64,000 bases of DNA. Source: Leptonemataceae bacterium (lineage in GTDB: Bacteria; Spirochaetota; Leptospiria; Leptospirales; Leptonemataceae). Positions 1 to 64,000 of the stretch are shown in pieces (within the stretch, counting starts at the first letter, position 1; every line of letters starts with the position of its first letter). The position numbers were made by a program, and so were the translations under genes. The DNA lies in assembly GCA_965227295.1 (NCBI GenBank), contig OZ245742.1:2912001-2976000 (forward strand). Reading direction: 5' to 3'. Below the pieces are notes generated by a model. The model was not told the DNA's origin. It saw nothing but the letters and a program-made list of their open reading frames with translations, and did not search any database.

Positions 1-992
1 CCCTTGATCTGAGTCTCCTCGTTGCCGTAGAAGATGCGGTCGGTCAGCAGTTCGGCGAAGCTGTTGTTCAAAAGCTCGCTGCCGCTCGGGAACGACGTGC
101 CGCGCACGATGATCGGGATCGCGAAGTACTCCGGATAACGCTGGGCCAGTTGTTCCTGGCGAAAACCGGTGCTCACGCTGAGTTCTTCGGTCACGTCGTA
201 CTGTACGCCCAGGGCCCAGCGGAAGATGTCGATTTCGTAGCCGGCTTCGCCGCGTTCCAGGGAGTAGGTCGGCGGTGCGAGCGATGAATCGAAGGGCGAC
301 GGCGGGGAAGAGGCGATGCCGTAGGTCGTGCGAGAGTAGGTCATGTAACCGCTCCAGCCCGGTAGTCCGGTGCTGAACATCACGTCGCCGACGATGGAAA
401 GTTTATCCATTACGTAGAACTGAAAGTCCAGGCCCATGTACATGCCCTTGGCCGCGCCGTCGAAAACACTGGAGTCGCTGAAAAGTACGACGGGGTTCGT
501 TCCGAAGGAAAACTCGCTGTATACGAACTCCTTGAAGTGCTGGCGGTAACCCAGGCGCGGCGTGATGAATAACTCGCCCGGGATCACCGGATATTCGTAG
601 CCGGCTTCGAACTCCCAGTCCGTGCTCTTGTAGTTCGTCAGTTGGACGTCGGATAAGTAGAGCAGGCCGTAGCCGTCGAAGCTGTACTCGGGTTGATAGC
701 GAATGTAATTCCCGCCCAGAACGACCCGTCCCGGGCCGGCGTTGATCAGAAATTCCAGGCCCAAAGGATAGATCGTGTTCGTATGTTTGCCGTTCCAGTC
801 CTGGTTGATGCGGCCGAAGCCGTTGCCCTGGATGAGATCGTCCTTTTCCATACGCGATTCCATCTCGGGCGTGAGGTTGCCGGGCCAGTAGCCGGCGTTG
901 ATGCGCATGGTGGTCTGCGCGGACAGGGGTGCTGTCGCTAAGATCAGTCCGGCAGTCATTAGTGCCGCGGCCGTGAGCAGGCGTGATATCAT
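1..992 (-). CDS. Putative outer-membrane beta-barrel protein (3' end outside window)
   Basis: Not in the ORF track because it runs off the left edge. ATG at 992, GGAGGA at 1006-1001. Reads MISRLLTAAALMTAGLILATAPLSAQ (signal peptide), then aromatic-rich amphipathic strands (WEFEAGYEY, GLDFQFY, WALGVQYDV). Confidence 0.75.
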   Translation of the reverse strand, partial: MISRLLTAAALMTAGLILATAPLSAQTTMRINAGYWPGNLTPEMESRMEKDDLIQGNGFGRINQDWNGKHTNTIYPLGLEFLINAGPGRVVLGGNYIRYQPEYSFDGYGLLYLSDVQLTNYKSTDWEFEAGYEYPVIPGELFITPRLGYRQHFKEFVYSEFSFGTNPVVLFSDSSVFDGAAKGMYMGLDFQFYVMDKLSIVGDVMFSTGLPGWSGYMTYSRTTYGIASSPPSPFDSSLAPPTYSLERGEAGYEIDIFRWALGVQYDVTEELSVSTGFRQEQLAQRYPEYFAIPIIVRGTSFPSGSELLNNSFAELLTDRIFYGNEETQIK

Positions 993-1155
993 AAATCAGT
1001 TCCTCCGTATGCGTTTGTATGTCGAATGTTGCTAATCTATTGACTGTCGCACGGTTCGGCAACACCGGCGCTTCGTTAGCCGGAAGACGATCGGGGCGGC
1101 CCGGCGGTTCCCCGGATTCCGTTGACGTTCGCGGGATAGCGAGGAATTACGAAAC

Positions 1156-2103
1156 ATGCGGCCCTCCGACGAAAACGAAGAGCGCTGGATGTCCATCGGT
1201 GATTCGCGGGCCCGGGCGGAGACGTCGAAGTCGGAACTGCACCTGGATGAATCGTTGCCGCCGCCCGCCCTGCCGATTCGCGAAGGGCCCGTGGCACGGT
1301 CGCGGCTTTCGTCGCAGCCGGCCCTGCAACGACTGGAAGACTTGCGTGCGAGCGAGGTCGCTCAACAATCACGCAATAGACTCTACATTCGGCTTGCGAA
1401 GTTTCTCGCATTCGCCGGCGCGGCCGGCTGCATTTATCTCTTCGCTCCGGCCGGCTACATGGTAAGTCTCTATCTCCTGCTCGGCATGGTGGTGTACTTC
1501 ACTCTCTTGCCGTCGATCTACGGGAGTAGTGTACCGGAGTCACCGCCGGGCTATCCACTGGAGCTGCGCCGGATCTATGCCAGCGAAGTTGTTCCGATGG
1601 TGTTGCGCGACGAGGCGCCGGAGCTGTCTTTTCAGAGCGGCGCTGAGCCCGCGCGGGAAACCATCGCCGCGATCTTCAAGCGGAACGTTGACGACATGCG
1701 CGGCCTGCGCAGTGCGGATCGCTACGAAGGCAAGATCGACGGTGTGTACGTTGAATCATGGCATGTGACGTTTCGCTTTCGAGAGCGTAGCGGTCCTCAT
1801 ACTTACAGCGGCCGGCGGCATTCCGGTCGAATGATTCGATTGCATTTACCCGATCCGGATTTGTCCGCCGCGGAACTGGAAGATGTTGTAACGCGCGTCA
1901 ATCAGCAAGTCGGACGAAGCGGTGCCTTCAGAATCTTACAGGCAGGCGCAGATCTATACGTTTTCCTGAGTGGCGCGGCCGAACTGAGACCGGCCCTCGA
2001 CACGAGCCTCCTGGCCGATCCGGGGCTCGGTGACTTGCGGATGAGCCTGCGCCTGGCCCGTAAGCTCGCAGCCGCACTGAACGCGTATACTCCCGGCGCT
2101 TAG
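1156..2103 (+). CDS. Hypothetical membrane protein (two N-proximal TM helices)
   Basis: 315-aa ORF with GAGGA upstream and two hydrophobic segments; fills the space between neighbours. Confidence 0.7.
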   Translation: MRPSDENEERWMSIGDSRARAETSKSELHLDESLPPPALPIREGPVARSRLSSQPALQRLEDLRASEVAQQSRNRLYIRLAKFLAFAGAAGCIYLFAPAGYMVSLYLLLGMVVYFTLLPSIYGSSVPESPPGYPLELRRIYASEVVPMVLRDEAPELSFQSGAEPARETIAAIFKRNVDDMRGLRSADRYEGKIDGVYVESWHVTFRFRERSGPHTYSGRRHSGRMIRLHLPDPDLSAAELEDVVTRVNQQVGRSGAFRILQAGADLYVFLSGAAELRPALDTSLLADPGLGDLRMSLRLARKLAAALNAYTPGA

Positions 2104-2138
2104 CATGATTTAAATATAACTTTGCGCTCTGCGTCGCT

Positions 2139-2918
2139 CTAAATCTTCACGCCCCCGCTGATCTCGAGCACCACGCCGTTTACCAGTTCGTTCTCCGCGA
2201 TGAACGCCACCGTTTGCGCGATCTCTTCCGGTTCGCCCAGGCGGCCGATGGGAATGCGCGCCTGCCAGGTCTCCAGGGCCTTCTGGTTCATATCTTTTAG
2301 CACCATTTCCGTGGCGATGAAACCCGGCGCGATGCCGGCCACGCGGATGTTGTAGCGAGCGAGTTCGTGGGCCCAGAGCTTCGTCATGGCGGCGACGCCG
2401 GCCTTGGCCGCGGAGTAGTTCGTCTGCCCGGGATTGCCGTGCATGGCCACCGAGGCGATGGGGACGATGACGCCGCCGTTTCCGAGTTCCGCCATGTGGC
2501 AGGCCGCCTCGCGACCGGTGAGAAAAACGCCGGTCAAATTGACGTCGATCACCGACTGCCACTGACTTAAACTCATCTTACCTTTGACCTTGCCCGTTTC
2601 ACGATCCAGGCGCACGAGAAAACCGTCGCGCAAGATGCCGGCGTTCAACACGGCGATGTCGATGCGGCCGCACTGCTCGCTGATCTTCGCGAACAGCTCT
2701 TCCACGCTCGCTTCGTTCGAGACATCGCAGGCGAAGCCGAAGGCTTTCACGCCGCGCCCTTCCAGTTCCGTGCGCACGGCTTCCACGCCGTCGGCGTTGA
2801 TGTCCGTTACGACACACACGGCGCCGCGTTCGCCGAGATGTTCCAGCATGGCGCGGCCCAGTCCGCCGGCGGAACCGGTGACCACGGCGACTCGATCCAA
2901 CAAAGGCTTCTCACTCAT
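2139..2918 (-). CDS. SDR family oxidoreductase (FabG-like)
   Basis: TGSAGGLG Rossmann motif, NAG, catalytic YSAAK, PGFIAT. Confidence 0.92.
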
Positions 2919-3024
2919 GCTGCGAGGATTTTTCCATTGAGCCGCATGACAATGCTTTTTCCCGGCGACGCGCCCGCGTTATCATGCTCGACTCGAAATC
3001 CGTCGAAGATCAAAATAGTATTCG

Positions 3025-3867
3025 ATGATTCCTCGCATCTTCATCATCAGTGCGGCTGCCGTACTCTGCGGCACGCTCTTCGCCCAGGAAGCCGTGTCGA
3101 ATCAGGAGTACCTCGCGCGCGTGGATCGTTTGCGCGGTTTCGAGGACGGCGTCTACAACGGGCGGCTGACGATCGCCAAGCGCGGCGCGGCGGACGGCGC
3201 AGGCCGCACCGTGTTCGACGTCACGTTGTATCAGCGGGGCGACGCAAGATTGTTTGAGTTCGCGAGCGCGCGGCGCGGCCTGGAAGCGCAGTTGTTCTGT
3301 CTGGATGATGGGCGGACAATCTGGTATCGCGATCACGTCCGCCGGCGGCTGCGGCGCATCGAGGACGCGGCGCGCCTGGAACCTGTACTCGGCAGCGGCT
3401 TTGCTTACGTCGATCTCTCCGGCCTGGCCTTCGAGACGCAGTACACCGGTGTGCGTTTACAGGAGTTTCAGCCGGCCGACGGCGGCGGAACCGGCGGCGT
3501 GCCGGCCGGTGCGCAGTACCGGCGCCTGGAACTGCGGCCCATTTCGGCGAACGATGCTACCAGTCCGGCGTCGCCTTACGGTCGAGCGGTGTTAATCTTC
3601 GACGTCGCCGATCCGGAGCAGTACCGTCCCATCCGTCTGGACCTTTTCGACGACGAGCGCATTCTCTACAAGACGTTGCTCTATCACTATGACCGGCGCC
3701 TGATCCGCCGGAGCACGGGTACGGCGTTCGTGCCGGAGCGACCGGCGGGCCTGGAAATGCTGGACCTGAACGGCCGTACCGTTTCACGGTTCGAATTGGA
3801 TCGCTACGACGACGTCCGCGGGATGGCGGACGCGCTCTTCGATCCGCGCCGTCCCTATGCTCATTGA
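3025..3867 (+). CDS. Outer-membrane lipoprotein-sorting (LolA-like) family protein
   Basis: Signal peptide; RRLRRI...LGSGFAYVDL and RLDLFD...LYKTL...LFDP patterns typical of the family. Confidence 0.65.
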   Translation: MIPRIFIISAAAVLCGTLFAQEAVSNQEYLARVDRLRGFEDGVYNGRLTIAKRGAADGAGRTVFDVTLYQRGDARLFEFASARRGLEAQLFCLDDGRTIWYRDHVRRRLRRIEDAARLEPVLGSGFAYVDLSGLAFETQYTGVRLQEFQPADGGGTGGVPAGAQYRRLELRPISANDATSPASPYGRAVLIFDVADPEQYRPIRLDLFDDERILYKTLLYHYDRRLIRRSTGTAFVPERPAGLEMLDLNGRTVSRFELDRYDDVRGMADALFDPRRPYAH

Positions 3868-5065
3868 AGATACCATCCGCCTGTTCCTCGACAGCATCGG
3901 TCGCAGTGAAGAGTACGAGTTCTATCTCAAGAAATTCCTGTCCGATCGTTCCTCCTGTTTCGCGCTGCTGTGTCCCGACGAGGGCGCCCTAACTGACGGT
4001 GGAGAGAACCTACGCTTCGCCCTGGCCTTTCTGCGTCGCCTGGAACTGCTGCCCGCCGTGCTCTTCACCGGCCCCCGGGCGGAGGAGCTGTTCGCCCACC
4101 TCGGTGCCGCTGAGGAGACCGTCGTCTATCGTCCCTTCGAAAGTACGGAAATGGAGGACGATGTCCCGCGGCGCATGCCCCGGCGCAGCCTGGCCGAAGC
4201 GGACAGCGCCGGCGCAGCCCTGGAAGTGGAGCTCCTCTGCGAACTTTCGGCGGCGATCATGGAAGCACGAAGTCGCGGCCGGTCTCTGGCCATCGTCTGC
4301 GAAAACGAAACGTTGCTCTCGGCACTGCAGTTTCTGACGCGCCAGGTTGCGCCCCGGGCCTACTTCATTCGCAACGCCGGCGCTCTGCGCGATCCTGACG
4401 GCCGGGAGTTGTTGTACTATCACTTTCGTTCCGGGCGGGAGAAGCTGCATCCCGAGGACGGCGGACTGGCGCATCTCACCCAGGCGCTGCTCGAGTACGC
4501 GGCCGAGCGCCGACGGCACGGCGAGAAACGCAACTATCTGCATCTTTCCGTGACGGCGCCCTTTAACTTACTCAAAGAGATCTTTACGGTGAAAGGTGCC
4601 GGTACCATCGTTCGCCCCGGTTCGGTTTTGTTGCATCTTACGAACGCGGCCGACGTCGATCGCGAGCGGCTGGTGGAACTCCTGGGGCAGAGCTTTCGTA
4701 AAAAGCTGGTGAACCAAAACTTTCTCGAACACGCGGCCCACGTGTACGTGGAAGAGAATTATCAGGGCGCCATCATTCTCGAAGAGCAGCCCATGGGTTT
4801 GTATCTTTCCAAGTTCGCCGTAGACAAGCAAGCCCGCGGCCTCGGCATCGCCCAGGAATTATGGGAGGAGGTCATCCACAAACATCCGGCACTCTTCTGG
4901 CGTTCGCGTACGAGTAACTCCATCAATCGCTGGTACGCGAGCCTGGCCGACGGAATGCACCGGGTGGCTCCCTGGAACATATTCTGGCGCGGCGTGAACC
5001 CGGCGGACATTCCGCAGATTGTAGAGTTTTGTACGCAACGTCCGGAAGACTTTGCGGCCATGTAG
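3857..5065 (+). CDS. N-acetylglutamate synthase/kinase-like protein (degenerate AAK domain plus NAT/DUF619 domain)
   Basis: LLKEIFTVKGAGT linker; C-terminal YLSKFAV...ARGLG...LFWRSR...INRWY is characteristic of vertebrate-like NAGS. Confidence 0.8.
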   Translation: MLIEDTIRLFLDSIGRSEEYEFYLKKFLSDRSSCFALLCPDEGALTDGGENLRFALAFLRRLELLPAVLFTGPRAEELFAHLGAAEETVVYRPFESTEMEDDVPRRMPRRSLAEADSAGAALEVELLCELSAAIMEARSRGRSLAIVCENETLLSALQFLTRQVAPRAYFIRNAGALRDPDGRELLYYHFRSGREKLHPEDGGLAHLTQALLEYAAERRRHGEKRNYLHLSVTAPFNLLKEIFTVKGAGTIVRPGSVLLHLTNAADVDRERLVELLGQSFRKKLVNQNFLEHAAHVYVEENYQGAIILEEQPMGLYLSKFAVDKQARGLGIAQELWEEVIHKHPALFWRSRTSNSINRWYASLADGMHRVAPWNIFWRGVNPADIPQIVEFCTQRPEDFAAM

Positions 5066-5122
5066 AACGTGTTTTTCTTTTCACGGCGGGGTGCGGCGAT
5101 TTTACTGTCACCGTCAGCATTC

Positions 5123-6739
5123 ATGAAACTTCGAATTCCTTCTATTATTCTCGCGACCGCGGTCGTCGCGGTTCCGATCTTCCCTCCGGCCGCGCACGGG
5201 CAAAGTGCTCTCGACTTCGCGAAACTCGATCGTGAGATGAACGTGCTCGTTCCGGAGCTCATGAACGAACACGGCGTGGCCGGCGCGCAGGTTTTCGTGT
5301 TCGACGGCACGCGCACGCAGAGCTTCGCCTTCGGTCATCGCGATCCCGACTTCAGCGTGCCCGTGGAAACAAAGACGATATTCCAGGCGGCCGATCTCGT
5401 GCGTCCGCTTACCGCGTATCTCACGTTGCAGGATTTGCACGCAGAAGCGCGCGGTACGCAGGATGATCCGGCCGCACTGCTACAAAGCGAACTGCCGGCG
5501 GATGCCGTGCCGGATTTTCCCGTGCGCAGCGACGTCGCCGATGCGTCTCTGCAACTGGAACGCCTGCTGACCATGACCGCCGGTTTCGCCGCGTCTCGCG
5601 ACGGTCTCCTGCGCGGTGAAGAAGAGCGTCCCGATGCGGCGCAGTATCTTCGGGAACGTCTGCGGGTGCGCACCAAACCGGGCACGCTCATTGCGATTTC
5701 GCCGGAGTCGTACGCCTATCTCGGTCGTCGCCTCGAACATCGCCGGCAACGGCCGTTCTCCGAAATTGCCCGGGACGCGTTGCGCGGCGAACTCCGCATG
5801 CGATCGTCGTGCATACAAAAAGAGGATTGCGCCGACGCGGAACGCATCACCGCGGGGCTCACTCACGTGGATCGATTTTTCTTCGTGCAGCAGGAACCGC
5901 ACGTCCTCTATCCCGCCGCCGATTCGCTGTATACCACCGCCGACGAGTACGGCGCGTTCCTGCGCGAACTCGCGCGGCGCTACCGATCCGGGGACCCCGT
6001 GGTGCAGGCCATGTTCGAACGGGTCTATCGCTACGATCCGCGCCTGGGCGGCATGTCCGCCGGGGCCTTTCACGCCATGTGCCCGCCGCCCGCTAATGAT
6101 TCCGAAGCAGAAGTTAGCAATTGTCGCGCGGAGACGTCGATCTATCGCGTTGAGGGCCGGCAGCCCGGGTTCGCGGCGCTGGCCTTTCTGTCGCTGTCCG
6201 GCGGCGGCCGCGGTGCCGTGATTCTCGCGAACGGGAACGAACGTTTTTTTCCGCGCGAGGTCTTCGCGTATCTCGTGGATCGTTTCGGCCTGCTCCCGCA
6301 GAATCCGGGCGCCGTACCGCACGCGCAGAGCTACGAGGTATACGAGGGCACGTATCGCCCGCGAAACGTATTGCCGGCCGGGGCGCGCTTGTTTTCGTTT
6401 CTGAGCGACGTGCGCATCGGCATCGACAGCGAGGGCGGCCGGGCGCACATTGCCCTCGGCAGCGTCTTGCAGGAAGACGCGGACGTAAGCCTCTATCCGC
6501 TGAATGTTAGCGACGTCCCGGCGGATCTTTTTCTCGCGCGCGGTCAGGCGGAAATGGACGGCTGGCGCCTGCGCATGCGCGAGGACGGCGGCTTCGATAC
6601 GGATCTGGTGCGCTTCGACGCCGTCCCGTTTTTATTCAGCGCCCTGGCGATTTTCGTGTATCTGGGATTGCTGACGTCTTTGCCGGTGTTGTTGTTTATG
6701 TTGTATCTCATTCGAAGAGGGCACCTGGAGAAGCATTGA
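5123..6739 (+). CDS. Serine hydrolase/beta-lactamase-fold protein, probably catalytically inactive, C-terminal membrane anchor
   Basis: Signal peptide from ATG 5123; fold motifs LLTMTAG, PGT, LYTTA, VILAN are present but SxxK reads DLVR. Confidence 0.75.
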   Translation: MKLRIPSIILATAVVAVPIFPPAAHGQSALDFAKLDREMNVLVPELMNEHGVAGAQVFVFDGTRTQSFAFGHRDPDFSVPVETKTIFQAADLVRPLTAYLTLQDLHAEARGTQDDPAALLQSELPADAVPDFPVRSDVADASLQLERLLTMTAGFAASRDGLLRGEEERPDAAQYLRERLRVRTKPGTLIAISPESYAYLGRRLEHRRQRPFSEIARDALRGELRMRSSCIQKEDCADAERITAGLTHVDRFFFVQQEPHVLYPAADSLYTTADEYGAFLRELARRYRSGDPVVQAMFERVYRYDPRLGGMSAGAFHAMCPPPANDSEAEVSNCRAETSIYRVEGRQPGFAALAFLSLSGGGRGAVILANGNERFFPREVFAYLVDRFGLLPQNPGAVPHAQSYEVYEGTYRPRNVLPAGARLFSFLSDVRIGIDSEGGRAHIALGSVLQEDADVSLYPLNVSDVPADLFLARGQAEMDGWRLRMREDGGFDTDLVRFDAVPFLFSALAIFVYLGLLTSLPVLLFMLYLIRRGHLEKH

Positions 6740-6764
6740 CTCCGGGGAGAGATCAGGAGCGCTC

Positions 6765-8183
6765 ATGAATCAGAACGAAAAACGAGTCGTGATCGTCGGC
6801 GGCGGAGGGTTCGCGGGCATCAATGCCGCGCGTACCCTGGGAAACCGGGCCGGCGTGAAAGTGACCATCATCGATCAGCGGAACCATCATCTCTTTCAGC
6901 CGCTGCTCTACCAGGTGGCCCTCGCGGCCCTCTCGCCCGCGGACATCGCCACGCCCATCCGCACCGTCGTCTCCGATAAACGCAACGTCGACGTCATCAT
7001 GGCCAATGTCGAACGCGTGGACGTAAAAAACCGCGTGGTCCACTACGGGGATCGTTCTCTAAGTTACGATTACCTCGTGTTAAGCTGCGGCGCGTCGCAC
7101 TCGTACTTCGGCAACGATCACTGGGAGACCTTCGCTCCGGGTCTCAAGTCCGTGGAGGAAGCCACCGAAATTCGCCGGCGCGTGCTCATGGCCTTCGAGC
7201 TCGCGGAGCGGGAACGGGAAAACTCGGCGCGCAAAGAATTCCTGACATTCGTCATCGTCGGCGGCGGGCCCACCGGTGTCGAACTGGCCGGCGCCATCGG
7301 CGAAATCTCGCGCTATACGCTCGCCCGCGACTTCCGCCACATCGACCCGCGGCTCACGCGCATCATTTTAATCGAAGCCGGCCCGCGTATCCTGGCCGGC
7401 TTCGATCCGGAGCTGTCCGCGAAGGCGGCGCGCGGTCTCGAACGATTGGGCGTAACCGTGTGGACGAACACTCGCGTCACCGACATGGGCGTGGACGGGG
7501 TCACCGCGGGCGGTGAAGTGATCAAAGCGCGCACGGTCCTGTGGGCGGCCGGGGTGCGTCCGTCTTCGTTGAATCAAAGCCTGGGCGCGCCGCTGGACAA
7601 ACAGGGGCGCGTCATCGTCGAGGCCGATTGTTCGATCCCCGCGCATCCCGAGGTCTTCGTCCTGGGTGATCAGGCGAACTTTACGCATCACGGCAAGAAC
7701 ACGCTGCCGGGCCTCGCCCCGGTGGCCATCCAGCAGGGCCGGCACGTCGCTAAGAATATTTTACGTGAACTTAAGGGCGAAGAGCGCCGGGACTTCGAGT
7801 ACGTGGATAAGGGCATCATGGCGACGATCGGCCGGGCCCACGCCGTAGTGCAGACGGGCTTCCTGAAGTTCAGCGGCTTCACGGCCTGGCTGGCCTGGTT
7901 GTTCGTGCACATCTTTTTTTTGATCGGCTTTCGCAATCGGTTCTTCGTCTTTTTGCAATGGACCTGGTCGTACATGACCTTCGGCCGCGGCGCGCGCCTC
8001 ATAACTTCGCGGAACTGGACGTCCGCACGTCGACGGGACCTCATGGGCCGATACGAGGCCGCCTTCGAACGCAAAATGTCCGCGCGAAAAAAAGGCGGCG
8101 GTTCCAAACGCGACGGTGTGGCCGCGAAGAAACGTGTTTCGAAGAAAAAGAGCGCACGTAAGGTTTCGAAGAAGAAAGGTTAG
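6765..8183 (+). CDS. ndh: Type II NADH dehydrogenase
   Basis: VVIVGGGGFAG, LFQPLLYQVA, VIVGGGPTGVELAG, APVAIQQG, DKGIMATIG; AGGAG RBS. Confidence 0.93.
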   Translation: MNQNEKRVVIVGGGGFAGINAARTLGNRAGVKVTIIDQRNHHLFQPLLYQVALAALSPADIATPIRTVVSDKRNVDVIMANVERVDVKNRVVHYGDRSLSYDYLVLSCGASHSYFGNDHWETFAPGLKSVEEATEIRRRVLMAFELAERERENSARKEFLTFVIVGGGPTGVELAGAIGEISRYTLARDFRHIDPRLTRIILIEAGPRILAGFDPELSAKAARGLERLGVTVWTNTRVTDMGVDGVTAGGEVIKARTVLWAAGVRPSSLNQSLGAPLDKQGRVIVEADCSIPAHPEVFVLGDQANFTHHGKNTLPGLAPVAIQQGRHVAKNILRELKGEERRDFEYVDKGIMATIGRAHAVVQTGFLKFSGFTAWLAWLFVHIFFLIGFRNRFFVFLQWTWSYMTFGRGARLITSRNWTSARRRDLMGRYEAAFERKMSARKKGGGSKRDGVAAKKRVSKKKSARKVSKKKG

Positions 8184-8187
8184 TGCG

Positions 8188-8301
8188 ATGGAGCATCCCT
8201 GGCGCTTGTGGTTCGCGGCTCTTATCTTGTTGATCCTCCATGCTTTTCTCCGCGATGCTTCGCGTCAGCGATTGGAGCGATGGCCGAAGGCCAGGGGCTG
8301 A
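8188..8301 (+). pseudogene. Small membrane-protein ORF apparently interrupted by the IS
   Basis: ATG 4 nt after the ndh stop; MEHPWRLWFAALILLILHAFL hydrophobic segment; the stop codon lies inside the IS terminal repeat. Confidence 0.4.
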
Positions 8302-8344
8302 CCAAAAAGTGGCCTGCCAGAAGAGATAGGGCATTCATTTTATT

Positions 8345-8468
8345 GGGGGGAGCTCCGCTCCCCCTGGCTCCGACCCGCGTCGCTACGCGAACGCCCGGGC
8401 CTCGCCTTCGGCGAACGGCTCACCCTCCGGGCAAGCCTGTCCCGGGCTCGCGGTTCTCCGCCACCCCC
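8345..8468 (+). repeat. Structured element family A, copy 1 (inside IS, overlaps transposase 3' end in antisense)
   Basis: Collinear with 39696-39817 with compensatory base changes; UNCG-like loops on the + strand. Confidence 0.8.
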
Positions 8469-10077
8469 TCGGTGTGCAGGCTCCGTTCGCAGCTCATTCT
8501 TTTAACATTATGGGCAAGATAGAACAACCCGGCGTCGGCTTGTGCGCCGGCAAGGCCCCGGGTTACATACCGGCGCCGCTTTTGATTGAATTTGCCGTCT
8601 CCGAAAACGGTTTCCACAGCATGGCCCCGCATTCGTTGAAACTCACGACCCTGCGGGCTGTTAAGATTCTCTCGTGTGATGTTACGCAGCCTCTCCAGAT
8701 TCGGACGCACGGTCAGCGTGCCGGAACTACCCGGCGTGCATTTCTGCCGTAACGGACACTGTATGCAATCCGGAGGCGCGCTGTACTCACGGCTGTGCTC
8801 CACATACCCCGTGCGACTCAGACGACTCTTCGTTCGCTGAAAAGGCAAACGTCCCCCGGCCGGGCAGGTATAGACGTCACTGAATTCATCATACGAAAAA
8901 CGGTTCAAGCGTACACGTTCTTCATTCCATTTTGGAGATCTTTCACGAGCGTAGTGACTGTATTTTGCATAGCTCCGGATGCCGTGTCGTTCGAGGTACG
9001 CGAGGTTTTCTTCCGTACCGTAAGCGCCGTCGGCAATCACGGCTTCTGCCTCGGGGAGATGTTCGCGGACACTGTCCATCAATTCCGGGAAGCTTACCGG
9101 ATCGCTGCCGTTGTCGCTGACAACATACGCCGTAACGAAAAGATTCGATACCGCGATGCCCTCGTTATAACCGGGCCGCATGATGCCGTCTTTCATGCGC
9201 ATCGGCCGGGCGTCATGATCCGTGCGCGAACAGCCATTGCGATTTTGCAGGATTTCCCGCTGTTTTTCGTACTTTTCGCGCCGGCGTTCTAACTCACGCG
9301 TTCTGCGGAGTTTTTTTTAGTGTCTGCGGCAGTCTCCGCATCTATCCGGTCGGCTTTGAGCGCCGCGTTTGTAGATTCAACCAACGATTGCAGCGCTTCC
9401 GGAGAAACTCTGCCGCGCTCCATCTCCTCCAGATCGCGTTCGCCGTATTCGAGATCTTCGGCTTCGCTCAATGCTTTGATGTGTTTGAAGAGTTCATCGA
9501 GTTCCGTCTGGATTTCGGTAAGCTTACGATCCGCGGTCTTGCGCCAGTAAAAACGATGCCGGTTCGCGTTTGCTTCCATCTTCGTGTGATCCACAAATAC
9601 TTCGCGACCGGTAATGACTCCCTCATCCAGCGCGAACATTACGATCTGTTGAAAGATCGAACGCATCGGCTTCTCCAGGCGTTTGCGAAACAGATTCAAC
9701 GTCCGAAAGTCCGGTCGCTGACTGCCGCTGATCCAGAGAAATGTAATGTTCTCGCGCAGGGCTTTTGCCAGTTGCCGGCCCGTGTAAATTCGGTTGAGAT
9801 AACCCAGCACCCAGACCTTGAGCATCATGCGCGGATCATACGCACTCGTGCCGCCGCCGCGATAGGCAGTGTAGAGTTCACTGAGGTCCATCCTGTCAAT
9901 CAACTCGCTGACAATCCGTGCCAGATGCCCCGGCTCCACGTAGTCTTCTGTACTCGGCGGGAAAAGATAACTCTCGTTTTGAACATACGGCTTGAACTTC
10001 TGCGTCCTGGGCTTTCGCGAGGCACCGCTCAATTCGGTCGTTTCAGGGAAAAGTTCGTCTGCGTGCGGATCTGACAT
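8420..10077 (-). CDS. IS1182-family transposase, split by a -1 frameshift at the A8 run near 9318-9311
   Basis: ORF1 has GGGTSAYDPRMMLK, PDFRTLNLFR, VDHTKMEANAN. The -1 frame continues RNGCSRTDHDARPMRMKD, ADGAYG, DVYTCPAG, VETVFG, AHN. Confidence 0.88.
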
Positions 10078-10491
10078 GGGCAGAGCCTCAACCGGCCGTC
10101 GCCTTTTTCCAGGAATTTTCGTTGTGTCAAGTCCGTATCCAGGACCTTTTTGGTCAGCCCCCGGAGCGAAGCATGGAATCGGCGGAGCCGATTCCCCACC
10201 CGACGACGCGTAAGACGCGTCGCTACTTTCACTTCGCGGAAAGCGCGGTCGCCCGGCCGCTTCCGACGCGGCCGGGCGAGACGCCCAAAAAGAAACCGGG
10301 CAATCCCCTTACCACCTCGGGTCGTCTACGAATCACAGATCCCCACGAAACAATCTTCACAACCGCGCTCCCAACCTCACATCCTTCCGTTAAAATTAAC
10401 AGCACCGAAACACACCCGCGCAAATGCAACTTGCCGGGCAGCCCTGCCGCCAGAATTCGTCCATAACGCACATTAGCGCGCCGGCACAACC

Positions 10492-12330
10492 ATGGAAATC
10501 CGTAACATCTCAATCATCGCCCACGTCGACCACGGCAAGACGACCCTTGTCGACGGCCTGCTCGACCTCACGGGGTCGCTGGCCTCCAAAGAACGCACCG
10601 ACCGCGTCATGGACAGCATGGACCTGGAACGCGAGCGGGGCATTACCATCAAAAGCAAGAATGCTTCCATCGATTACAAGGGCACGAAGATCAACATCAT
10701 CGACACCCCGGGCCACGCCGACTTCGGCGGCGAAGTCGAGCGGGTCCTGTCCATGGCCGATACGTCGCTCTTGCTCGTCGACGCCTTCGACGGACCCATG
10801 CCGCAGACGCGTTTTGTTTTGCAAAAGAGCCTCGCGCTCGGCCATCGGCCCATCCTGGTCATCAACAAAATCGATCGTGACGGCGCGAACCCCGACATGG
10901 TCCTCGACAAAGTCTTCGATCTCTTCGACGAACTCGGCGCCACTGCCGAACAACACGACTTCCCCGTGGTCTACTGCTCCGCCAAGATGGGCTTTGCTTC
11001 GCTGGAACTCGAACGCGCCGGCACCGAGGACAAAGACTTCACGCCGCTGCTGGATCTCGTACTGAAACACGTGGGACCGTCCGCCGAGGGCAAAGAGAAC
11101 GAGCCCGTGCAGTTCCAGGTCATGAACCTCGACTACGATTCGTTCGTCGGTCGCCTGGGCGTGGGCCGGGTCTTTCAGGGTACGCTCAAGGTCGGCGAGA
11201 CCGTGAAGATTCTGCATCAGGGCAGCGGCAAAGACGAAGAGTTCCGCGTCTCGAAGCTGTACGGCTTCGCGGGCATCAAACGCGTGGAGGTGGATCACGC
11301 CGGGGCCGGAGACATCGTGGCGCTGGCCGGTCGCGAGGACGTCTACATCGGCGATACCATCACCCATCCCGAGCACCCGAACGCCCGCCCGCCCATTACC
11401 GTGGACGAGCCGACGGTGAGCATGGGCTTTCTCGTAAACGATTCGCCCTTCGCCGGCCGCGAGGGCAAGTTCGTCACCACGCGGCAAATCCGCGAACGTT
11501 TGCTGCGCGAAACGCTGACCAACGTCGCGCTCCGCGTGAACGACGACCCGCAGCGTCCGGATCGTTTCGTGGTGCAGGGCCGGGGCGATCTGCATCTCGC
11601 CGTGCTCATCGAAACCATGCGTCGCGAAGGCTACGAACTCCAGGTCTCGCGCCCGGAAGTCATCGTCAAAGAGATCGACGGCAAGAACTACGAACCCGTC
11701 GAGGAAGTCGTCATCGACGTGGACGAGGAATACAGCGGCGCGGTGATCAACGAACTGAACCGTCGCAAGGGCACCATGCGTTCCATGGAAACGACGGCCC
11801 ACGGAACCACGCGCGTCGAATACATCGTCCCCACGCGCGGTTTGATCGGCTTTCGCAGTTACGTACTGACCGAGAGCCGCGGCACGGCGGCGCTCACGTC
11901 GCGTTTTCTCGAGTATGCTCCGTACGCCGGCGAGATCCCCGGTCGCAAGAACGGCGCACTGGTTTCCATGGAAACCGGTGAAACCGTGCCGTTCGCTTTG
12001 TGGAACATTCAGGAACGCGGCACGTTGTTCGTCGGCTCCGGCATTCCCGTGTATGGAGGCATGGTCCTCGGCGAATGCGCGCGGGAAAACGATCTGGACG
12101 TGAATCCGTGTAAGGAAAAAAAGTTAACGAACATCCGCGCCGCCGGATCGGACGAAGCCGTGCGTCTCACGCCGCCGCGTCAAATGAACCTCGATCGTTC
12201 CATCGAATTCATCGACGACGACGAACTCGTGGAAGTAACACCGCACAGCATCCGCATCCGCAAGAAGTACCTCGATCCGAACGAACGAAAGAAAAAAGCG
12301 AAACAGAAGGCCGCTGCGGCGGCCGGCTGA
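10492..12330 (+). CDS. typA: Translational GTPase TypA/BipA
   Basis: [36 protein letters not shown]-terminal DDELVEVTP. Confidence 0.97.
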
Positions 12331-12379
12331 GTTCGTCCTCATCGAAACCGGGGCCGACGGCTCCGGTGCGGATCGTGGC

Positions 12380-14248
12380 ATGCTTTTTCGCGATCCGGTG
12401 GAAGTCGTTCGGTGTTACGATCCGACCGAAGTGCCCGCGGCCCTGGCGCGTCTGGATCGCGCGCTCTCGGATTCCCTCTACGTTGCCGGCTACATCCACT
12501 ACGATGCCCTGCCGCATCACGGCGCGGTGCCGGCCGGGCGGCAGTCGATCCCGCTGGTCCATTGTCTCGTCTGCGATCGACCGGAGCCGGTGGACGTCGC
12601 CGCCTTTCTTCGAGAGCAAACGAACTTCGAGTACCGGGAGGACGGTGTCCCCGTTCCGCGGCAGCGCCCGGCGGAGTACAGCCTCACCGACGCCGCCGAT
12701 CGCCTGCCGGGCCGCGAGGAACAACAGCGCTTCATGCGCAGCGTCGAACGCATTCGTGAGGATATCGCCGCGGGTCGCGTCTACCAGGTGAACTACACGC
12801 GACGCAACCGCTTCGATTTTTCCGGCGACGCCCTGGCCCTGTATCAGGAGTTGCGCCGGCATCAGCCCACGCCGTACTCGGCTTACATCGAACACCGGGA
12901 CGGCGCCGTGCTGTCGTTCTCGCCGGAGCTGTTCTTTGCCCTGCACGAAAGCGAGGAATCCTTAAGTGCGTCGGAGTTACGATTAGAGACGCGTCCCATG
13001 AAAGGGACCGCGCCCCGGCATCCGGACCCCGGCATCGACGCGGAAATCCGGGACGGCCTGGCCGCCGACCCCAAGAACCGGGCGGAGCTGGCGATGATCG
13101 TCGATTTGCTGCGCAACGACCTCGGCCGACACGCCAAGTTCGGCGGCGTCGAAGTGCCGCCCGACCTCCTGTTTCGTTGCGAAACACATCCCACGCTGCA
13201 CCAGATGACCGCAACGATCCGCGCGCGCTTCGACGTGCGCACGCACGGCGAGCGTTTGTTTCAAAAGATTTTTCCCGCCATTTTTCCGTGCGGTTCCATT
13301 ACCGGTGCGCCGAAGCTGGCCGCGCGTAAGATCATCGCCGAACTCGAGGACGACGCGCGCGGAGTATACACCGGCGCCGTGGGTTACGCCCATCGTAGCG
13401 ACGCGCGCTTCAACGTGGCCATCCGCACCCTCGAAATCCGCGGCGAGCGTGCGTCGTACGGCAGCGGTTGCGGCATCGTATGGGACTCCGTTCCCGAAGA
13501 CGAGTATCGCGAGTATTTATTGAAGCAATCGTTTCTGCGCCCGGCCGTGGACGGCTTTGCGTTGATTGAAACGATGTTCGTCCGCGAGCAGGGCGCCGCC
13601 GCGCCGGAAGATCGCGTGTTGTTCTTAGAAGAACATTTGCAAAGGTTAGCAGGATCCGCCGGTCGTTTCGGATTCCCGGCGGAGCGTAGAGCGTCGGTGG
13701 CGGCGATTCTGGCGGAACTGGCGCTGTATCCCGATCGCCGCCGGCTGCGTCTCCGCGTGGATCGTCGCGGACACGTTCGCGTCGATAGCAGCGCCTGGGA
13801 GCGCGACTTTGTTCCGCTGGAAGAACACTTTCGTGCGCCGGAAGTTCGCCTCACGACGGCGAGCGAGCCCGTGTGGGCCGACAACATCTTTCGGCGCCAC
13901 AAAACCACGGAGCGCGGGATTTACAATCGCGGCCTGGCCGAAGCGCAGGCCGCCGGTTTCGACGACGCCGTTTACGTCAACGAGGCCGGAGAGGTGGTCG
14001 AGACATCGATCGCGAATCTATTGATTCTTACGCCGGAAGGTCGCTGGCTCACCCCCCACGAAGACTGCGGTGCGTTGCGCGGCGTGTATCTGGAAGTGCT
14101 GTCACGGTCCTTAACTATCGAACAAGTAAAGTTAAACCTCGCGGACGCCCTGGCCGCGGGTCGCTGGTTCGTCGTAAACTCACTGCGCGGTGTTTCTAAG
14201 GTATCCGAAGTTCGCAGGGGGGCTGAGCTGAAGAGCCAGGGTAACTAA
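12380..14248 (+). CDS. pabB: Aminodeoxychorismate synthase component I fused to ADC lyase (PabB-PabC)
   Basis: YQVNYT, SFSPELFF, PMKGT, MIVDLLRNDL, FPCGSITGAPK; C-terminal class IV aminotransferase with RHKTT and ETSIAN. Confidence 0.9.
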   Translation: MLFRDPVEVVRCYDPTEVPAALARLDRALSDSLYVAGYIHYDALPHHGAVPAGRQSIPLVHCLVCDRPEPVDVAAFLREQTNFEYREDGVPVPRQRPAEYSLTDAADRLPGREEQQRFMRSVERIREDIAAGRVYQVNYTRRNRFDFSGDALALYQELRRHQPTPYSAYIEHRDGAVLSFSPELFFALHESEESLSASELRLETRPMKGTAPRHPDPGIDAEIRDGLAADPKNRAELAMIVDLLRNDLGRHAKFGGVEVPPDLLFRCETHPTLHQMTATIRARFDVRTHGERLFQKIFPAIFPCGSITGAPKLAARKIIAELEDDARGVYTGAVGYAHRSDARFNVAIRTLEIRGERASYGSGCGIVWDSVPEDEYREYLLKQSFLRPAVDGFALIETMFVREQGAAAPEDRVLFLEEHLQRLAGSAGRFGFPAERRASVAAILAELALYPDRRRLRLRVDRRGHVRVDSSAWERDFVPLEEHFRAPEVRLTTASEPVWADNIFRRHKTTERGIYNRGLAEAQAAGFDDAVYVNEAGEVVETSIANLLILTPEGRWLTPHEDCGALRGVYLEVLSRSLTIEQVKLNLADALAAGRWFVVNSLRGVSKVSEVRRGAELKSQGN

Positions 14249-14257
14249 GTTCTTTTT

Positions 14258-14365
14258 GGGCGCGTCGGCGCTTCGCGCCGACCGCGCTGCTCCGGGCTCG
14301 CTAATCGCTCGGCCTCGCCTTCGGCGAGTCGGCCGCTTTGCGGCCCCCTCCGCATCGCTCGCGCG
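14258..14365 (+). ncRNA. Structured element family B, copy 1 (Flavo-1-like motif)
   Basis: GGGCGCGTC-hairpin(UUCG)-CGCGCT...ATCGCTCGCGCG; same architecture as 17292-17404. Confidence 0.5.
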
Positions 14366-14540
14366 AAGAGCCGTGAATCACAAGCGCCAGGCGTGCTTCG
14401 GGCGCCCAAATAGATTTTAGCCGATATACCTTATCATCTCGGGCCGTTTCCGGGCCGCAGATCAGCCGAATTCGCCCCGGTGTGTACGTTGACGCCCCGC
14501 GCGGCCGGAAAAAACTGGCACGGACCGAAGCGTTGCGAGG

Positions 14541-14978
14541 ATGGCCGAGAGCACCACACAGGGGCCGCCGCCGTTAGAACGGGTGCGGATGCAGGTACCG
14601 TCTCATCCGCGCTATGTGAGCTTTGCCCGCGATTCGATCTACCGGCTCTGCCGGCAACACGGCTTTTCCCCGGCCGGCGCCTTTGACCTTAAAATCGTGG
14701 CGGGTGAGGCCCTGACGAACATCATCAAACACGCGTACAACGGAAAAACCGACCAGGCCATCTTCATCGAAGTACTCATGTTCAGAAATTACATCGAGAT
14801 GCGTTTTCGAGACATGGGCGAGCAGCGGCCGATTACGGCCCGGCACGCCCACGATCTTTCGGACTACCGCGAGCGCGGTCTCGGCGTGTACCTCATCAGC
14901 CAGCTTACGGACTATCATTACTACAACCAGGCGCGCCGCATCGGCACCGAACTGGTCGTGAAGAAGAGGATCGGCTGA
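14541..14978 (+). CDS. RsbW-like anti-sigma factor / ATP-binding protein
   Basis: EALTNIIKHAY N-box, RDMG, ERGLGVYLI. Confidence 0.88.
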   Translation: MAESTTQGPPPLERVRMQVPSHPRYVSFARDSIYRLCRQHGFSPAGAFDLKIVAGEALTNIIKHAYNGKTDQAIFIEVLMFRNYIEMRFRDMGEQRPITARHAHDLSDYRERGLGVYLISQLTDYHYYNQARRIGTELVVKKRIG

Positions 14979-15862
14979 TGGCGTTCGAACTGCTGGACCT
15001 CAAGCCGCGTAATCCGTTCCTCTCCGTCGCCCTGGACGAGGCGCTCTGTCGTTACGTGGCGCGCACCGGGGGCACCGGCGGTCTGCGGCTCTGGTCGAAT
15101 CCTCAGTCGATCATTTTCGGTCGCACGTGCGATGCCGCAAAGAACATCAAAGACCCCCAGGCCGTGCTGAACGTTTCGCACAAACGTTCGCGCTGGTCCA
15201 CGCAGCCCATGTTGCTGCGGCGCGCATCCGGCGGGGGCACGGTCTTACACGGGCCGGGCAATCTGAACTACAGCATCTTCGTATCGTTAGGCCGTTATCC
15301 GGAAATGTTTTCGCTGCGCCATTCGTACGAGGCACTGCTCGGCATCGTGGCGCGCGCGCTGGAAGCCCAGGGCATCCCGGCACACTTTCGCGGCCAGTCG
15401 GACCTCGTCATCGAAACGCCGCTCGGAGAACGAAAGATCTCCGGCAACGCGCAGTTTCGCAAACACAACGTCCTGGTCTTGCACGGCACGCTGATTACGC
15501 GCGGCGAACTCATCGAACAAATCAGCGAGATGCTGCCGCATCCGCCGAAGGAACCGGAGTACCGGGCCGGCCGGGAGCACCGGCAATTCCTGGGCAGCCT
15601 CCCGGATTCCTTCGATATTTCCGCATTTTATCATTGCCTCTCCGGAGAATTCCGGAGTCTCCTCGGCGTAGATCGTCTCGTGGCCCTTTCGACAAAGGCT
15701 CGCCGTGAGGTCTACGGTCTGGCCCGGGCCCTCGTTTATGAGTACTATGCAGGTCGAGAGTGGATCCTCGACGGCAGTGCCAGACACGGCAAACGTCCGG
15801 CGGCCGACAGCCGTGAACAAGAAACAACACCGGCCGGTCTTCTGAACCGCGATGCCGGCTGA
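14978..15862 (+). CDS. Lipoate-protein ligase A family protein
   Basis: ALDEAL, RRASGGGTVLHGPGNLNYS, RKISGNAQ, HGTL. Confidence 0.9.
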   Translation: MAFELLDLKPRNPFLSVALDEALCRYVARTGGTGGLRLWSNPQSIIFGRTCDAAKNIKDPQAVLNVSHKRSRWSTQPMLLRRASGGGTVLHGPGNLNYSIFVSLGRYPEMFSLRHSYEALLGIVARALEAQGIPAHFRGQSDLVIETPLGERKISGNAQFRKHNVLVLHGTLITRGELIEQISEMLPHPPKEPEYRAGREHRQFLGSLPDSFDISAFYHCLSGEFRSLLGVDRLVALSTKARREVYGLARALVYEYYAGREWILDGSARHGKRPAADSREQETTPAGLLNRDAG

Positions 15863-15925
15863 GCGCCTACAATTTGCACTTAATACAGCCATCATGCTGA
15901 TTCACTGAATACAAGGAGTTTCATT

Positions 15926-17206
15926 ATGTCCGATACCAAAGCCGTACTGCGCAGCAAAGCCCACGTCGCCGAAGTCGATCCGGAAACCTACGAGATCCTG
16001 GTCAACGAGGACCGGCGCCAGCAGAACAACCTGGAGATGATCGCGTCCGAGAACTTCGTCAGCCGCGCGGTGCTCGAGGCCTACTCTTCCACGTTCACGA
16101 ACAAGTACGCCGAGGGTTATCCGGGCAAGCGGTACTACAACGGCTGCGAGAACGCCGACGCCATCGAAAGCCTCGCCATCGAGCGCTTAAAGAAACTCTT
16201 CGGCGCGAACTTCGCCAACGTGCAGCCGCACTCCGGCGCTCAGGCGAACACCGCGGTCTTTCAAGGATTCCTGAAAGCCGGCGATACCTTCATCGGCATG
16301 GACCTGGCCCACGGCGGCCACCTTTCTCACGGATCTAAAGTGAACTTTTCCGGACGTTACTTCAACGTCGTTTCGTACGGCGTGCGTCAGGACGACCATC
16401 GCATCGACTACGACGCCCTGCACAAGCTCGCGAAAGAAAACAAACCGAAGCTCATCATCGCCGGTTTCTCGGCTTACCCGCGCGTCCTCGACTTCGCGAA
16501 GTTTCGGGAGATTGCCGACGACGTGGGCGCGGTGTTACTCGCGGACATTGCGCACATCGCCGGTCTTGTGGCCGTGGGCGAACATCCCACGAGCGTCGGC
16601 GTCGCGCACATCACCACGTCCACCACGCATAAGACACTCCGCGGTCCGCGCGGCGGTCTCATCCTTTCAAACACGGAAGAACACAACAAACTCATGAACT
16701 CCCGGGTCTTCCCCGGTACCCAGGGCGGGCCGCTCATGCACGTCATCGCGGCCAAGGCCGTGGCCTTCGGCGAGGCGCTGCGCCCGGACTTCAAAGACTA
16801 CATCGTGAAAGTGAAAGCGAATGCAAAAGTGCTCGCGGAGACCTTTCTGGAACGCGGCCTGGACGTGGTCAGCGGCGGCACGGACAATCATCTCGTGTTG
16901 CTCGATGTAACGAAGAGCGGTGCCACCGGCGCCGTGGCCGCGGACGCCCTGGACGAAGTGGGCATCACCGCGAACAAAAACGGCATCCCGTTCGATCCGC
17001 ATCCGCCGGCGGTTACCAGCGGCGTGCGCTTCGGTTCACCGGCGCTCACCACGCGCGGCTTCGGCACCGACGAGTTCCGTCAGGTCGGCCACCTCATCTG
17101 CGATTTGTTGAGCAACGTCGAGGACGAAGCCACCCGCGGTCGCGTGCGCGACGGCGTGCGGGAACTCACGCAACGATTCCCCATGGATCGTTTTCGGCTG
17201 GATTGA
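15926..17206 (+). CDS. glyA: Serine hydroxymethyltransferase
   Basis: [41 protein letters not shown]. Confidence 0.98.
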
Positions 17207-17291
17207 AGATCCAGGCAAAGAGTAACTCATATAAAGTTAGGGAGCCTTCGATTTTAGCTTAAAAATAAGGAGTTTAGTCTGTTTTTATTAT

Positions 17292-17404
17292 GGGCGCGTC
17301 GCCTTCGGCGACCGGGCTTTCCAGGGCTCCGCTATCGCTGCGGTCCTTCGCGCTCCGCGCTACGGACTCGCGCTTGACGCGCGACCCTTCCAATCCCTCG
17401 CGCG
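17292..17404 (+). ncRNA. Structured element family B, copy 2 (Flavo-1-like motif)
   Basis: GGGCGCGTCGCC-TTCG-GCGACCGGGCTTTCC...AATCCCTCGCGCG matches my recollection of Flavo-1 ends; related to 14258-14365. Confidence 0.55.
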
Positions 17405-17631
17405 AAGACCGGGCCATCTGGCGTTTTTTTGATGCAAAGGGGCCTCTTGCGGGCTTTTTAGTCGGCCCCCGCAGCGAAGCGGACGCCCGGAACGGATAAC
17501 CTGACCCACCACACCATCGTTCGGGTCGGCCACGAGCTACCAATACTGCAATTAAGTACTTGCCCCACCTCCGATGTACGATAAACTGAGTTAAAGGGCG
17601 AAGTATGCCCTGACAATTTACGGAGGTTGCA

Positions 17632-18321
17632 TTGGCAAAACGGAGATATCATCGCCCGCCGCCGCGTGAGCGCGAGCCCCGCATCAATCAGCGCATTCGA
17701 GTACCGAAGTTGCGTGTCATTGTGGACGGAGAAGCACGAATCATTCCCACCGAGGAAGCCCTGCAAATGGCGAAGGCCCAGGGGCTGGATCTGGTGGAGG
17801 TCTCGCCGGATCAAGATCCGCCGGTGGCCAAAATCATCGACTACGGAAAATATAAGTACGAGCAACAGAAGAAAAAGAAAGAGGCCGCTCGCAATCAGCA
17901 TACCATTCACATCAAAGAAGTGAAGCTGCGGCCGAAGATCGCCGACCACGACTACGATCTCAAGCGTCGGAACGCCCACTCGTTCCTGGAAGCGGGTGAC
18001 AAGGTCAAGGTAACGCTGCGCTTTCGTGGCCGGGAAATCACCCACCCGGAACTGGGCATGAAGCTCATGGACAAGCTCGCCAAAGATCTCACCGAGGTCG
18101 GCCAGGTGGAAGCCCCGGCCCGGCAGGACGGCCGGCAAATCGTCATGGTGCTTGCACCGCGGCCCGGCATGCGCAAGAAAGTGCAGGAGAAGCAAGGATC
18201 CGAGCAGGGCAAGAAGGGCGACGGCGGCGGCAAAGCGCCGAAGAAATCCGGAGACGAGCAGGGTGGCGGTAAAAAAGAAGTTGCCGGGCAACCCTCTTCT
18301 GAAACCGTGTCCGCTTCATAA
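17632..18321 (+). CDS. infC: Translation initiation factor IF-3 with C-terminal extension
   Basis: [44 protein letters not shown] start after GGAGG. Confidence 0.96.
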
Positions 18322-18332
18322 GCAGGGAAAGT

Positions 18333-18530
18333 ATGCCGAAGCTGAAGACCAACAAAGCAGCAAAGAAGCGCTTCCGGTTCACCGCGTCCGGAAAGGTGAA
18401 GCGTTCCAGCGCGAACGTGAACCACATTCTTACGAAGAAGAACATGAAACGCAAGCGGCAACTGCGCGGTACGACCATCGTGCACACCGCGGACGTAAAA
18501 GCAATCCGCGACCTTCTACCGAATCAGTAA
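18333..18530 (+). CDS. rpmI: 50S ribosomal protein L35
   Basis: [14 protein letters not shown]...HIL; position between infC and rplT. Confidence 0.96.
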
Positions 18531-18572
18531 CAGTACAGGGCGCCGGCCCCGGGCCGGCGGACGTCAGGAATC

Positions 18573-18914
18573 ATGAGAGCAACGAACGGAAAGATTCACA
18601 AGAATCGCCGCAACAAAATCCTCAAGCAGGCCAAAGGCTTTCGCGGAGCGCGGCATCGCCTCCAGAAAGCTGCAACCCAGGCCGTCCTCAAGGCCGGGCA
18701 GCATGCCTTCGTTTCCCGTCGCCAGAAAAAGCGGGAAATGCGCGCCCTCTGGATCGTGCGGATCAACGCCGCCGCCCGCGTGAACGGTGTTTCCTACTCG
18801 CAGCTCATCCATCGCCTTACGAAAGCGGGCGTGGCCATGGATCGCAAGGCCCTGGCCGACATGGCTTACGCCGATCCGGACGGCTTCAAACAACTCGTCG
18901 AGTCGGTCAGCTGA
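18573..18914 (+). CDS. rplT: 50S ribosomal protein L20
   Basis: AKGFRGAR, RALWIVRINAA, DRKALAD. Confidence 0.96.
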   Translation: MRATNGKIHKNRRNKILKQAKGFRGARHRLQKAATQAVLKAGQHAFVSRRQKKREMRALWIVRINAAARVNGVSYSQLIHRLTKAGVAMDRKALADMAYADPDGFKQLVESVS

Positions 18915-18949
18915 GTCGACGTAACGATTCTGCGACCCCCGGTCGCCGT

Positions 18950-18980
18950 AAAAATCCCGGAGCCCGCTCCGGGATTTTTT
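18950..18980 (+). terminator. Rho-independent terminator after rplT
   Basis: AAAAATCCCGGAGC-CC-GCTCCGGGATTTTTT perfect hairpin with A/T tracts. Confidence 0.8.
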
Positions 18981-19190
18981 ATGTACCGGCCGGTGCGGCT
19001 TTTCACCGCGGTCCCGATTTTCCCGCATTTTTCCCGGTCCTGACGGATTTTTATCCGAACCGGCGAAAAAAACTTCTTGTTTTCAGTCAATCGGCCGTCA
19101 TTCACAGTAACGCGGTGTCGCCCCGACGCCGGTTCATTCTATAGCCAGTACTTGTAGAACTTAAGCTGCACAAATCAGGAGCACTGATTC

Positions 19191-19985
19191 ATGATTACGA
19201 TTGAACAACTGGACGAGCTGGAAGGCCGGATCCTTCGCGCGCTGGAACTCATCGGCGACCTTCGCTCAGAAAATTCCAGGTTGGAGTCGGAGAACGAAAC
19301 CCTCCGCAAAGAGCACGACGAACTCAAACTCGCCCTCGAACAGAAAGAGAAAGAATTCAAAGAAGTCAAAGACAAGCTCGACGAGACCTCGCGTGAGCTG
19401 AACGAACTCAAGTCTCGCGAAGAAGTCCTCGAACGCAAGATCAACGAAATGCTCGGCAAGCTGTCGGACATGGGCGGCGGTGCCGCCGTGGCTTCGGCCG
19501 CTGCCGCTGCCGCTCCGGCTCCCACCCCGGAACCGGTGGCGCCGGCACCCGAACCTGAGCCCGCTCCGGAACCGGAACCGGTCGCCGAAGAACCGGCCCC
19601 GGCTCCCGCTCCGGAACCGCCCGCGGCCGCGCCGGCTCCCGCCTCCGACGAAGATGAGAGCGTGGTCATCATTGAAGACGATCTGCCCGAATCGAAGGCC
19701 GCGGAAACACCTGCCGCCGAACCGGCCCCGGACAAAGAAGACGAAATCATCATCCTGGACGACGATGACGACGACGTCATCCTCTCCGAGGAAACTCCGG
19801 TGGAATCGGTTGCGGCTCCGGAACCCGAACCCGCGGCTCCGGCCGTGGACGATTCTCCGGCCGCCTCCGCGGCCATGGTCGACGACGCCGACGATGAGAT
19901 CATCCTGGAAGACGACGACGATTCCCTGGGAGTCTTCGACGTCGACGATGACGACGATTTCCTGATCGTTGAAGAAGACGCCTGA
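19191..19985 (+). CDS. ZapB-like coiled-coil protein with long acidic Pro/Ala-rich tail
   Basis: N-terminal LDELEGRILRALELIGDLRSEN coiled coil; directly upstream of zapA; AGGAG RBS. Confidence 0.7.
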   Translation: MITIEQLDELEGRILRALELIGDLRSENSRLESENETLRKEHDELKLALEQKEKEFKEVKDKLDETSRELNELKSREEVLERKINEMLGKLSDMGGGAAVASAAAAAAPAPTPEPVAPAPEPEPAPEPEPVAEEPAPAPAPEPPAAAPAPASDEDESVVIIEDDLPESKAAETPAAEPAPDKEDEIIILDDDDDDVILSEETPVESVAAPEPEPAAPAVDDSPAASAAMVDDADDEIILEDDDDSLGVFDVDDDDDFLIVEEDA

Positions 19986-20016
19986 TCCATACTTCACGGT
20001 GGTATGAAGAGGAGCG

Positions 20017-20355
20017 ATGCCGGAGCAGAATGATGCGCAAAGTCCCGATGAGCGGGTCAGCGTAGAAATTCTCGGTGAGCGCTACGTCATTCGCGGGCAC
20101 GCCGATCCCGGCTACATTGCCGAGGTCGCGCGGCTCGTGGACGAACGCATGCGTGAACTCCAGGGCTCCGCGCGGGGCATCAACCGCAGTCGCCTGGCCG
20201 TGCTCACCGCCATCAACCTGGCCGACGAACTTTTACAGGAACGCGACCGCGATTCGGAAGAGCGCCACGAATTCGACGAGGTCACCGCGCGTACGCGGCA
20301 GTTGATAACACTGCTGGATGAGGGCTTGATCGGGGACGCGGGCGAGAACGTTTGA
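20017..20355 (+). CDS. zapA: Cell division protein ZapA
   Basis: VSVEILGERY, VARLVDERM, LAVLTAINLADEL. Confidence 0.92.
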   Translation: MPEQNDAQSPDERVSVEILGERYVIRGHADPGYIAEVARLVDERMRELQGSARGINRSRLAVLTAINLADELLQERDRDSEERHEFDEVTARTRQLITLLDEGLIGDAGENV

Positions 20356-20372
20356 GTCGGCCCGAAGAGGGT

Positions 20373-20544
20373 GAGACCGCCTGTGCCGGTACTGCAAGAT
20401 TTTTGGGACCCTGTACAAACAGGTGGGTTTCCTATCGACGCCTTCAACCTTCCCCGCGGGGGCCTGGCATCCCGCGCCGAACTCCGGAATCCCGTATTAA
20501 GAGAGTTGGCCCAAAAATTTTGTGTTCCCGAGCACCGCAGTCTC
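20373..20544 (+). ncRNA. ssrS: 6S RNA
   Basis: Conserved zapA-ssrS-ygfA position; 172-nt rod with closing stem GAGAC/GTCTC, GTGC/GCAC, GCAAGATTTTTGGG/CCCAAAAATTTTGT and a central bubble. Confidence 0.8.
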
Positions 20545-20611
20545 AGAGGTAAATTAGCGAAGTAAGGCCGCGGTGGTCAAGTAAGTCCCAGGCGGTGGTC
20601 TCTCGTTCGGC

Positions 20612-21166
20612 ATGCTGGAAAAAATCGAAGCACGACGGCTGGCCCGCGCGGCCTGGAAAGATTTCCTGCGCGAGCCGGACCGAATAGAACGCCTCGGCGC
20701 ATTGTTGCGCGCGGAACTTGTGAGTGCCCGCGGTCGCCTGCTGATCTACCTCGCCCTGCCGGATGAATTCGATCTCCTGCCCTGGCTTCGCGAGTTGCCG
20801 GAATCGGTGGAACTCTTTGCGCCGGTCACTTTTGCCGATCGTATGGAGTTTCGCCGCTTCTTGTTGAAAAGCGATCGGGCCGTGCCCGGGTATCGAAACG
20901 TTCCCGGCCCGTCGCCGCGGGCCGAGGCCCTGGCCTGGCCGCTGCAACCGGAGGACGTTGCCGTGATTCCCTGCCTCGGCGTGAATGATCGCGGTTTTCG
21001 TCTGGGCCGGGGCGGAGGATACTACGATCGTATGCGCGCGGAGCTTATGCCGGCGCGGCGCATCGCGCTTTTGCCGCGCGAGTTAAGTGTTATGTCGTTC
21101 GCGGAAGAGGCGCACGATTTACAACTGAACGATATTCTAACGGACGGGGGAATCGTCCGAAGATAA
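20612..21166 (+). CDS. ygfA: 5-formyltetrahydrofolate cyclo-ligase
   Basis: VIPCLG, RLGRGGGYYDR, EAHD; start position uncertain. Confidence 0.9.
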   Translation: MLEKIEARRLARAAWKDFLREPDRIERLGALLRAELVSARGRLLIYLALPDEFDLLPWLRELPESVELFAPVTFADRMEFRRFLLKSDRAVPGYRNVPGPSPRAEALAWPLQPEDVAVIPCLGVNDRGFRLGRGGGYYDRMRAELMPARRIALLPRELSVMSFAEEAHDLQLNDILTDGGIVRR

Positions 21167-21172
21167 ATATTG

Positions 21173-21202
21173 TTGTTCCCCCTGGAACTCGCTCTGTATA
21201 CT
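21173..21202 (+). promoter_or_regulatory. Possible sigma70 promoter for the che cluster
   Basis: TTGTTC-18 nt-TATACT just upstream of cheW. Confidence 0.35.
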
Positions 21203-21219
21203 GTCCCGGACTCAAGCGC

Positions 21220-21735
21220 ATGGACTACGGCAAACTCATACCCGGCGTCGAATTTCTCGGCGATAACCCCGATGAAGAAGGCGCCGGCGAAGACATTCAT
21301 CAGTTTTTAACCTTCGCCGTGGCCGGTGGTGAGTACGGCATCGACGTCCTCGACACCCATGAAATCCTGAAGCCCGTGCTCGTTACGCGGCTGCCGAACG
21401 TAGAAGACGACGTCCTGGGCGTCATCAATTTACGCGGAAACATCATCCCCATTATCGATTTGAATCGCAAGTTTCGCGGCGAGTTCAGCGTCGTGGACGT
21501 GCAGTCGCGCATCATCGTCGTTCACCATCGTGGCAAGTACACCGGACTGTTGGTGGATCGGGTCCTGGAAGTCGCCCAGGTGCCGGAGTCCGGCCTGGAA
21601 GGCTCCGAGGTGCGCGGCCTGTCGAACGAGTACATCGAGGGCGTGGGTCGCAGCAAGGAGCGCCTGTTTCTGATCCTGAACCTGGACATCATCATCAATC
21701 GTCCCGCGGCGGAAATCCAGGAGGCACAGAGCTGA
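21220..21735 (+). CDS. cheW: Chemotaxis adaptor CheW
   Basis: QFLTF, GVINLRGNIIPIIDL, GLLVDRV. Confidence 0.95.
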   Translation: MDYGKLIPGVEFLGDNPDEEGAGEDIHQFLTFAVAGGEYGIDVLDTHEILKPVLVTRLPNVEDDVLGVINLRGNIIPIIDLNRKFRGEFSVVDVQSRIIVVHHRGKYTGLLVDRVLEVAQVPESGLEGSEVRGLSNEYIEGVGRSKERLFLILNLDIIINRPAAEIQEAQS

Positions 21736-24700
21736 TGTCCGACAGCAATCAGGAACGGTACCTCGACATCTTCCTCGAAGAGGCGTCCGAGCAAATCGAC
21801 AATCTCAACGAGAGCCTGCTGCGCCTCGAAAAAGAAGGCGCTCAGGACGGAATCATCAACGAACTCTTTCGCAGCGCGCATACGCTGAAATCGGCGGCGG
21901 CTTTCGTCGGCTTCGATCGCCTCAGCGCGCTCTCGCACAGCATGGAGGATCTGCTCCAGAAGGTTCGCGACGACGAACTGCAAATCAGTACCGAACTGGC
22001 GAACCTCTTTTTTCAGATTGTAGACCGCATTCGCTCGTTTCTTTCGAAGGTTTCCGCGGGTCAGGAAGCGCCGGAGGAATTCGACGATCTTACCCAGGCC
22101 ATCGAGAGTTACGCCGCCGGTGGCGGATCCGTCGCGCAAAGTACATCTGAGCAAAAGTTAGCGGACCCGCCGCCCGCCGCTCCCGCGGTTACGGCCGAAC
22201 CGGCAGGTGCCGCTGCGCCCGCGGAGTCGTCGCCGCCCGCTGCATCGACCGCGTCCGCAAGCGGCGGCGATAAAATGGAATTCATCCAGCTCAGCGCGGA
22301 AGAAGAAGAGGAACTGCGTTCTCTCGCCGGGAGTAAGAACATCTTCGACGGCTGCGTCCGCCTGGACCGCGATTCGGCCATGAAGAACATGCGCTACCTG
22401 CTGCTCTTCGAAAATCTCAAACGCGAGGCGAATCTCTTTCGCTCGCATCCCGGGTCGGAGGCCCTGGAAGGTGACGAGGACATTGAGGCCCTGCGGTTCA
22501 TCGTCTACGGCGACATCGATCGGGCGAAGCTCGCTGCCGTCTGCCAGGTGGATATGGTGGAAGAAGTCCGCCTCGCGGAGCACGCCGTGCCCGGAGCGGC
22601 ACGCCGCCGCCAGGACATGGACAGCGGCCAGGAATCCCGCATTCAATCCAAGAACATCAAGGTGTCGTCCGAGAAGATCGACTACCTCATGAACAACGTC
22701 GGCGAGTTGGTCATCATCAACTCGGGTTTGCAGAAGATCTACGAAGACATGCAAACGAACATGGGCGAATCGGCGGCCCTCTCCGAACTCAAAAACAAGA
22801 TCGACCAGGCCGAGCGCATTGCCCGCGATTTGCAGTCGGGTATCATGAAGACGCGCATGATCCCGGTGGGGCTGGTCTTTCATCGCTTCACGCGACCGGT
22901 GCGGGACCTGTCTCTGGAAATGAACAAGGACGTGGAGCTGGAGTTCCACGGCGAAGACACCGAACTCGACAAGAACATCATCGACGCCCTTTCGGAACCG
23001 CTGTTGCACCTGCTGCGGAACTCCATGGACCACGGCATTGAATCGGCGGAAGAGCGGGCGAAGACCGGCAAACCCCCCGCCGCGAAACTTGCACTCAACT
23101 CGTATCAGAGCGGGAACAACATTATCATCGAGGTCTCCGACGACGGCCGCGGCCTCAATCGCCAGCGCATCTTTCAGCAGGCCGTGAAGAAAGGCCTGGT
23201 GAACCCCGACGCGGACCTGCGCGACGAAGAAGTCTACGACTTAATCTTTCACTCCGGCTTCTCCACGGCGGACGCCGTGACCGACATCAGCGGCCGCGGC
23301 GTGGGCATGAACGTCGTAAAGAAGATGGTCGAAGACTTTAAGGGCAACGTGCAGATTGTCTCCACTCCGGGCCAGGGCACCACGTTTCTGCTGTCGTTCC
23401 CGCTGACGCTGGCCATCTTTTCGGCCATCATTGTTTCGCTGAAAGACGAAGAATACGCCTTCCCCCTGGCCGATGTCGTGGAAACCATTAAGGTCTCCCA
23501 GGATGAAATTACGTCTTTGCAGGGCCGCGACATCATTAACCTGCGCGGCGACATCCTGCCGGTCTTTCACCTGGGCGAGATCATGGGTTTCCCGCCGGAA
23601 GAGGAAGTCGAAGAGTTCCCCGTGCTCATTGCCATGTCAGCGAACCGCAAGGTCGGCTTCATCGTCGACGGACTCAACGGCAAACGTGAAATCGTAATCA
23701 AATCTCTGGAGCAAAACTTCAAGAGTGTGCGCGGACTCATCGGCGCGTCGATCATGGGGGACGGCCGCATCATCATGGTCGTCGACGTCCAGGGCCTGCT
23801 GGACATGACCCAGCGGCGCGGCCTCAAGGAACTGCCCGGGCGCCAGCTCGAAGAAGTCCACGACGCCACCGAAGCTTACGCTGCGGTGCAGGCCTACAAC
23901 GAACGCGTGGCGGAGCTGATCGAACAGCAACGCCAGTCGGCCATGGAATGGGAGTTCGGTTTCGACGAGGAGCTCGCTGAAGAGCGTCGCAAAGTCGAAG
24001 CCCAGGCCCTGGCCACCGGCGTCGCCGCGGGAACGTCCGCTCCCGCCCCGGCGGCGATTCCGGCGGACTCCCGGGCCGGCGACAGCCGCGACACGTCCCG
24101 GATGATGCGCGACGAAATGGAGCGCCGCCCGGACTCCGGCGGCTCCGGACGCGCCGATACCATTCCCGCGCGCCCCGTGGCGCCCATGCCTGGAGAAGCG
24201 GCACCGGCGGCGCCCGCTCCGGAGAAAGAACGCGCCGCGCCCCTGCGCGAACTCTCCGAAGAGGATTATCAAAAATTGTTTTCATTGATCAGCACCGGCA
24301 TGACCAATGCCGGCGGGGTTCTGTCCCAGTTGCTCGGCGTGAAGGTCGAGGTCTCCGTTCCGGAGTTCAAGACCATGGAGTACTCCGATCTCCGCGGCCA
24401 CATGCCGAAGGGCGGTCTGCTCGCTTCGGCGGTGGAGGCCGAGGAGGGCATGGACGCCGTCGTCCTTTTGGTCTTCGACGAAACCACCGGTTACCAGGCG
24501 GCAGGGGATCTCATGGGCGTCCCGCAGGAGCAATGGGGGCCGGACGGCATCAGCGACGAGGACCTGGGGTCCGTGCTCATGGAGTTGATCAACATCGTCG
24601 GCGCCAGCGTTTTGAACGAGATGTCCAACAAGACCGGCCTGACCATTACGCCGACGGTACCCGAGTTCCGGCGCGGCGACTCCGAAAAGATCGTGCAGTG

Positions 24701-24854
24701 GATCGACGAAAAAGAAGGCAAGGGTGCCGAAGCCCGCGGCCTCAAAGTGCTCTACATCACCGCCGACTTCTTCCGCCAGGACCTGGAGTTCCTGGGACGA
24801 CTGTTCATGATTCCGTCGTCACGCTCCCTGGCCAGAGTGGTAAACAAACTCTGA
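21735..24854 (+). CDS. cheA: Chemotaxis kinase CheA with C-terminal CheC-like domain
   Basis: Hpt FRSAHTLKS, NNVGELVI, HLLRNSMDHGIE, DDGRG, SGRGVGM, CheW domain; C-terminal about 200 aa CheC-like with ELINI. Confidence 0.95.
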   Translation: MSDSNQERYLDIFLEEASEQIDNLNESLLRLEKEGAQDGIINELFRSAHTLKSAAAFVGFDRLSALSHSMEDLLQKVRDDELQISTELANLFFQIVDRIRSFLSKVSAGQEAPEEFDDLTQAIESYAAGGGSVAQSTSEQKLADPPPAAPAVTAEPAGAAAPAESSPPAASTASASGGDKMEFIQLSAEEEEELRSLAGSKNIFDGCVRLDRDSAMKNMRYLLLFENLKREANLFRSHPGSEALEGDEDIEALRFIVYGDIDRAKLAAVCQVDMVEEVRLAEHAVPGAARRRQDMDSGQESRIQSKNIKVSSEKIDYLMNNVGELVIINSGLQKIYEDMQTNMGESAALSELKNKIDQAERIARDLQSGIMKTRMIPVGLVFHRFTRPVRDLSLEMNKDVELEFHGEDTELDKNIIDALSEPLLHLLRNSMDHGIESAEERAKTGKPPAAKLALNSYQSGNNIIIEVSDDGRGLNRQRIFQQAVKKGLVNPDADLRDEEVYDLIFHSGFSTADAVTDISGRGVGMNVVKKMVEDFKGNVQIVSTPGQGTTFLLSFPLTLAIFSAIIVSLKDEEYAFPLADVVETIKVSQDEITSLQGRDIINLRGDILPVFHLGEIMGFPPEEEVEEFPVLIAMSANRKVGFIVDGLNGKREIVIKSLEQNFKSVRGLIGASIMGDGRIIMVVDVQGLLDMTQRRGLKELPGRQLEEVHDATEAYAAVQAYNERVAELIEQQRQSAMEWEFGFDEELAEERRKVEAQALATGVAAGTSAPAPAAIPADSRAGDSRDTSRMMRDEMERRPDSGGSGRADTIPARPVAPMPGEAAPAAPAPEKERAAPLRELSEEDYQKLFSLISTGMTNAGGVLSQLLGVKVEVSVPEFKTMEYSDLRGHMPKGGLLASAVEAEEGMDAVVLLVFDETTGYQAAGDLMGVPQEQWGPDGISDEDLGSVLMELINIVGASVLNEMSNKTGLTITPTVPEFRRGDSEKIVQWIDEKEGKGAEARGLKVLYITADFFRQDLEFLGRLFMIPSSRSLARVVNKL

Positions 24855-24885
24855 ACGACCGGTTTACTTTTTAATTAATTCATCT

Positions 24886-25956
24886 ATGACCTTTCGCATC
24901 CTACTCGTGGACGACAGTCGCCTCACCCGGCGCATCGTCTCAGATGTACTTACAGGCATAGACGGCGTGAGCATTGCCGGGGAGGCGGGCAACGGCAAGG
25001 AGTGCCTGGAGTTTCTGCGTACCCATGCGGTTCCGGATTTGATCATCATGGACGTGGAGATGCCCGAACTGGACGGCATTGCCACGCTGAAGATGATGCA
25101 GCAGGAAGGCCTGAAAGTACCCGTGCTCATGCTCTCCGTGCTGACCCAGGCCGGAGCCTTTACCACGTTTCGCGCTCTCGATCTGGGCGCCCTGGATTTC
25201 GTACCCAAGCCCGGTCCCGACAGTGACCTGGGCGTGGAACAGATTGAAAGTCTGCTGAAGAATCGTGTGCAGGAAATCATTCAGAGTCGTCAGGATACCG
25301 GCCCGGCCCGGCCGGTACCGGCGGTTTCCGGTTCGCCGGACGGCACCGCGCCCCGGGTCAACCTGTCCACGCCGGCCGTGCCCGGACAGTACGATGTGTT
25401 GCTCATCGGCGCTTCGACGGGCGGCCCCCAGGCGCTTCAGGAAATCTTCCGCAATCTTCCGCAAAACTTTCCAGCACCGGTCATCCTTGTGCAGCACATG
25501 CCGCCGTTTTTTACGGCGGCCTTCGCGGATCGTTTGAACAATCTCGGCTCACTTTCGGTAGTGGAAGCGATCAGCGGGATGCCGCTCAAGCCGGGTCACG
25601 CCTACGTGGCGCCGGGAAATCGACACCTGCTCGTTACAACGAACGGTGACGAAGTTCTTACGGAACTGAACGATGATCCGCCGCTGCGCGCGCATAAACC
25701 GGCGATTGACAGGACACTGCTGTCCGTGGTAGACGCCTACGGTGGACGGGCCGCGGCGCTGATCATGACCGGAATGGGTCGAGACGGCGTCGAAGGCGCG
25801 CAGGCGCTCTGCCGGGCCGGGGGCTTCGTCCTCGCGCAGGATGAGGCGTCCAGTGTTGTGTACGGCATGAACCGCCGGGCGGTGGAAGCCGGAGTGGTGC
25901 ACGAAGTGGTACCGCTAAAAAATATAGTTGAAGTTCTATCCAGATATTTTCCTTAG
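24886..25956 (+). CDS. cheB: Chemotaxis methylesterase CheB
   Basis: Receiver domain plus GASTGGP, VQHMP, TGMGRDG. Confidence 0.96.
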   Translation: MTFRILLVDDSRLTRRIVSDVLTGIDGVSIAGEAGNGKECLEFLRTHAVPDLIIMDVEMPELDGIATLKMMQQEGLKVPVLMLSVLTQAGAFTTFRALDLGALDFVPKPGPDSDLGVEQIESLLKNRVQEIIQSRQDTGPARPVPAVSGSPDGTAPRVNLSTPAVPGQYDVLLIGASTGGPQALQEIFRNLPQNFPAPVILVQHMPPFFTAAFADRLNNLGSLSVVEAISGMPLKPGHAYVAPGNRHLLVTTNGDEVLTELNDDPPLRAHKPAIDRTLLSVVDAYGGRAAALIMTGMGRDGVEGAQALCRAGGFVLAQDEASSVVYGMNRRAVEAGVVHEVVPLKNIVEVLSRYFP

Positions 25957-25972
25957 ACGGGAGGGGTATACT

Positions 25973-26332
25973 GTGGCTCGCGTGCTCATAGTTGATGATG
26001 CAAAATTTATGCGTACTCTGGTGCGGGATGCTTTAACCGCGGCAGGGCACGAGATCGTCGGAGAGGCCGAAAACGGCAATCAGGCGGTCGCCATGTATGA
26101 CGAAACCAAACCGGATCTTGTGACCATGGACATCACCATGCGCGAGAAGGACGGTCTGGAGGCTGCTCAGGAGATTCTCTCTAAAGACGGAGCGGCGCGC
26201 ATCATCATGGTTACGGCTCTCGGTCAGGAGGATCTCCTGGCGAAGGCCATCAAAATGGGCGTAAAGGACTTTGTAGTCAAACCGTTCCCGCCGGAGCGTC
26301 TCCAGCAGGCCGCGGCGAAAGCCCTGAGCTGA
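25973..26332 (+). CDS. cheY: Chemotaxis response regulator CheY
   Basis: GTG start after GGAGG; IVDDAKFMR, VTMDITM, KPF. Confidence 0.93.
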   Translation: MARVLIVDDAKFMRTLVRDALTAAGHEIVGEAENGNQAVAMYDETKPDLVTMDITMREKDGLEAAQEILSKDGAARIIMVTALGQEDLLAKAIKMGVKDFVVKPFPPERLQQAAAKALS

Positions 26333-26413
26333 TCCGGCCTCTCTAATCACATCACCGGTACTCGTAAACGAGCGTTGGGCGTGCTTTCGCACGGACCGGA
26401 GAATAGCTATCTT

Positions 26414-27382
26414 ATGTCCAGGCCCGAGAACGAAGGCGATGCCGATGTGCAGAGCGTTGTCGACGCTCCTGCCGATGATCCGTCCCCGGCAGTGCCGGAG
26501 GCGGACGGGGACTTGAATCGTCCGGCCGAAACAGCTTCCGATACAGACGCAACGGAAGCCGAAGCCGGCGAGGCCAGCGCAGAAAACGGCGAGCAAGGCG
26601 AGGGCGGCGTTCGCGATCCCCTCGACGAATTTCCCGTTACCTGGATGAACCAGGAAGGGGAGCCCGAGCAGGGCCCGCTCTATGTCCTCTGGGAACTGAT
26701 CGAAAGCTATCGCGTCGATATCTTCGAAGTCTCGCTGCATCGTATCACCGAGGACTTTCTTCAATTCTTACGGCGTGCTGAGGAGCTGCGCGTGGAGCTG
26801 GCCTCCTCGTTTGCGGTCATGGCCTCGCGCCTCATCTATTACAAAAGCCGCGCGCTGTTGCCCGATCCCGGTTTCGAAGAGGCCGACGACGAAGCCCGCA
26901 TGCCGCCGGAACTCGTACAGCAGCTTTTGGAGTACCGCAAGTTTCAACTGGCGGCGGAGAATCTGCGCCAGTTGGACGAGACCTCGGCGGGCATGCTGAG
27001 CCGGAAGACCGGCCTCGTTCCTCACACCGGTAGCGACGACTCCAACGAGTGGCTGGATGTAAGTCTGGTGGACTTGATCCAGGCCTACTCGAACCTTCTC
27101 AATCGCCACACGGAAGAAGAGGTCGAGGAGGAGCGCTACGAGATCGAGATGGAAGAGTTCTCGGTCGCCGACAAGTCCGAGTACCTGCGCGGTCTCTTAC
27201 AGGAGAACCAGTCCTTCTCGTTCGACGAACTCTTTGAGAACATCGAGGAGATGTCCCGGGGCGAAATCATTGCGACGTTCCTGGCGCTGCTCGAGATGAC
27301 CAAGCAGGGGGAAATCATCCTGCGCCAGAAAGCCAACTTCGAAGAGATTCGCGTCTTCAAAAAGAGCGTGCTCGTCCGCTGA
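26414..27382 (+). CDS. scpA: Segregation and condensation protein A
   Basis: QGPLYVLWELI, KSRALLP, LLEYRKF, TFLALLEM; acidic N-terminal extension; start uncertain. Confidence 0.9.
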   Translation: MSRPENEGDADVQSVVDAPADDPSPAVPEADGDLNRPAETASDTDATEAEAGEASAENGEQGEGGVRDPLDEFPVTWMNQEGEPEQGPLYVLWELIESYRVDIFEVSLHRITEDFLQFLRRAEELRVELASSFAVMASRLIYYKSRALLPDPGFEEADDEARMPPELVQQLLEYRKFQLAAENLRQLDETSAGMLSRKTGLVPHTGSDDSNEWLDVSLVDLIQAYSNLLNRHTEEEVEEERYEIEMEEFSVADKSEYLRGLLQENQSFSFDELFENIEEMSRGEIIATFLALLEMTKQGEIILRQKANFEEIRVFKKSVLVR

Positions 27383-27393
27383 CAATCGAAATC

Positions 27394-28140
27394 GTGGCTG
27401 GAATCATGATGGTCGAGCAAAACGAACAGAGCGACGAAGACGAACTGGATCGCCAGGACGAAGAGCACGACGACGGCGACGTCCAGGCCGCGTCCGCGGA
27501 CGACGAGGCGGAGCACGACCCCGAACAGGGCGAGCTGGTCCGGGTGCCGGTCAGCGAGAGCGCGGACGCCGGCCTGCCGGAGCACCGCGAACTCACCGCC
27601 GAGGAAATGGACTACTACCGCGGCCTCCTCGAAGCAGTGATCTTTATGGGCACCGAACCGGTGTCGCTTTCCGTGCTGGCGAAACGCGCCCAGCTCGATC
27701 GCGTGAACGCCCGCATCCTGGTGGACTCACTCATCGACGACTACTCCGAGCGGGACAGCGGCGTCATCCTGCGCGAAATCGCGGGGGGCTATCAGTTCAT
27801 TACGTCGGAGCGCTACAGCCTGGCGGTCAAAGAAATCTTCAAAGAACAACGTCGCGAAACTTTATCTCGCAGTACCTTAGAGACCCTCGCCATCATCGCG
27901 TACCGTCAGCCCATTACGCTGCCGGAGATCGACGACGTACGCGGCGTGAATTCCCGCGCCATGGTCACGCAACTGCTTCAGCGTAAGTTGATCAAACCCC
28001 AGGGCTACCGCCCGGTGCCGGGTCGGCCAACGCTCTACGTCACCACGCGTCAGTTTCTCTCGCACTTCGCGTTGAACTCCCTCGCCGATATGCCGCCCCT
28101 GGAGGAAGTCAAAGAACTCAAGTTCGACGACCTGGATTGA
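27394..28140 (+). CDS. scpB: Segregation and condensation protein B
   Basis: LEAVIF, AGGYQF, LETLAIIAYRQPIT, GRPTLY. Confidence 0.93.
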   Translation: MAGIMMVEQNEQSDEDELDRQDEEHDDGDVQAASADDEAEHDPEQGELVRVPVSESADAGLPEHRELTAEEMDYYRGLLEAVIFMGTEPVSLSVLAKRAQLDRVNARILVDSLIDDYSERDSGVILREIAGGYQFITSERYSLAVKEIFKEQRRETLSRSTLETLAIIAYRQPITLPEIDDVRGVNSRAMVTQLLQRKLIKPQGYRPVPGRPTLYVTTRQFLSHFALNSLADMPPLEEVKELKFDDLD

Positions 28141-29318
28141 TGGCAGCGAGCAACGGCAACCCACCGGCCGGCGCCGACGATCTTCCTGAAGACCTGGCGG
28201 CGCTGCGTGCGGGCATCGACGAGACCGATCGCGAGATCGTGCGTTTGATTCTGCGTCGGGCCGAACTCGCGCGCAAGGTCGGCGAAACGAAGCGCAAGTC
28301 CGGCGGCGTCATCTTCCGTCCCGATCGCGAAAAGCAGGTCTACGCGAACATCGCGCGCATTGCCACCGAACTCTACGGACCGCAGCCGCCGTTTCCCGTG
28401 GAGATCCTGGAACACGTTTACCGTGAAATTATTTCCGGAAGCATCGCCATCGAAGGCGGCCCGGTCGTCGCCTATCTCGGACCACCGTCGTCGTTTTCGC
28501 ACCTGGCGACGCGACTGCGCTTCGGCGCTTCCGTGGACGCGCTGCCCGTCGACACGATTCCCGGTGTCTTTCGCGCGGTGGAGACCAGTCGCGACGCCGC
28601 CTTCGGTGTCGTGCCGGTCGATAACACGAGCGAGGGCGCGGTCGGTGTGACCCTGGATTGTTTTTTATCTTCGGAACTGCGCATCTACTCCGAGCACTAC
28701 ATCCGCGTGGAACTGAATCTCATGCGCAAAGCGCCGGCGAACGGAGACGGGCCGTCCGGCGCGGACGTCGATCTCTCGGATGTGCGCAAGATCTATACGA
28801 TCAAGATCGCGAAGGACCAGTGCCGGCAGTGGCTGGAGAATCATTTAAACATGCGCCGCGTGGAGATCGTGGAGACTTCCAGTACTGCCGCGGCGGCGAA
28901 ACTCGTCGCCGAACGCGGGGATGGCGTGGCCATCGCCTCGGAACTCGCGGCGGAAATGTACGGCCTGGAAATTCTGCGCCGGGGCATTCAGGACAAGGCC
29001 TACAACGTTACGCGTTTTTTCGTGATCGGCACCGAGCAGTGCCCGCCCACCGGAGACGACAAGACGTCGTTCGTCTGCGCGTTGCACGATCGTCCCGGGA
29101 GTCTGTACCAGATGCTCAAGCCCTTCGAGGAACGCGGCATCAATCTTACGCGCATCGAATCCCGGGCGAACCGCGGCACCATTCGCGGCTACAACTTCTT
29201 CGTGGACTGCACCGGCCATCACCAGGATCCGCAGTTGCAGGGTATCCTGGATGAGGTGGAAGAACACACCACCATGCTGAAAATCCTCGGCAGTTATCCG
29301 CGCATGAATCCGCCGTGA
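28140..29318 (+). CDS. pheA: Chorismate mutase / prephenate dehydratase
   Basis: LRAGIDETD CM domain, VAYLGP, NVTRF, ACT domain PGSLY...NLTRIESR. Confidence 0.93.
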   Translation: MAASNGNPPAGADDLPEDLAALRAGIDETDREIVRLILRRAELARKVGETKRKSGGVIFRPDREKQVYANIARIATELYGPQPPFPVEILEHVYREIISGSIAIEGGPVVAYLGPPSSFSHLATRLRFGASVDALPVDTIPGVFRAVETSRDAAFGVVPVDNTSEGAVGVTLDCFLSSELRIYSEHYIRVELNLMRKAPANGDGPSGADVDLSDVRKIYTIKIAKDQCRQWLENHLNMRRVEIVETSSTAAAAKLVAERGDGVAIASELAAEMYGLEILRRGIQDKAYNVTRFFVIGTEQCPPTGDDKTSFVCALHDRPGSLYQMLKPFEERGINLTRIESRANRGTIRGYNFFVDCTGHHQDPQLQGILDEVEEHTTMLKILGSYPRMNPP

Positions 29319-30277
29319 GCCTGCACGAACACAAACCAGACGACGGCGAGTTCCGTTCTATTTTGATTTACGGCATGGGTATGATGGGCGCGTCCCTGGC
29401 CCATGCGTTGCGACATCATTCTTCGGCGCGAGTCGCGGGCGTGGTGCGCAGCGATTCCAGCGCGGCCTTCCTGCGCGGCCACAACCTGGCCGACGAGGTC
29501 CTGGTAATCCCCGACGAGGAAGCCGCCGCCGGCCTGGACCTCGGGCCGTACGATCTCATTGTGCTGGGTACGCCGGTGTCTTCCGTGCTGAAACTGGCCG
29601 GGGCGCTTTCGTTAAGTTCGTTTCGTGGCATCTTAACGGACATGTCCTCGACGCGTCGGGACGTGCAGGCGGCCTTCGCCGGCAAAGACGACGTGACCTT
29701 CGTGGGTTCGCATCCCATGTGCGGTTCCGAGGATCGCGGGCCGCAGGCGGCGGTGCCGGAGTTGTTCTTGAATCGATTGTGTATTCTTACCCCGCTCCAA
29801 CCCGACGAGCGTCCGCATCTTCCGGAGGCGGTGTATGCCTCGGCGCTGGCGCGCGTCGAATCGTTCTGGCAGAGCCTCGGTATGAAGACCTTCGTCCTGG
29901 ACGCCGACGATCACGATGAGGTACTCGCCTACTTGAGTCACGGCCCGCACTTGATTTCGAGTTTGCTTTCGCTCTGGGCGGAGTCGCCGGCCGTGCTGAA
30001 CGCGGGCGAGCGCGCGCCCATGCCGATCACCGGGGGCGGTTTCAAAGGCATGGCGCGCATTGCGGGATCGAATCCGGAAATGTGGACGGCCATCTTGCAG
30101 AGCAATCGCGATCACTTACGCGCGGCCATGCGCGGCTTTCGCGCGCAACTTGACGCCCTGATCGATGACCTCGACAAGGCTCTCCCCGGTGATGCGGACA
30201 GCGAACGCTGGCAGGAGTGGTTTCGCCGGGCGCGCCTCGCTCGCAATCGTCTCTGTGGTTATCCGGAGGACGAGTGA
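29315..30277 (+). CDS. tyrA: Prephenate dehydrogenase
   Basis: GMGMMGAS, FVGSHPMCGSE, HDEVLAYLSH, RIAGSNPEMW. Confidence 0.92.
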   Translation: MSLHEHKPDDGEFRSILIYGMGMMGASLAHALRHHSSARVAGVVRSDSSAAFLRGHNLADEVLVIPDEEAAAGLDLGPYDLIVLGTPVSSVLKLAGALSLSSFRGILTDMSSTRRDVQAAFAGKDDVTFVGSHPMCGSEDRGPQAAVPELFLNRLCILTPLQPDERPHLPEAVYASALARVESFWQSLGMKTFVLDADDHDEVLAYLSHGPHLISSLLSLWAESPAVLNAGERAPMPITGGGFKGMARIAGSNPEMWTAILQSNRDHLRAAMRGFRAQLDALIDDLDKALPGDADSERWQEWFRRARLARNRLCGYPEDE

Positions 30278-30296
30278 GGCGGTCGATCAAACTCTT

Positions 30297-31034
30297 ATGA
30301 AGAATGCGAACACAACCAACTCCGATCACAAGGTCGTCGCCCTGGACGGGCCGGCGGGGTCGGGCAAAAGCACCGTTGCGGGGCGCCTGGCGCGGCGTTT
30401 GAACATGATCCACGCCGATTCCGGGGCCATGTACCGCACGTTGACTCTCGCGTGCATGGATCGTGTGGGGGCCGGCGAGAGTCCGGCGGACTTTTCCGAA
30501 CGGCTGGACGCGGCGAACCTGGACCCGACAAGCCTGGGCGTGGAAGTGGTGATGGATTCCGGCGACGGTTCCGAAGCGCGTCAGTCGAACCGGATCGACG
30601 GTAGAGATGTGGGCGATCGCATTCGCACGCCGGAAGTGACCGCTCGCATTCGTTACATTGCGGATTCGGTGGCGTTTCGGGAAGTGGTCAACGATTTGCT
30701 GAGAGACTTCGCCCGGCAGACGGACCTGGTCGTGGACGGCCGGGACATCGGCACGGTTGTGTTTCCCGACACGCCGTTTAAGTTCTTTCTCGAAGCTTCC
30801 GTGGAAGTGCGGGCGGAGCGGCGCCGACAGGACTTTCTGGCCCAGGGCAAGGCCGCGGACGACATCCCCCTGGAGCAGTTGCAACGCGAAATCGCCGATC
30901 GGGATGAACAGGATCGCCGACGCCCCGTGGGAGCGTTGCGCCAGGCGGATGACGCCATTTTGATTGACACTTCTTCCCTCGATGTGGATGCTGTCGTTCA
31001 CAGGGTCCTGAGTCATTTACAAATAGAGTTTTGA
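30297..31034 (+). CDS. cmk: Cytidylate kinase
   Basis: ALDGPAGSGKST, DSGAMYR, DGRDIGTVVFPD; ATG 30297 chosen to avoid overlap with tyrA. Confidence 0.95.
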   Translation: MKNANTTNSDHKVVALDGPAGSGKSTVAGRLARRLNMIHADSGAMYRTLTLACMDRVGAGESPADFSERLDAANLDPTSLGVEVVMDSGDGSEARQSNRIDGRDVGDRIRTPEVTARIRYIADSVAFREVVNDLLRDFARQTDLVVDGRDIGTVVFPDTPFKFFLEASVEVRAERRRQDFLAQGKAADDIPLEQLQREIADRDEQDRRRPVGALRQADDAILIDTSSLDVDAVVHRVLSHLQIEF

Positions 31035-31115
31035 TCTCCCCTGCCATTTTTACTCAACGCCTCGCCCGAGCGCAGCAACTTCAATCTCTAAGCTTTTTGG
31101 AATCTACGAACCCCG

Positions 31116-32807
31116 ATGACGGTGCACGCCTCTACCCCGTTTGATCTCGATAAAGAAGAACTCGACTCCATGGAAGAGATCATCGGCTCTTTCAACGGAG
31201 AGTCGGAGCCGGCGAGCATTCAGTCCGGCAACATCATCGAAGCGCGGGTCCTGGACGTGGACGAACGCGACGTTTTCCTCGACATCGGCCAGAAGCAGGA
31301 CGGACGTTGTGCCGTCTCCGAATTCGAAGAGCCGCCGGCCCCCGGCGACACCGTGCGCGTCGTAGTACTTCAGACCCAGACCGACGGCATGATCCGCCTC
31401 TCCCGCAAAGAGGCCGATCGTCGCATTGCCTGGGAGAACTTAAAAGAGGCCGCGGAGGCCGACGCGTCGCTGTCCGGTGTCGTGGAGAAAGCTGTGAACC
31501 ACGGCTACATCGTGGACTGCGGCGGGGTGAGTTTGTTCATGCCGCTTTCCCACAGCGATCTCAAGAATCGCAAGGGCAAGCTGGAAGTCGGCAAGGCCGT
31601 GGACTTCAAGATCCTGGAACTGCGCGAGCGGCATCGCTCGGCCGTGGTCAGCCATCGCCTGGTCATTGAACAACGCAACGACGAGAACTGGAACGAGCTC
31701 GCCGAAAAGTTGAACGAGGGCGACGTGACCGAGGGCACCGTCTCCAAGAAGGTATCCTTCGGCGTGTTTGTGAACGTGCTCGGCGTCGAAGGTCTGCTGC
31801 ATCAATCGGACATCTCCTGGAAAAAGTACGCTCCGTTTAAGAATCGTTTCAAGGTCGGCGAAACCGTGCAGGTGAAAATCCTCGGCATGGATCGCGAAAA
31901 CAATCGGCTGTCCCTGGGACTCAAGCAACTCGTCGAGGATCCCTGGACCTGGGCGGAACGCGAGATCAAAGAAGGCGACGTCGTGCGCGGCACCGTTACC
32001 TCGGTCACCGACTACGGCGCGTTCGTGGAAATTCGCGAGGGCCTGGAAGGTTTGATTCACGTCTCCGAACTTACTTACGCGAAACGGCCGCGTCATCCGA
32101 AGCGCTACGTGGAAACCGGCAGCGAGATCGATGTAAAGGTTCTCGGCCTGGACTTCGAGAACCACCGCGTTTCGCTGGGCCTCAAGCAATTAAAAGAAGA
32201 TCCCTGGAACGAAATGGGTTCGGCCATCAAAGTCGGCGACATTCGTGAGGGCAAAGTTACGTCGGTGACGAAGTTCGGCGCCTTCGTCGAAATCAAAGAA
32301 GACGTCGAGGGCCTGGTCCATTTCAAGGATTACTCCTGGGACGAACAACCAAACAAGCAACAACTCAAGAAGGGCGACGAGGTTCGCTACAAGATCCTCG
32401 AAGTCGACCCGAACGAGCGGCGGGTTTCCTGCGGCATCAAGCAACTGGAACCGTCGCCCTACGAAGAACTCAACAAGCGCCACAAGAAAGGCGCCGTGCT
32501 GGACGGCAAAATCATGCGCATCGCTCCGTTCGGCCTGTTCGTGCAAATCGAGGAGGGCTTCGAGGGCCTGGTGCACATCTCCCGCGCGCCGTTGCGCCGG
32601 GACGAAAAACTCGAAGAACGTTACAATGTCGGCGATGCGGTGAAGTGCATCTTGCAGAACATCGACGTGGACAATCGCAAGATTAGCCTCTCGATCAAAG
32701 CTTACGAACAAAAACAAAACCGCGAAATTATGCAACAATACATGAAGAAGGACGATGCGCCGTCCACGTCCAGCCTGGGCGCCTTCCTGAAAAAGGATTC
32801 GCTCTGA
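31116..32807 (+). CDS. rpsA: 30S ribosomal protein S1
   Basis: Six S1 repeats (YGAFVEI, EGLIHVSE, SLGLKQL); follows cmk. Confidence 0.96.
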   Translation: MTVHASTPFDLDKEELDSMEEIIGSFNGESEPASIQSGNIIEARVLDVDERDVFLDIGQKQDGRCAVSEFEEPPAPGDTVRVVVLQTQTDGMIRLSRKEADRRIAWENLKEAAEADASLSGVVEKAVNHGYIVDCGGVSLFMPLSHSDLKNRKGKLEVGKAVDFKILELRERHRSAVVSHRLVIEQRNDENWNELAEKLNEGDVTEGTVSKKVSFGVFVNVLGVEGLLHQSDISWKKYAPFKNRFKVGETVQVKILGMDRENNRLSLGLKQLVEDPWTWAEREIKEGDVVRGTVTSVTDYGAFVEIREGLEGLIHVSELTYAKRPRHPKRYVETGSEIDVKVLGLDFENHRVSLGLKQLKEDPWNEMGSAIKVGDIREGKVTSVTKFGAFVEIKEDVEGLVHFKDYSWDEQPNKQQLKKGDEVRYKILEVDPNERRVSCGIKQLEPSPYEELNKRHKKGAVLDGKIMRIAPFGLFVQIEEGFEGLVHISRAPLRRDEKLEERYNVGDAVKCILQNIDVDNRKISLSIKAYEQKQNREIMQQYMKKDDAPSTSSLGAFLKKDSL

Positions 32808-32813
32808 TCATTT

Positions 32814-33569
32814 ATGGCCCGTAGAAGAAAGACCCGCGAGAAAGCCCGCGAACTCCAGGAAGAATTCGTCCACGATCCGCTGCGAGATTTCGAAGGTAGT
32901 ACCGCCGAACTGTACGTAGCGAAGACGGCCCTCTGGATGCGCGATAATCTGCGCGAGATCCTCATCGGCGGCGCCGTCGTGGCGCTCTTGCTGGTGGGCT
33001 ACATCTTCTATGCCGTGTGGGCGGAGTCGCGGCGAGAGGCGAACCTTATCGCCTTCGAGGAACTACTCGACGAGCCGGTCATGTCCGCGGGCTCAGGCGC
33101 GGAAGACATCGCCATCGAAAAGCTCGATGCGTACATCGCCGAACATTCCGGCAGCGATGCGCGGCGTCGTGCGGAACTGGAAAAGTTGAAGTACCTCGAA
33201 GAGACCGGCGACTTTGCCGGGGCCGGCCGCATCTGCATGGATACCGCGAACGCGGTGGGTACGCCGGAACTGAAGTCCTACTTTTTTCTGCGCGCGGGTT
33301 TTTACTATGAAAAGGCCGACAAGTACGCGCCGGCCCAGGCCGCGTACCGCGACGCGGCGCAGTTCATGCGTGACGACAAGAGCCTCATGAAAGCCAGCGC
33401 CTGGTTCGGTGAGGGCCGCATGCTGTTGCGTATGGGCCAGGAAAAAGAAGCGCGCGAATCCATTCGCCGCATTCTGGAAAACGATAGTCCCGCCATGGAC
33501 CCGGTGCGGACGGCGGCCCTGGCCTATCTCCTGGAAAACACCGGAGCGGAGGCGAGCAGCGGTCCGTGA
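32814..33569 (+). CDS. Membrane-anchored TPR-like protein
   Basis: Single TM helix followed by helical repeats. Confidence 0.7.
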   Translation: MARRRKTREKARELQEEFVHDPLRDFEGSTAELYVAKTALWMRDNLREILIGGAVVALLLVGYIFYAVWAESRREANLIAFEELLDEPVMSAGSGAEDIAIEKLDAYIAEHSGSDARRRAELEKLKYLEETGDFAGAGRICMDTANAVGTPELKSYFFLRAGFYYEKADKYAPAQAAYRDAAQFMRDDKSLMKASAWFGEGRMLLRMGQEKEARESIRRILENDSPAMDPVRTAALAYLLENTGAEASSGP

Positions 33570-34216
33570 GCCGGCGGCCGTTTACGATCGCGTTGCCCGC
33601 CGGCCGGCTTGCCGAAGAGAGCATTGAGTTTTTCGCGCGGGCCGGGCTCGCGCAGTTTGATCTGCCGAAGGACGGACGTTCGCTTACGTTCGTCGATCCC
33701 ACCGGTGAATATCAAATTCTCCTCGTGCGCAGCCAGGATGTGCCCACCTACGTAATTCAGGGCGGGGCCGACGCCGGCATCACCGGCCGCGATGTTTTGC
33801 TCGAAGGCGCTTACGATCTTACCGTGCCGTTGCAGTTGGAGTTCGGCGAGTGCCGGCTCTCGGTGGCCGCTCTGCAACAGGATCGGGACACCGTCCTCAC
33901 AAGACCGCACATTCGTGTGGCCTCGAAGTACCCGCGTCTGGCCGGCGACTTTTTTTATAAGCGCGGGATCAGCTGTGAAATCATCAAGCTGCACGGTTCG
34001 ATCGAGATCGCTCCGGTCCTGGGGCTGGCCGATTGCATCGTGGACCTGGTGAGCACGGGGCGCACGCTCCAGGCGAACGGACTGGTGGAACTCGAATCGA
34101 TCTTATACAGCACCGCCGTGGTGGTGGTCAATCGCTCCGCCTACGCCCTGGAAACGCAACGCATGAACAAAATGCTAACCGCGTTTCGGAAGACATTAGC
34201 CCCGGCGGCGTCCTGA
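33566..34216 (+). CDS. hisG: ATP phosphoribosyltransferase, short form
   Basis: IALPAGRL, DVPTYV, DAGITGRDVLLE, DLVSTGRTLQANGL. Confidence 0.95.
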   Translation: MSRRPFTIALPAGRLAEESIEFFARAGLAQFDLPKDGRSLTFVDPTGEYQILLVRSQDVPTYVIQGGADAGITGRDVLLEGAYDLTVPLQLEFGECRLSVAALQQDRDTVLTRPHIRVASKYPRLAGDFFYKRGISCEIIKLHGSIEIAPVLGLADCIVDLVSTGRTLQANGLVELESILYSTAVVVVNRSAYALETQRMNKMLTAFRKTLAPAAS

Positions 34217-34227
34217 ATTTGTTGCGA

Positions 34228-34545
34228 TTCGCAGCCGCCCCGAACAGTGGGGTAAGTGGCGGCCAATGTGGGCTGAGCCTTTTATGGTTACGACTGGTTC
34301 CAGGCGACAACGGTTGTAGGGCGGGGGAGCGCGGTTGTGGGGCGCACCGGAACAGCGTCTTCGTCGTGAAAATCGCAGCTGCCGGGATCAACACAGTTGC
34401 CGATCCGCGTCCGGGTCGATGCGGACGTTCTTTGCAAAACGACTCACCACAACTCCGAAGAGCCGTAGCAAAAAAATCCCCTTCTCAATCCCGCAACTTA
34501 CCCTGCGAGTCTCACGGCCAACGCCGTGAAGTACAGCGCCACGAA
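34228..34545 (+). repeat. 328-bp repeat family, single diverged copy
   Basis: Shares GCCCCGAA..GTAAGTGGCGGCCA, CTGGTTCCAGGCGAC, GGCGCACCGGAAC.GCGTCTTCGTCGT, TCTTTGCAAAACGA and CCACAACTCCGAAGAGCCGTAGC with 49081-49408, in the same order. Confidence 0.9.
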
Positions 34546-34594
34546 TCAGGACATTAGTTGACTGATGTCGTTTGTCGTTTTACTCATGTCGCAG

Positions 34595-35665
34595 ATGGCC
34601 GGGAAGATCACGCACATTGAGGGCCTGCGGCAGACGTTGCACTTAATGGAGCACGGCAAGGGTGTGGAGCGAGATTTCGCGGAGCGCCTGGGCGAGCGCC
34701 GGCTCTTTCGGTTCGCCTGCCTGGGGGCCGTGGCGCCGGACGTCTTTTATTTTTATCACATCTTCGAACGCAAGAAGAACGCCCTGGGCCTCGCGTGGGG
34801 GAATCGCGCGCACCATTCCCGGGTCTTCGAGTTCGTTGCGCATCTGCTGGACTTTGTGCGGGACGCGGAAGACGAAAACGTCCGCGACAAGTGCCTGGCC
34901 TTCACCGTGGGTTATCTCTGTCATTGCGGCGTGGACATCGTCACGCATCCGTACATCTTTTACATCACCGGCGATCCGTTCAGTGAAGATCGCGAGGAAG
35001 CCTGGGAGGCGCAGAGCCATCACCTGCGCGTGGAGTTCGCCCTGGATTCGTATCTCATGCACCATCGCTGGGGCATGGGGCCGCAGCGTTACGACTTCCT
35101 GCACTACGTCGAGGGCACGCACGATGCCGACGACGACGACCAATTGGACGGCGACATTCGCCGCATGTGGGTGCGCGCGCTGCGGGAAACGTTCCTCGAA
35201 GACTTCGACGAGGAATATCCAGGCGAACCGGACATCGTACGTCCCGGCGATCTGATCAACGATGCTTACCGCGGCTTTCTGCGTTTTTGTTCCTGGACCG
35301 ACGCCCGTTCCTGGATCATTCGAATGATATTGCATCTCATCGACCTGCTCACATTTCGTAAACTTCGCGTGCGCTGGTTGATTCTGCCGCAGCCGCGGCG
35401 CGTAAGCCCGCGCCTGCACAACGAACGCCGGACGGAATGGAAGTACCCCGCGGACCCGGAGCGGCGGTCCACCGAGAGTTTCATGGACCTGGTCCACCGG
35501 GCCGCGGAGTTTTCGGCGGAGCTCGTCGGCGACGGCCTGGCGGTGGCCGCCGGGGAATTGAAGCGCAAGGACTTCCTGAAAAAGTACTCCGGCTACAATC
35601 TCGACACGGGTCTGCGTTCGGATTCTCTGGAGATGCAGGCCTTCGAACCGGTGCGCGATGTTTGA
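34595..35665 (+). CDS. Zinc-dependent phospholipase C family protein
   Basis: N-terminal TH, GAVAPD, GYLCHCGVDIVTHPY, HLRVE; start could be 34565 or 34586. Confidence 0.8.
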   Translation: MAGKITHIEGLRQTLHLMEHGKGVERDFAERLGERRLFRFACLGAVAPDVFYFYHIFERKKNALGLAWGNRAHHSRVFEFVAHLLDFVRDAEDENVRDKCLAFTVGYLCHCGVDIVTHPYIFYITGDPFSEDREEAWEAQSHHLRVEFALDSYLMHHRWGMGPQRYDFLHYVEGTHDADDDDQLDGDIRRMWVRALRETFLEDFDEEYPGEPDIVRPGDLINDAYRGFLRFCSWTDARSWIIRMILHLIDLLTFRKLRVRWLILPQPRRVSPRLHNERRTEWKYPADPERRSTESFMDLVHRAAEFSAELVGDGLAVAAGELKRKDFLKKYSGYNLDTGLRSDSLEMQAFEPVRDV

Positions 35666-35702
35666 ATGGTAATCATTTATTGGTGTAAGTTAAGGAGATA
35701 GT

Positions 35703-36425
35703 ATGATGTTTCGAAAATCTTTGCGCCGCTTCGTTGCCGGCACCGTAGTTTTGGCCCTGGCGGTATTCGTTTTGCACTGCGGGGAAAGCGGCGAGGTTCG
35801 TTACATGCGCAGCGGTCAGATCTTCAAAGACGCGGACCTCAAGAGCGCCGTTATGTGGTTGTCCCAGGGCGAGAAGGTAGTCATCCTTGAGGCCGGAGAC
35901 AAAGCGACGAAGGTCCGCCTCACCGACGGCAAAGAGGGTTTCGTAGAAACGAAACGTCTGCGGGATCTCGTGGGTGTCCTGAAGACCGACGACGTGACGT
36001 TGCGCCTGCGTCCCAGCGCTTCGTCCGGCGAGGCGCCCAGCGGCAAGTTCATGAAAACCGGTACCGTGTTCTTCGTGAAAGAGCAGGAACAGAACGACGA
36101 GGGTTTGTGGTTCAACGTGGACGGGCGCAACGGCAAGTACTTCGCCGGCTGGTTGCAATCGGAAGTTTCTTACACCGACGATCTGGCCACCGTGCGCCAG
36201 GGGTTGGAACTGGAGAAGGCCGTGCGCGAAAAAGACGTGGATAAGATCGATGAGCTGGCCGGCGAAAGCGGGCCCATCGGCATCGCGGCAGCGGCAGCCC
36301 TGGTAGAACTGAACGGTGTGACCGAGGAAGAAGGCGAAGACGGGGCACCGGAAGACGCGCCCATCGAGGACCAGGCCGACGAAGAAGACAGCATAGATGA
36401 ACCGCCTCCGCCTCCGTCCATTTAA
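35703..36425 (+). CDS. Lipoprotein with SH3-like domains
   Basis: AAGGAG RBS; spirochete-type lipobox VLHC; KVRLTDGKEGFV and FAGWL SH3b-like motifs. Confidence 0.7.
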   Translation: MMFRKSLRRFVAGTVVLALAVFVLHCGESGEVRYMRSGQIFKDADLKSAVMWLSQGEKVVILEAGDKATKVRLTDGKEGFVETKRLRDLVGVLKTDDVTLRLRPSASSGEAPSGKFMKTGTVFFVKEQEQNDEGLWFNVDGRNGKYFAGWLQSEVSYTDDLATVRQGLELEKAVREKDVDKIDELAGESGPIGIAAAAALVELNGVTEEEGEDGAPEDAPIEDQADEEDSIDEPPPPPSI

Positions 36426-37242
36426 GCGGCTTGCCGCGCTGTTGCTTATGAGTGCACTGAGTTGCACTGAAGAGCAGTTAGCCACCGAAGTCCTGCGCTT
36501 CGCGCCGCCGGTTTTCGACCAGGTCCTCGTTGTCGAAAGCACGGCGGCCGGCGAGCGCGTTTCCATTCGGAACTCCGCCGGCGATACATTGCGTTCGCTG
36601 GAGTTCGAGGCGCCCCGGGTTCCGGTCAAAGATACGGGTGAGCTCCGCATTCCGCGCGGACTGAAGGTCCTCGGCCAGGGCGCGCCGCGCGGACGTTTCG
36701 ACAGCCTCGGCGCCGTCCTGTTACTGGAGCATGCCGGTACGCCGGGAAAATCGTTCTTCGTGGAGTACGCGGCGCCGGTGCCGGGCGAATTCGCGGCGGA
36801 GTATCGTTTCATGGTCTTCACGGACGGCCGTCGTTCTTACGACAGCGTTTTTGCAGAGGGCGCAGGCAGTCTTGTCTACAACGGCTTCGAGTTTGTTGCG
36901 TGTCCCGAACAACGTGTCTGTCCCATGGTCGCATCCACGGAAGGTACCGCGCTGAACCTGGCGAACGCCGGCGTGCCGGGCGCGGCGTCGATTCGGGCGG
37001 TGTTGCTTGCGGAGGACGCGTTCGTCGAGTTGCCGGTGCCACAGTCCCGGGGGTCGTGGGCGCAGACGCCGCTCCGGATTCCGGCAGTCTGCGAAACGGA
37101 AACCTGCCTTTTGTGGCTGCGCGCAGAACCGACTCTGGTGCCGCCGCGGAACAGCCTCGTGCCGGTTCGCAAGGGGCCGGACGGCTTGATGGGTTATGTC
37201 CTGCGTTTGCAAGCGGAAAGTTCCGGCGAAAAAAATGAGTAA
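36397..37242 (+). CDS. Hypothetical lipoprotein
   Basis: Basic N-terminus, hydrophobic core, ALSC lipobox. Confidence 0.6.
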   Translation: MNRLRLRPFKRLAALLLMSALSCTEEQLATEVLRFAPPVFDQVLVVESTAAGERVSIRNSAGDTLRSLEFEAPRVPVKDTGELRIPRGLKVLGQGAPRGRFDSLGAVLLLEHAGTPGKSFFVEYAAPVPGEFAAEYRFMVFTDGRRSYDSVFAEGAGSLVYNGFEFVACPEQRVCPMVASTEGTALNLANAGVPGAASIRAVLLAEDAFVELPVPQSRGSWAQTPLRIPAVCETETCLLWLRAEPTLVPPRNSLVPVRKGPDGLMGYVLRLQAESSGEKNE

Positions 37243-37272
37243 CTCCATACGGCCGACCGGGTCTAACGGCAT

Positions 37273-38046
37273 ATGCACGTAACGCGCACGTACGGATCTT
37301 TGCTGACTTTTACTCTCGCAGTACTTGCGACGCTGGTTTTCACCGCTCCCGCCACCCTGCACGCCGCCGAACCGGACTGGGGCGTCTACTCGGACATCTT
37401 AAAAAAGAACGTCGGCCGTTCCACCGTCGACGGCATTCGCACGAACTTCGTAAACTACGCGGGCATCAAGGCCGACGCGCGCTGGCCGGGTGTCGTAAAG
37501 ATGATCGCGGAGTATCCCGCGGCGAACTTAAAGACTCGCCGGGAGAAGTTAGCGTTTTACATCAATGCTTACAACATTCTGGTCATCAATCTCATCGTCC
37601 AGAACCACCCCGTAAGCGACATCAACAAACTCGGCACGAGCGCGCAGCCGGTCTGGAAGAAGACCGCCGGCACCGTGGCCGGGCGGGCCGTGAGCCTCGA
37701 TTACCTCGAACACAAGATCGTGCGGCCCTTCGGCGATGCGCGCATTCACTTCGCGTTGAACTGTGCGGCGCTGTCGTGCCCGGACCTGCGCAACGAGGCC
37801 TACACCGCGGCGAAACTCTACGAGCAGCTCTGGATCCAGACGAATTCGTTCTTAAAGAATTCCGGCAAGGGCGTGCGGGTGGATGAGGCGCAGAAGACCG
37901 TTCACGTTACGAAACTCTTCGAGTGGTTCGCCGAAGATTTCAAGGGCGGCACCGAGGCTTTTGTGCGCAAGTATCGTAAGGACATCCCCGCGGGCTATAA
38001 GTACGTGACGGACATCGAGTACCGGTGGCGCCTGAACGGAAAGTGA
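37273..38046 (+). CDS. DUF547 domain-containing secreted protein
   Basis: LAFYINAYN, LEHKIVR, DARIHFALNCAALSCP. Confidence 0.9.
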   Translation: MHVTRTYGSLLTFTLAVLATLVFTAPATLHAAEPDWGVYSDILKKNVGRSTVDGIRTNFVNYAGIKADARWPGVVKMIAEYPAANLKTRREKLAFYINAYNILVINLIVQNHPVSDINKLGTSAQPVWKKTAGTVAGRAVSLDYLEHKIVRPFGDARIHFALNCAALSCPDLRNEAYTAAKLYEQLWIQTNSFLKNSGKGVRVDEAQKTVHVTKLFEWFAEDFKGGTEAFVRKYRKDIPAGYKYVTDIEYRWRLNGK

Positions 38047-38054
38047 GGCTCTGC

Positions 38055-38969
38055 TTACGGAAAACCCGGCAGCGGCCGTCCGTCTTCGAAGCCGCCTTCT
38101 TTCAGTTGTTTGATGATGGCCTGTTTCGCCTCGTCGTCGAGGAGTTCCCAGTACGGCAGTTCGCTCAGGCGGTCCTCCAGGGTTTCGTAGGGTTCGTCGT
38201 CGTCGAAGGGATCGAAGCCGGCCCAACCTACCAGAAAGTCGAAGAGTTCGCCGGGATTCAGTCCCAGGCGCAGGCCCAGGAAGAGGCCGGCCTGGATTTC
38301 CAACTGCGTGAAGTAGTAAGCGGGGGCCCAGTCGGTCTCGTCGCTTTTTAAGAGGGAACGATAACGATGGGCCGGCTCTTCGGTGCCGAAGGGGGCCAGG
38401 GCGTGCATGAGTTTGCCCCGGGGTCCCAGGACTACCGGATCTTCATTAGCTGTTTGTGCGTCATTGTTAGCGGGCCGGCCTTCGCCCGCGGCCGCATTGT
38501 TCGCGAGGCCGGAAGAACTCTGCGAGGCCGGCAGACCGAAGAGGCCGCCGTCTTCGCCGGATTCGTCGCCATCTCCGGCGTCCCCGTCGCTCTCTACGCC
38601 CTCGTCGTCTGCCTCGTCCCGCTCCGGTTTCCAGTCATCGAAGCGGATCTCTTGATCGTCGAAGTACGACGCGCCGAAGAAGAACGCGGTAAAGTCCGCG
38701 GAGTAGTGCCGCCCGGCATCGCCGCCGCGCAGTCCGTACGAGGCGCCGTCCTCGGACTTGTAGTTCAGGCCGGCCTTGAGCGGACCCGTGCGCACGGAGG
38801 CGCCGTAGGAACCGGTTTCCACCTCGGCGGTGAGGACGTCTTTCGTGTCGTTCCAGCGATTGCGGACGTACTCGCCCGTGCATTGGGAGGTTAAGAGAAG
38901 TACAACCACCGAGGCGCCGAGGGCTCCGAGGTTTTTTCTGGAGGGTTTCTGTCTGATTGTGGTCATCAT
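38055..38969 (-). CDS. Putative lipoprotein (resembles leptospiral LIC13411-type family); paralog of 52355-52948
   Basis: LLTSQC lipobox, YVRNRWNDTKDV, C-terminal GLRLGLNPGELFDFLVGWAGFDPFDDD. Confidence 0.65.
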   Translation of the reverse strand: MMTTIRQKPSRKNLGALGASVVVLLLTSQCTGEYVRNRWNDTKDVLTAEVETGSYGASVRTGPLKAGLNYKSEDGASYGLRGGDAGRHYSADFTAFFFGASYFDDQEIRFDDWKPERDEADDEGVESDGDAGDGDESGEDGGLFGLPASQSSSGLANNAAAGEGRPANNDAQTANEDPVVLGPRGKLMHALAPFGTEEPAHRYRSLLKSDETDWAPAYYFTQLEIQAGLFLGLRLGLNPGELFDFLVGWAGFDPFDDDEPYETLEDRLSELPYWELLDDEAKQAIIKQLKEGGFEDGRPLPGFP

Positions 38970-39042
38970 GCTAAGATTACGATGAATAAAACCTAAAATT
39001 TTTCTCTATCTTACCCCTCGGCGTCCTCGGAGCCTCGGTGGT
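38905..39042. repeat. REP/REPIN-like inverted repeat pair (27-bp arms)
   Basis: 38905-38931 and the reverse complement of 39016-39042 match at 24/27; AT-rich spacer between them. Confidence 0.8.
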
Positions 39043-39050
39043 ATCCCTTC

Positions 39051-39431
39051 TTAAAACCCCTGCGGCCAGCATTGTTTGCAGCCCTTGATGCTCAGCTTCA
39101 GTCGGTCCACCCGCGGATCGGAGAGGGCCAGGATGACTTCGTCCTTCGCCACCTTGTTTTTGCACACCGGGCACTGGCGCTTACGATTCGAGAGCCCCAT
39201 GCAGTACGGGCAACCCTTGATGCGCGTCTGCACTTCCACCTCGCCGATCTCGGTTTGGTCGGATCGAATGCGTTCGCCCTTCATCAACGGATGTTTGCAC
39301 AGCGGGCAGAACCCCTTCGGCTTTTCTTCTTCGTCGCTGCTCGTGCCGATCTTGAACAGCATCCACAGCAGCACCGCGATCAGTGCCAGGCCGAGGCCGA
39401 AGAGGACGAGGTAACCGTCGCTGCCGCTCAT
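39051..39431 (-). CDS. Membrane-anchored protein with four CxxC motifs
   Basis: N-terminal TM; CPLC, CPYC, CPVC, CKQC. Confidence 0.75.
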   Translation of the reverse strand: MSGSDGYLVLFGLGLALIAVLLWMLFKIGTSSDEEEKPKGFCPLCKHPLMKGERIRSDQTEIGEVEVQTRIKGCPYCMGLSNRKRQCPVCKNKVAKDEVILALSDPRVDRLKLSIKGCKQCWPQGF

Positions 39432-39643
39432 TGTTCCAACAACGCCATTACTTCCCGGTAGACCTTAAACAAATCGCCGGTGCCGATCAAGAAGAACAGC
39501 AAGCCCAGATAAAAATAGAACCGCAACGACCGCCGTTCTTCCCGGGGCGCCAGGACGAAGCGTACGATCATGTAGACGCTCCAGCCGGTCATCAACAAAC
39601 CGACGACGACGGCAATGCCGACCAACATCCATTCGCGAACCAC
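39428..39643 (-). CDS. Small two-TM membrane protein
   Basis: Two hydrophobic helices; ATGA overlap with the downstream gene. Confidence 0.65.
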   Translation of the reverse strand: MVREWMLVGIAVVVGLLMTGWSVYMIVRFVLAPREERRSLRFYFYLGLLFFLIGTGDLFKVYREVMALLEQ

Positions 39644-39695
39644 GGGTCACAATCGAAGACGCACTGAAGAAAAACAGAAGAAAATCTTTTTTGAA

Positions 39696-39817
39696 GGGGG
39701 GCAAAGCCCCCCTGGCTGCGGCCTGCGTCGCTTCGCGAACGCGCAGGTCTCGCCTGCGGCGACCGCGCCACCCTCCGGGCAGCGCTGACCTGCGCTCGCA
39801 GTCCTCCGCCACCCCCC
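39696..39817 (+). repeat. Structured element family A, copy 2 (free-standing)
   Basis: Collinear with 8345-8468 with compensatory substitutions. Confidence 0.8.
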
Positions 39818-39843
39818 GCCGTCCACTCCTTCTGAAATTCTTC

Positions 39844-39870
39844 CCTCGGTGTTCTCTGTGCCTCTGTGGC
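39844..39870. repeat. Lone REP-like arm related to 39016-39042
   Basis: CCTCGGTGTTCTCTGTGCCTCTGTGGC versus CCTCGGCGTCCTCGGAGCCTCGGTGGT. Confidence 0.6.
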
Positions 39871-39915
39871 CAAAAAAAAGTAGCAACAGGACGCCCCGCG
39901 AAACCACTATCACCC

Positions 39916-40884
39916 ATGCGCGTACTATCCGGAATTCAGCCGAGCGGACAGCCGCACCTGGGGAACTACTTCTCGATGATGAAACGCATGATCGAGTACC
40001 AGGAATCCTCGGAGCTGTTTTGTTTTATTGCGAACTATCATTCTTTGACGACCGTGGACGACGGCGAGACCCTGGCCGAAAACACCCTGGGCGTGGCCGC
40101 GGACTTTCTCGCGCTGGGCCTCGACCCGGAGCGTTCGGTGTTCTGGGCGCAGTCGGACGTGCCCGAGGTTCTGGAGCTCGCCTGGTTGTTGGCCCAGCAC
40201 ATTACGGTGCCGCAACTGGAACTCGGCCACTCGTTCAAGGACAAGGTGGCCCAGGGTTTTCCGGCGTCGTGCGGTTTGTTTTATTATCCCGTGCTCATGG
40301 CCGCGGACATTTTGTTGTTCGGGGCGGAGAAGATTCCCGTGGGCAAAGATCAAAAGCAACACCTGGAAATGACGCGGGACATGTGCCAGCGCTTCAATCG
40401 TCAGTACGGCGAAACGTTTCGCATGCCGGAGCCGGACATCCTGAAAGACGTGGCCACGGTGCCCGGCGTGGACGGCCGCAAGATGTCCAAGTCGTACAAC
40501 AACGCCATCTATCCCTTCGCTCCCGAAAAGAAACTCAAGAAAGCGGTCATGTCCATCGAGACCGACTCAACGCCCGTCGAAGAACCGAAGCCGTACGCGG
40601 ATACGCCGTTGTTTGATATTTACAAATTGTTTCTGAACTCCAAAGAAGAAGAGCAGGCGGTGATCGAACGTTTTCAGACTCCCGGCGTCGGCTACGGGCA
40701 CATCAAGCAGGAATTGCTGGCGAAGATCCTCGAGTACTTCGGCGAACAACGCGAACGGCGCGAAGAGATTATGAAACGTCCCGATGACATCCGCGACATG
40801 CTGAAGAGCGGCGCCACAAAGGCCCGGGACGTGGCGCGTTCGTACATCGAGAAGGCGCGGGAGGCCGTGGGGTTGGGGTATTGA
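39916..40884 (+). CDS. trpS: Tryptophan--tRNA ligase
   Basis: MRVLSGIQPSG, HLGNY, YPVLMAADIL, VGKDQKQH, KMSKS. Confidence 0.97.
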   Translation: MRVLSGIQPSGQPHLGNYFSMMKRMIEYQESSELFCFIANYHSLTTVDDGETLAENTLGVAADFLALGLDPERSVFWAQSDVPEVLELAWLLAQHITVPQLELGHSFKDKVAQGFPASCGLFYYPVLMAADILLFGAEKIPVGKDQKQHLEMTRDMCQRFNRQYGETFRMPEPDILKDVATVPGVDGRKMSKSYNNAIYPFAPEKKLKKAVMSIETDSTPVEEPKPYADTPLFDIYKLFLNSKEEEQAVIERFQTPGVGYGHIKQELLAKILEYFGEQRERREEIMKRPDDIRDMLKSGATKARDVARSYIEKAREAVGLGY

Positions 40885-40948
40885 GCGGCGACGTGTAGTA
40901 AACTTTCCCGTAACCCAGGGCAACCTCCGGCATCCTAATTCCGGCTCC

Positions 40949-42439
40949 GTGCCGATTATGATCCGTCCCTTCTATTCGCTGAATCTTTCCGCCAAGATCA
41001 CGCTCCTCACCGCGTCGATGTTCATCATCGTTCTCGGCTTCTTAACGATCTATAACTACCTGCGCGACTATCAGCAGGTGGAAGAGAAGTTCGGCTGGAC
41101 TCTCGAACACATCGCGGCGACGGCGGCGGTCTCCATTGACGGCGACGAACACGCCGCTGTCATGCAGGCCGGTGACGAAAGCAGTGCTGTCTTCCGAAAT
41201 ATCCGCGGGCAACTGGAACGCGTGAAGCGTGCCAACGATCTGAGCAACGAAACGATCTATACCTTTCACGTCGTGGATGCCGCGGCCGGCGAACTGGAGT
41301 TCGCGGTGATGCTGCATCCCGTCCCCTTCGTCGGCGACCCGTACACCGTGCCGGAAAACATCCGCCCCATCGTACAAACCGTCATTCGGGACAAACACTC
41401 GGCCTACACGCCGCTCTATACGGACGAGCACGGCTCCTGGATCTCCGGCTACGCTCCCATTGTAAACGGTGCCGGCGAGCTCCGCGGCATTCTCGCCGTC
41501 GACTACCAGGTCGATCGATTTCTCATGGCCCTTTACGAAGACGTCGCGCGCACGCTGTTGTACGATCTCGGCTTCGTTCTGCTCGGCGTGGCGCTCAGCT
41601 TCTGGTTGTCCCGGCGCATCTCGCGTCCGGTGGAGCGCCTGAGCGTGGCGGCCCGAAGCATCATGGAAGAAAAGTACGACTTCAAACTGCCGGTGCAATC
41701 CAGGGACGAGATCGGCCAGCTCACGGAGACGTTCAATTCCATGGCGGCCAGCCTGCGGGAACGCCTGCTCATGTTCCGCTACGTCCCGCGGCATACGAAA
41801 GAAATGATCCGTAAGTTGATCTCAGGTGAAGTTTCGGCGAAGGGCGAGCAGAAAGACGTGGCCGTTCTCTTTACCGACATCCGCGGTTTTACGAAGTTCA
41901 GCAGCACGAACTCCGCCGAACACGTCATTGCCGCGTTAAATCGCTACCTCGGCATGCAGGCGGAGATCATCGAGTGGCACGACGGCTACGTCGACAAGTT
42001 CGTCGGCGACGAGGTCGTGGCGGTCTTCGAAGGCCCCGATCGCGGACGCAGCGCGCTGCTCGCCGCCGTGGACATCCACAATCGCCTGGAGCGCGAAGCC
42101 GCGGAGGCCGAACGCGGCGGCGGCGCGGCCCTCTACGTCGGCATCGGCCTCAGCATGGGCCCCGTGGTCATGGGTAACATGGGCAGCGCCGCACGCCAGG
42201 ACTACACCGTAATCGGCGACAATGTAAACTTAGCGGCCCGGCTGTGCAACGCCGCGAAGCCCGGGGAAATTTTGCTCTCTTCGAACATCTTTCGGGCGGT
42301 GGAGGACGACGCCCGTATCCGGGAGCTCTGCGAAATCCGACTCTACGGTCTGGCGCGGGTGAAGGGCTTCGACGAAGAGATGCATCTGTATCGCATCGGC
42401 GGGGAAGATCGGAAGGGCGCCCTGGCGGAAGCTCGCTGA
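40949..42439 (+). CDS. Membrane-bound class III adenylate cyclase (periplasmic sensor, HAMP, cyclase)
   Basis: Two TMs, HAMP DEIGQL, LFTDIRGFT, DKFVGD, DYTVIGDNVNLAARL. Confidence 0.92.
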   Translation: MPIMIRPFYSLNLSAKITLLTASMFIIVLGFLTIYNYLRDYQQVEEKFGWTLEHIAATAAVSIDGDEHAAVMQAGDESSAVFRNIRGQLERVKRANDLSNETIYTFHVVDAAAGELEFAVMLHPVPFVGDPYTVPENIRPIVQTVIRDKHSAYTPLYTDEHGSWISGYAPIVNGAGELRGILAVDYQVDRFLMALYEDVARTLLYDLGFVLLGVALSFWLSRRISRPVERLSVAARSIMEEKYDFKLPVQSRDEIGQLTETFNSMAASLRERLLMFRYVPRHTKEMIRKLISGEVSAKGEQKDVAVLFTDIRGFTKFSSTNSAEHVIAALNRYLGMQAEIIEWHDGYVDKFVGDEVVAVFEGPDRGRSALLAAVDIHNRLEREAAEAERGGGAALYVGIGLSMGPVVMGNMGSAARQDYTVIGDNVNLAARLCNAAKPGEILLSSNIFRAVEDDARIRELCEIRLYGLARVKGFDEEMHLYRIGGEDRKGALAEAR

Positions 42440-42446
42440 AAACCGC

Positions 42447-43379
42447 TCAGTCCGCCGCACATTCCAGGGCGAACAGAAAACTCTCCTCCGGCGCGTCGTT
42501 TAGAAGATCGGGTGGATCCAGTTTCGTAACTTCTTCCGCCTGGAACTTACACTCCGCGAGACTGCGGGGCATGTGCGCGAATCCCAGGCGGCCCTGCACG
42601 CGAAAGCCGTGTTCCGTGACGATTGTCTCCATTTCCGCCGGCAGGTACTCGCGCTTGTGATCCGCGTTCAGCACGTCGCCGTGCATGAGGATTTCGGTGA
42701 GCGCACGGTTCGGCGTGTCAAAGATGAAGCGGCCGTTCGGGCTTAAGTGCTCGCGAACGAATTTTAACATGCGCGGTAGCCCTTCCGGCTCCACGTGTTC
42801 GATGGCCTGGCCCATAAATACCAGGTCGAACTTCAGGCCGTTCAGGTCCGCGACCTCGTCGATGCTCTCCGCGTGCCCGTGATGGTAACGAATCGTTACG
42901 CCTTCGAAGCTGTGTTCGTTCGCCTGGGAGTATTTCGGCCGCCCGTGGAACTGCTCGTCTTCGGGAAGATCGAGAATGTGAATGAAGTCCGGTCGGTGCG
43001 GGTAACCGAGTTCGATCAAACCGCCGCCGGGATGGTCGGGGCTGCTCCCGCCGATGTCGAGAATGCGTCCGGCCGCGGGCAACGTGGACGCCCAGGCCTG
43101 GCGCGCGCCGTGCAGAACCTCGAAGAATCCCGTCGAACCGAAGGCGTACTCCGGCGAATTCGTGAGCGCGTCCACGATCATGGCCGTGGTGTACTTGTTT
43201 TGTATGATTTTATTGCGCCAGGCCTTCAGCGCCGGCGGATCCGCGGGCCGGCCGAGCAGGGCCAGGTAGATGAGTCGCACCCGGTCCAGATCCGTAAGTT
43301 GTTCCGGGAGAATGTTAGCGATGGCGTCGGCCTGGGGGGACCGTAGGTTCGCGAGATTGCGGAATAGCCTGCGGAGCAT
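42447..43379 (-). CDS. Class I SAM-dependent methyltransferase with DUF4214-like N-terminus
   Basis: YLALLGRPADP...SPEY; ILDIGG, FDLV, IEHV, FDTPN. Confidence 0.78.
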   Translation of the reverse strand: MLRRLFRNLANLRSPQADAIANILPEQLTDLDRVRLIYLALLGRPADPPALKAWRNKIIQNKYTTAMIVDALTNSPEYAFGSTGFFEVLHGARQAWASTLPAAGRILDIGGSSPDHPGGGLIELGYPHRPDFIHILDLPEDEQFHGRPKYSQANEHSFEGVTIRYHHGHAESIDEVADLNGLKFDLVFMGQAIEHVEPEGLPRMLKFVREHLSPNGRFIFDTPNRALTEILMHGDVLNADHKREYLPAEMETIVTEHGFRVQGRLGFAHMPRSLAECKFQAEEVTKLDPPDLLNDAPEESFLFALECAAD

Positions 43380-43409
43380 GGAACGTCGGTAACGCGCCGG
43401 AGCGCCGCC

Positions 43410-44816
43410 TCAGACGAGTTTCGCCGTCATGTAATCGGCGAGTTTGTCCATGCTGATGCGCTCCTGGTTCTTCGAGTCCCGCTCGCGCACGGTGACGCTC
43501 TGATCTTCCAGCGTGTCGTAATCCACCGTAATGCAAAACGGCGTGCCCAGCTCATCCTGGCGATAGTAGCGTTTGCCGATGGCCCCGCTCATGTCGAAGT
43601 CCACCGGCTGCAGGCGGGCCAGCTCCCGGTAAATGGCCTCGGCGACTTCCGGCAGGCCGTCTTTTTTAACGAGGGGGAAGATGCCGGCTTTTACCGGGGC
43701 GAGCTTCGGATGCAGGCGCAACACCGTGCGCTGTTCTTTGGTGCCCTCGTCTTCGACGTCGTAGGCGTCGGCGAGAGCCGCTAAGAACAGGCGATTTAAA
43801 CCTAAGGCCGGCTCCACGACGTACGGGGTGTAGACCTCGTTCGTGTCCGGATCCCGGTAGTCCAGGTTCTTCTTCGCGTGTTTGGCGTGTTGACCCAGGT
43901 CGTAGTCCGTGCGTGAGGCGATGCCCCAGAGTTCGCCCCATCCGAAGGGATACTGGTACTCGATGTCCACCGTGTTGTCGGAATAGAAGCTGAGTTCCTC
44001 GGAAGAGTGCGTGCGTGTGCGCACGTTCTCGCGCTTGAGGCCCAGTCCGTAGAGCCAGTTCAAACAGAAGTCGGTCCAGTAATCGAACCATTCGACCTGG
44101 GTGCCCGGCTTACAGAAAAACTCCATCTCTAATTGCTCGAACTCCCGCGTGCGAAAGACGAACTGCCGCGCCACGATTTCGTTGCGGAACGACTTGCCGA
44201 TTTGCGCGACGCCGAACGGCACTCGCACACGACACGAGTCCACGATGTTTTTGAAGTTAATGAAAATGCCCTGGGCCGTTTCCGGTCGCAGATAGACCTG
44301 CATGTCCGTACCGCCGGCGGCGCCCATTTGCGTGGCGAACATGAGATTGAACTGTCGCGGTTCGGTGAACGTGCCCTTTTTGCCGCAACTCGGACACTGC
44401 AGCTCCTCGTGTTTTTCCGCGAAGATGTTTTTGATGGCGTCCAGGTCCAGGGCGTCGGCGTTGATGCCGACGATCTCTTCGAGGTACTGGTCCGCCCGCA
44501 CGCGGGCCTTGCAGTTCTTGCAGTCGATCATGGGGTCGTTGAACGAACCGACGTGTCCGGAGGCGACCCAGACTTCCGGATGCAGCATGATGGAACTGTC
44601 GAGACCGACGACGTCCGCGCGCTGGCTGACGAAGGCCTTCCACCATTCGTTCTTTAAGTTGCGCAGCAGTTCCGAACCGTACGGGCCGTAGTCGAAGGTA
44701 TTCGAAAGTCCGCCGTAGATGTCCGAGCCCGGGTAGACGAAGCCGCGGCGTTTGGCCAACGCGACGATGTCTTTTAAGGAATCTTCGGCCTTGCTGGATT
44801 TCGCTTTCTTCGACAT
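43410..44816 (-). CDS. glyQS: Glycine--tRNA ligase (alpha2 type)
   Basis: KRRGF, DYGPYG, YLRPETAQGIF, QIGKSFRNE, FRTREFEQ, QDELGTP; ATG 44816. Confidence 0.97.
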   Translation of the reverse strand: MSKKAKSSKAEDSLKDIVALAKRRGFVYPGSDIYGGLSNTFDYGPYGSELLRNLKNEWWKAFVSQRADVVGLDSSIMLHPEVWVASGHVGSFNDPMIDCKNCKARVRADQYLEEIVGINADALDLDAIKNIFAEKHEELQCPSCGKKGTFTEPRQFNLMFATQMGAAGGTDMQVYLRPETAQGIFINFKNIVDSCRVRVPFGVAQIGKSFRNEIVARQFVFRTREFEQLEMEFFCKPGTQVEWFDYWTDFCLNWLYGLGLKRENVRTRTHSSEELSFYSDNTVDIEYQYPFGWGELWGIASRTDYDLGQHAKHAKKNLDYRDPDTNEVYTPYVVEPALGLNRLFLAALADAYDVEDEGTKEQRTVLRLHPKLAPVKAGIFPLVKKDGLPEVAEAIYRELARLQPVDFDMSGAIGKRYYRQDELGTPFCITVDYDTLEDQSVTVRERDSKNQERISMDKLADYMTAKLV

Positions 44817-44928
44817 AACAAAAAGACAGGTGAGTCGTGCGGGCTGCCCGGGCAAGTCATTAACAGCGACGCCGCCGTAATTGCGCACATTCCCTGGTTG
44901 ACGCATGCTGCCCGTGTGCACTCCCTGT

Positions 44929-46701
44929 ATGGACGTGGGTCCCGAGCGCGCATACGTCACCGAAATCCCGCCGGCCTGGCGGGCGCTGGCCGTGATTACG
45001 TACCTCTCCGGATTCTTCGGTGCCGGCGGAGCATTGCCGTTCGCCGTATGGGCCGTCTTTCATCGCTCGCGGTTCCTGACGAGCCACGCCCTCTGCGCCG
45101 GCCTGTTGCATTTGGCGGGCATTCTCATCGCCGCGGTGCTCAGCGTGCCGTCGTATCTCTTTCTTCTGGAGTTTGAACAGTTTTTTATTACGCCGGACGA
45201 GTTTGCCGGTCAGCTCTTCGCCGCGGACCAGACCGGGGCAGTCGTCTTCTTAATGATCGCCACGGGATTCTTTATGGCGGCGATCGTGCTGCCGGCCCTG
45301 AGCGCGGCCGAGATTCGACCCCGGGCCGGTCGCCCGTCCCGGGACGGACTGCTCGGTTACGCCTTTCTCGCGACCATTGTTACGCCGGTGTTCTTTTATA
45401 TGAACGGCATCTGGGGACCGACAGGCCGGGACGACGCCTTCTTTTCCCTGGATCTGCGCCAGTTCCGCGACGCCTACGTTGTCTTTCCCGGCCATCCGAT
45501 TCTGCTGGCCTGCGTCTGGATGTCCATCGTCGCCGGTCGCGGTGAACGCGTGTTGCCGCCCGGCGTCCGCGCCCTGTTCATTCGTTTTCAGCAGGATCGA
45601 CGCAGTACCGGGACCGCCCACGAGGCCGCCGCGGTTCTTCGCGCGAGATTGCTGCCCGGTTGGGGGCAGTTCTTCGCCGGCCGGCGCATTGCCGGGCTGG
45701 CAGTACTCGGTCTCTTCTTTCTGCTCGCCCTGTTTTTCTGGATCAGCGCCGGTTTGAATTACGGCCGCATCATGGAAGGTACTCCCGGCGCAAACGTAAA
45801 CTTCGCCTGGAACTTTCTCAGTCGCCTGGGCATGCGCACGCACATGGTCACCGACGCCGAGCTGGATTCGATGCTCGGCAATCCCGTGGCGTTCGTTGCG
45901 CTGCTCGTCGCGTTGGCGCTGGTCTATTGGTACGGAATCCGGGCCACACGCGCCGTCTATCGCGAATCGAAGACTTTCTTCTTAACTATTGCTCATTCCA
46001 TCTTACTGCACATCATTCCCGTGGCGGTGCTGTTGATTATGCCCGCGGTCTTTCTGCCGGCGAGCGGAAGATTTTTCGTCCCCGACTTCGAAAAGAGCGA
46101 AGACCTGGACCTCGACGGCGCCGAGGTAAGCGGGGACGAGGGCGAGGACGAACTCCTGGGTGGAGACATCTCTCCGGTGCCCGTGGAATTTCTACCGCCG
46201 TCCATGCAGAACGACCAGACGGGCGACCTGGCGCAGAAAGAACAGAGCGAGCAGGAAGTCGCGGAGGCGCGCCGGGACGAATCGAAAAAACCGAGCGATC
46301 GCATGAGTCTGCGCGAGGAAGGCGAGGAAAGCGGCAAGCCGCCCGGGGAGCGGCGCAGACAAACCTACAGTAACTATTTGTCCGTAAAGATTAGAGCTCC
46401 GGAAAAGGAGATGGATTTCTGGGACCGCATTCCCGAGAATTACTCGGCGGTCTTCGAGTATCATATCAGCGCCGAGGGGCGGGTGCACGACGTGAGCGTG
46501 GTGGAGGCCTCGGATCATCCCGAGGCGGACCGGCTCACCGTCCGGCTCATCCAGAGCATGGGCATTGTGCTGCCGCCGCCAGGCAAACGCGCCGTTGTGA
46601 TCACGGAGCTGTTCTGGAATACCGGTCGCCAGCTGCCCACGGAGTTGCAGCAGGAACTATCGAAAATCTTCGACGGTCGGCGCATCGAGTACACGGAGTA
46701 A
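44929..46701 (+). CDS. Polytopic membrane protein with acidic linker and TonB-C-terminal-like domain
   Basis: Many TM helices, LPGWGQF motif, C-terminal VFEYHISAEGRVHDVSVVEAS. Confidence 0.65.
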   Translation: MDVGPERAYVTEIPPAWRALAVITYLSGFFGAGGALPFAVWAVFHRSRFLTSHALCAGLLHLAGILIAAVLSVPSYLFLLEFEQFFITPDEFAGQLFAADQTGAVVFLMIATGFFMAAIVLPALSAAEIRPRAGRPSRDGLLGYAFLATIVTPVFFYMNGIWGPTGRDDAFFSLDLRQFRDAYVVFPGHPILLACVWMSIVAGRGERVLPPGVRALFIRFQQDRRSTGTAHEAAAVLRARLLPGWGQFFAGRRIAGLAVLGLFFLLALFFWISAGLNYGRIMEGTPGANVNFAWNFLSRLGMRTHMVTDAELDSMLGNPVAFVALLVALALVYWYGIRATRAVYRESKTFFLTIAHSILLHIIPVAVLLIMPAVFLPASGRFFVPDFEKSEDLDLDGAEVSGDEGEDELLGGDISPVPVEFLPPSMQNDQTGDLAQKEQSEQEVAEARRDESKKPSDRMSLREEGEESGKPPGERRRQTYSNYLSVKIRAPEKEMDFWDRIPENYSAVFEYHISAEGRVHDVSVVEASDHPEADRLTVRLIQSMGIVLPPPGKRAVVITELFWNTGRQLPTELQQELSKIFDGRRIEYTE

Positions 46702-46714
46702 CTGGTAAAGCCGC

Positions 46715-48598
46715 ATGGATGAAAACGACGTACAGTGGATCGGTTACCTCATGGGTTTCTTGAGCGTCGCGCCCATGATGCTGCTCATGAGCGCAAAGAC
46801 CGTGAAAGAGTACGGCGGGCTGCTCGGCGCCGTATGGAAGCGACACATGCAGGATACCGGCCGCGAGCAGAAGCTCATGAGCTTGGCGGTACTTGCGGGC
46901 ATGGGCGCCGGCCTCGCTTCCATTCCCGTGGTCCACTGGATCTACGAAGTGTTTTTTCCGGGACTCGAGACCTTCTTCCGGCCCCGGGAGCCGGTGTCCG
47001 TGGTGGTCTTCATTTCGTTCGTGCAGGCCGGCTTACTGGAAGAGGTCGCCAAGATCGGTCTGGCCTTTCCCGTGGCGTTGCTCGTAAGTTATCGTTCGTT
47101 TGTTGTCGGGGACGGGCCGCCGGAAAAGCAGCGGCCGTTTCACAAGTCGGTGCCGTTCGTATTCGCCGGAAGCGGCCTCGGTTTCGCGCTGCTTGAAAAC
47201 AGCGGCTACATCCAGGCCTTCGGCGATCTCAGCCCGGGCGGCATCTTCGTCGGTCGCGCGCTTTTCGCGACGAGCGTGCACACTATGTTGAACCTCTACG
47301 CCGGTTTGATCATCTACGATTCGAACCGTGCGAACGTGATCGGCCGCTCCGCCGTCGCTCTCGGTGCGGCCATTCTGCTGCACGGAGTATACGATTTTTG
47401 CGCGCTGCCGCAGGGCACTTTTCCTGGTTTATTGACCGGACTGTGTGTGGTTGTGATCTTTTATCTGACGGCTACGAAGTTGTATCGCACGTTGCCGGAG
47501 TGTGTGCATCATCCGTTGCGTTCACGCGCCGATATCGAAGCCGAGGCCCGTGACGCCCTTTTCGGAGACACAGCCGCTCACGACGAAGACGACCAGGCCA
47601 TCCTGCGCAACGAACGTCTGCGGGCCCCGGATACCTACGAGCCCGGCGGCGCGCTCCCCGACGCCGATCGCGTGGACTTCAGCCCCGAGGCGCGCGCGGC
47701 GGCCGGCCTGCCCGCGGCCAACGACTATCGTCTGAGCGAAGCCGAGCGCTGGCATCGCATCCTGTCGACGTTGCCCGACGTTTCGCCGGACTTCATCGTC
47801 GCGTTCCTGAACGACTCGCATCGTACGACGTTACCGGCCTGGTCGGCGGCGCCGCCGTACAGTGTCGACGACATGGAAGACGCCTTCGCTTCCCTGGGCG
47901 TGCCGGCCCCGGCGGACGTGGCGCAACCTCTGCGCTTAGATTCATATCGCGGAGAGTTACCGGAACACATGCAGCACGAACGCGAAAGGGAAGAGCGGCA
48001 CTATGCCGCGGTGCTCACCGGACGCGGCAGCGCCGATGCCGTCTGGGATGCTTCGGCCTTCGCGGGTCTCGGGACGGAGGCCCTGGGTCGCACCGGGGTG
48101 GATCTGCAAAACTTGAGCGCGCCGTTGCGGGTCCTTGAGTTCTTCGTGCACAGTTGCGGGGAACGACGCGTCTATTTGAGCCAGGGGCTGCGCGATCTCT
48201 ACGGCCGGGAACTGTGGCTGAGCACGTCGCATCCGCATCCCCTCGCGCGCTGGTTTTTCGTGTGGCTGGCCGCTCATCCGCCGGAGCAGTCTCCCTGGCT
48301 GCGGGACTTTCGCGCGTTTTACGAAGCAACGTCCCTGCACCTGGGGGACCCACGGAACTGGTGGAAGCTTTATTTTACTCTGCCGCTTTTTGATAAGCTG
48401 CGCGAACGCCTGCTGAAACCGCCCGGGGATTTGAAACCGGTTCATGAAGACGAGTTGCCGTTTCAGGTGCTGTTCACCTGCGGCCCGGACGCGGACTTTC
48501 TTTCCCGGCGCGGTTACGAGTCGTACTTCCGCGCGCTGCGCCACGCCGGCCTGCCGTGGCACAATGATTTCCGCCGCCCGCCGATCACCACGGCGTAG
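46715..48598 (+). CDS. PrsW-family intramembrane metalloprotease with long C-terminal soluble domain
   Basis: GLLEEVAK, GLGFALLEN, SVH, LLHGVYDF. Confidence 0.85.
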   Translation: MDENDVQWIGYLMGFLSVAPMMLLMSAKTVKEYGGLLGAVWKRHMQDTGREQKLMSLAVLAGMGAGLASIPVVHWIYEVFFPGLETFFRPREPVSVVVFISFVQAGLLEEVAKIGLAFPVALLVSYRSFVVGDGPPEKQRPFHKSVPFVFAGSGLGFALLENSGYIQAFGDLSPGGIFVGRALFATSVHTMLNLYAGLIIYDSNRANVIGRSAVALGAAILLHGVYDFCALPQGTFPGLLTGLCVVVIFYLTATKLYRTLPECVHHPLRSRADIEAEARDALFGDTAAHDEDDQAILRNERLRAPDTYEPGGALPDADRVDFSPEARAAAGLPAANDYRLSEAERWHRILSTLPDVSPDFIVAFLNDSHRTTLPAWSAAPPYSVDDMEDAFASLGVPAPADVAQPLRLDSYRGELPEHMQHEREREERHYAAVLTGRGSADAVWDASAFAGLGTEALGRTGVDLQNLSAPLRVLEFFVHSCGERRVYLSQGLRDLYGRELWLSTSHPHPLARWFFVWLAAHPPEQSPWLRDFRAFYEATSLHLGDPRNWWKLYFTLPLFDKLRERLLKPPGDLKPVHEDELPFQVLFTCGPDADFLSRRGYESYFRALRHAGLPWHNDFRRPPITTA

Positions 48599-49810
48599 TT
48601 CGTATACGCCCCGAATCGTGGTGTAAGTGGCGGCCAGCGTACATTAAGGATTTGTTGGGCACAACTGGTTCCAGCTGACGAGCGGAGGTCATGCCAGGGA
48701 ATGTGTTAAGGCGGACCGGAACGGCGTCTTCATCTCGAAAAATCCATCAAGCGCAGGCGCACTCCGGAGCCCCGCTCTATCCGCGGGGCGGAGCGAGTGC
48801 GCCTGCGCGCCCGGCGGACCGGACCGGCGTCTTCGCCGCAGGAAACGTTACTATAACTGAGTCACATACCGACGTCCGGTGTCGGCAAGGCCCCACTTGT
48901 TGGGGCCGCGGCAGTTGGTTCCCCGCTGGCGCAGCACTCTTTGCAAAACGAAAATCCACAACTCCGAAGAGCCGTAGCCAAAAAAATCCCTTAACCGTTG
49001 CGCAACTTACTTCATGTTCGTCGCGGCAACGAAACGAACCGCAGTTCTTGAAGTACCGGAAACGCTCTGGTAGCCCGCGCACGCCCCGGATCGTGAAATA
49101 AGTGAAGGCCAGTGTACATTAAGGCTTTTATGGGTACGGCTGGTTCCAGGCGACCACGGAGGTTGTGTCGGGGAATGTGGTACGGCGCACCGGAACGGCG
49201 TCTTCGTCGTAAGAAACGTTCCGATCGCTGAGTCACAAATCGACGTCCGGGTCGAACGCAGCATTCTTTGCAAAACGAAAATCCACAACTCCGAAGAGCC
49301 GTAGCCAAAAAAATCCCTTCACCATTGCGCAACTTACCTTGTGTGTCTCACGGTAAACGCCGCGATACACAGCTCTTGAACTACCGGAAAGTTCTTATTC
49401 GTTCGCACACGCCCCGAATCGTGGTGTAAGTAGCGGCCAGTTTGTATTAAGCATTTTATGGGCACAACTGGTTCCAGCTGACGAGCGGAGGTCATGCCAG
49501 GGGACGTGGTAGGGCGGACCGGAACGGCGTCTTCATCTCGAAAAATCCATCAAGCGCAGGCGCACTCCGGAGCCCCGCTCTATCCGCGGGGCGGAGCGAG
49601 TGCGCCTGCGCGCCCGGCGGACCGGAACGGCGTCTTCATCGTAAGAACCGCTGCGGGAACTGAGTCGCACAACCGACGTCCGGGTCGAACGCAGCATTCT
49701 TAACAAAACGAAAATCCACAACTCCGAAGAGCCGTAGCCAAAAAAATCCCTTAACCGTTGCGCAACTTACCTTGTGTTTCTCGCGGCAACGCAACGAACC
49801 GCGGCTCGCA
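48599..49810 (+). repeat. Head-to-tail array of three 328-bp family units
   Basis: ACGCCCCG anchors at 48606, 49081 and 49409. Unit 2 is 328 bp; units 1 and 3 carry hairpin inserts. Confidence 0.95.
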
Positions 49811-49838
49811 ACTCATTTTGTGAATTTACTGCCGCGAT

Positions 49839-50714
49839 TCAGGTCCGGAAGTTTTCCAGATTTACCGTCTCCAGGACCTGGCGGCGCTGCTCCAGGCGCT
49901 CGGCCAGGGTTTGCAGTAACTTGCGAGACCAGCGCGGATGCAGCTGGAATAACATGTGAAAGTCCTCGGGACCGAAGGCGAGGGCGCGGGTCTTTTCCAC
50001 GGCGATGACGTCGGCCGAACGGGGCAGGCCGTCAAACTGAGCCATCTCGCCGGCCATGTCGCCGGTGCCCAGGCTGTCGATGAGTCGCCGCTCCGTGGCT
50101 CCGGGAGCGGTCTGGTAAACCTGGACTTTGCCCGATAATAAAATATAGAGTTCCTGAGTTTCGTCGCCCTGGCGGATGAGCGCCTCGCCGGGTTCGAAGT
50201 CCCGGGCGAGTTGCTCCACCAGGTGCGGCGGAAATTCATCCTCGTCGGCGAAGGACATTTCGTACAGGGCGTCGGCCAGGCCGGCGTCGGGACTGCCCAG
50301 GGAAACGTAGTGCTCGCGTTTGAGATCCGGGTCTGTCGTTGAACGATGCTGATCATAAATGCGAATGCGCCGGGAAAGTTCGAAGATGGCACGCCGGGCG
50401 ACCTCGGGCTGGATCTCCAGGGCCGCCGCGAAATCCTCGACGTGCCAGAGGGCGTAGTGGGAACCAGGGTAGACTCCCACGGCTCCGGGCCGGGGTGAAC
50501 CCAGGAGGTAATCCTCCAGGCCAATGAACGATACCGGATAGTAGTTCTCGAACAACGTGCGCCGGTCGGTCAACTGGACACGACGCCGGGCCCGGCCTTC
50601 CAGGAGCATCAGAATCGTATTCGGCCGACGGTCGGCCTCGTAGCGGAGGATGTTGCGATAGCGGCCGCTCTCATTGAAGAGACCCCGCCGGACGAATTTC
50701 TTCAGTTCGAGCAT
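49839..50714 (-). CDS. Cyclic-nucleotide-binding domain protein
   Basis: C-terminal IRQGD, LYILLSGKV, GEMA, PRSADV; degenerate N-terminal cNMP-like domain. Confidence 0.85.
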   Translation of the reverse strand: MLELKKFVRRGLFNESGRYRNILRYEADRRPNTILMLLEGRARRRVQLTDRRTLFENYYPVSFIGLEDYLLGSPRPGAVGVYPGSHYALWHVEDFAAALEIQPEVARRAIFELSRRIRIYDQHRSTTDPDLKREHYVSLGSPDAGLADALYEMSFADEDEFPPHLVEQLARDFEPGEALIRQGDETQELYILLSGKVQVYQTAPGATERRLIDSLGTGDMAGEMAQFDGLPRSADVIAVEKTRALAFGPEDFHMLFQLHPRWSRKLLQTLAERLEQRRQVLETVNLENFRT

Positions 50715-50887
50715 AACTGTGCGAAGGTCCGGACATTCCGGGCCGATCGCAAGAAATTATTCGCAAAGTTTCCCGCCTTTTTCCGAATTTTTAGGGCCCG
50801 CGTAAAAAATTATGTCAGGGCGACGTTTCAGACCGATTATGTTACCAACCGACATAAAATAGCGTGGCCTGACTACGGGCGTGCGGA

Positions 50888-51793
50888 GTGCGGACATTGG
50901 TACAGAATCAGGCGAAATTAATCAAATCTTTCCAGGACCATCTGCTGATGGAGAAGGGGTTGTCCGAGAATTCCATCTTCTCGTACACCTACGATATCAA
51001 GAAGTTCCAGAACTTCCTTGAGCGGCACGAAAAGGATTTTCTCGAAGTAAAAACTGACGATATCTCGGATTTTCTGAAAGAGCAGAAGCGCAAGAAAATT
51101 TCCTCGCGCTCCCTGGCCCGGGCCGTCGCCGCGCTGCGCCAGTTCTACAAATACCTCAAAGAAGAAGACCGCGTTTCGGTAAACCCCGCCGAGAAGATCC
51201 AGACGCCGGAAGTTAAGAAGTCCCTGCCGGACTACCTTACCCTCGAAGAGATCGATGAACTCTTCGGCGTCATTCGCGAAGACGATCCCTACGAACTCCG
51301 CGACAAGGCCATGTTCGAATTGCTTTATTCCAGCGGCCTGCGCATTTCCGAGGCCTGCAACCTGCGTCTCGAAGACGTCGATCTCGAAAACATGTTTCTC
51401 ACCGTGCGCGGTAAGGGCGGTCGGGAACGTCTGGTGCCCTTCGGCGAGCAGTCGTTGAACATTCTGCGGCGTTACCTGGAACAGGCCCGCGAAGAAATCC
51501 TGAAGAACCGTTACAGCGACTATCTGTTCATCAGCAAAAAAGGCGACTTCCTGAATCGTAAGTCCGTGTGGCGCCTCTTGAAAAAGTATCTCGCGCGCAC
51601 GAGCATTAAGAAAGTGGTTACGCCGCACACGTTCCGCCACAGTTTCGCGACGCACCTCATTGAAAACAACGCCGATCTGCGCAGCGTCCAGGAATTGCTC
51701 GGTCACATCGACATCTCCACGACGCAGATCTATACGCATCTCGCGAGTCGCACGTTGAAAGAAGTTCACAAAAAGTTCCATCCCCGCGGCTGA
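50888..51793 (+). CDS. xerD: Tyrosine recombinase XerD
   Basis: EKGLSENS, ELLYSSGLRISE, GKGGRERLVP, TPHTFRHSFATHL, VQELLGH, TTQIYTH. Confidence 0.92.
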   Translation: MRTLVQNQAKLIKSFQDHLLMEKGLSENSIFSYTYDIKKFQNFLERHEKDFLEVKTDDISDFLKEQKRKKISSRSLARAVAALRQFYKYLKEEDRVSVNPAEKIQTPEVKKSLPDYLTLEEIDELFGVIREDDPYELRDKAMFELLYSSGLRISEACNLRLEDVDLENMFLTVRGKGGRERLVPFGEQSLNILRRYLEQAREEILKNRYSDYLFISKKGDFLNRKSVWRLLKKYLARTSIKKVVTPHTFRHSFATHLIENNADLRSVQELLGHIDISTTQIYTHLASRTLKEVHKKFHPRG

Positions 51794-51808
51794 TCGCAGC
51801 GAACTCCG

Positions 51809-51845
51809 GCCGTGCTCCGTTCCGGAGCGCGGCTTACGTATTTTT
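51809..51845 (+). terminator. Probable terminator after xerD
   Basis: GCCGTGCTCCG-TTC-CGGAGCGCGGC hairpin followed by T-rich sequence. Confidence 0.5.
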
Positions 51846-51926
51846 AACAATCCGATTTTCGGTGTATCATCGATATTATCAAAAATAAAAATCTGTAAAT
51901 CAAAAACAGATAGTGTTGACGCCCTG

Positions 51927-52343
51927 GTGAATTTTTGCCTTCTGGATAACGTGAAAGGAAAGATTCAACTCGAAGCCGGCGGCGAGTTCGTCGATCCGGC
52001 CTACATCACACGCATGGGTGAGGCCCTGGTTCTATACACCACGGACGGAGATGAGATCCGCGTGTTGTCCACGCTGCTCAATGCGAGTCTCGAACCCGGC
52101 GACAACGACGAATTACTCATCGAAGGATTGCAGTGCGACTGCGAAGATCCGGAGGACGCGGCCTTTGTCGAAGGACAGGCCTACGTGTTTCGGAGGTATT
52201 TGTTTCGTGTGCAACCCCTCGCCGGTGAAGCGGGGGACGAGATTCCCGGCCTGAGCGTACAGAAGCCCGTCGAGGCCGAAGCGGAAGACGAGCTCGCCAC
52301 GAACGGCACGAGCAACGGCGGCCACGCCAACGGCGACGGCTGA
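51927..52343 (+). CDS. Hypothetical acidic protein
   Basis: 138-aa ORF filling the gap between neighbours; start uncertain (GTG 51927 or 51951). Confidence 0.6.
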   Translation: MNFCLLDNVKGKIQLEAGGEFVDPAYITRMGEALVLYTTDGDEIRVLSTLLNASLEPGDNDELLIEGLQCDCEDPEDAAFVEGQAYVFRRYLFRVQPLAGEAGDEIPGLSVQKPVEAEAEDELATNGTSNGGHANGDG

Positions 52344-52354
52344 GAGCTTAGCTT

Positions 52355-52948
52355 TCACGGAGCAGAGGTTTGTGGATCGTCCGCGGCCTCCGTACTTTCG
52401 CGCGCGAATCTTTCGTAGTAGCTCGCCGCGTCGTCGTCCAGGAAATCGACGCCGGCGAATCCGGCCAGAAAATCCAGGAATTCCAGCCAGTTCAGTTCCA
52501 CGGTAAAGCCCATCACACCGAGACCGAGGGAAAGTTGCAAGCGCCCCCATTGATACAGGGCGAACTCCGGATCGTCGCTGTCCGTGCAGGATTGTTTGTG
52601 GCGCAGCACGTACTCCGCGGGAACTTCCGGCGTCGGAAATCGGCTGATGCCCACCGCTTCCCGATGTAACAGCCAATCGCAGCCGAACCCGAGGCCGAGC
52701 GTCGCGCGATGAACGGACCCACCAGGATCGCCTCCTGACCGGTGTCCGCGACTGCTGTTATGGACCCCCGCGCCCGCGCTCACGGGGCCTGCCGACGCCG
52801 TCAATCCGGCGGATAAAAAGTCGAGACTGAAACCGGCGATATCACCGGCGTCTTCCAGGCGATCCCGGGAGCGGGCCGTTGTGGAAGCGCAGGCCGTCGC
52901 AAGGCCCAGCATCAGAATCAGGATGATGTTCCAGCCGGTCTTATGCAT
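52355..52948 (-). CDS. Putative lipoprotein, paralog of 38055-38969
   Basis: ATG 52948, LATAC lipobox, RDRLEDAGDI, LNWLEFLDFLAGFAGVDFLDDD. Confidence 0.7.
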   Translation of the reverse strand: MHKTGWNIILILMLGLATACASTTARSRDRLEDAGDIAGFSLDFLSAGLTASAGPVSAGAGVHNSSRGHRSGGDPGGSVHRATLGLGFGCDWLLHREAVGISRFPTPEVPAEYVLRHKQSCTDSDDPEFALYQWGRLQLSLGLGVMGFTVELNWLEFLDFLAGFAGVDFLDDDAASYYERFARESTEAADDPQTSAP

Positions 52949-53876
52949 CGGGCAGAATCCTGAGCAGGGCGGGGTCGCTGTCCCCCCGGCAGAAAAAACC
53001 GCCTCTCTGGTCAAAATCAAAGTCCCCTTCGTCTTGCGTGCATTGAAAGGTTTCGTCCGTGTTTCCCAGGCCGTCGCCCGTGAGCTGCCAGTAATATTCA
53101 CCGGGCGTAAGTTTAAGCTGCCGCGCGCTGATTCGATAGAGGCGGGCCGTGCGTTGCGTGCGCGGATCCGTGCGCAGCTCCACTTGCTGCTCCGGAATGA
53201 CGAGCGTGCGCATCGGTTCCGCCGTGTCGGCGGCGTGGAGGACGAGGCGATACTCCGCGTAGTGCCAGTCGTCGTTTTCGTCGCCGATTAAGAACCACAC
53301 GAATACAATGGTATCATCCGCCGCGAACTCGCGTTCCGTAATCGGATGCACCGGCACGATGGGGATTTCCCGCGGGGGAAAGGCGAAGGACGTCGCCGTC
53401 GTGGTGAGCGCGCACAAGACCACGCCCGCGATTTCGACGAACGCCGGATGCCGGTGCGGTTTCGCGTGCTTGCGTCCGCCGTAGATCGGTACGAGGAGCA
53501 GCGGCAGACACAGCAGGTCCGTAACATCGGCCGTGCCGCGAAACACACCGCCCCCGACTTCCGGGAGCAGACCGTGCAGCGCGTCCGACCACGCCTGGTC
53601 CAGATTGATGGCGACGAACAGCAGGCCCGTGCATGCGGCGCTGATAATCGTGAGCGTGCGCCGGTTCGCGCACGTCAGCCAGTGCAGCGCACTCGCCATG
53701 GCCACGGGGAAGACGATCAAACTGGCCACGTCGCTTAGCTTTCCCGTCACGTGGGTTAGCGGCGTGTCGGCGAAAGCGGCTTTGAAGATGTGGTCGTTCG
53801 CGATCCAGAGAATCAGGAAGAACCAGAAACGCGCATCCCTGGCGCGAAGAAAAAATTGCTCAGTACTTCCGCGCAT
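52941..53876 (-). CDS. Conserved hypothetical membrane protein
   Basis: NDHIFK...TGKLSD...DVTDLLCLP multi-TM module plus a beta-rich C-terminal domain; start uncertain. Confidence 0.7.
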   Translation of the reverse strand: MRGSTEQFFLRARDARFWFFLILWIANDHIFKAAFADTPLTHVTGKLSDVASLIVFPVAMASALHWLTCANRRTLTIISAACTGLLFVAINLDQAWSDALHGLLPEVGGGVFRGTADVTDLLCLPLLLVPIYGGRKHAKPHRHPAFVEIAGVVLCALTTTATSFAFPPREIPIVPVHPITEREFAADDTIVFVWFLIGDENDDWHYAEYRLVLHAADTAEPMRTLVIPEQQVELRTDPRTQRTARLYRISARQLKLTPGEYYWQLTGDGLGNTDETFQCTQDEGDFDFDQRGGFFCRGDSDPALLRILPDA

Positions 53877-54603
53877 TTTCCAGGTCCGCGATGTACGAAA
53901 GTACAAACGTATTTCGGCCGCCGCTTAAGGCTTCGATCTTCTCGCGGACGAACGGTTCAATGAGCGGCGGGTAGTCGTCTTCCGTGTAGTAGAGAAAGAT
54001 TTTTTCGTAGCGCGGCAGAGCGGAGTTTTCTCTGAAACGCGGCGGCTCGGCGTCCAGGTCGTCGTAGCGCAGCATATCTTGCAGAAGAAAGAACTTGGCC
54101 TGGACGCCTTCGCGGGAGTTGTGCTGGACCACGCTGTAGTCCTCGGTGGTGAGCAGCTTCGCGTAATCGAAGGGGTTTTCTTTCATGGGCAACGGGCCGG
54201 GATCCCCCATGAATCGTTCGGTAACTTTCATGAAGTCGCGAAACGAGTAGCGCGACAATATGTAGATGTCGTGGCCGCGGAAGACGTGGTTCTGCGCCGT
54301 TTTCATGAGCACGCCGGGCAACGTAACGTTGCCCTCCAGTTCGCGGACCGTTTCGAACTCGAATTCGTCCGGCGTGAAACATTCGCCGAGGAGCAGACCC
54401 GGGAATTTTTTGCGCGCCAGATCGAACTGTTCCAGGCCGCGGTCCCAGGCAATGCGCGAACCGACGACGCCCAGGCGCGCGTCGGCGATTTTCCAGCGCG
54501 CGTTGTTGTTGTAGAGCGCGCCGTCGAAGTCGAAGACCGCCGCGTGGTTCGCTTCTTTTTTGAAAGCATCCGCCTCGTTATCCTGTTCCGCGTCCGCCGG
54601 CAT
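53860..54603 (-). CDS. Hypothetical protein, possible HAD fold
   Basis: AVFDFDGALY motif I-like, IYILSR motif II-like, TEDD near the C-terminus. Confidence 0.55.
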   Translation of the reverse strand: MPADAEQDNEADAFKKEANHAAVFDFDGALYNNNARWKIADARLGVVGSRIAWDRGLEQFDLARKKFPGLLLGECFTPDEFEFETVRELEGNVTLPGVLMKTAQNHVFRGHDIYILSRYSFRDFMKVTERFMGDPGPLPMKENPFDYAKLLTTEDYSVVQHNSREGVQAKFFLLQDMLRYDDLDAEPPRFRENSALPRYEKIFLYYTEDDYPPLIEPFVREKIEALSGGRNTFVLSYIADLENARKY

Positions 54604-54683
54604 CTACTACATACATCGTCGCACCGCCCGGGAGATCAACGAAAAGTCGTTTACGATGTTTCGCCGTTCCCGGCATCTGCGGT

Positions 54684-56450
54684 ATGCACTTCAGCTCCGG
54701 CGATCTGATCGTCATCGTCCTCTACTTCGCGGTGAGCCTGGGCGCGGGCATTCTGCGTTCCCGCCGCGCGTCGTCGTCGTTGACGGACTACTTTCTCTCC
54801 GGGCGTTCCGCGCCGTGGTGGCTCGTCGGCACCGGCATGGTGGCCACGACCTTCGCCGCCGATACGCCGCTCTGGGTCGCCGGCAAGGTCGGCTCGCACG
54901 GCATCTCCGGCAACTGGCTGTGGTGGTCGGCGGCGGCGGGCGGCATGCTCACGGTTTTTTTCTTCGCGCGATTGTGGCGACGCGCGGGAGTGCTCACGGA
55001 CCTGGAGTTCATCGAACTGCGCTACGGCGGACGCACCGCTTCGTTTCTGCGCGGCTTCAAAGCGATCTACTTCGGCGTCTTCATGAACTGCATCGTCCTC
55101 GGCTGGGTAAACCTGGCCATGTTGAAGATCGTCGGTGTCTTCTTTCCGGAGATTGCGCATCCGGAATGGATCGTAACCGGCATTGCGCTCGCGACGCTCG
55201 TGTACGTCGCCGCGGCCGGACTGTGGGGCGTGATGATCGCCGACGCCTTTCAGTTCGCCGTGGCCCTCGGCGGTTGCATCATCCTCGCGTATTTTGCCGT
55301 GCAGCATCCGGCGGTGGTTGAGGCCGGCGGCCTGGTGAATGCATTGCCCGCGCAGAGCTTCGATTTTTTTCCGGACTTCGGTGATGGCGGCGCGGGTTTT
55401 GAAAAGATCGCGTTGAGCGCCTTTCTCGCGTACGTGATGATTCAATGGTGGGCGTCCTGGTATCCGGGCAGCGAGCCGGGCGGCGGCGGTTACATTGCCC
55501 AGCGCATCATGTCCGCGAAGGACGAACGTCACGGCATGCTGGCCACGTTGTGGTTTGTGATCGCGCACTACTGCGTGCGTTCCTGGCCCTGGATCATCGC
55601 CGCGCTGGCCGCGGTGGTGATTTATCCGGATCTCGGCGGCGATGAACGTGAGGCAAGTTTTGTCTATTTAATCCGCGACGTTCTGCCCGCGCCCCTCCGC
55701 GGTCTTCTGGTGGCCGCCTTTCTCGGCGCCTATATGTCCACGCTGTCCACGCATTTGAACTGGGGCAGTTCCTACGTCATCAACGACTTCTATTTGCGGT
55801 ACTTCGCCGGCACCCGTGCTAACCGTTCGCAGGACGATGTTAGCGCGGATCACATTTTGGCCTCGCGGATCGTTACGGTATGCATTGCCGTGCTCGCGCT
55901 CGTGGTTTCATTCTTTCTCATGGACAGCATTCGCGGGGCCTGGGATTTTCTTTTGAGTATTACCGGCGGCATGGGTTTCGTTTTGATTCTGCGCTGGTAC
56001 TGGTGGCGCATCAACGCCGTGGCGGAGCTGGTTTCCATGATCGCCCCTCTGGTCGCCCTGTTGCTGCTGTGGGTGGCCGAGGCCGCGTTCGGTTTTCAGC
56101 CGCCGGGGGCGCCGGAGAATCTGTACTTCGTCGTGCCGGTTTCGATTTTCGTAACTCTCGTTGCCATGTACTTAAGCAAGCCCGAAGGCCGGACGGTGCT
56201 GGCAGAGTTTTGTGCCCGGGTGCGCCCGCCCGGGCCGGGCTGGAAGGCGATCACCGGCAGGAGCGAAGCCGGCCTTGGCCGGGCCTTTGTCGGCTGGGCG
56301 GCCTCAGTGGTGCTCGTCTATGCCGCGTTGTTTTTCGTCGGCGCGTTGCTTTTTGAAATCTACGACCGCGCCGCGATCCTTGGTGCCGTGGCATTGATGG
56401 CGGCGTTCGTGGTTCGGGAAGTGATTCGCCGCGAGTTTCGGAAAGATTGA
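54684..56450 (+). CDS. Sodium:solute symporter family protein
   Basis: DYFLSGRSAPWW, ATTFAADTP, FIELRY, AQRIMSAKDE, AYMSTLS. Confidence 0.93.
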   Translation: MHFSSGDLIVIVLYFAVSLGAGILRSRRASSSLTDYFLSGRSAPWWLVGTGMVATTFAADTPLWVAGKVGSHGISGNWLWWSAAAGGMLTVFFFARLWRRAGVLTDLEFIELRYGGRTASFLRGFKAIYFGVFMNCIVLGWVNLAMLKIVGVFFPEIAHPEWIVTGIALATLVYVAAAGLWGVMIADAFQFAVALGGCIILAYFAVQHPAVVEAGGLVNALPAQSFDFFPDFGDGGAGFEKIALSAFLAYVMIQWWASWYPGSEPGGGGYIAQRIMSAKDERHGMLATLWFVIAHYCVRSWPWIIAALAAVVIYPDLGGDEREASFVYLIRDVLPAPLRGLLVAAFLGAYMSTLSTHLNWGSSYVINDFYLRYFAGTRANRSQDDVSADHILASRIVTVCIAVLALVVSFFLMDSIRGAWDFLLSITGGMGFVLILRWYWWRINAVAELVSMIAPLVALLLLWVAEAAFGFQPPGAPENLYFVVPVSIFVTLVAMYLSKPEGRTVLAEFCARVRPPGPGWKAITGRSEAGLGRAFVGWAASVVLVYAALFFVGALLFEIYDRAAILGAVALMAAFVVREVIRREFRKD

Positions 56451-56468
56451 GCGAGTGCGCCTTCGCTT

Positions 56469-57197
56469 TGCGGAATTGTGAAGGGGTTTTGATGGCTACG
56501 GCGAAGCGGGAGTTGTGGTGATTCGTTTTGCAAAGAACGCTGCCAGTGGGGAACCAACTGCCGCGGCCCCAACAAGTGGGGCCTTGCCGACACCGGACGT
56601 TGGTTTGCGACTCAGTTACCGCAGCGTTTCCTGCGACGAAGACGGCGGGGACCTATGCTTTCCGCTGATGCGGAAAGCCGGCGGTTCAGAACTCTCGCCG
56701 AAGCGAGAATTCTGCCGGTGCGCCTTACCGCATTCCCCGGCATGACCTCCGTTCATCTGCTGGAACCAGCCGTACCCAAAAAAGTCTTAATGCAAACTGA
56801 CCGTCACTTACACCACGATTCGGGGCGTGCGCAAACTGTCCGAGCGTTTCCGGTAATTCAAGGACTGCGGTTCGTGACTGTTGCTGTGAGACACATGAGG
56901 TAAATTGCGCAACGTGAAAGGCCTTTTTTTGCTACGGCTGAGCGGGAGTTGTGGTGATTCGTTTTGCAAAGAACGCTGCGTTCGACCCGGACGTTGGTTT
57001 GCGACTCAGTTACCGCAGCGTTTCCTACGACGAAGACGCCGGGGACTTATGCTTTCCACATTCCCCGGCATAACCTCCGCACGTCAGTTGGAACCAGTTG
57101 TGACCATAAACGGCTTAATACAAACTGGCTGCTACTTACACCACGATCCGGGGCGTGTGCGAATAACTGGAGCATTTCCGGAAATTCAAGAGTTGCG
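56469..57197 (-). repeat. Head-to-tail array of about 2 units of the 328-bp family, reverse orientation
   Basis: GGGGCGT anchors end at 56828 and 57156 (328 bp apart); the reverse complement matches the 48599-49810 units. Confidence 0.95.
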
Positions 57198-57492
57198 ATG
57201 CGCGCGGAATGATTACTAAGTATGGTTTATATTTCGCGGGGCCCTCTTAAAGGTCTTCAGGCTTGCACTGCGAATATTGTTTCGATTCCTGCCGTTCGGC
57301 CGAATCATTTGCAACGTCGTTCACATGCTAACAGCCCCGGCGTGAATCGCTGCACAACACTCATCTTTTTAAACTTTATGAATCGTTAAGCCTCGCTTCG
57401 CGGCGTTTCTGTTTGTGCCGCACGCCTTGTTCGTTGTAGCGGTAAACCTCCGCCCGGGACCGGCGGTGCAGTTACAACGCGGAGTAAACTTC

Positions 57493-57858
57493 ATGAAAAT
57501 ATTGATCGTAGACGATTCCGAGATGATGCGCGGCGTGATCCGCCAGGCGCTCTCGGACAATCTTCCCGACAGCAATCCCGAGATTGACGAGGCCGGCGAC
57601 GGCGCGGTCGCCCTGGAAAAAATTCGCAGCGCGTCTTTCGATGTCGTCTTCCTGGACTGGAACATGCCGGTGCTGGACGGCCTGGGCTTCGTTACCGAGG
57701 TGCGCAAGGCCGGTATCCATACGCCCATCGTAATGATCTCTTCCGTAACCGATGAAGAAAAAATCTTAGAGGCCGGCCGGGCCGGTGTGAACGCCTACGT
57801 CGAGAAACCCGTGCGCGGGGTGAAACTCTGGGAACAGGTCAAGGAGTTCCTGCAATGA
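57493..57858 (+). CDS. Single-domain response regulator (CheY-like)
   Basis: MKILIVDDS, FLDWNMPVLDG, KP; GGAG RBS. Confidence 0.92.
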   Translation: MKILIVDDSEMMRGVIRQALSDNLPDSNPEIDEAGDGAVALEKIRSASFDVVFLDWNMPVLDGLGFVTEVRKAGIHTPIVMISSVTDEEKILEAGRAGVNAYVEKPVRGVKLWEQVKEFLQ

Positions 57859-58331
57859 GTGCGGGACTGAGCATGCGTCCGTTCCTCGACGCCCTTAATC
57901 GAACCCTCGCCGACATGGCCGACGAACATCCATCCAACAGTGACATCGTCCGCTGCGAGGGCGAACGGGTGGTCTCGGACGTGACCGCGAGCGTGGGCAT
58001 CTTCGGTCCGGAGCCGGGGAGTCTGATCCTCGTCATGAACGCGGCGGTGGCCCGGGATCTGTGCAAACGCACCACGGGCCGCAGCGATACCGAACTGGAG
58101 GATCGCCTGGTCCTCGACGCGGTGGGTGAACTGATAAACATGATCGTCGGGGTCGCCGGCGGAGCGAGTTCGGTGCGGTTCGACTTTTCCCTGCCGGTTT
58201 CCACCGGGGTCGAAAGCCACGAAGTGCGCATCTTGCGCAGCACGAACTTTGAGAAAGTCGTATCGAAGATTTCCTCCGGTGAGGTCGCGTTGTATCTGGT
58301 GCACGGTAGACTGCCCCCGGCCGCGAGCTAA
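57855..58331 (+). CDS. CheX-like phosphatase
   Basis: DVTASVGIFG...GSL, LDAVGELINMIVG (ExxN), FSLP; ATGA overlap with the regulator. Confidence 0.8.
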   Translation: MSAGLSMRPFLDALNRTLADMADEHPSNSDIVRCEGERVVSDVTASVGIFGPEPGSLILVMNAAVARDLCKRTTGRSDTELEDRLVLDAVGELINMIVGVAGGASSVRFDFSLPVSTGVESHEVRILRSTNFEKVVSKISSGEVALYLVHGRLPPAAS

Positions 58332-58338
58332 GTACACC

Positions 58339-61300
58339 ATGCTTAAACTTAAGGGATACGAGCTCGGCGAGCGCCTCTACGGCGGCGAGCGCACGGCGGT
58401 CTGGCGTGCGGTGCGCAGCGCCGACGGCGTGCCGGTCATCGTCAAAGTTCCGCGCCGGGATGCGCCGCCGGAGGAACGTGCGAAACTGCGCCAGGAATTC
58501 GAAATCGCCCGGGAGCTGGCGCAGGAAATCTCCGGCGTGGTCCGCCCCCTGTTCCTTGAGTTGCCGGAGGATGCGAGCGCGGGCAGCGGCGCGGTGCTGA
58601 TTCTGGAGGACGGCGGCGGCATGTCTCTCGCGCAGTTTCTGGAACAGGGCGTGCCGGACATCGATACGGCCCTGGAGATCGCCGTGCAGATCGCGAGCAT
58701 CCTGGGCGAGGTGCATGCCCGGGGCGTCGTGCACAAGGACGTGAAGCCGCACAACATCATCCTCGAACCGCGCGAACTTCGAATTCAACTTACCGACTTC
58801 GGCATTTCGTCGAGGTTAAGCCGGGAACATGCCGTCTCCGGAATACCCGGACGCCTGCAGGGGACCCTGGCCTACGTAAGCCCGGAACAGACCGGGCGCA
58901 TGAATCGCCTGGTCGACAACCGCTCTGACTTCTATTCACTGGGAGTTACTCTGTATGAGTTAGTCACGGGATTGCTTCCGTTTCCGCATGCGGCGGATGC
59001 CCTGGAATTGATCCATCATCACATCGCCGTGCCGCCGCGCTCTCCGCTGGAACATCGCGCGGACGTGCCGCCGTCCCTCGCGGCCGTGATGATGAAACTG
59101 CTCGCCAAGAATGCCGAAGATCGTTACCAGAGCGCTTACGGCCTCTTCCACGACCTGGACGAAATTCGAACCTGCCGCGCTCAGTTCGGCAACGGCACCG
59201 CGCCGGAACTCGTTGAACGTTTCGAGCAGAGCTTCGTTCCCGGGCGCCAGGATGTCTCCGATCGTTTTCAGATTCCGCAGAAACTCTACGGCCGCGAAGA
59301 GGAATCCGCTCAGATGTTGCAGTCCTTCCAGCGTTGTGCCCGCGGCCGAAGTGAACTGTTGTTAGTGGCCGGCTTTTCCGGCATCGGTAAATCGGCGTTG
59401 GTTAACGAGGTGCAGAAACCCATCACGGAACGCAAGGGCAACTTCGTCGCCGGCAAGTTCGATCAGTTTCAACGCGACCTACCGTACAGCGCTCTGTTGC
59501 AGGCCTTCGGCCGATTGATCCGCCGGCTCCTGGGCGACGAGCAGAGTACGGTGGAGATTCGGGCGGAGCGGCTGCGGGAATGTCTGGGACAGAACGGTCG
59601 CGTGCTTACGGATGTGCTTCCCGAACTGCAATGGCTGATCGGTGAACAACCGCCGGTGGTGGAGCTCCCTCCGGCCGAGAGTGAGAATCGCTTCAACGCC
59701 GTGTTCCGCGATTTCGTGCGGGCCCTGGCCGGCGAAGAACATCCCCTGGCGATCTTTCTCGACGATTTGCAGTGGGCGGACGCGTCGAGTCTTAAGTTAA
59801 TCCGAACAATCATTACCGATACGGACACGAACTACTTTCTAATCATCGGTGCTTACCGGGACAACGAAGTGGACGCGGCGCATCCGCTTACCGCGCTCAT
59901 GGAACGCTTCGCAAACGAAACAGAGCAGCGCCTGACCGTGATTACGCTCGCCCCGCTGAATCGGGAAACGCTTAAGTCCGTCGTTGCGGAGACCCTGCAC
60001 GTAAGTTCGGAGGAAGCCCGGGGCCTGGCGGACCTGGTGCATGCGAAGACCGGCGGCAATCCCTTTTTCGTAAACGAGTTTCTGCGCACATTGCACGACA
60101 AAGCCCTGGTGCAGTTCGATGCCGGAAGCGGCCGCTGGGGTTGGGACCTGGAACGCATCGCCGCCGAGGGCATCACGGATAACGTGGTCGAGCTGATGGC
60201 GGATCGCATTCGGGATCTGCCGCCGGAAACCGGGCGGGCGTTGCAGACGGCGGCGTGCATCGGCAACGTTTTCGAGCTACGAGACCTGGCGCGTTTCCTC
60301 GAACGTGAGATCGGTGCGACGGCGCGTTTGTTACGTGAGGCGCTCAATGAAGGTTTGATCCTGGCCCTGGATCAAAACTACAACTACGCCGAGAGCGAAG
60401 AGCTGGATGTTTCGTATCGTTTCCTGCACGACCGCGTGCAGCAGGCCGCCTATGAACTCATCGACGCGGCCGAACGTCCGGCCCTGCATTTGCGCATCGG
60501 CCGGGAGATGCTCACTTTCGGCGAACAGGAAATCGAAGACGATCTCTTTACGCTGGTAAATCATCTGAACGAGGGCCGCTCGCTCCTCGACGACCTGGAC
60601 GAGCGTCGGCGCCTGGCCGAGCTGAACTTACGGGCCGGGCGCAAGGCCCTGGCCAGTACGGCCTACGCTTCCGCCGCGCGTTTCTTAAGGTTCGGCGTCG
60701 AGATGTTAGGCGAGTATCACCGGGAAGAGGACAATCGACTGTGCCTGGATTTGTACTTGAGCCTGGCCGATGCCGAGTCCCTGCGCCCGAATTTTGAAGA
60801 AGCGGAACGACTGATCGAGTTGCTCTTCGAGCGCGCGACGGAGCCGCTCGATCAGGTCCGGGCCGGGCAGATTCGTACGCGTATTCTGAACGCGCGCAGT
60901 CGCATTGCGGATTCTCTCACGGCCGGTCTGGAAAACCTCGGTCGCCTGGGCGTGCACATTCCGCAACGCCCGTCGGCTGTGCGCGTCCTTCGAGAATTTG
61001 GACGCACACTCCTGGTCGTCATGCGGCGCGGCCGACGTTATCCGTTGCGCGCGAAGCAGGTGGAGGCTCCGGTCATCCTGGCGGCGCTGAACGTTCTGGA
61101 CGATACGGTCTCCGTCGCGTACCAACAAAACGCTAACGTACTCGCAATCATCATTTGTAAGATCGTGCAGTTGACGTATCGCCACGGACTGTCGCGCTAC
61201 GCGCCCTTCGGTATCGCCGGTTTCGGTTATTTGAACCTGGTGGCCTTCGAACGTTTGAAGGCCGCCAGGTGGTACGTGGACCTGGCGCTGCAATTGCTCG

Positions 61301-64000
61301 AAGCGGGTTACGGGCGTGAGTCCATCGGCCGGGTCAACGTTTTTGCGTACGCCTTCGTCGGTCATCGTCACTCGCCCTGGGCGCGGCACTTCACGGCCCT
61401 GGAGAACGGCGGTCGCGAGGCCCTGGTTTCCGGGGACGTCGAGTACGGCATGTACGGTTTTCTATTTCGCGCGAACCACGCCGTGTTCGCGCACGAGAGC
61501 CTCGCAGAACTCGCGGAACGTTTCGCAATGACCATCGACCAGGCGGACAAACTCGAAGCCGGCCAGAGCGGTGATCCGGCCCGGGTGTGGGCTCAGTTCG
61601 TAGACAACCTGCGGGGCCGCGCCGATGATCCGGCGGTACTCCGCGGCCGCTACCTGGATCATGAGCTGGCCGTCGAACATCATCTGGCGAACGGATATAA
61701 GGGCGGTGCCGCCTGGACCCTGTGCGCGCGCTCCATGCTGCGCTACCTCTTTGATCGTGAAGGTGACAACGCTGGCGACCTGGCCGCGGCCCTGGAGTTC
61801 GAGGAAAGCCTCGCGAATATGGTGGTCCTGCCGTACATCTACATGTTTCAAATTTTAGCGACACTCGATAATTTCCGGAAAGAATCTCGTCGCGAACGTC
61901 GCCGGCGCCTGAAGATCTATCGTAAGGCCAGGCGGTTCCTGGGACTGTGGGCGCGGGGTTGTCCGCAAAACTACGAGCATCTGTTATTATGGGCGGAGGC
62001 AACGCATCTATTAGAAACGGGACGGGAAGAAGAGTCTCTTGCGATTTTCGATGCAGCCGTGCGTGCGGCACGGCGAGCCCGTTCGAATCTCGGTGAAGGC
62101 CTCGTACTCGAAGCCTCCGCCAGGGCCTACGAGAGCTGCGGGCGGGAGGTGATGGCCCGGGCCTGTGTCGAAGAATGTCGGGCCGTGTTTCGCAGCTTCG
62201 GCGCCGAAGCAAAGGTGGAACAACTGGAAGAACGTTACGCCGCGTACTTTCGTTCGAAGCGCGGCGGCGGGCGTTCCAACCGGGAGACTTCCAGTTCCGA
62301 AGTCACCATGCTCGACGTCGCGGGGGGTGTGGACCTGGACCTCGGCGCCGTGATGGAAGCGGTGGGGGCGATTTCGTCGGAGGTGCGATTCAAACCGCTG
62401 CTCGAACGCCTGACACATAGCCTTCTGGAAAACAGCGGTGCCGATCGTTGTTTCATTCTACTGAGTTACGATGACAAACTATTAGTGCACGCCGCCGGCC
62501 GGCGCGATGCGGACTCCGGGATCCGCATCGAGTTGCGTGAGGCGGAAGCGCCCGCCGAAAAACTGAGCGCCGGTGTTGCCGATGTCCGAAGCAGTCGGCA
62601 GATGAAAATTACCGCCGGCGGCGAAACAACGGAAGTCGCGGCACCGATTCTGTACCAGGGCCGTCTCGACGGCGTTGTGATCCTGCATACCGCGTTGCCG
62701 TTCCAGGACGCCCACGCTGGCACCCTGGATCTTCTATGCGCTCAGGCCGCCATCTCCCTGGATACGGCGCGGCTCTACGAAGAACTGGAAGGCCAGGTGC
62801 GCTCGCGTACCCGGGAATTGCGCCGATCCCGACGCGAAATGTACGACATCATGGACAACGTCAGCCAGGGCCTTCTGGTCCTGGATCGGCACGGTCGCCT
62901 GGGCAATGAGTACTCGCGCAGCGCGGCAGAAATCCTGGAACGCGACGATCTGGGCGGGTTGAGTTTTTATCGTCTCTTTCCCGACGCAAACGTGCGCCGG
63001 TCTTCGGCCGCTCTGGTGGAGCAGCTCTTCGAAAACGGCTTCATGTCCGCGGCAATGTTCGACCGGGCGAACTCGCTGAAAGGCTATCGTTATCTGTATG
63101 TGGACGCGGATCGCAAGCAGGCCGTGAAGATCCTGGACTTCGGTTTTTCCCGCATGCTGGCCCACGGGAGCGGAGACTCCGGGGCCGTGCAAAAATTGAT
63201 GGTGACTATCGAAGACCGTACACGGGATTATCAACTGGAACGCGAACTGGAGCGCCGCAAGGTCGAACAGGAAAGTCGGGTGGAGAAACTCTACGAAATA
63301 CTGCGCCTCGAACCGGCGGTGTTTTCCGGGTTTCTCAACGAGGGCCGCGAGGGCGTGGAGTTTTTGCGCGGGCGCATTGCCGACCGCGGTGTGGACGGAA
63401 CGGAGAACCGTACGATCCTGGAAGATTGTCTGCGCGCGGTGCACGCGCTGAAGGGCAACGCCGGTGTCATGAACCTGGATACGATCGCCCGGCGCGCGCA
63501 TACGCTGGAGGACCGTCTGGAAGATTTGTGCCGCCGCCTGGATGAGAATCAGGAGGATTATCGTCTGGATGAAGACGGCGTGGAGGCGGTGGTCGAGGGC
63601 CTCGCCGATCTCGAAGAAGAACTGCGCGATGGGGACCGGGTCTTCCAACGCGTGCTGAACATCAAGCAGGCCCTGGGCGGAAACGAGGGGCCGACCTTCG
63701 AATCCCTCGAAGAGTACTTTCGCACGGCGGTGGAGCGTGCCGCGCGACAGGCCGGCAAAGACGTGCGCTTCGAGTTTCTGCGTCGCCCCGGCGTTTCCAG
63801 TGCCGATGCATCCTTGATTGATGACATCAAAAATCCCATTACCCAACTGTTGCGCAATTCCGTGGGCCACGGCATTGAAACCGACGAGCAGCGGCGTCGC
63901 GCTTCGAAAGAACTGCCGGGCACCGTCCTCGTGGAGGTGGATACGATCTATGTGACGGCAGCGCAACGTTTACTGCACGTCACGGTGCGGGACAACGGCC
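58339..64000 (+). CDS. Giant hybrid kinase: Ser/Thr kinase, AAA/STAND ATPase, helical region, GAF, PAS, Hpt, CheA-type HATPase (3' end outside window)
   Basis: All motifs are in the frame of ATG 58339, and the ORF track shows no terminated ORF in that frame: HKDVKPHN, DFG, GTLAYVSPE, GFSGIGKS, FLDDLQWAD, GGNPFF, FLHDRVQQAAY, AQAAISL, VHALKG, LLRNSVGHGIE, RDNG. Confidence 0.9.
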   Translation, partial: MLKLKGYELGERLYGGERTAVWRAVRSADGVPVIVKVPRRDAPPEERAKLRQEFEIARELAQEISGVVRPLFLELPEDASAGSGAVLILEDGGGMSLAQFLEQGVPDIDTALEIAVQIASILGEVHARGVVHKDVKPHNIILEPRELRIQLTDFGISSRLSREHAVSGIPGRLQGTLAYVSPEQTGRMNRLVDNRSDFYSLGVTLYELVTGLLPFPHAADALELIHHHIAVPPRSPLEHRADVPPSLAAVMMKLLAKNAEDRYQSAYGLFHDLDEIRTCRAQFGNGTAPELVERFEQSFVPGRQDVSDRFQIPQKLYGREEESAQMLQSFQRCARGRSELLLVAGFSGIGKSALVNEVQKPITERKGNFVAGKFDQFQRDLPYSALLQAFGRLIRRLLGDEQSTVEIRAERLRECLGQNGRVLTDVLPELQWLIGEQPPVVELPPAESENRFNAVFRDFVRALAGEEHPLAIFLDDLQWADASSLKLIRTIITDTDTNYFLIIGAYRDNEVDAAHPLTALMERFANETEQRLTVITLAPLNRETLKSVVAETLHVSSEEARGLADLVHAKTGGNPFFVNEFLRTLHDKALVQFDAGSGRWGWDLERIAAEGITDNVVELMADRIRDLPPETGRALQTAACIGNVFELRDLARFLEREIGATARLLREALNEGLILALDQNYNYAESEELDVSYRFLHDRVQQAAYELIDAAERPALHLRIGREMLTFGEQEIEDDLFTLVNHLNEGRSLLDDLDERRRLAELNLRAGRKALASTAYASAARFLRFGVEMLGEYHREEDNRLCLDLYLSLADAESLRPNFEEAERLIELLFERATEPLDQVRAGQIRTRILNARSRIADSLTAGLENLGRLGVHIPQRPSAVRVLREFGRTLLVVMRRGRRYPLRAKQVEAPVILAALNVLDDTVSVAYQQNANVLAIIICKIVQLTYRHGLSRYAPFGIAGFGYLNLVAFERLKAARWYVDLALQLLEAGYGRESIGRVNVFAYAFVGHRHSPWARHFTALENGGREALVSGDVEYGMYGFLFRANHAVFAHESLAELAERFAMTIDQADKLEAGQSGDPARVWAQFVDNLRGRADDPAVLRGRYLDHELAVEHHLANGYKGGAAWTLCARSMLRYLFDREGDNAGDLAAALEFEESLANMVVLPYIYMFQILATLDNFRKESRRERRRRLKIYRKARRFLGLWARGCPQNYEHLLLWAEATHLLETGREEESLAIFDAAVRAARRARSNLGEGLVLEASARAYESCGREVMARACVEECRAVFRSFGAEAKVEQLEERYAAYFRSKRGGGRSNRETSSSEVTMLDVAGGVDLDLGAVMEAVGAISSEVRFKPLLERLTHSLLENSGADRCFILLSYDDKLLVHAAGRRDADSGIRIELREAEAPAEKLSAGVADVRSSRQMKITAGGETTEVAAPILYQGRLDGVVILHTALPFQDAHAGTLDLLCAQAAISLDTARLYEELEGQVRSRTRELRRSRREMYDIMDNVSQGLLVLDRHGRLGNEYSRSAAEILERDDLGGLSFYRLFPDANVRRSSAALVEQLFENGFMSAAMFDRANSLKGYRYLYVDADRKQAVKILDFGFSRMLAHGSGDSGAVQKLMVTIEDRTRDYQLERELERRKVEQESRVEKLYEILRLEPAVFSGFLNEGREGVEFLRGRIADRGVDGTENRTILEDCLRAVHALKGNAGVMNLDTIARRAHTLEDRLEDLCRRLDENQEDYRLDEDGVEAVVEGLADLEEELRDGDRVFQRVLNIKQALGGNEGPTFESLEEYFRTAVERAARQAGKDVRFEFLRRPGVSSADASLIDDIKNPITQLLRNSVGHGIETDEQRRRASKELPGTVLVEVDTIYVTAAQRLLHVTVRDNG

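Follow-up and report, generated by a model that had tools for sequence, protein, structure and literature searches.

Large non-coding repeats built on a unit of about 328 nt occupy three intergenic gaps, all inside 23 kb, of a Leptonemataceae chromosome. The repeat is real and belongs to no annotated family. Its non-coding nature, the block-wise constraint on its sequence, a strand-specific hairpin and a set of long-range complementarities are directly supported by the observations below. As our leading reading, held tentatively, we propose that the units are RNA-level terminator or insulator modules of 3′ intergenic gaps that have been amplified by unequal recombination, with a conserved core acting on the strand opposite to the one assigned by an earlier, first-pass annotation of this DNA.

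Six diverged copies at three loci

Repeat search and MAFFT alignment identify six homologous units of about 328 nt in the window (the whole stretch of DNA analysed, 64,000 nt). They are listed here with the strand on which each is proposed to act:

Copy A, 34217-34564, minus strand (R orientation; read as plus in the first-pass annotation): single unit; nhmmer match 34228-34542, E = 1.2e-86
Copy B1, 48599-49073, minus strand: begins at the first base past the stop codon of a prsW-like gene; has optional modules X and Y
Copy B2, 49074-49401, minus strand: basic 328-nt unit without insertions; nhmmer E = 9.3e-99
Copy B3, 49402-49838, minus strand: has module X, then a partial fourth junction block; reaches the stop codon of a cNMP-binding gene (49839)
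Copy C1, 56870-57215, plus strand: nhmmer match 57163-56857, E = 3.2e-96; preceded, in the first-pass orientation, by a unit tail of about 25 nt
Copy C2, 56451-56869, plus strand: nhmmer match 56835-56468, E = 1.6e-79; has module Y and an insertion of its own

Locus A holds one copy, locus B (48599-49838) three and locus C (56451-57215) two, the last array being inverted; C2 is cut off past its CGCAA block, leaving 19 nt between its end and the stop codon of a symporter gene (56450). The distance from unit start to unit start is 328, 327 and 328 nt without insertions and 475, 433 and 436 nt with them. An nhmmer profile of the six copies recovers each of them from the 64-kb window (E 7e-42 to 9e-99) and detects no seventh, the next-best matches having E > 2.9. 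The 18-base core CCACAACTCC-N5/6-GCCGTAGC occurs six times in the window against 0.00 expected, and CTGGTTCCA six times against 0.38. Tandem Repeats Finder reports nothing at the three loci, probably because of indels. Repeat search, MAFFT and nhmmer thus agree with the original description of a head-to-tail unit of about 328 bp in at least six copies at three loci. Because the copies differ from one another by 5-40%, depending on the segment compared, the arrays are unlikely to be an artefact of assembly.

The units are non-coding. No frame is kept open through all copies, as had been noted at first inspection, and none of 15 ORFs called in the arrays has a Pfam match below E 0.005. ORFs of at least 18 aa with a hydrophobic stretch do not recur, the single match lying in copy A only. 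The best-conserved pair of ORFs is 78% identical in nucleotides and 57% in amino acids, with 11, 15 and 13 differences over the three codon positions.

Arrays fill gaps behind stop codons

The arrays fill the intergenic gaps in which they lie, and at two of the three loci the flanking genes are convergent (neighbours of copy A assigned with Pfam):

Gap of copy A: hisG (stop 34216) to a Zn-dependent phospholipase C-like gene (start 34565), filled over its whole length
Gap of array B: prsW-like gene (stop 48598) to the convergent cNMP-binding gene (stop 49839)
Gap of array C: sodium:solute symporter gene (stop 56450) to a convergent hypothetical ORF

Every locus adjoins a stop codon, as first reported (hisG 34216, prsW 48598, symporter 56450 and cNMP-binding 49839). 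A homologue of the prsW-like protein, 78% identical, has the same length and the same C-terminal end; with this terminus native, array B begins at the first base past a genuine stop codon. The first-pass view that the repeats cannot be promoters of their neighbours is borne out for arrays B and C and fails for copy A, which immediately precedes a co-directional gene at 34565.

None of the copies has a transposase, HUH or RT gene beside it, a feature that the first-pass annotation had suggested looking for. Transposase ORFs occur in the window only at 8420-10077, 24 kb from the nearest copy, and a Pfam scan of 46 window ORFs detects no HUH gene. GC skew displays no origin or terminus feature near the arrays. 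A neighbouring 598-aa ORF falls among TonB-like clusters in a protein-atlas look-up, an observation with no bearing on the repeat.

Invariant blocks alternate with optional modules

Of the 296 gap-free alignment columns, 138 are invariant, and these are clustered. Seven invariant runs of at least 7 nt (CGCCCCG, CTGGTTCCA, CGTCTTC, CGTCCGG, CAAAACGA, CCACAACTCCG and GCCGTAGC) compare with 0.72 expected, and 0 of 5000 shuffles reach seven. Between conserved blocks the units accept optional modules, to which no strand is assigned:

Module X, B3 49513-49640 and B1 48710-48838: 78-nt segment between two 25-nt direct repeats
Module Y, B1 48880-48927 and C2 56548-56592: hairpin insert of 44-48 nt
Insertion private to C2, 56668-56722: at the module X site; two hairpins

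The 78-nt segment of module X folds into a hairpin of -50 kcal/mol (fold z -4.2 and -4.9). Its 25-nt direct repeats are identical in B3 and differ at three positions in B1, the module adds 103 nt (the spacing of the repeats is 103), and B1 and B3 agree at 81 of 81 positions. Module Y is 100% identical over 45 nt between B1 and C2, though these lie in different arrays. One hairpin of the insertion private to C2 has a UUCG loop on the strand favoured by the first-pass annotation. Modules X and Y do not occur beyond the units, except for a fragment of 14-16 nt resembling an arm of X at the truncated end of array C.

Different parts of a unit have different closest relatives. Identity in the 5′ module is 94% for B1/B3 and 88% for B3/C1; in the middle it reaches 96% for C1/C2, and in the 3′ module 95% for B2/B3. 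Conservation is lowest in the junction region, with 35-78% identity. Such mosaic identities suggest that units cross over unequally within an array and are exchanged between arrays. Copy number would have gone up and down by unequal crossing-over, and gene conversion would have turned the copies into mosaics. From the alignment, the arrays run roughly from u28 to u12, from u2 to u16 and from u300 to u262, and such differing end phases argue against a fixed recombination site. An earlier claim that terminal inverted repeats are lacking is correct for the ends of units and arrays; inside the units, long-range inverted repeats do exist. The short dyads reported at the same time are kept unevenly: TTTGCAAA is present in five of six copies, GTTGCGCAAC is perfect in two and its core TTGCGCAA present in four, and TCGAC-n6-GTCGA is perfect in B2 only.

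A terminator-like hairpin on the opposite strand

On the strand opposite to the first-pass one, each unit contains a hairpin, R2, with a U tract behind it, and each arm of R2 has a second, distant and conserved partner. These features are new to this analysis and are placed as follows:

R2 in B2, 49283-49304, minus strand: CUACGGCUC-UUCG-GAGUUGUGG, then AUUUUCGUUUUG; nine pairs, three of them G-U
R2 in the other copies, from a scan for terminator-like hairpins: 48956-48977 (minus), 49716-49737 (minus), 34443-34472 (minus), 56929-56957 (plus) and 56495-56518 (plus)
S1, 49126-49141, minus strand: complementary to S2
S2, 49297-49312, minus strand: U run and 5′ arm of R2, about 155 nt from S1
S0, 49157-49167, minus strand: reads CAYRACCUCCG in R orientation; complement of the R2 3′ arm apart from one bulge

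R2 is present in all six copies, with three invariant G-U pairs and a U-rich tail, and sits within the two longest invariant blocks. On the proposed strand it folds with -11.8 to -18.2 kcal/mol, compared with -1 kcal/mol on the opposite one; because of the three G-U pairs, the hairpin forms on one strand only. Copies B1-B3 fit the intrinsic-terminator pattern, with nine pairs, a UUCG loop and the tail AUUUUCGUUUU; the stem includes the three G-U pairs and has about -12 kcal/mol. The stems are extended in A and C1, and A, C1 and C2 have an interrupted U tract. R2 looks like an intrinsic terminator in its sequence, and as a terminator it would be weak.

An orientation-neutral search for inverted repeats detects the S1:S2 complementarity over 16 nt at 88% (18 nt at 89% in array C). 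Over the six copies 78 of 84 cells pair, compared with 39-54% when the partner is slid, and all three variable pairs change only between Watson-Crick and wobble. In the pairing of S0 with the 3′ arm of R2, 49 of 60 cells are Watson-Crick, 7 are G-U and 4 are other; the S0 motif CAYRACCUCCG is conserved in five of six copies. A further helix, TAAGU:ACUUA with GCG:CGC, encloses both pairings. On the proposed strand, the wobble positions of five helices chosen after the sequences had been viewed (R2, S1:S2, S0:R2 3′ arm, TAAGU:ACUUA and the TCGAC hairpin) are 13 G-U against 3 A-C (binomial p 0.021), or 43 G-U against 4 A-C when counted by cells. The first-pass annotation had read the units of A and B on the plus strand; the strand-specific signals, R2 with its U tract and the wobble ratio of 13 to 3, favour the opposite one, and it is on that strand that the units most likely act, as judged from these signals.

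When folds are computed across unit junctions, S1:S2 together with S0:R2-3′ is the minimum-energy structure at two of three junctions, and at the third the minimum-energy fold is the terminator with an S0:S1 hairpin. With the junctions split in this way, the terminator and long-range states appear close in energy.

A tentative model for convergent-gene boundaries

We infer transcription, termination, any switching and the recombination history from these features. In the model that we tentatively prefer, the conserved core works on the opposite strand as RNA or, at a minimum, in single-stranded form, and each unit would end in R2 and its U tract. Past the stop codon of a convergent gene the first R2 lies at a distance of about 100 nt in B3 (cNMP-binding gene) and about 45 nt in C2 (symporter gene), so the arrays would end, and possibly stabilise, the transcripts of these genes and keep antisense transcription from running into the gene on the far side. 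Copy A counts against this model, as no convergent gene lies directly upstream of it on the proposed strand.

With S1 and S0 as second partners of the R2 arms, a unit could in principle alternate between two states, the terminator fold and an extended long-range pairing. Carried further, each unit might be a self-contained RNA switch in which four mutually complementary segments choose between terminator and antiterminator, and a series of units might form a tandem conditional insulator; we regard this stronger version as improbable.

Folding, covariation and promoter searches

Results that speak against a structured RNA deserve as much weight. Units without inserted hairpins are no more stable than their dinucleotide shuffles, with z between +0.64 and -1.06: whole-unit folds of B2 give -1.06 and -0.05, local folds of B2 and C1 +0.34 to -0.56, the junction segments +0.64, +0.45 and -0.39, and circular monomers -0.08 to -1.06. 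A long-range rod in whole units lies 5-25 kcal/mol above the minimum-energy fold. RNAalifold, applied to both strands, returns no credible consensus, only implausible long-range structures.

Across the six copies, no S1:S2 pair is altered on both sides, and all 500 shuffles attain the column-shuffle control for S1:S2. Counted without regard to strand, the full set of local stems with at least seven pairs yields 21 G-T against 25 A-C, with no asymmetry. Strand bias alone is no proof of RNA, because single-stranded DNA also tolerates G-T pairs, and with six copies from one genome recent descent is inseparable from selection as the source of conservation. No sigma-70-like promoter is detected in or adjoining the arrays in either orientation, by scan or by eye.

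Alternative explanations

Nearly as likely as the terminator model, and so a serious though tentative possibility, is that the arrays are selfish or neutral satellite-like DNA with no host function. Units would have reached the short gaps by homologous or illegitimate recombination, or with the help of an unknown enzyme acting in trans, and then multiplied in place by unequal crossing-over; recent descent, conversion tracts or sites recognised for mobilisation would account for the invariant blocks. This reading accommodates the tight filling of whole gaps, the presence of three loci within 23 kb and a fourth elsewhere in the genome, array ends at differing unit phases, mosaic copies with optional modules and slippage-type indels, the lack of excess folding stability and the failure to find a relative in the other collections searched. 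The ends, however, have neither terminal inverted repeats nor target duplications, no transposase, HUH or RT gene adjoins the copies, and neutral DNA predicts neither the clustered invariance nor the strand-specific wobble bias.

Tandem sibling sRNAs are a known arrangement, and the units could be sibling ncRNA genes, each with its own promoter and an RNA of about 300 nt ending at R2, in which UUCCCC and ACCUCC could be anti-Shine-Dalgarno seeds. It would suit such genes that U runs flank the terminator-like hairpin of every unit, that hairpin insertions are tolerated in the variable stretches between conserved blocks, and that CAYRACCUCCG is kept in five of six copies. The arrays nevertheless contain no promoter-like site, the junction region is the part least conserved (35-78%), and there is no folding signal and no Rfam match, so that we consider this explanation doubtful.

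An array of DNA sites for a regulator or nucleoid protein, with the short palindromes as operators, is unlikely. Conservation does follow sequence blocks rather than structure, and short dyads are available (TTTGCAAA, TTGCGCAA and CTGGTTCCAG, with ATTTCCGGAAAT in C1), but the dyads are not in all copies (5/6, 4/6 and 1/6), a DNA site does not predict strand-specific wobble bias, and no candidate protein emerged: the DnaA box, parS, matS, dif and CRP sites were compared by eye and none fitted.

These alternatives overlap with three readings offered by the first-pass annotation, a mobile satellite, a long ncRNA and a protein-binding array; it had included a rolling-circle or viroid-like variant, and this part has lost support, because no ribozyme or other Rfam family matches and circular folds are no better than shuffles. 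Integrated concatemers of a small circular replicon, whether viroid-like, retrozyme-like or rolling-circle, would explain arrays that run head to tail and end at arbitrary phases, and the nested long-range complementarities are closed whichever circular phase is taken. Direct tests disfavour this origin: ribozyme and other Rfam models give no match at E up to 10 in array B or up to 1 in A and C, circular monomers have the shuffle-like z values given above, no RT or HUH gene is nearby, and phage and plasmid collections contain no match, leaving it very improbable. Least probable of all is a tandem type I toxin-antitoxin or small-protein locus like E. coli LDR or Sib, for which an excerpt of PMC2887945 gives tandem intergenic repeats of a few hundred bases as a hallmark, as direct tests again disfavour it: no hydrophobic ORF of at least 18 aa recurs (the one match being private to copy A), the best ORF pair is less similar in amino acids than in nucleotides with its differences spread over all codon positions, and Pfam has no match.

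Relation to known repeat systems

Intergenic repeat families are a known kind of element, and by analogy the present one is most like BIME/ERIC mosaic repeats and tandem sRNA/LDR repeats, while the defining features of each are missing. The first-pass annotation had set aside CRISPR, integrons, MITEs and short VNTRs, and each exclusion is upheld. A CRISPR array has repeats of about 23-50 bp and unique spacers of similar length; here units of 328 bp abut, are homologous over their full length and leave no unique spacers. An integron cassette or attC array is rejected because the whole unit is repeated with no unique cassette content, and the recombinase encoded nearby is XerD (373 bits against a cut-off of 330), failing the integron-integrase model (163 bits against 265). 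For a classical MITE, the inverted repeats are internal only at all three loci, with no flanking duplication at array ends and hence neither terminal inverted repeats nor target duplication; nor is the repeat a short VNTR. IS200/IS605-type PATE elements carry subterminal hairpins at both ends for a Y1 HUH transposase and insert by a fixed tetra- or pentanucleotide; the 46 window ORFs scanned include no HUH gene.

REP/BIME and ERIC repeats form part of transcribed 3′ UTRs, and their hairpins there influence termination and mRNA stability. Like the present units they are non-coding, exclusively intergenic, often placed behind stop codons or between convergent genes, and able to carry optional internal modules. 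REP/BIME, with palindromes of 20-40 nt in alternating order and a RAYT in the genome, was rejected on unit size and on head-to-tail order. The unit of 328 bp contrasts with 20-40 bp for REP and about 127 bp for ERIC; the units here do not alternate, none is one imperfect palindrome, and no REP-associated transposase is seen in the window. This comparison draws on excerpts of the REP and BIME literature (PMC2817692 and PMC3184786), and an excerpt of PMC2864571 also served for the known-system comparison.

LDR/Sib repeats and tandem sibling sRNA genes are likewise head-to-tail, a few hundred bases long and present at several loci, and end in a hairpin and U tract; unlike them, the present units have no conserved small hydrophobic ORF, no detected promoter and no Rfam match. 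Type I toxin-antitoxin repeats, defined by a small hydrophobic ORF and an overlapping antisense RNA, were rejected, as no such ORF recurs among the units and there is no coding signature. An attenuator or riboswitch platform similarly has four segments that form either a terminator (3:4, with 1:2) or a long-range pairing (2:3, with 1:4), whereas here segments 2 and 3 are about 140 nt apart and thermodynamics and covariation lend no support. No aptamer, leader peptide or regulated downstream gene was found that would make the units an attenuator with a sensor; because the arrays face the 3′ end of a convergent gene, they would have no downstream gene to control.

Eukaryotic satellite DNA consists of tandem head-to-tail monomers with mosaic variants, and eukaryotic satellite and retrozyme repeats share with these arrays a monomer of about 330 bp, head-to-tail order, arbitrary end phases and mosaic variants. 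The present arrays differ in lying on a bacterial chromosome, in having one to three units each, and in lacking a self-cleaving ribozyme and rod-like stability. Viroid-like or retrozyme RNA, which has a ribozyme and a highly stable rod, was rejected as a class, with no ribozyme family detected and circular z in the range of shuffles.

Distribution

Applying the criterion that a covariance-model score reach the gathering threshold of its family (Rfam 15), the only match in the whole window is 6S RNA at 20370-20546, and none falls in the units. Permissive Rfam scans of the three loci give at best 19-21 bits against gathering thresholds of 45-99, so that a known Rfam family, which the first-pass annotation had proposed to look for, is absent from every locus. 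Nothing tRNA-like is detected in the units by ARAGORN, and blastn of the 1.2-kb array B against plasmid and phage collections gives no match. The 18-base core, scanned as the pattern CCACAACTCCN{5,6}GCCGTAGC over 185,579 species genomes (the source genome not among them), occurs at 29 loci. In nhmmer comparisons homology never continues past the pattern; for this reason, and because a rough estimate of the chance number is about 34, all 29 are taken as chance matches.

A search of 5.8 billion proteins with a spurious 106-aa antisense ORF of B2 returns one match, P0001 (184 aa). By tblastn P0001 covers about 1.7 units and lies wholly inside such an array; its contig, of 5,938,550 bp, is exactly as long as the one that carries the PrsW-like protein of the window, which suggests that the genome has at least a fourth locus of two or more units. 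Searched by phmmer against 1.84 billion representative proteins, P0001 matches itself only. As far as these indirect searches reach, the family appears restricted to this genome, and excerpts of the literature on bacterial intergenic and tandem repeats and on multicopy sRNA contain no description of such an element.

Implications

If the units act as RNA, they would represent a hitherto undescribed family of large regulatory or terminator repeats, found in a lineage from which few relatives have been sequenced, and an intergenic repeat that supplies transcription boundaries between convergent genes. Were the improbable switch version true, they would form a new class of bacterial regulatory RNA module of about 330 nt that also spreads as a repeat, and the tandem insulator would set how far antisense transcription reaches into the neighbouring gene. 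If they are only selfish DNA, they would be rare bacterial satellite-like arrays with a monomer of about 330 bp, which could serve to mark strains and to study unequal crossing-over and gene conversion. Under any of these readings annotation pipelines may call false ORFs on the units, as exemplified by the 184-aa P0001 in the public protein set.

Array C boundary and the gene call P0001

Sequence resembling module X, the optional hairpin insert of repeat copies B1 and B3, also turns up where array C is truncated. Immediately 3′ of the symporter stop codon, at 56449-56468, a stretch of 14-16 nt matches one arm of the module-X hairpin exactly; an array boundary thus bears X-like sequence too. 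P0001, an annotated 184-aa ORF outside the window that is carried in both NCBI and ENA, falls wholly inside a tandem array of ~328-nt units and almost certainly represents a spurious gene prediction.

An apparently split transposase gene

An IS5/IS1182-type transposase gene in the window looks split, with its halves on two neighbouring ORFs:

8420-10077, minus strand: IS5/IS1182-type transposase halves on two adjacent ORFs (DDE_Tnp_1_6 and DUF772)

At its edge, a 109-nt stretch (8360-8468) is 82% identical to 39708-39816, where the predicted class I (Trp/Tyr) tRNA synthetase ORF begins. Given this identity, the synthetase ORF may open with the leftover end of an IS and not with coding sequence.

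PrsW-like protein and RNA gene calls

Among 8000 candidates scored, the 627-aa PrsW-like protein (46715-48598, plus strand) has one relative with E < 1e-20, which is 78% identical and encoded on a 1982-bp contig. This scarcity of relatives suggests that the lineage is sparsely sampled.

Two RNA genes were called in the window:

20370-20546, minus strand: 6S RNA (Rfam RF00013, 98 bits, full length)
19533-19625, minus strand: tRNA-Arg(tcg), 93 nt (ARAGORN)

In E. coli, 6S RNA is co-oriented with the 5-formyltetrahydrofolate cyclo-ligase gene. By contrast, the cyclo-ligase gene adjoining 6S RNA here (20612-21166) lies on the opposite strand. The tRNA-Arg(tcg) is probably a false call; it falls within a 271-aa ORF that bears several short tandem repeats (19350-19776) and is without a Pfam match.

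Signalling and chemotaxis genes, and sub-threshold adhesin matches

Four further ORFs gave domain or family-model matches:

58249-63999, plus strand: very large ORF, >1917 aa, open at the window end
21735-24854, plus strand: CheA, 1039 aa, in a cheW-cheA-cheB cluster
38055-38969, minus strand: LIC13411-family adhesin model match, 112 bits, sub-threshold (cut-off 150)
52355-53101, minus strand: LIC13411-family adhesin model match, 29 bits, sub-threshold (cut-off 150)

The very large ORF combines Ser/Thr kinase, AAA_16 ATPase, GAF and Hpt domains. In CheA, a CheW-like domain is accompanied by a weak CheC-like match at the C terminus.

Follow-up and report, generated by a model that had tools for sequence, protein, structure and literature searches.

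A predicted HKIII-type two-component operon in a Leptonemataceae bacterium joins a Ser/Thr kinase, AAA_16 and GAF input chassis to a CheA-type histidine kinase core

A predicted four-gene operon (cheY-like gene, cheX and the genes for two paralogous kinases, A and B) was found at the end of a 64,000-nucleotide stretch of DNA from a Leptonemataceae bacterium (GCA_965227295.1 OZ245742.1:2912001-2976000; referred to here as the window). The operon probably encodes an HKIII-type two-component system, in which, within each kinase, a PAS-like domain links a CheA-derived core to a chassis of Ser/Thr kinase, AAA_16 and GAF domains. HKIII is a named but little-studied class of histidine kinases (class III). 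Its members reportedly combine input domains, Hpt and a CheA-like kinase domain within a single polypeptide, are said to be without a dimerization domain and without CheW, and reportedly belong to systems that include a single-domain response regulator and CheX. A previous reading of the window, made from the sequence alone, had inferred a receptor-independent chemotaxis-like circuit in which a cytoplasmic STAND-type sensor takes the place of MCP/CheW input. A one-off rewiring of chemotaxis could not be upheld, because a sensor-fused core that lacks CheW and P3 and is accompanied by a dedicated CheY and CheX has already been named HKIII. What is particular to kinases A and B is the input chassis.

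All of the features described below are on the plus strand. The cheY-like gene (57493..57858) encodes a single-domain response regulator of 121 amino acids (Pfam Response_reg, 5.1e-24), and its stop overlaps the start of cheX by 4 nt. cheX (57855..58331) encodes a 158-amino-acid member of the CheY-P phosphatase family (Pfam CheX, 7.1e-12). The next ORF (58249..63999) stays open up to the end of the window, and the likely start of kinase A is the ATG at 58339, 8 nt past the cheX stop. Codons 1 to 1887 (58339 to 64000) are inside the window, and the remaining 266 nt are beyond it. With the downstream sequence translated, the frame is stop-free over 1,975 codons and reaches, stop included, window-equivalent position 64266. 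The gene for kinase B (64279-70371, beyond the window; 2,030 amino acids, 46% identity to kinase A) is directly downstream, and a terminator-like hairpin of 8 G-C pairs, accompanied by a T-run, is found 50 nt 3′ of it. Thus, the frame of at least 1,887 codons that the sequence-only reading had described was borne out, as were the Walker B motif LDD and every motif position it had given (HKDVKPHN, DFG, GFSGIGKS, VHALKG and LLRNSVGHGIE). That reading had left open what follows: there is no CheW domain, but one further kinase gene and then the terminator. Genes for a HAMP-cyclase and for a cNMP-binding protein are also present in the window.

A frame of this length in a single-contig assembly raised the possibility that two genes had been wrongly joined, but no support for such an artefact was found. 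A single 13,414-nt contig from run X1 covers 57400-64000 without a difference or a gap, and the contigs from run X2 have 0 differences across the kinase A frame, with no indel, stop or frameshift between the two halves in either run, although the two runs belong to a single study and the assembly may itself have been built from them. Collinear full-length orthologues of kinase A are present in two other genomes, G019 and G008, and the same layout is found in 52 library representatives. We therefore give an artefact next to no credence.

The first ∼1,480 residues of kinase A make up the input chassis. It begins with a Ser/Thr protein kinase domain (residues 8-265; 58360..59133; Pfam Pkinase, 2.4e-31) in which the catalytic residues are intact (K36, E53, D134 of HKD, N139 and D153 of DFG); HKDVKPHN starts at H132 (58732), and the DFG motif is at 58795. 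The sequence of the glycine-rich loop is atypical. A STAND-like AAA_16 P-loop NTPase domain (residues 315-503; 59281..59847; Pfam AAA_16, 4e-38) has a Walker A motif, GFSGIGKS, that starts at G345 (59371) and includes the lysine K351, and a Walker B motif, IFLDD, with D475/D476. STAND NTPases have helical arms and a repeat sensor at the C terminus and switch by oligomerization. Compared to the strong AAA_16 match, Pfam matches to nSTAND1 and nSTAND6 were sub-threshold and spanned ∼40 residues. AAA_16 is followed by a helical-repeat region of ∼700 amino acids (residues ∼620-1330; 60196-62328), and sub-threshold matches to TPR_CHK1 were detected in kinase B and the G019 orthologue. The GAF domain (residues 1354-1474; 62398..62760; Pfam GAF, 1.5e-6) is weak and shortened, scoring 29 bits (cutoff, 22.4) compared to 71 in kinase B, 69 in the G019 orthologue and 61 in the G008 orthologue, and its gap relative to kinase B is visible in the pairwise alignment.

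This chassis is a recurrent one. Residues 1 to ∼1500 align, collinearly over ∼1,500 amino acids, at 32 to 46% identity with 80 loci retained from 596 confirmed relatives, which are mostly cyanobacterial, and with seven paralogues in the same genome. All seven of these other paralogues tested have a phosphatase or cyclase output (SpoIIE in three, Guanylate_cyc in four), as had been expected from the outputs that are usual for such hybrids. In a section of one source (PMC5100919), Leptospira lic12324 is given as PK-AAA_16-GAF-SpoIIE. Kinase A shares with Pkinase-AAA_16-GAF sensors the N-terminal Ser/Thr kinase, the AAA_16 domain with Walker A and B motifs, the helical repeats and the GAF domain. 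However, the output of those sensors, which may include TPRs, is HisKA/HATPase, PP2C/SpoIIE or a cyclase, whereas the chassis of kinase A leads into PAS-like, Hpt and P4 domains and has a CheY-like protein and a CheX to itself.

The C-terminal part of kinase A was modeled with AF2 (residues 1480-1975; mean pLDDT, 91.9; pTM, 0.58, at which inter-domain geometry is uncertain). The model has a PAS-like alpha/beta domain of strands and helices at residues 1511-1626 (model residues 32-147; 62869..63216), with long helices on both sides. No Pfam PAS match was found in kinase A at an E value of ≤0.01, and the PAS match in kinase B (8e-4) is below the Pfam cutoff. Hence, of the GAF and PAS domains proposed earlier, the GAF domain is confirmed by Pfam and the PAS domain is seen only as a predicted fold and in the sub-threshold match of kinase B. 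The Hpt four-helix bundle (residues 1659-1778; 63313..63672; Pfam Hpt, 2.6e-8; 34 bits compared to a cutoff of 24.6) has its helices at model residues 180-203, 208-231, 235-257 and 266-299, and the phosphorylatable His1702 (63442) is within VHALKG in the second helix. A linker of 8 residues in the model connects the fourth helix to a CheA-type P4 ATP-binding domain (residues 1787-1975; 63697..64000, continuing to 64263; Pfam HATPase_c, 8.3e-12), in which LLRNSVGHGIE starts at L1837 (63847) and includes the N-box residue N1840.

Several comparisons indicate that the kinase core is of the CheA type. Against the PDB, the family profile matched CheA P4 with E values of 1e-56 to 6e-67 and the CheA P1 structures 1tqg, 2ld6 and 1i5n with E values of about 1e-9 to 5e-14, compared to just 20 to 40 bits for class I kinases. 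The best Foldseek matches of the core were CheA P3P4 and P4 (TM of 0.77 to 0.87, normalized to P4 targets), and NCBIfam CheA models matched kinase A in the P4 region only. The Hpt domain has the H-x-L-K-G site of CheA, and P4 has CheA-type N, G1 and G2 boxes. The Hpt-plus-HATPase core of the sequence-only reading thus held up.

The core domains of CheA (class II) are, in the portion of Berry, Andrianova & Zhulin 2023 (PMC10542144) that deals with them, Hpt, H-kinase_dim, HATPase_c and CheW. No Pfam match to CheW or H-kinase_dim was found in kinase A at an E value of ≤0.01; the canonical CheA encoded in the window (21735-24854), which served as a positive control, matched CheW at 1.8e-28 and H-kinase_dim at 4.6e-17. 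P2 was not found in kinase A, nor was the P3 dimerization hairpin (Pfam, E value of ≤0.01), for which the AF2 model leaves just the 8-residue linker. The P5/CheW-like domain is absent, with kinase A ending where the HATPase_c match ends. Similarly, 50 of the 52 same-architecture representatives end ≤47 amino acids past P4, compared to ∼135 to 190 amino acids after P4 in canonical CheAs. Because kinase A lacks the P3 hairpin and P5, it falls outside the definition of CheA. It further differs from CheA, for which separate chemoreceptors do the sensing, in having its own input domains (Pkinase, AAA_16, GAF and PAS-like) and in being encoded outside any che operon with CheW, MCP, CheR or CheB, which are all encoded in the che operon of the canonical CheA. 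No MCPsignal match was found among 25 flanking ORFs (E value of ≤1e-5) or in the kinases themselves. These results agree with the earlier proposal that the system works without MCP/CheW input.

In a tree of P4 domains (186 rows, FastTree only), 43 canonical CheAs are almost all on one side (2 changes), and the HKIII-type and Ser/Thr-kinase-type rows are together, with kinases A and B as sisters (98). Kinase A therefore groups with CheW-less kinases and apart from canonical CheA. This placement, an input, Hpt and CheA-like ATPase in one chain with neither a dimerization domain nor CheW, and genes for a single-domain response regulator and CheX alongside are all features in which kinases A and B fit the class III histidine kinases as reported. 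They are unlike simple HKIII sensors in that a 1,480-amino-acid input of Ser/Thr kinase, AAA_16, helical-repeat and GAF domains brings two more predicted enzymatic activities; each kinase is also a cytoplasmic protein of ∼2,000 amino acids, and the gene is tandemly duplicated. HKIII systems are said to have an unorthodox soluble chemoreceptor "in many instances," and the presence of pilT in the genomes is reportedly a correlate that has led to a proposed role in type IV pili. In this genome (93.55% complete), the best match to TIGR01420 scored 181.9 bits, under the cutoff of 319.1, and no soluble chemoreceptor gene was found among the flanking ORFs tested. Thus, a pilus role seems unlikely here.

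The Ser/Thr-kinase-fused architecture is not unique. Among the 148 best library representatives, 52 have it; these are from several phyla and all generically named, and the fusion thus recurs in at least 52 clusters at 50% identity. Among 59 same-architecture proteins, K36 and D134 are each kept in 52, N139 and D153 each in 50, K351 in 56, D475 and the Hpt His each in 58, and N1840, the G1 box and the G2 box in all 59. Loss of K36, D134 or the DFG Asp in 7 to 9 of the 59, together with the atypical glycine-rich loop and degenerate GAF domain of kinase A, might suggest that the Ser/Thr kinase or the histidine kinase core is a vestigial pseudo-enzyme and the protein a scaffold. However, both paralogues retain every residue scored in both enzymatic halves (Ser/Thr kinase catalytic residues, Walker A and B, Hpt His, N-box and G1 and G2 boxes), and the histidine kinase core residues are invariant in 58 to 59 of the 59 members. 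A vestigial half is thus highly improbable.

The association with the regulator and CheX, which the sequence-only reading had emphasized, is conserved. Of 20 related loci, 18 have cheX and a REC-only gene with ≤1 gene separating them from the kinase, and 19 have both ≤3 kb away; the same core occurs at these loci under many different sensors. The full-length G019 orthologue is among the 20 and carries the cassette of cheY-like gene and cheX. The G008 orthologue, which is on a short contig, adjoins a flagellar rod gene, and neither cheY nor cheX was found in its flanks of 1.2 kb.

The sequence of the CheY-like protein has D7/D8, the phospho-acceptor D55 in FLDWNMP, S83, Y102 and K105. Two hallmarks of CheY are thereby present, DWNMP at the acceptor Asp and Y-x-x-K-P. 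The product of cheX, which is one of four stand-alone CheX genes in the genome, scored 45.7 bits against Pfam CheX (cutoff, 27) and has the CheX motif D88-x3-E92-x2-N95.

These hallmarks invite the explanation that the system is a receptor-independent form of taxis, in which the CheY-like protein, once phosphorylated, would bind the flagellar switch, giving the giant cytoplasmic sensors direct control of swimming. CheY and CheB receivers are among the strongest NCBIfam matches of the regulator, CheX is a chemotaxis-family phosphatase, the genome is of a motile type with four canonical CheAs, and there is the flagellar rod gene beside the G008 orthologue. However, the NCBIfam CheY scores are far under the cutoffs (74.5 bits for PRK10610; cutoff, 189), and the regulator shares just 28% identity with the CheY from the che operon in the window. 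Furthermore, the cassette of relatives is flanked not by motility genes but by receiver-cyclase genes at four loci (L112, which is a third HKIII of the same genome, L118, L120 and L129), by other cyclases at three and by PP2C/SpoIIE genes at five (L111, L116, L124, L128 and L130). HKIII systems are also said to occur in genomes lacking chemotaxis genes. Steering of the motor is therefore unlikely. Of the chemotaxis-like circuit proposed earlier, the CheY and CheX partners and the lack of CheW and MCP are supported, and a motor output is unlikely.

The genes that flank the cassette suggest another possibility, somewhat more probable but still less likely than not: that the CheY-like protein and CheX serve mainly as a phosphate sink and reset. 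The actual output would then be an enzyme with a receiver domain whose gene is in another place, for example a REC-adenylate/guanylate cyclase or a module for PP2C partner switching. With its output enzyme elsewhere, the system would tune cyclic-nucleotide or partner-switch signaling. The direct fusion of the same chassis to a cyclase or SpoIIE in all seven paralogues is consistent with this, as are the HAMP-cyclase and cNMP-binding protein of the window. However, gene adjacency in other loci does not demonstrate phosphotransfer, and the operon itself has no receiver-cyclase or SpoIIE gene. A cassette-REC profile detected no other receiver in six-frame ORFs of 30 kb (L003 and L004), from ∼3.5 kb upstream of cheY onward, and Pfam detected none among the upstream ORFs tested between the che operon and cheY.

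In the HKIII-type system that we favor, a cytoplasmic signal, nucleotide exchange by AAA_16 and possibly Ser/Thr (auto)phosphorylation would change the conformation or oligomeric state of the kinase. His1702 of the Hpt domain would then be phosphorylated by P4, the phosphoryl group would pass to Asp55 of the CheY-like protein, and the regulator would be reset by CheX. Ser/Thr phosphorylation may in this way be coupled to His-Asp phosphorylation. CheA is not known to act as a phosphatase itself, and a separate phosphatase such as CheX thus fits a core of this type.

A more speculative proposal, which we regard as rather doubtful, is that nucleotide-driven oligomerization of the AAA_16 and helical-repeat regions replaces P3 dimerization and receptor arrays, uniting Hpt-P4 cores for trans-autophosphorylation. 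The Ser/Thr kinase would gate the assembly by phosphorylating the chassis, and kinases A, with a degenerate GAF domain, and B, with an intact one, would mix and so integrate two signals. If this is true, the operon would encode a chemotaxis-type kinase in the form of a self-contained "signalosome."

The frame 58249..63999, translated from the window, was open up to the window end, and the kinase gene within it (kinase A; + strand) probably starts at the ATG at 58339, 8 nt past the cheX stop. The motifs assigned to this frame in the sequence-only reading were all recovered at the same positions: HKDVKPHN (58732), DFG (58795), the Walker A motif GFSGIGKS (59371), the Walker B motif LDD, VHALKG with the Hpt histidine, His1702 (63442), and LLRNSVGHGIE (63847). 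The frame was also continuous in reads: one 13.4-kb contig from sequencing run X1 covered 57400-64000 without a difference and contigs from run X2 agreed, both runs being from one study that may be the source data of the assembly. Pfam detected Pkinase (2.4e-31), AAA_16 (4e-38), GAF (1.5e-6), Hpt (2.6e-8), and HATPase_c (8.3e-12) in kinase A. The first of the two small genes upstream, which overlap by 4 nt, encodes a Response_reg-only, CheY-like protein (5e-24) and the second a CheX (7e-12).

In order to define the downstream genes, 20 kb past the window end was included. Kinase A is 1,975 aa long and stops at 64266 (window numbering continued past 64000), where its HATPase_c match ends, and a CheW domain is absent. 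A second kinase gene (kinase B; 64279-70371; 2,030 aa) begins 12 nt past kinase A and encodes the same domains with 46% identity over the full length. A hairpin of eight G-C pairs with a T-run lies 50 nt 3' of kinase B, and the next gene encodes an unrelated glycosidase. Based on the spacing, the 4-nt overlap, and the terminal hairpin, the unit consists of the cheY-like gene, cheX, kinase A, and kinase B. G+C content was uniform across the operon. It was 0.54, compared to ∼0.61, in the 1-kb gap that precedes the cheY-like gene (56450-57493), which contains a 104-codon open reading frame without a family (56905-57219); no Rfam match at an E value of ≤0.1 and no sigma-70-like promoter were found in 56300-57600. 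A phage-integrase-family gene is located ∼13 kb downstream of kinase B (source genome G000:C1:2989255-2990298; L004:3255-4298 in the fetched downstream stretch).

The C-terminal module, residues 1480 to 1975, was modeled with AlphaFold2 from 43 family rows (mean pLDDT, 91.9; pTM, 0.58). The model has a PAS-like alpha/beta domain between two long helices, followed by a four-helix Hpt bundle with His1702 on its second helix, an 8-residue linker, and a P4 (CheA-type ATPase) fold. The PAS domain of the sequence-only reading, which Pfam did not call in kinase A, has a counterpart only in this predicted structure. As modeled, kinase A has no room for a P3 (dimerization) hairpin between the Hpt bundle and P4. 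The family profile matched CheA P4 structures with E values of 1e-56 to 6e-67 and CheA P1 (Hpt) structures with E values of 1e-9 to 5e-14, and class I kinases matched it over the last 45 residues only, with 20 to 40 bits. The top Foldseek matches of the modeled module were CheA P3P4 and P4. NCBIfam CheA models matched only the P4 part, far under their cutoffs. A homodimer prediction for the same residues scored 0.23 relative to a mark of 0.42, which speaks neither for nor against a dimer.

The window also contains a canonical che operon (21220-26332, + strand), which served as an internal control for CheA domain calls. CheW (21220-21735) is followed by a CheA of 1,039 aa (21735-24854) with Hpt, P2, H-kinase_dim (4.6e-17), HATPase_c, and CheW (1.8e-28) domains and a CheC-like tail, and then by CheB and CheY. 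Among the F1 CheAs of the class Leptospirae, CheA-CheC/CheX fusions have been reported by Berry et al. (PMC10542144). The CheY of this operon shares only 28% identity with the CheY-like regulator upstream of kinase A.

In that study (Berry, Andrianova & Zhulin, PMC10542144), all CheA homologues were found to have Hpt, dimerization, HATPase_c, and CheW domains, and the lack of an input domain in CheA is stressed. The CheA-type assignment of the sequence-only reading stood for the Hpt domain and P4. Kinase A has neither a dimerization domain nor CheW and has input domains of its own. On these three grounds, kinase A is not a CheA. Class III histidine kinases (HKIII), to our knowledge known from genome comparison only, reportedly combine sensory domains with Hpt and a CheA-like kinase domain, with no dimerization domain. 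Their partners are said to be CheX and a single-domain regulator, in many cases joined by a soluble chemoreceptor, and the genomes that encode them reportedly carry pilT. Kinase A has the structural features and the CheY/CheX partners. It differs in that no chemoreceptor gene was found among the flanking open reading frames tested and no match in the source genome attained the PilT model cutoff. The kinase class is a known one, HKIII. The initial observation was confirmed, and its interpretation as a chemotaxis-like circuit with a cytoplasmic sensor in place of receptor and CheW input was partly supported. No description of a Pkinase-AAA_16-GAF-Hpt-CheA-type kinase was found in a literature search, although the supplements of the 2017 HKIII survey (Adebali et al.) may list the architecture. 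Nor did literature searches turn up an account of the Ser/Thr-kinase/AAA_16 input, of the tandem pair, or of how broad the subfamily is.

Gene surroundings were compared for the 20 loci that matched the whole module best among 40 relatives and 400 genomes of the phylum. A REC-only gene and cheX directly abutted the kinase at 16 of these loci, were separated from it by one gene at 2 (L115 and L126), lay 2.5 kb away at 1 (L119), and were missing at 1 (L123). The N-terminal input was an ammonium transporter at eight loci, HAMP at five, GAF at two, 7TMR-DISM, MASE6, or the Ser/Thr-kinase chassis at one each (the last in relative G019), and was not detected at two. Neighbors of the cassette included receiver-cyclase genes (four loci), other cyclases (three loci), and SpoIIE/PP2C genes (five loci). 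Two tandem cheX genes accompany one CheY-like gene at L113, L114, L119, and L126. A third HKIII of the source genome is among those with the ammonium transporter (G000:C1:820151-822886, - strand; L112:7151-9886); it has Amt, PAS-like, Hpt, and P4 domains and is preceded by a CheY-like gene and cheX of its own and followed by a gene for a receiver-adenylate/guanylate cyclase. The Amt-fused HKIII may be an ammonium-sensing kinase of the CheA type. On the basis of REC-profile scores, a separate subfamily of cassette regulators was considered at first; this idea was dropped because CheY genes beside ordinary CheAs also scored at least 100 bits.

A search of public genomes gave 596 confirmed relatives that align with residues 1 to ∼1500 of kinase A, the chassis; most of the 80 loci retained are cyanobacterial. 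The chassis also aligned with seven further paralogues in the source genome (L136 to L142; ∼1,750 to 1,990 aa; Pkinase-AAA_16-GAF). Three of these seven end in SpoIIE/PP2C, four in adenylate/guanylate cyclase, and none in a histidine kinase. Thus, with the HKIII end, one input platform carries three outputs in this genome. The GAF domain scored 29 bits in kinase A versus 61 to 71 in kinase B and the orthologues, a hint that the two copies have diverged. A HAMP-adenylate/guanylate cyclase gene (40949-42439, + strand) and a gene for a cNMP-binding-domain protein (49839-50714, - strand) lie 8 to 17 kb upstream. These two genes and the paralogues that end in a cyclase suggest a heavy investment of the source genome in cyclic-nucleotide signaling.

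In order to evaluate how widely the architecture occurs, 1.84 billion representatives were searched with a GAF-to-P4 profile of both paralogues, and the 148 non-self proteins among the best 150 matches were sorted with our own domain profiles. The architecture is not unique to this locus: it was present whole in 52 of the 148, with shorter PAS-like/Hpt/P4 proteins (68) and other layouts (28) making up the rest. Among these 52, the motif H-x-[LIVMF]-K-G was found in 49, and 50 end ≤47 aa past P4. Where taxon labels were given, they were Spirochaetota, Bdellovibrionota (including Pseudobacteriovorax antillogorgiicola), Burkholderiales, Alteromonadaceae, Polyangiaceae, Pseudomonadota, and a Bacillota metagenome-assembled genome, and the names were all generic ("AAA family ATPase," "histidine kinase," or similar). 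Among the matches listed for the 40 relatives, only G019 (37% identity; cheX, a cheY-like gene, and SpoIIE downstream) and G008 (36% identity; on a short contig) were full length, and two same-genus genomes matched only residues 1 to 1500. In 59 proteins of the whole architecture, aligned per domain with hmmalign, the N-box Asn and the G1 and G2 boxes were kept in all, the Hpt His in 58, the Walker A Lys in 56, the Ser/Thr-kinase Lys (K36) and catalytic Asp (D134) in 52 each, and the DFG Asp (D153) in 50; kinases A and B retain every residue scored.

In a weakly resolved P4 tree (FastTree, 186 rows), the 43 canonical CheAs were nearly confined to one side. Kinase A grouped with kinase B as its sister (support, 98), suggesting that the pair arose by local tandem duplication. 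Rows of the Ser/Thr-kinase type were mixed with those of other HKIII, with 18 label changes, at least 10 of them forced. This mixing was not read as a sign of repeated fusion, since some of the metagenome proteins classed as "short" may be incomplete copies of long ones. A metagenome context search with profile A2 found no relative. Profile A4 retrieved 80 loci, which served as a contrast set only: all looked like ordinary CheAs by our own parsing, none had a PAS-like match, and 97 to 319 aa followed P4 in 79, with 21 in L171, at a contig end. None of 151 sampled Myxococcota genomes had a match at an E value of ≤1e-36, a threshold that was probably too strict for the result to be informative, and five named genomes checked alongside gave P4-level matches only. 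By our own profiles, one library protein of 4,858 aa (P0137) has a PAS-like domain, ∼33 Hpt-like repeats in a row, and a single CheA-type P4, with no room for CheW; P0201 and P0228 have ∼15 and ∼5 such repeats.

In the mechanism proposed here, a cytoplasmic signal would act on the chassis via its nucleotide state and possibly Ser/Thr phosphorylation, and would reach the Hpt-P4 core by way of GAF, the PAS-like domain, and the connecting helices. P4 would phosphorylate His1702 in cis or in trans, and the CheY-like protein would then receive the phosphoryl group on Asp55 and be reset by CheX. The regulator may act on the motor, on some other target, or as a phosphate sink; the gene flanks in relatives favor cyclic-nucleotide or partner-switch outputs.

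A soluble, cytoplasmic Ser/Thr-kinase/AAA_16 HKIII would be a tractable object for asking how CheA-type catalysis is controlled without a dimerization domain, CheW, or receptors, and the confidently modeled 500-residue PAS-like/Hpt/P4 module would suit the same question. Kinase A would allow cross-talk between Ser/Thr and His-Asp phosphorylation to be tested within one polypeptide. With PP2C, cyclase, and HKIII-core outputs on one chassis, the source genome offers a clear natural case of modular rewiring.
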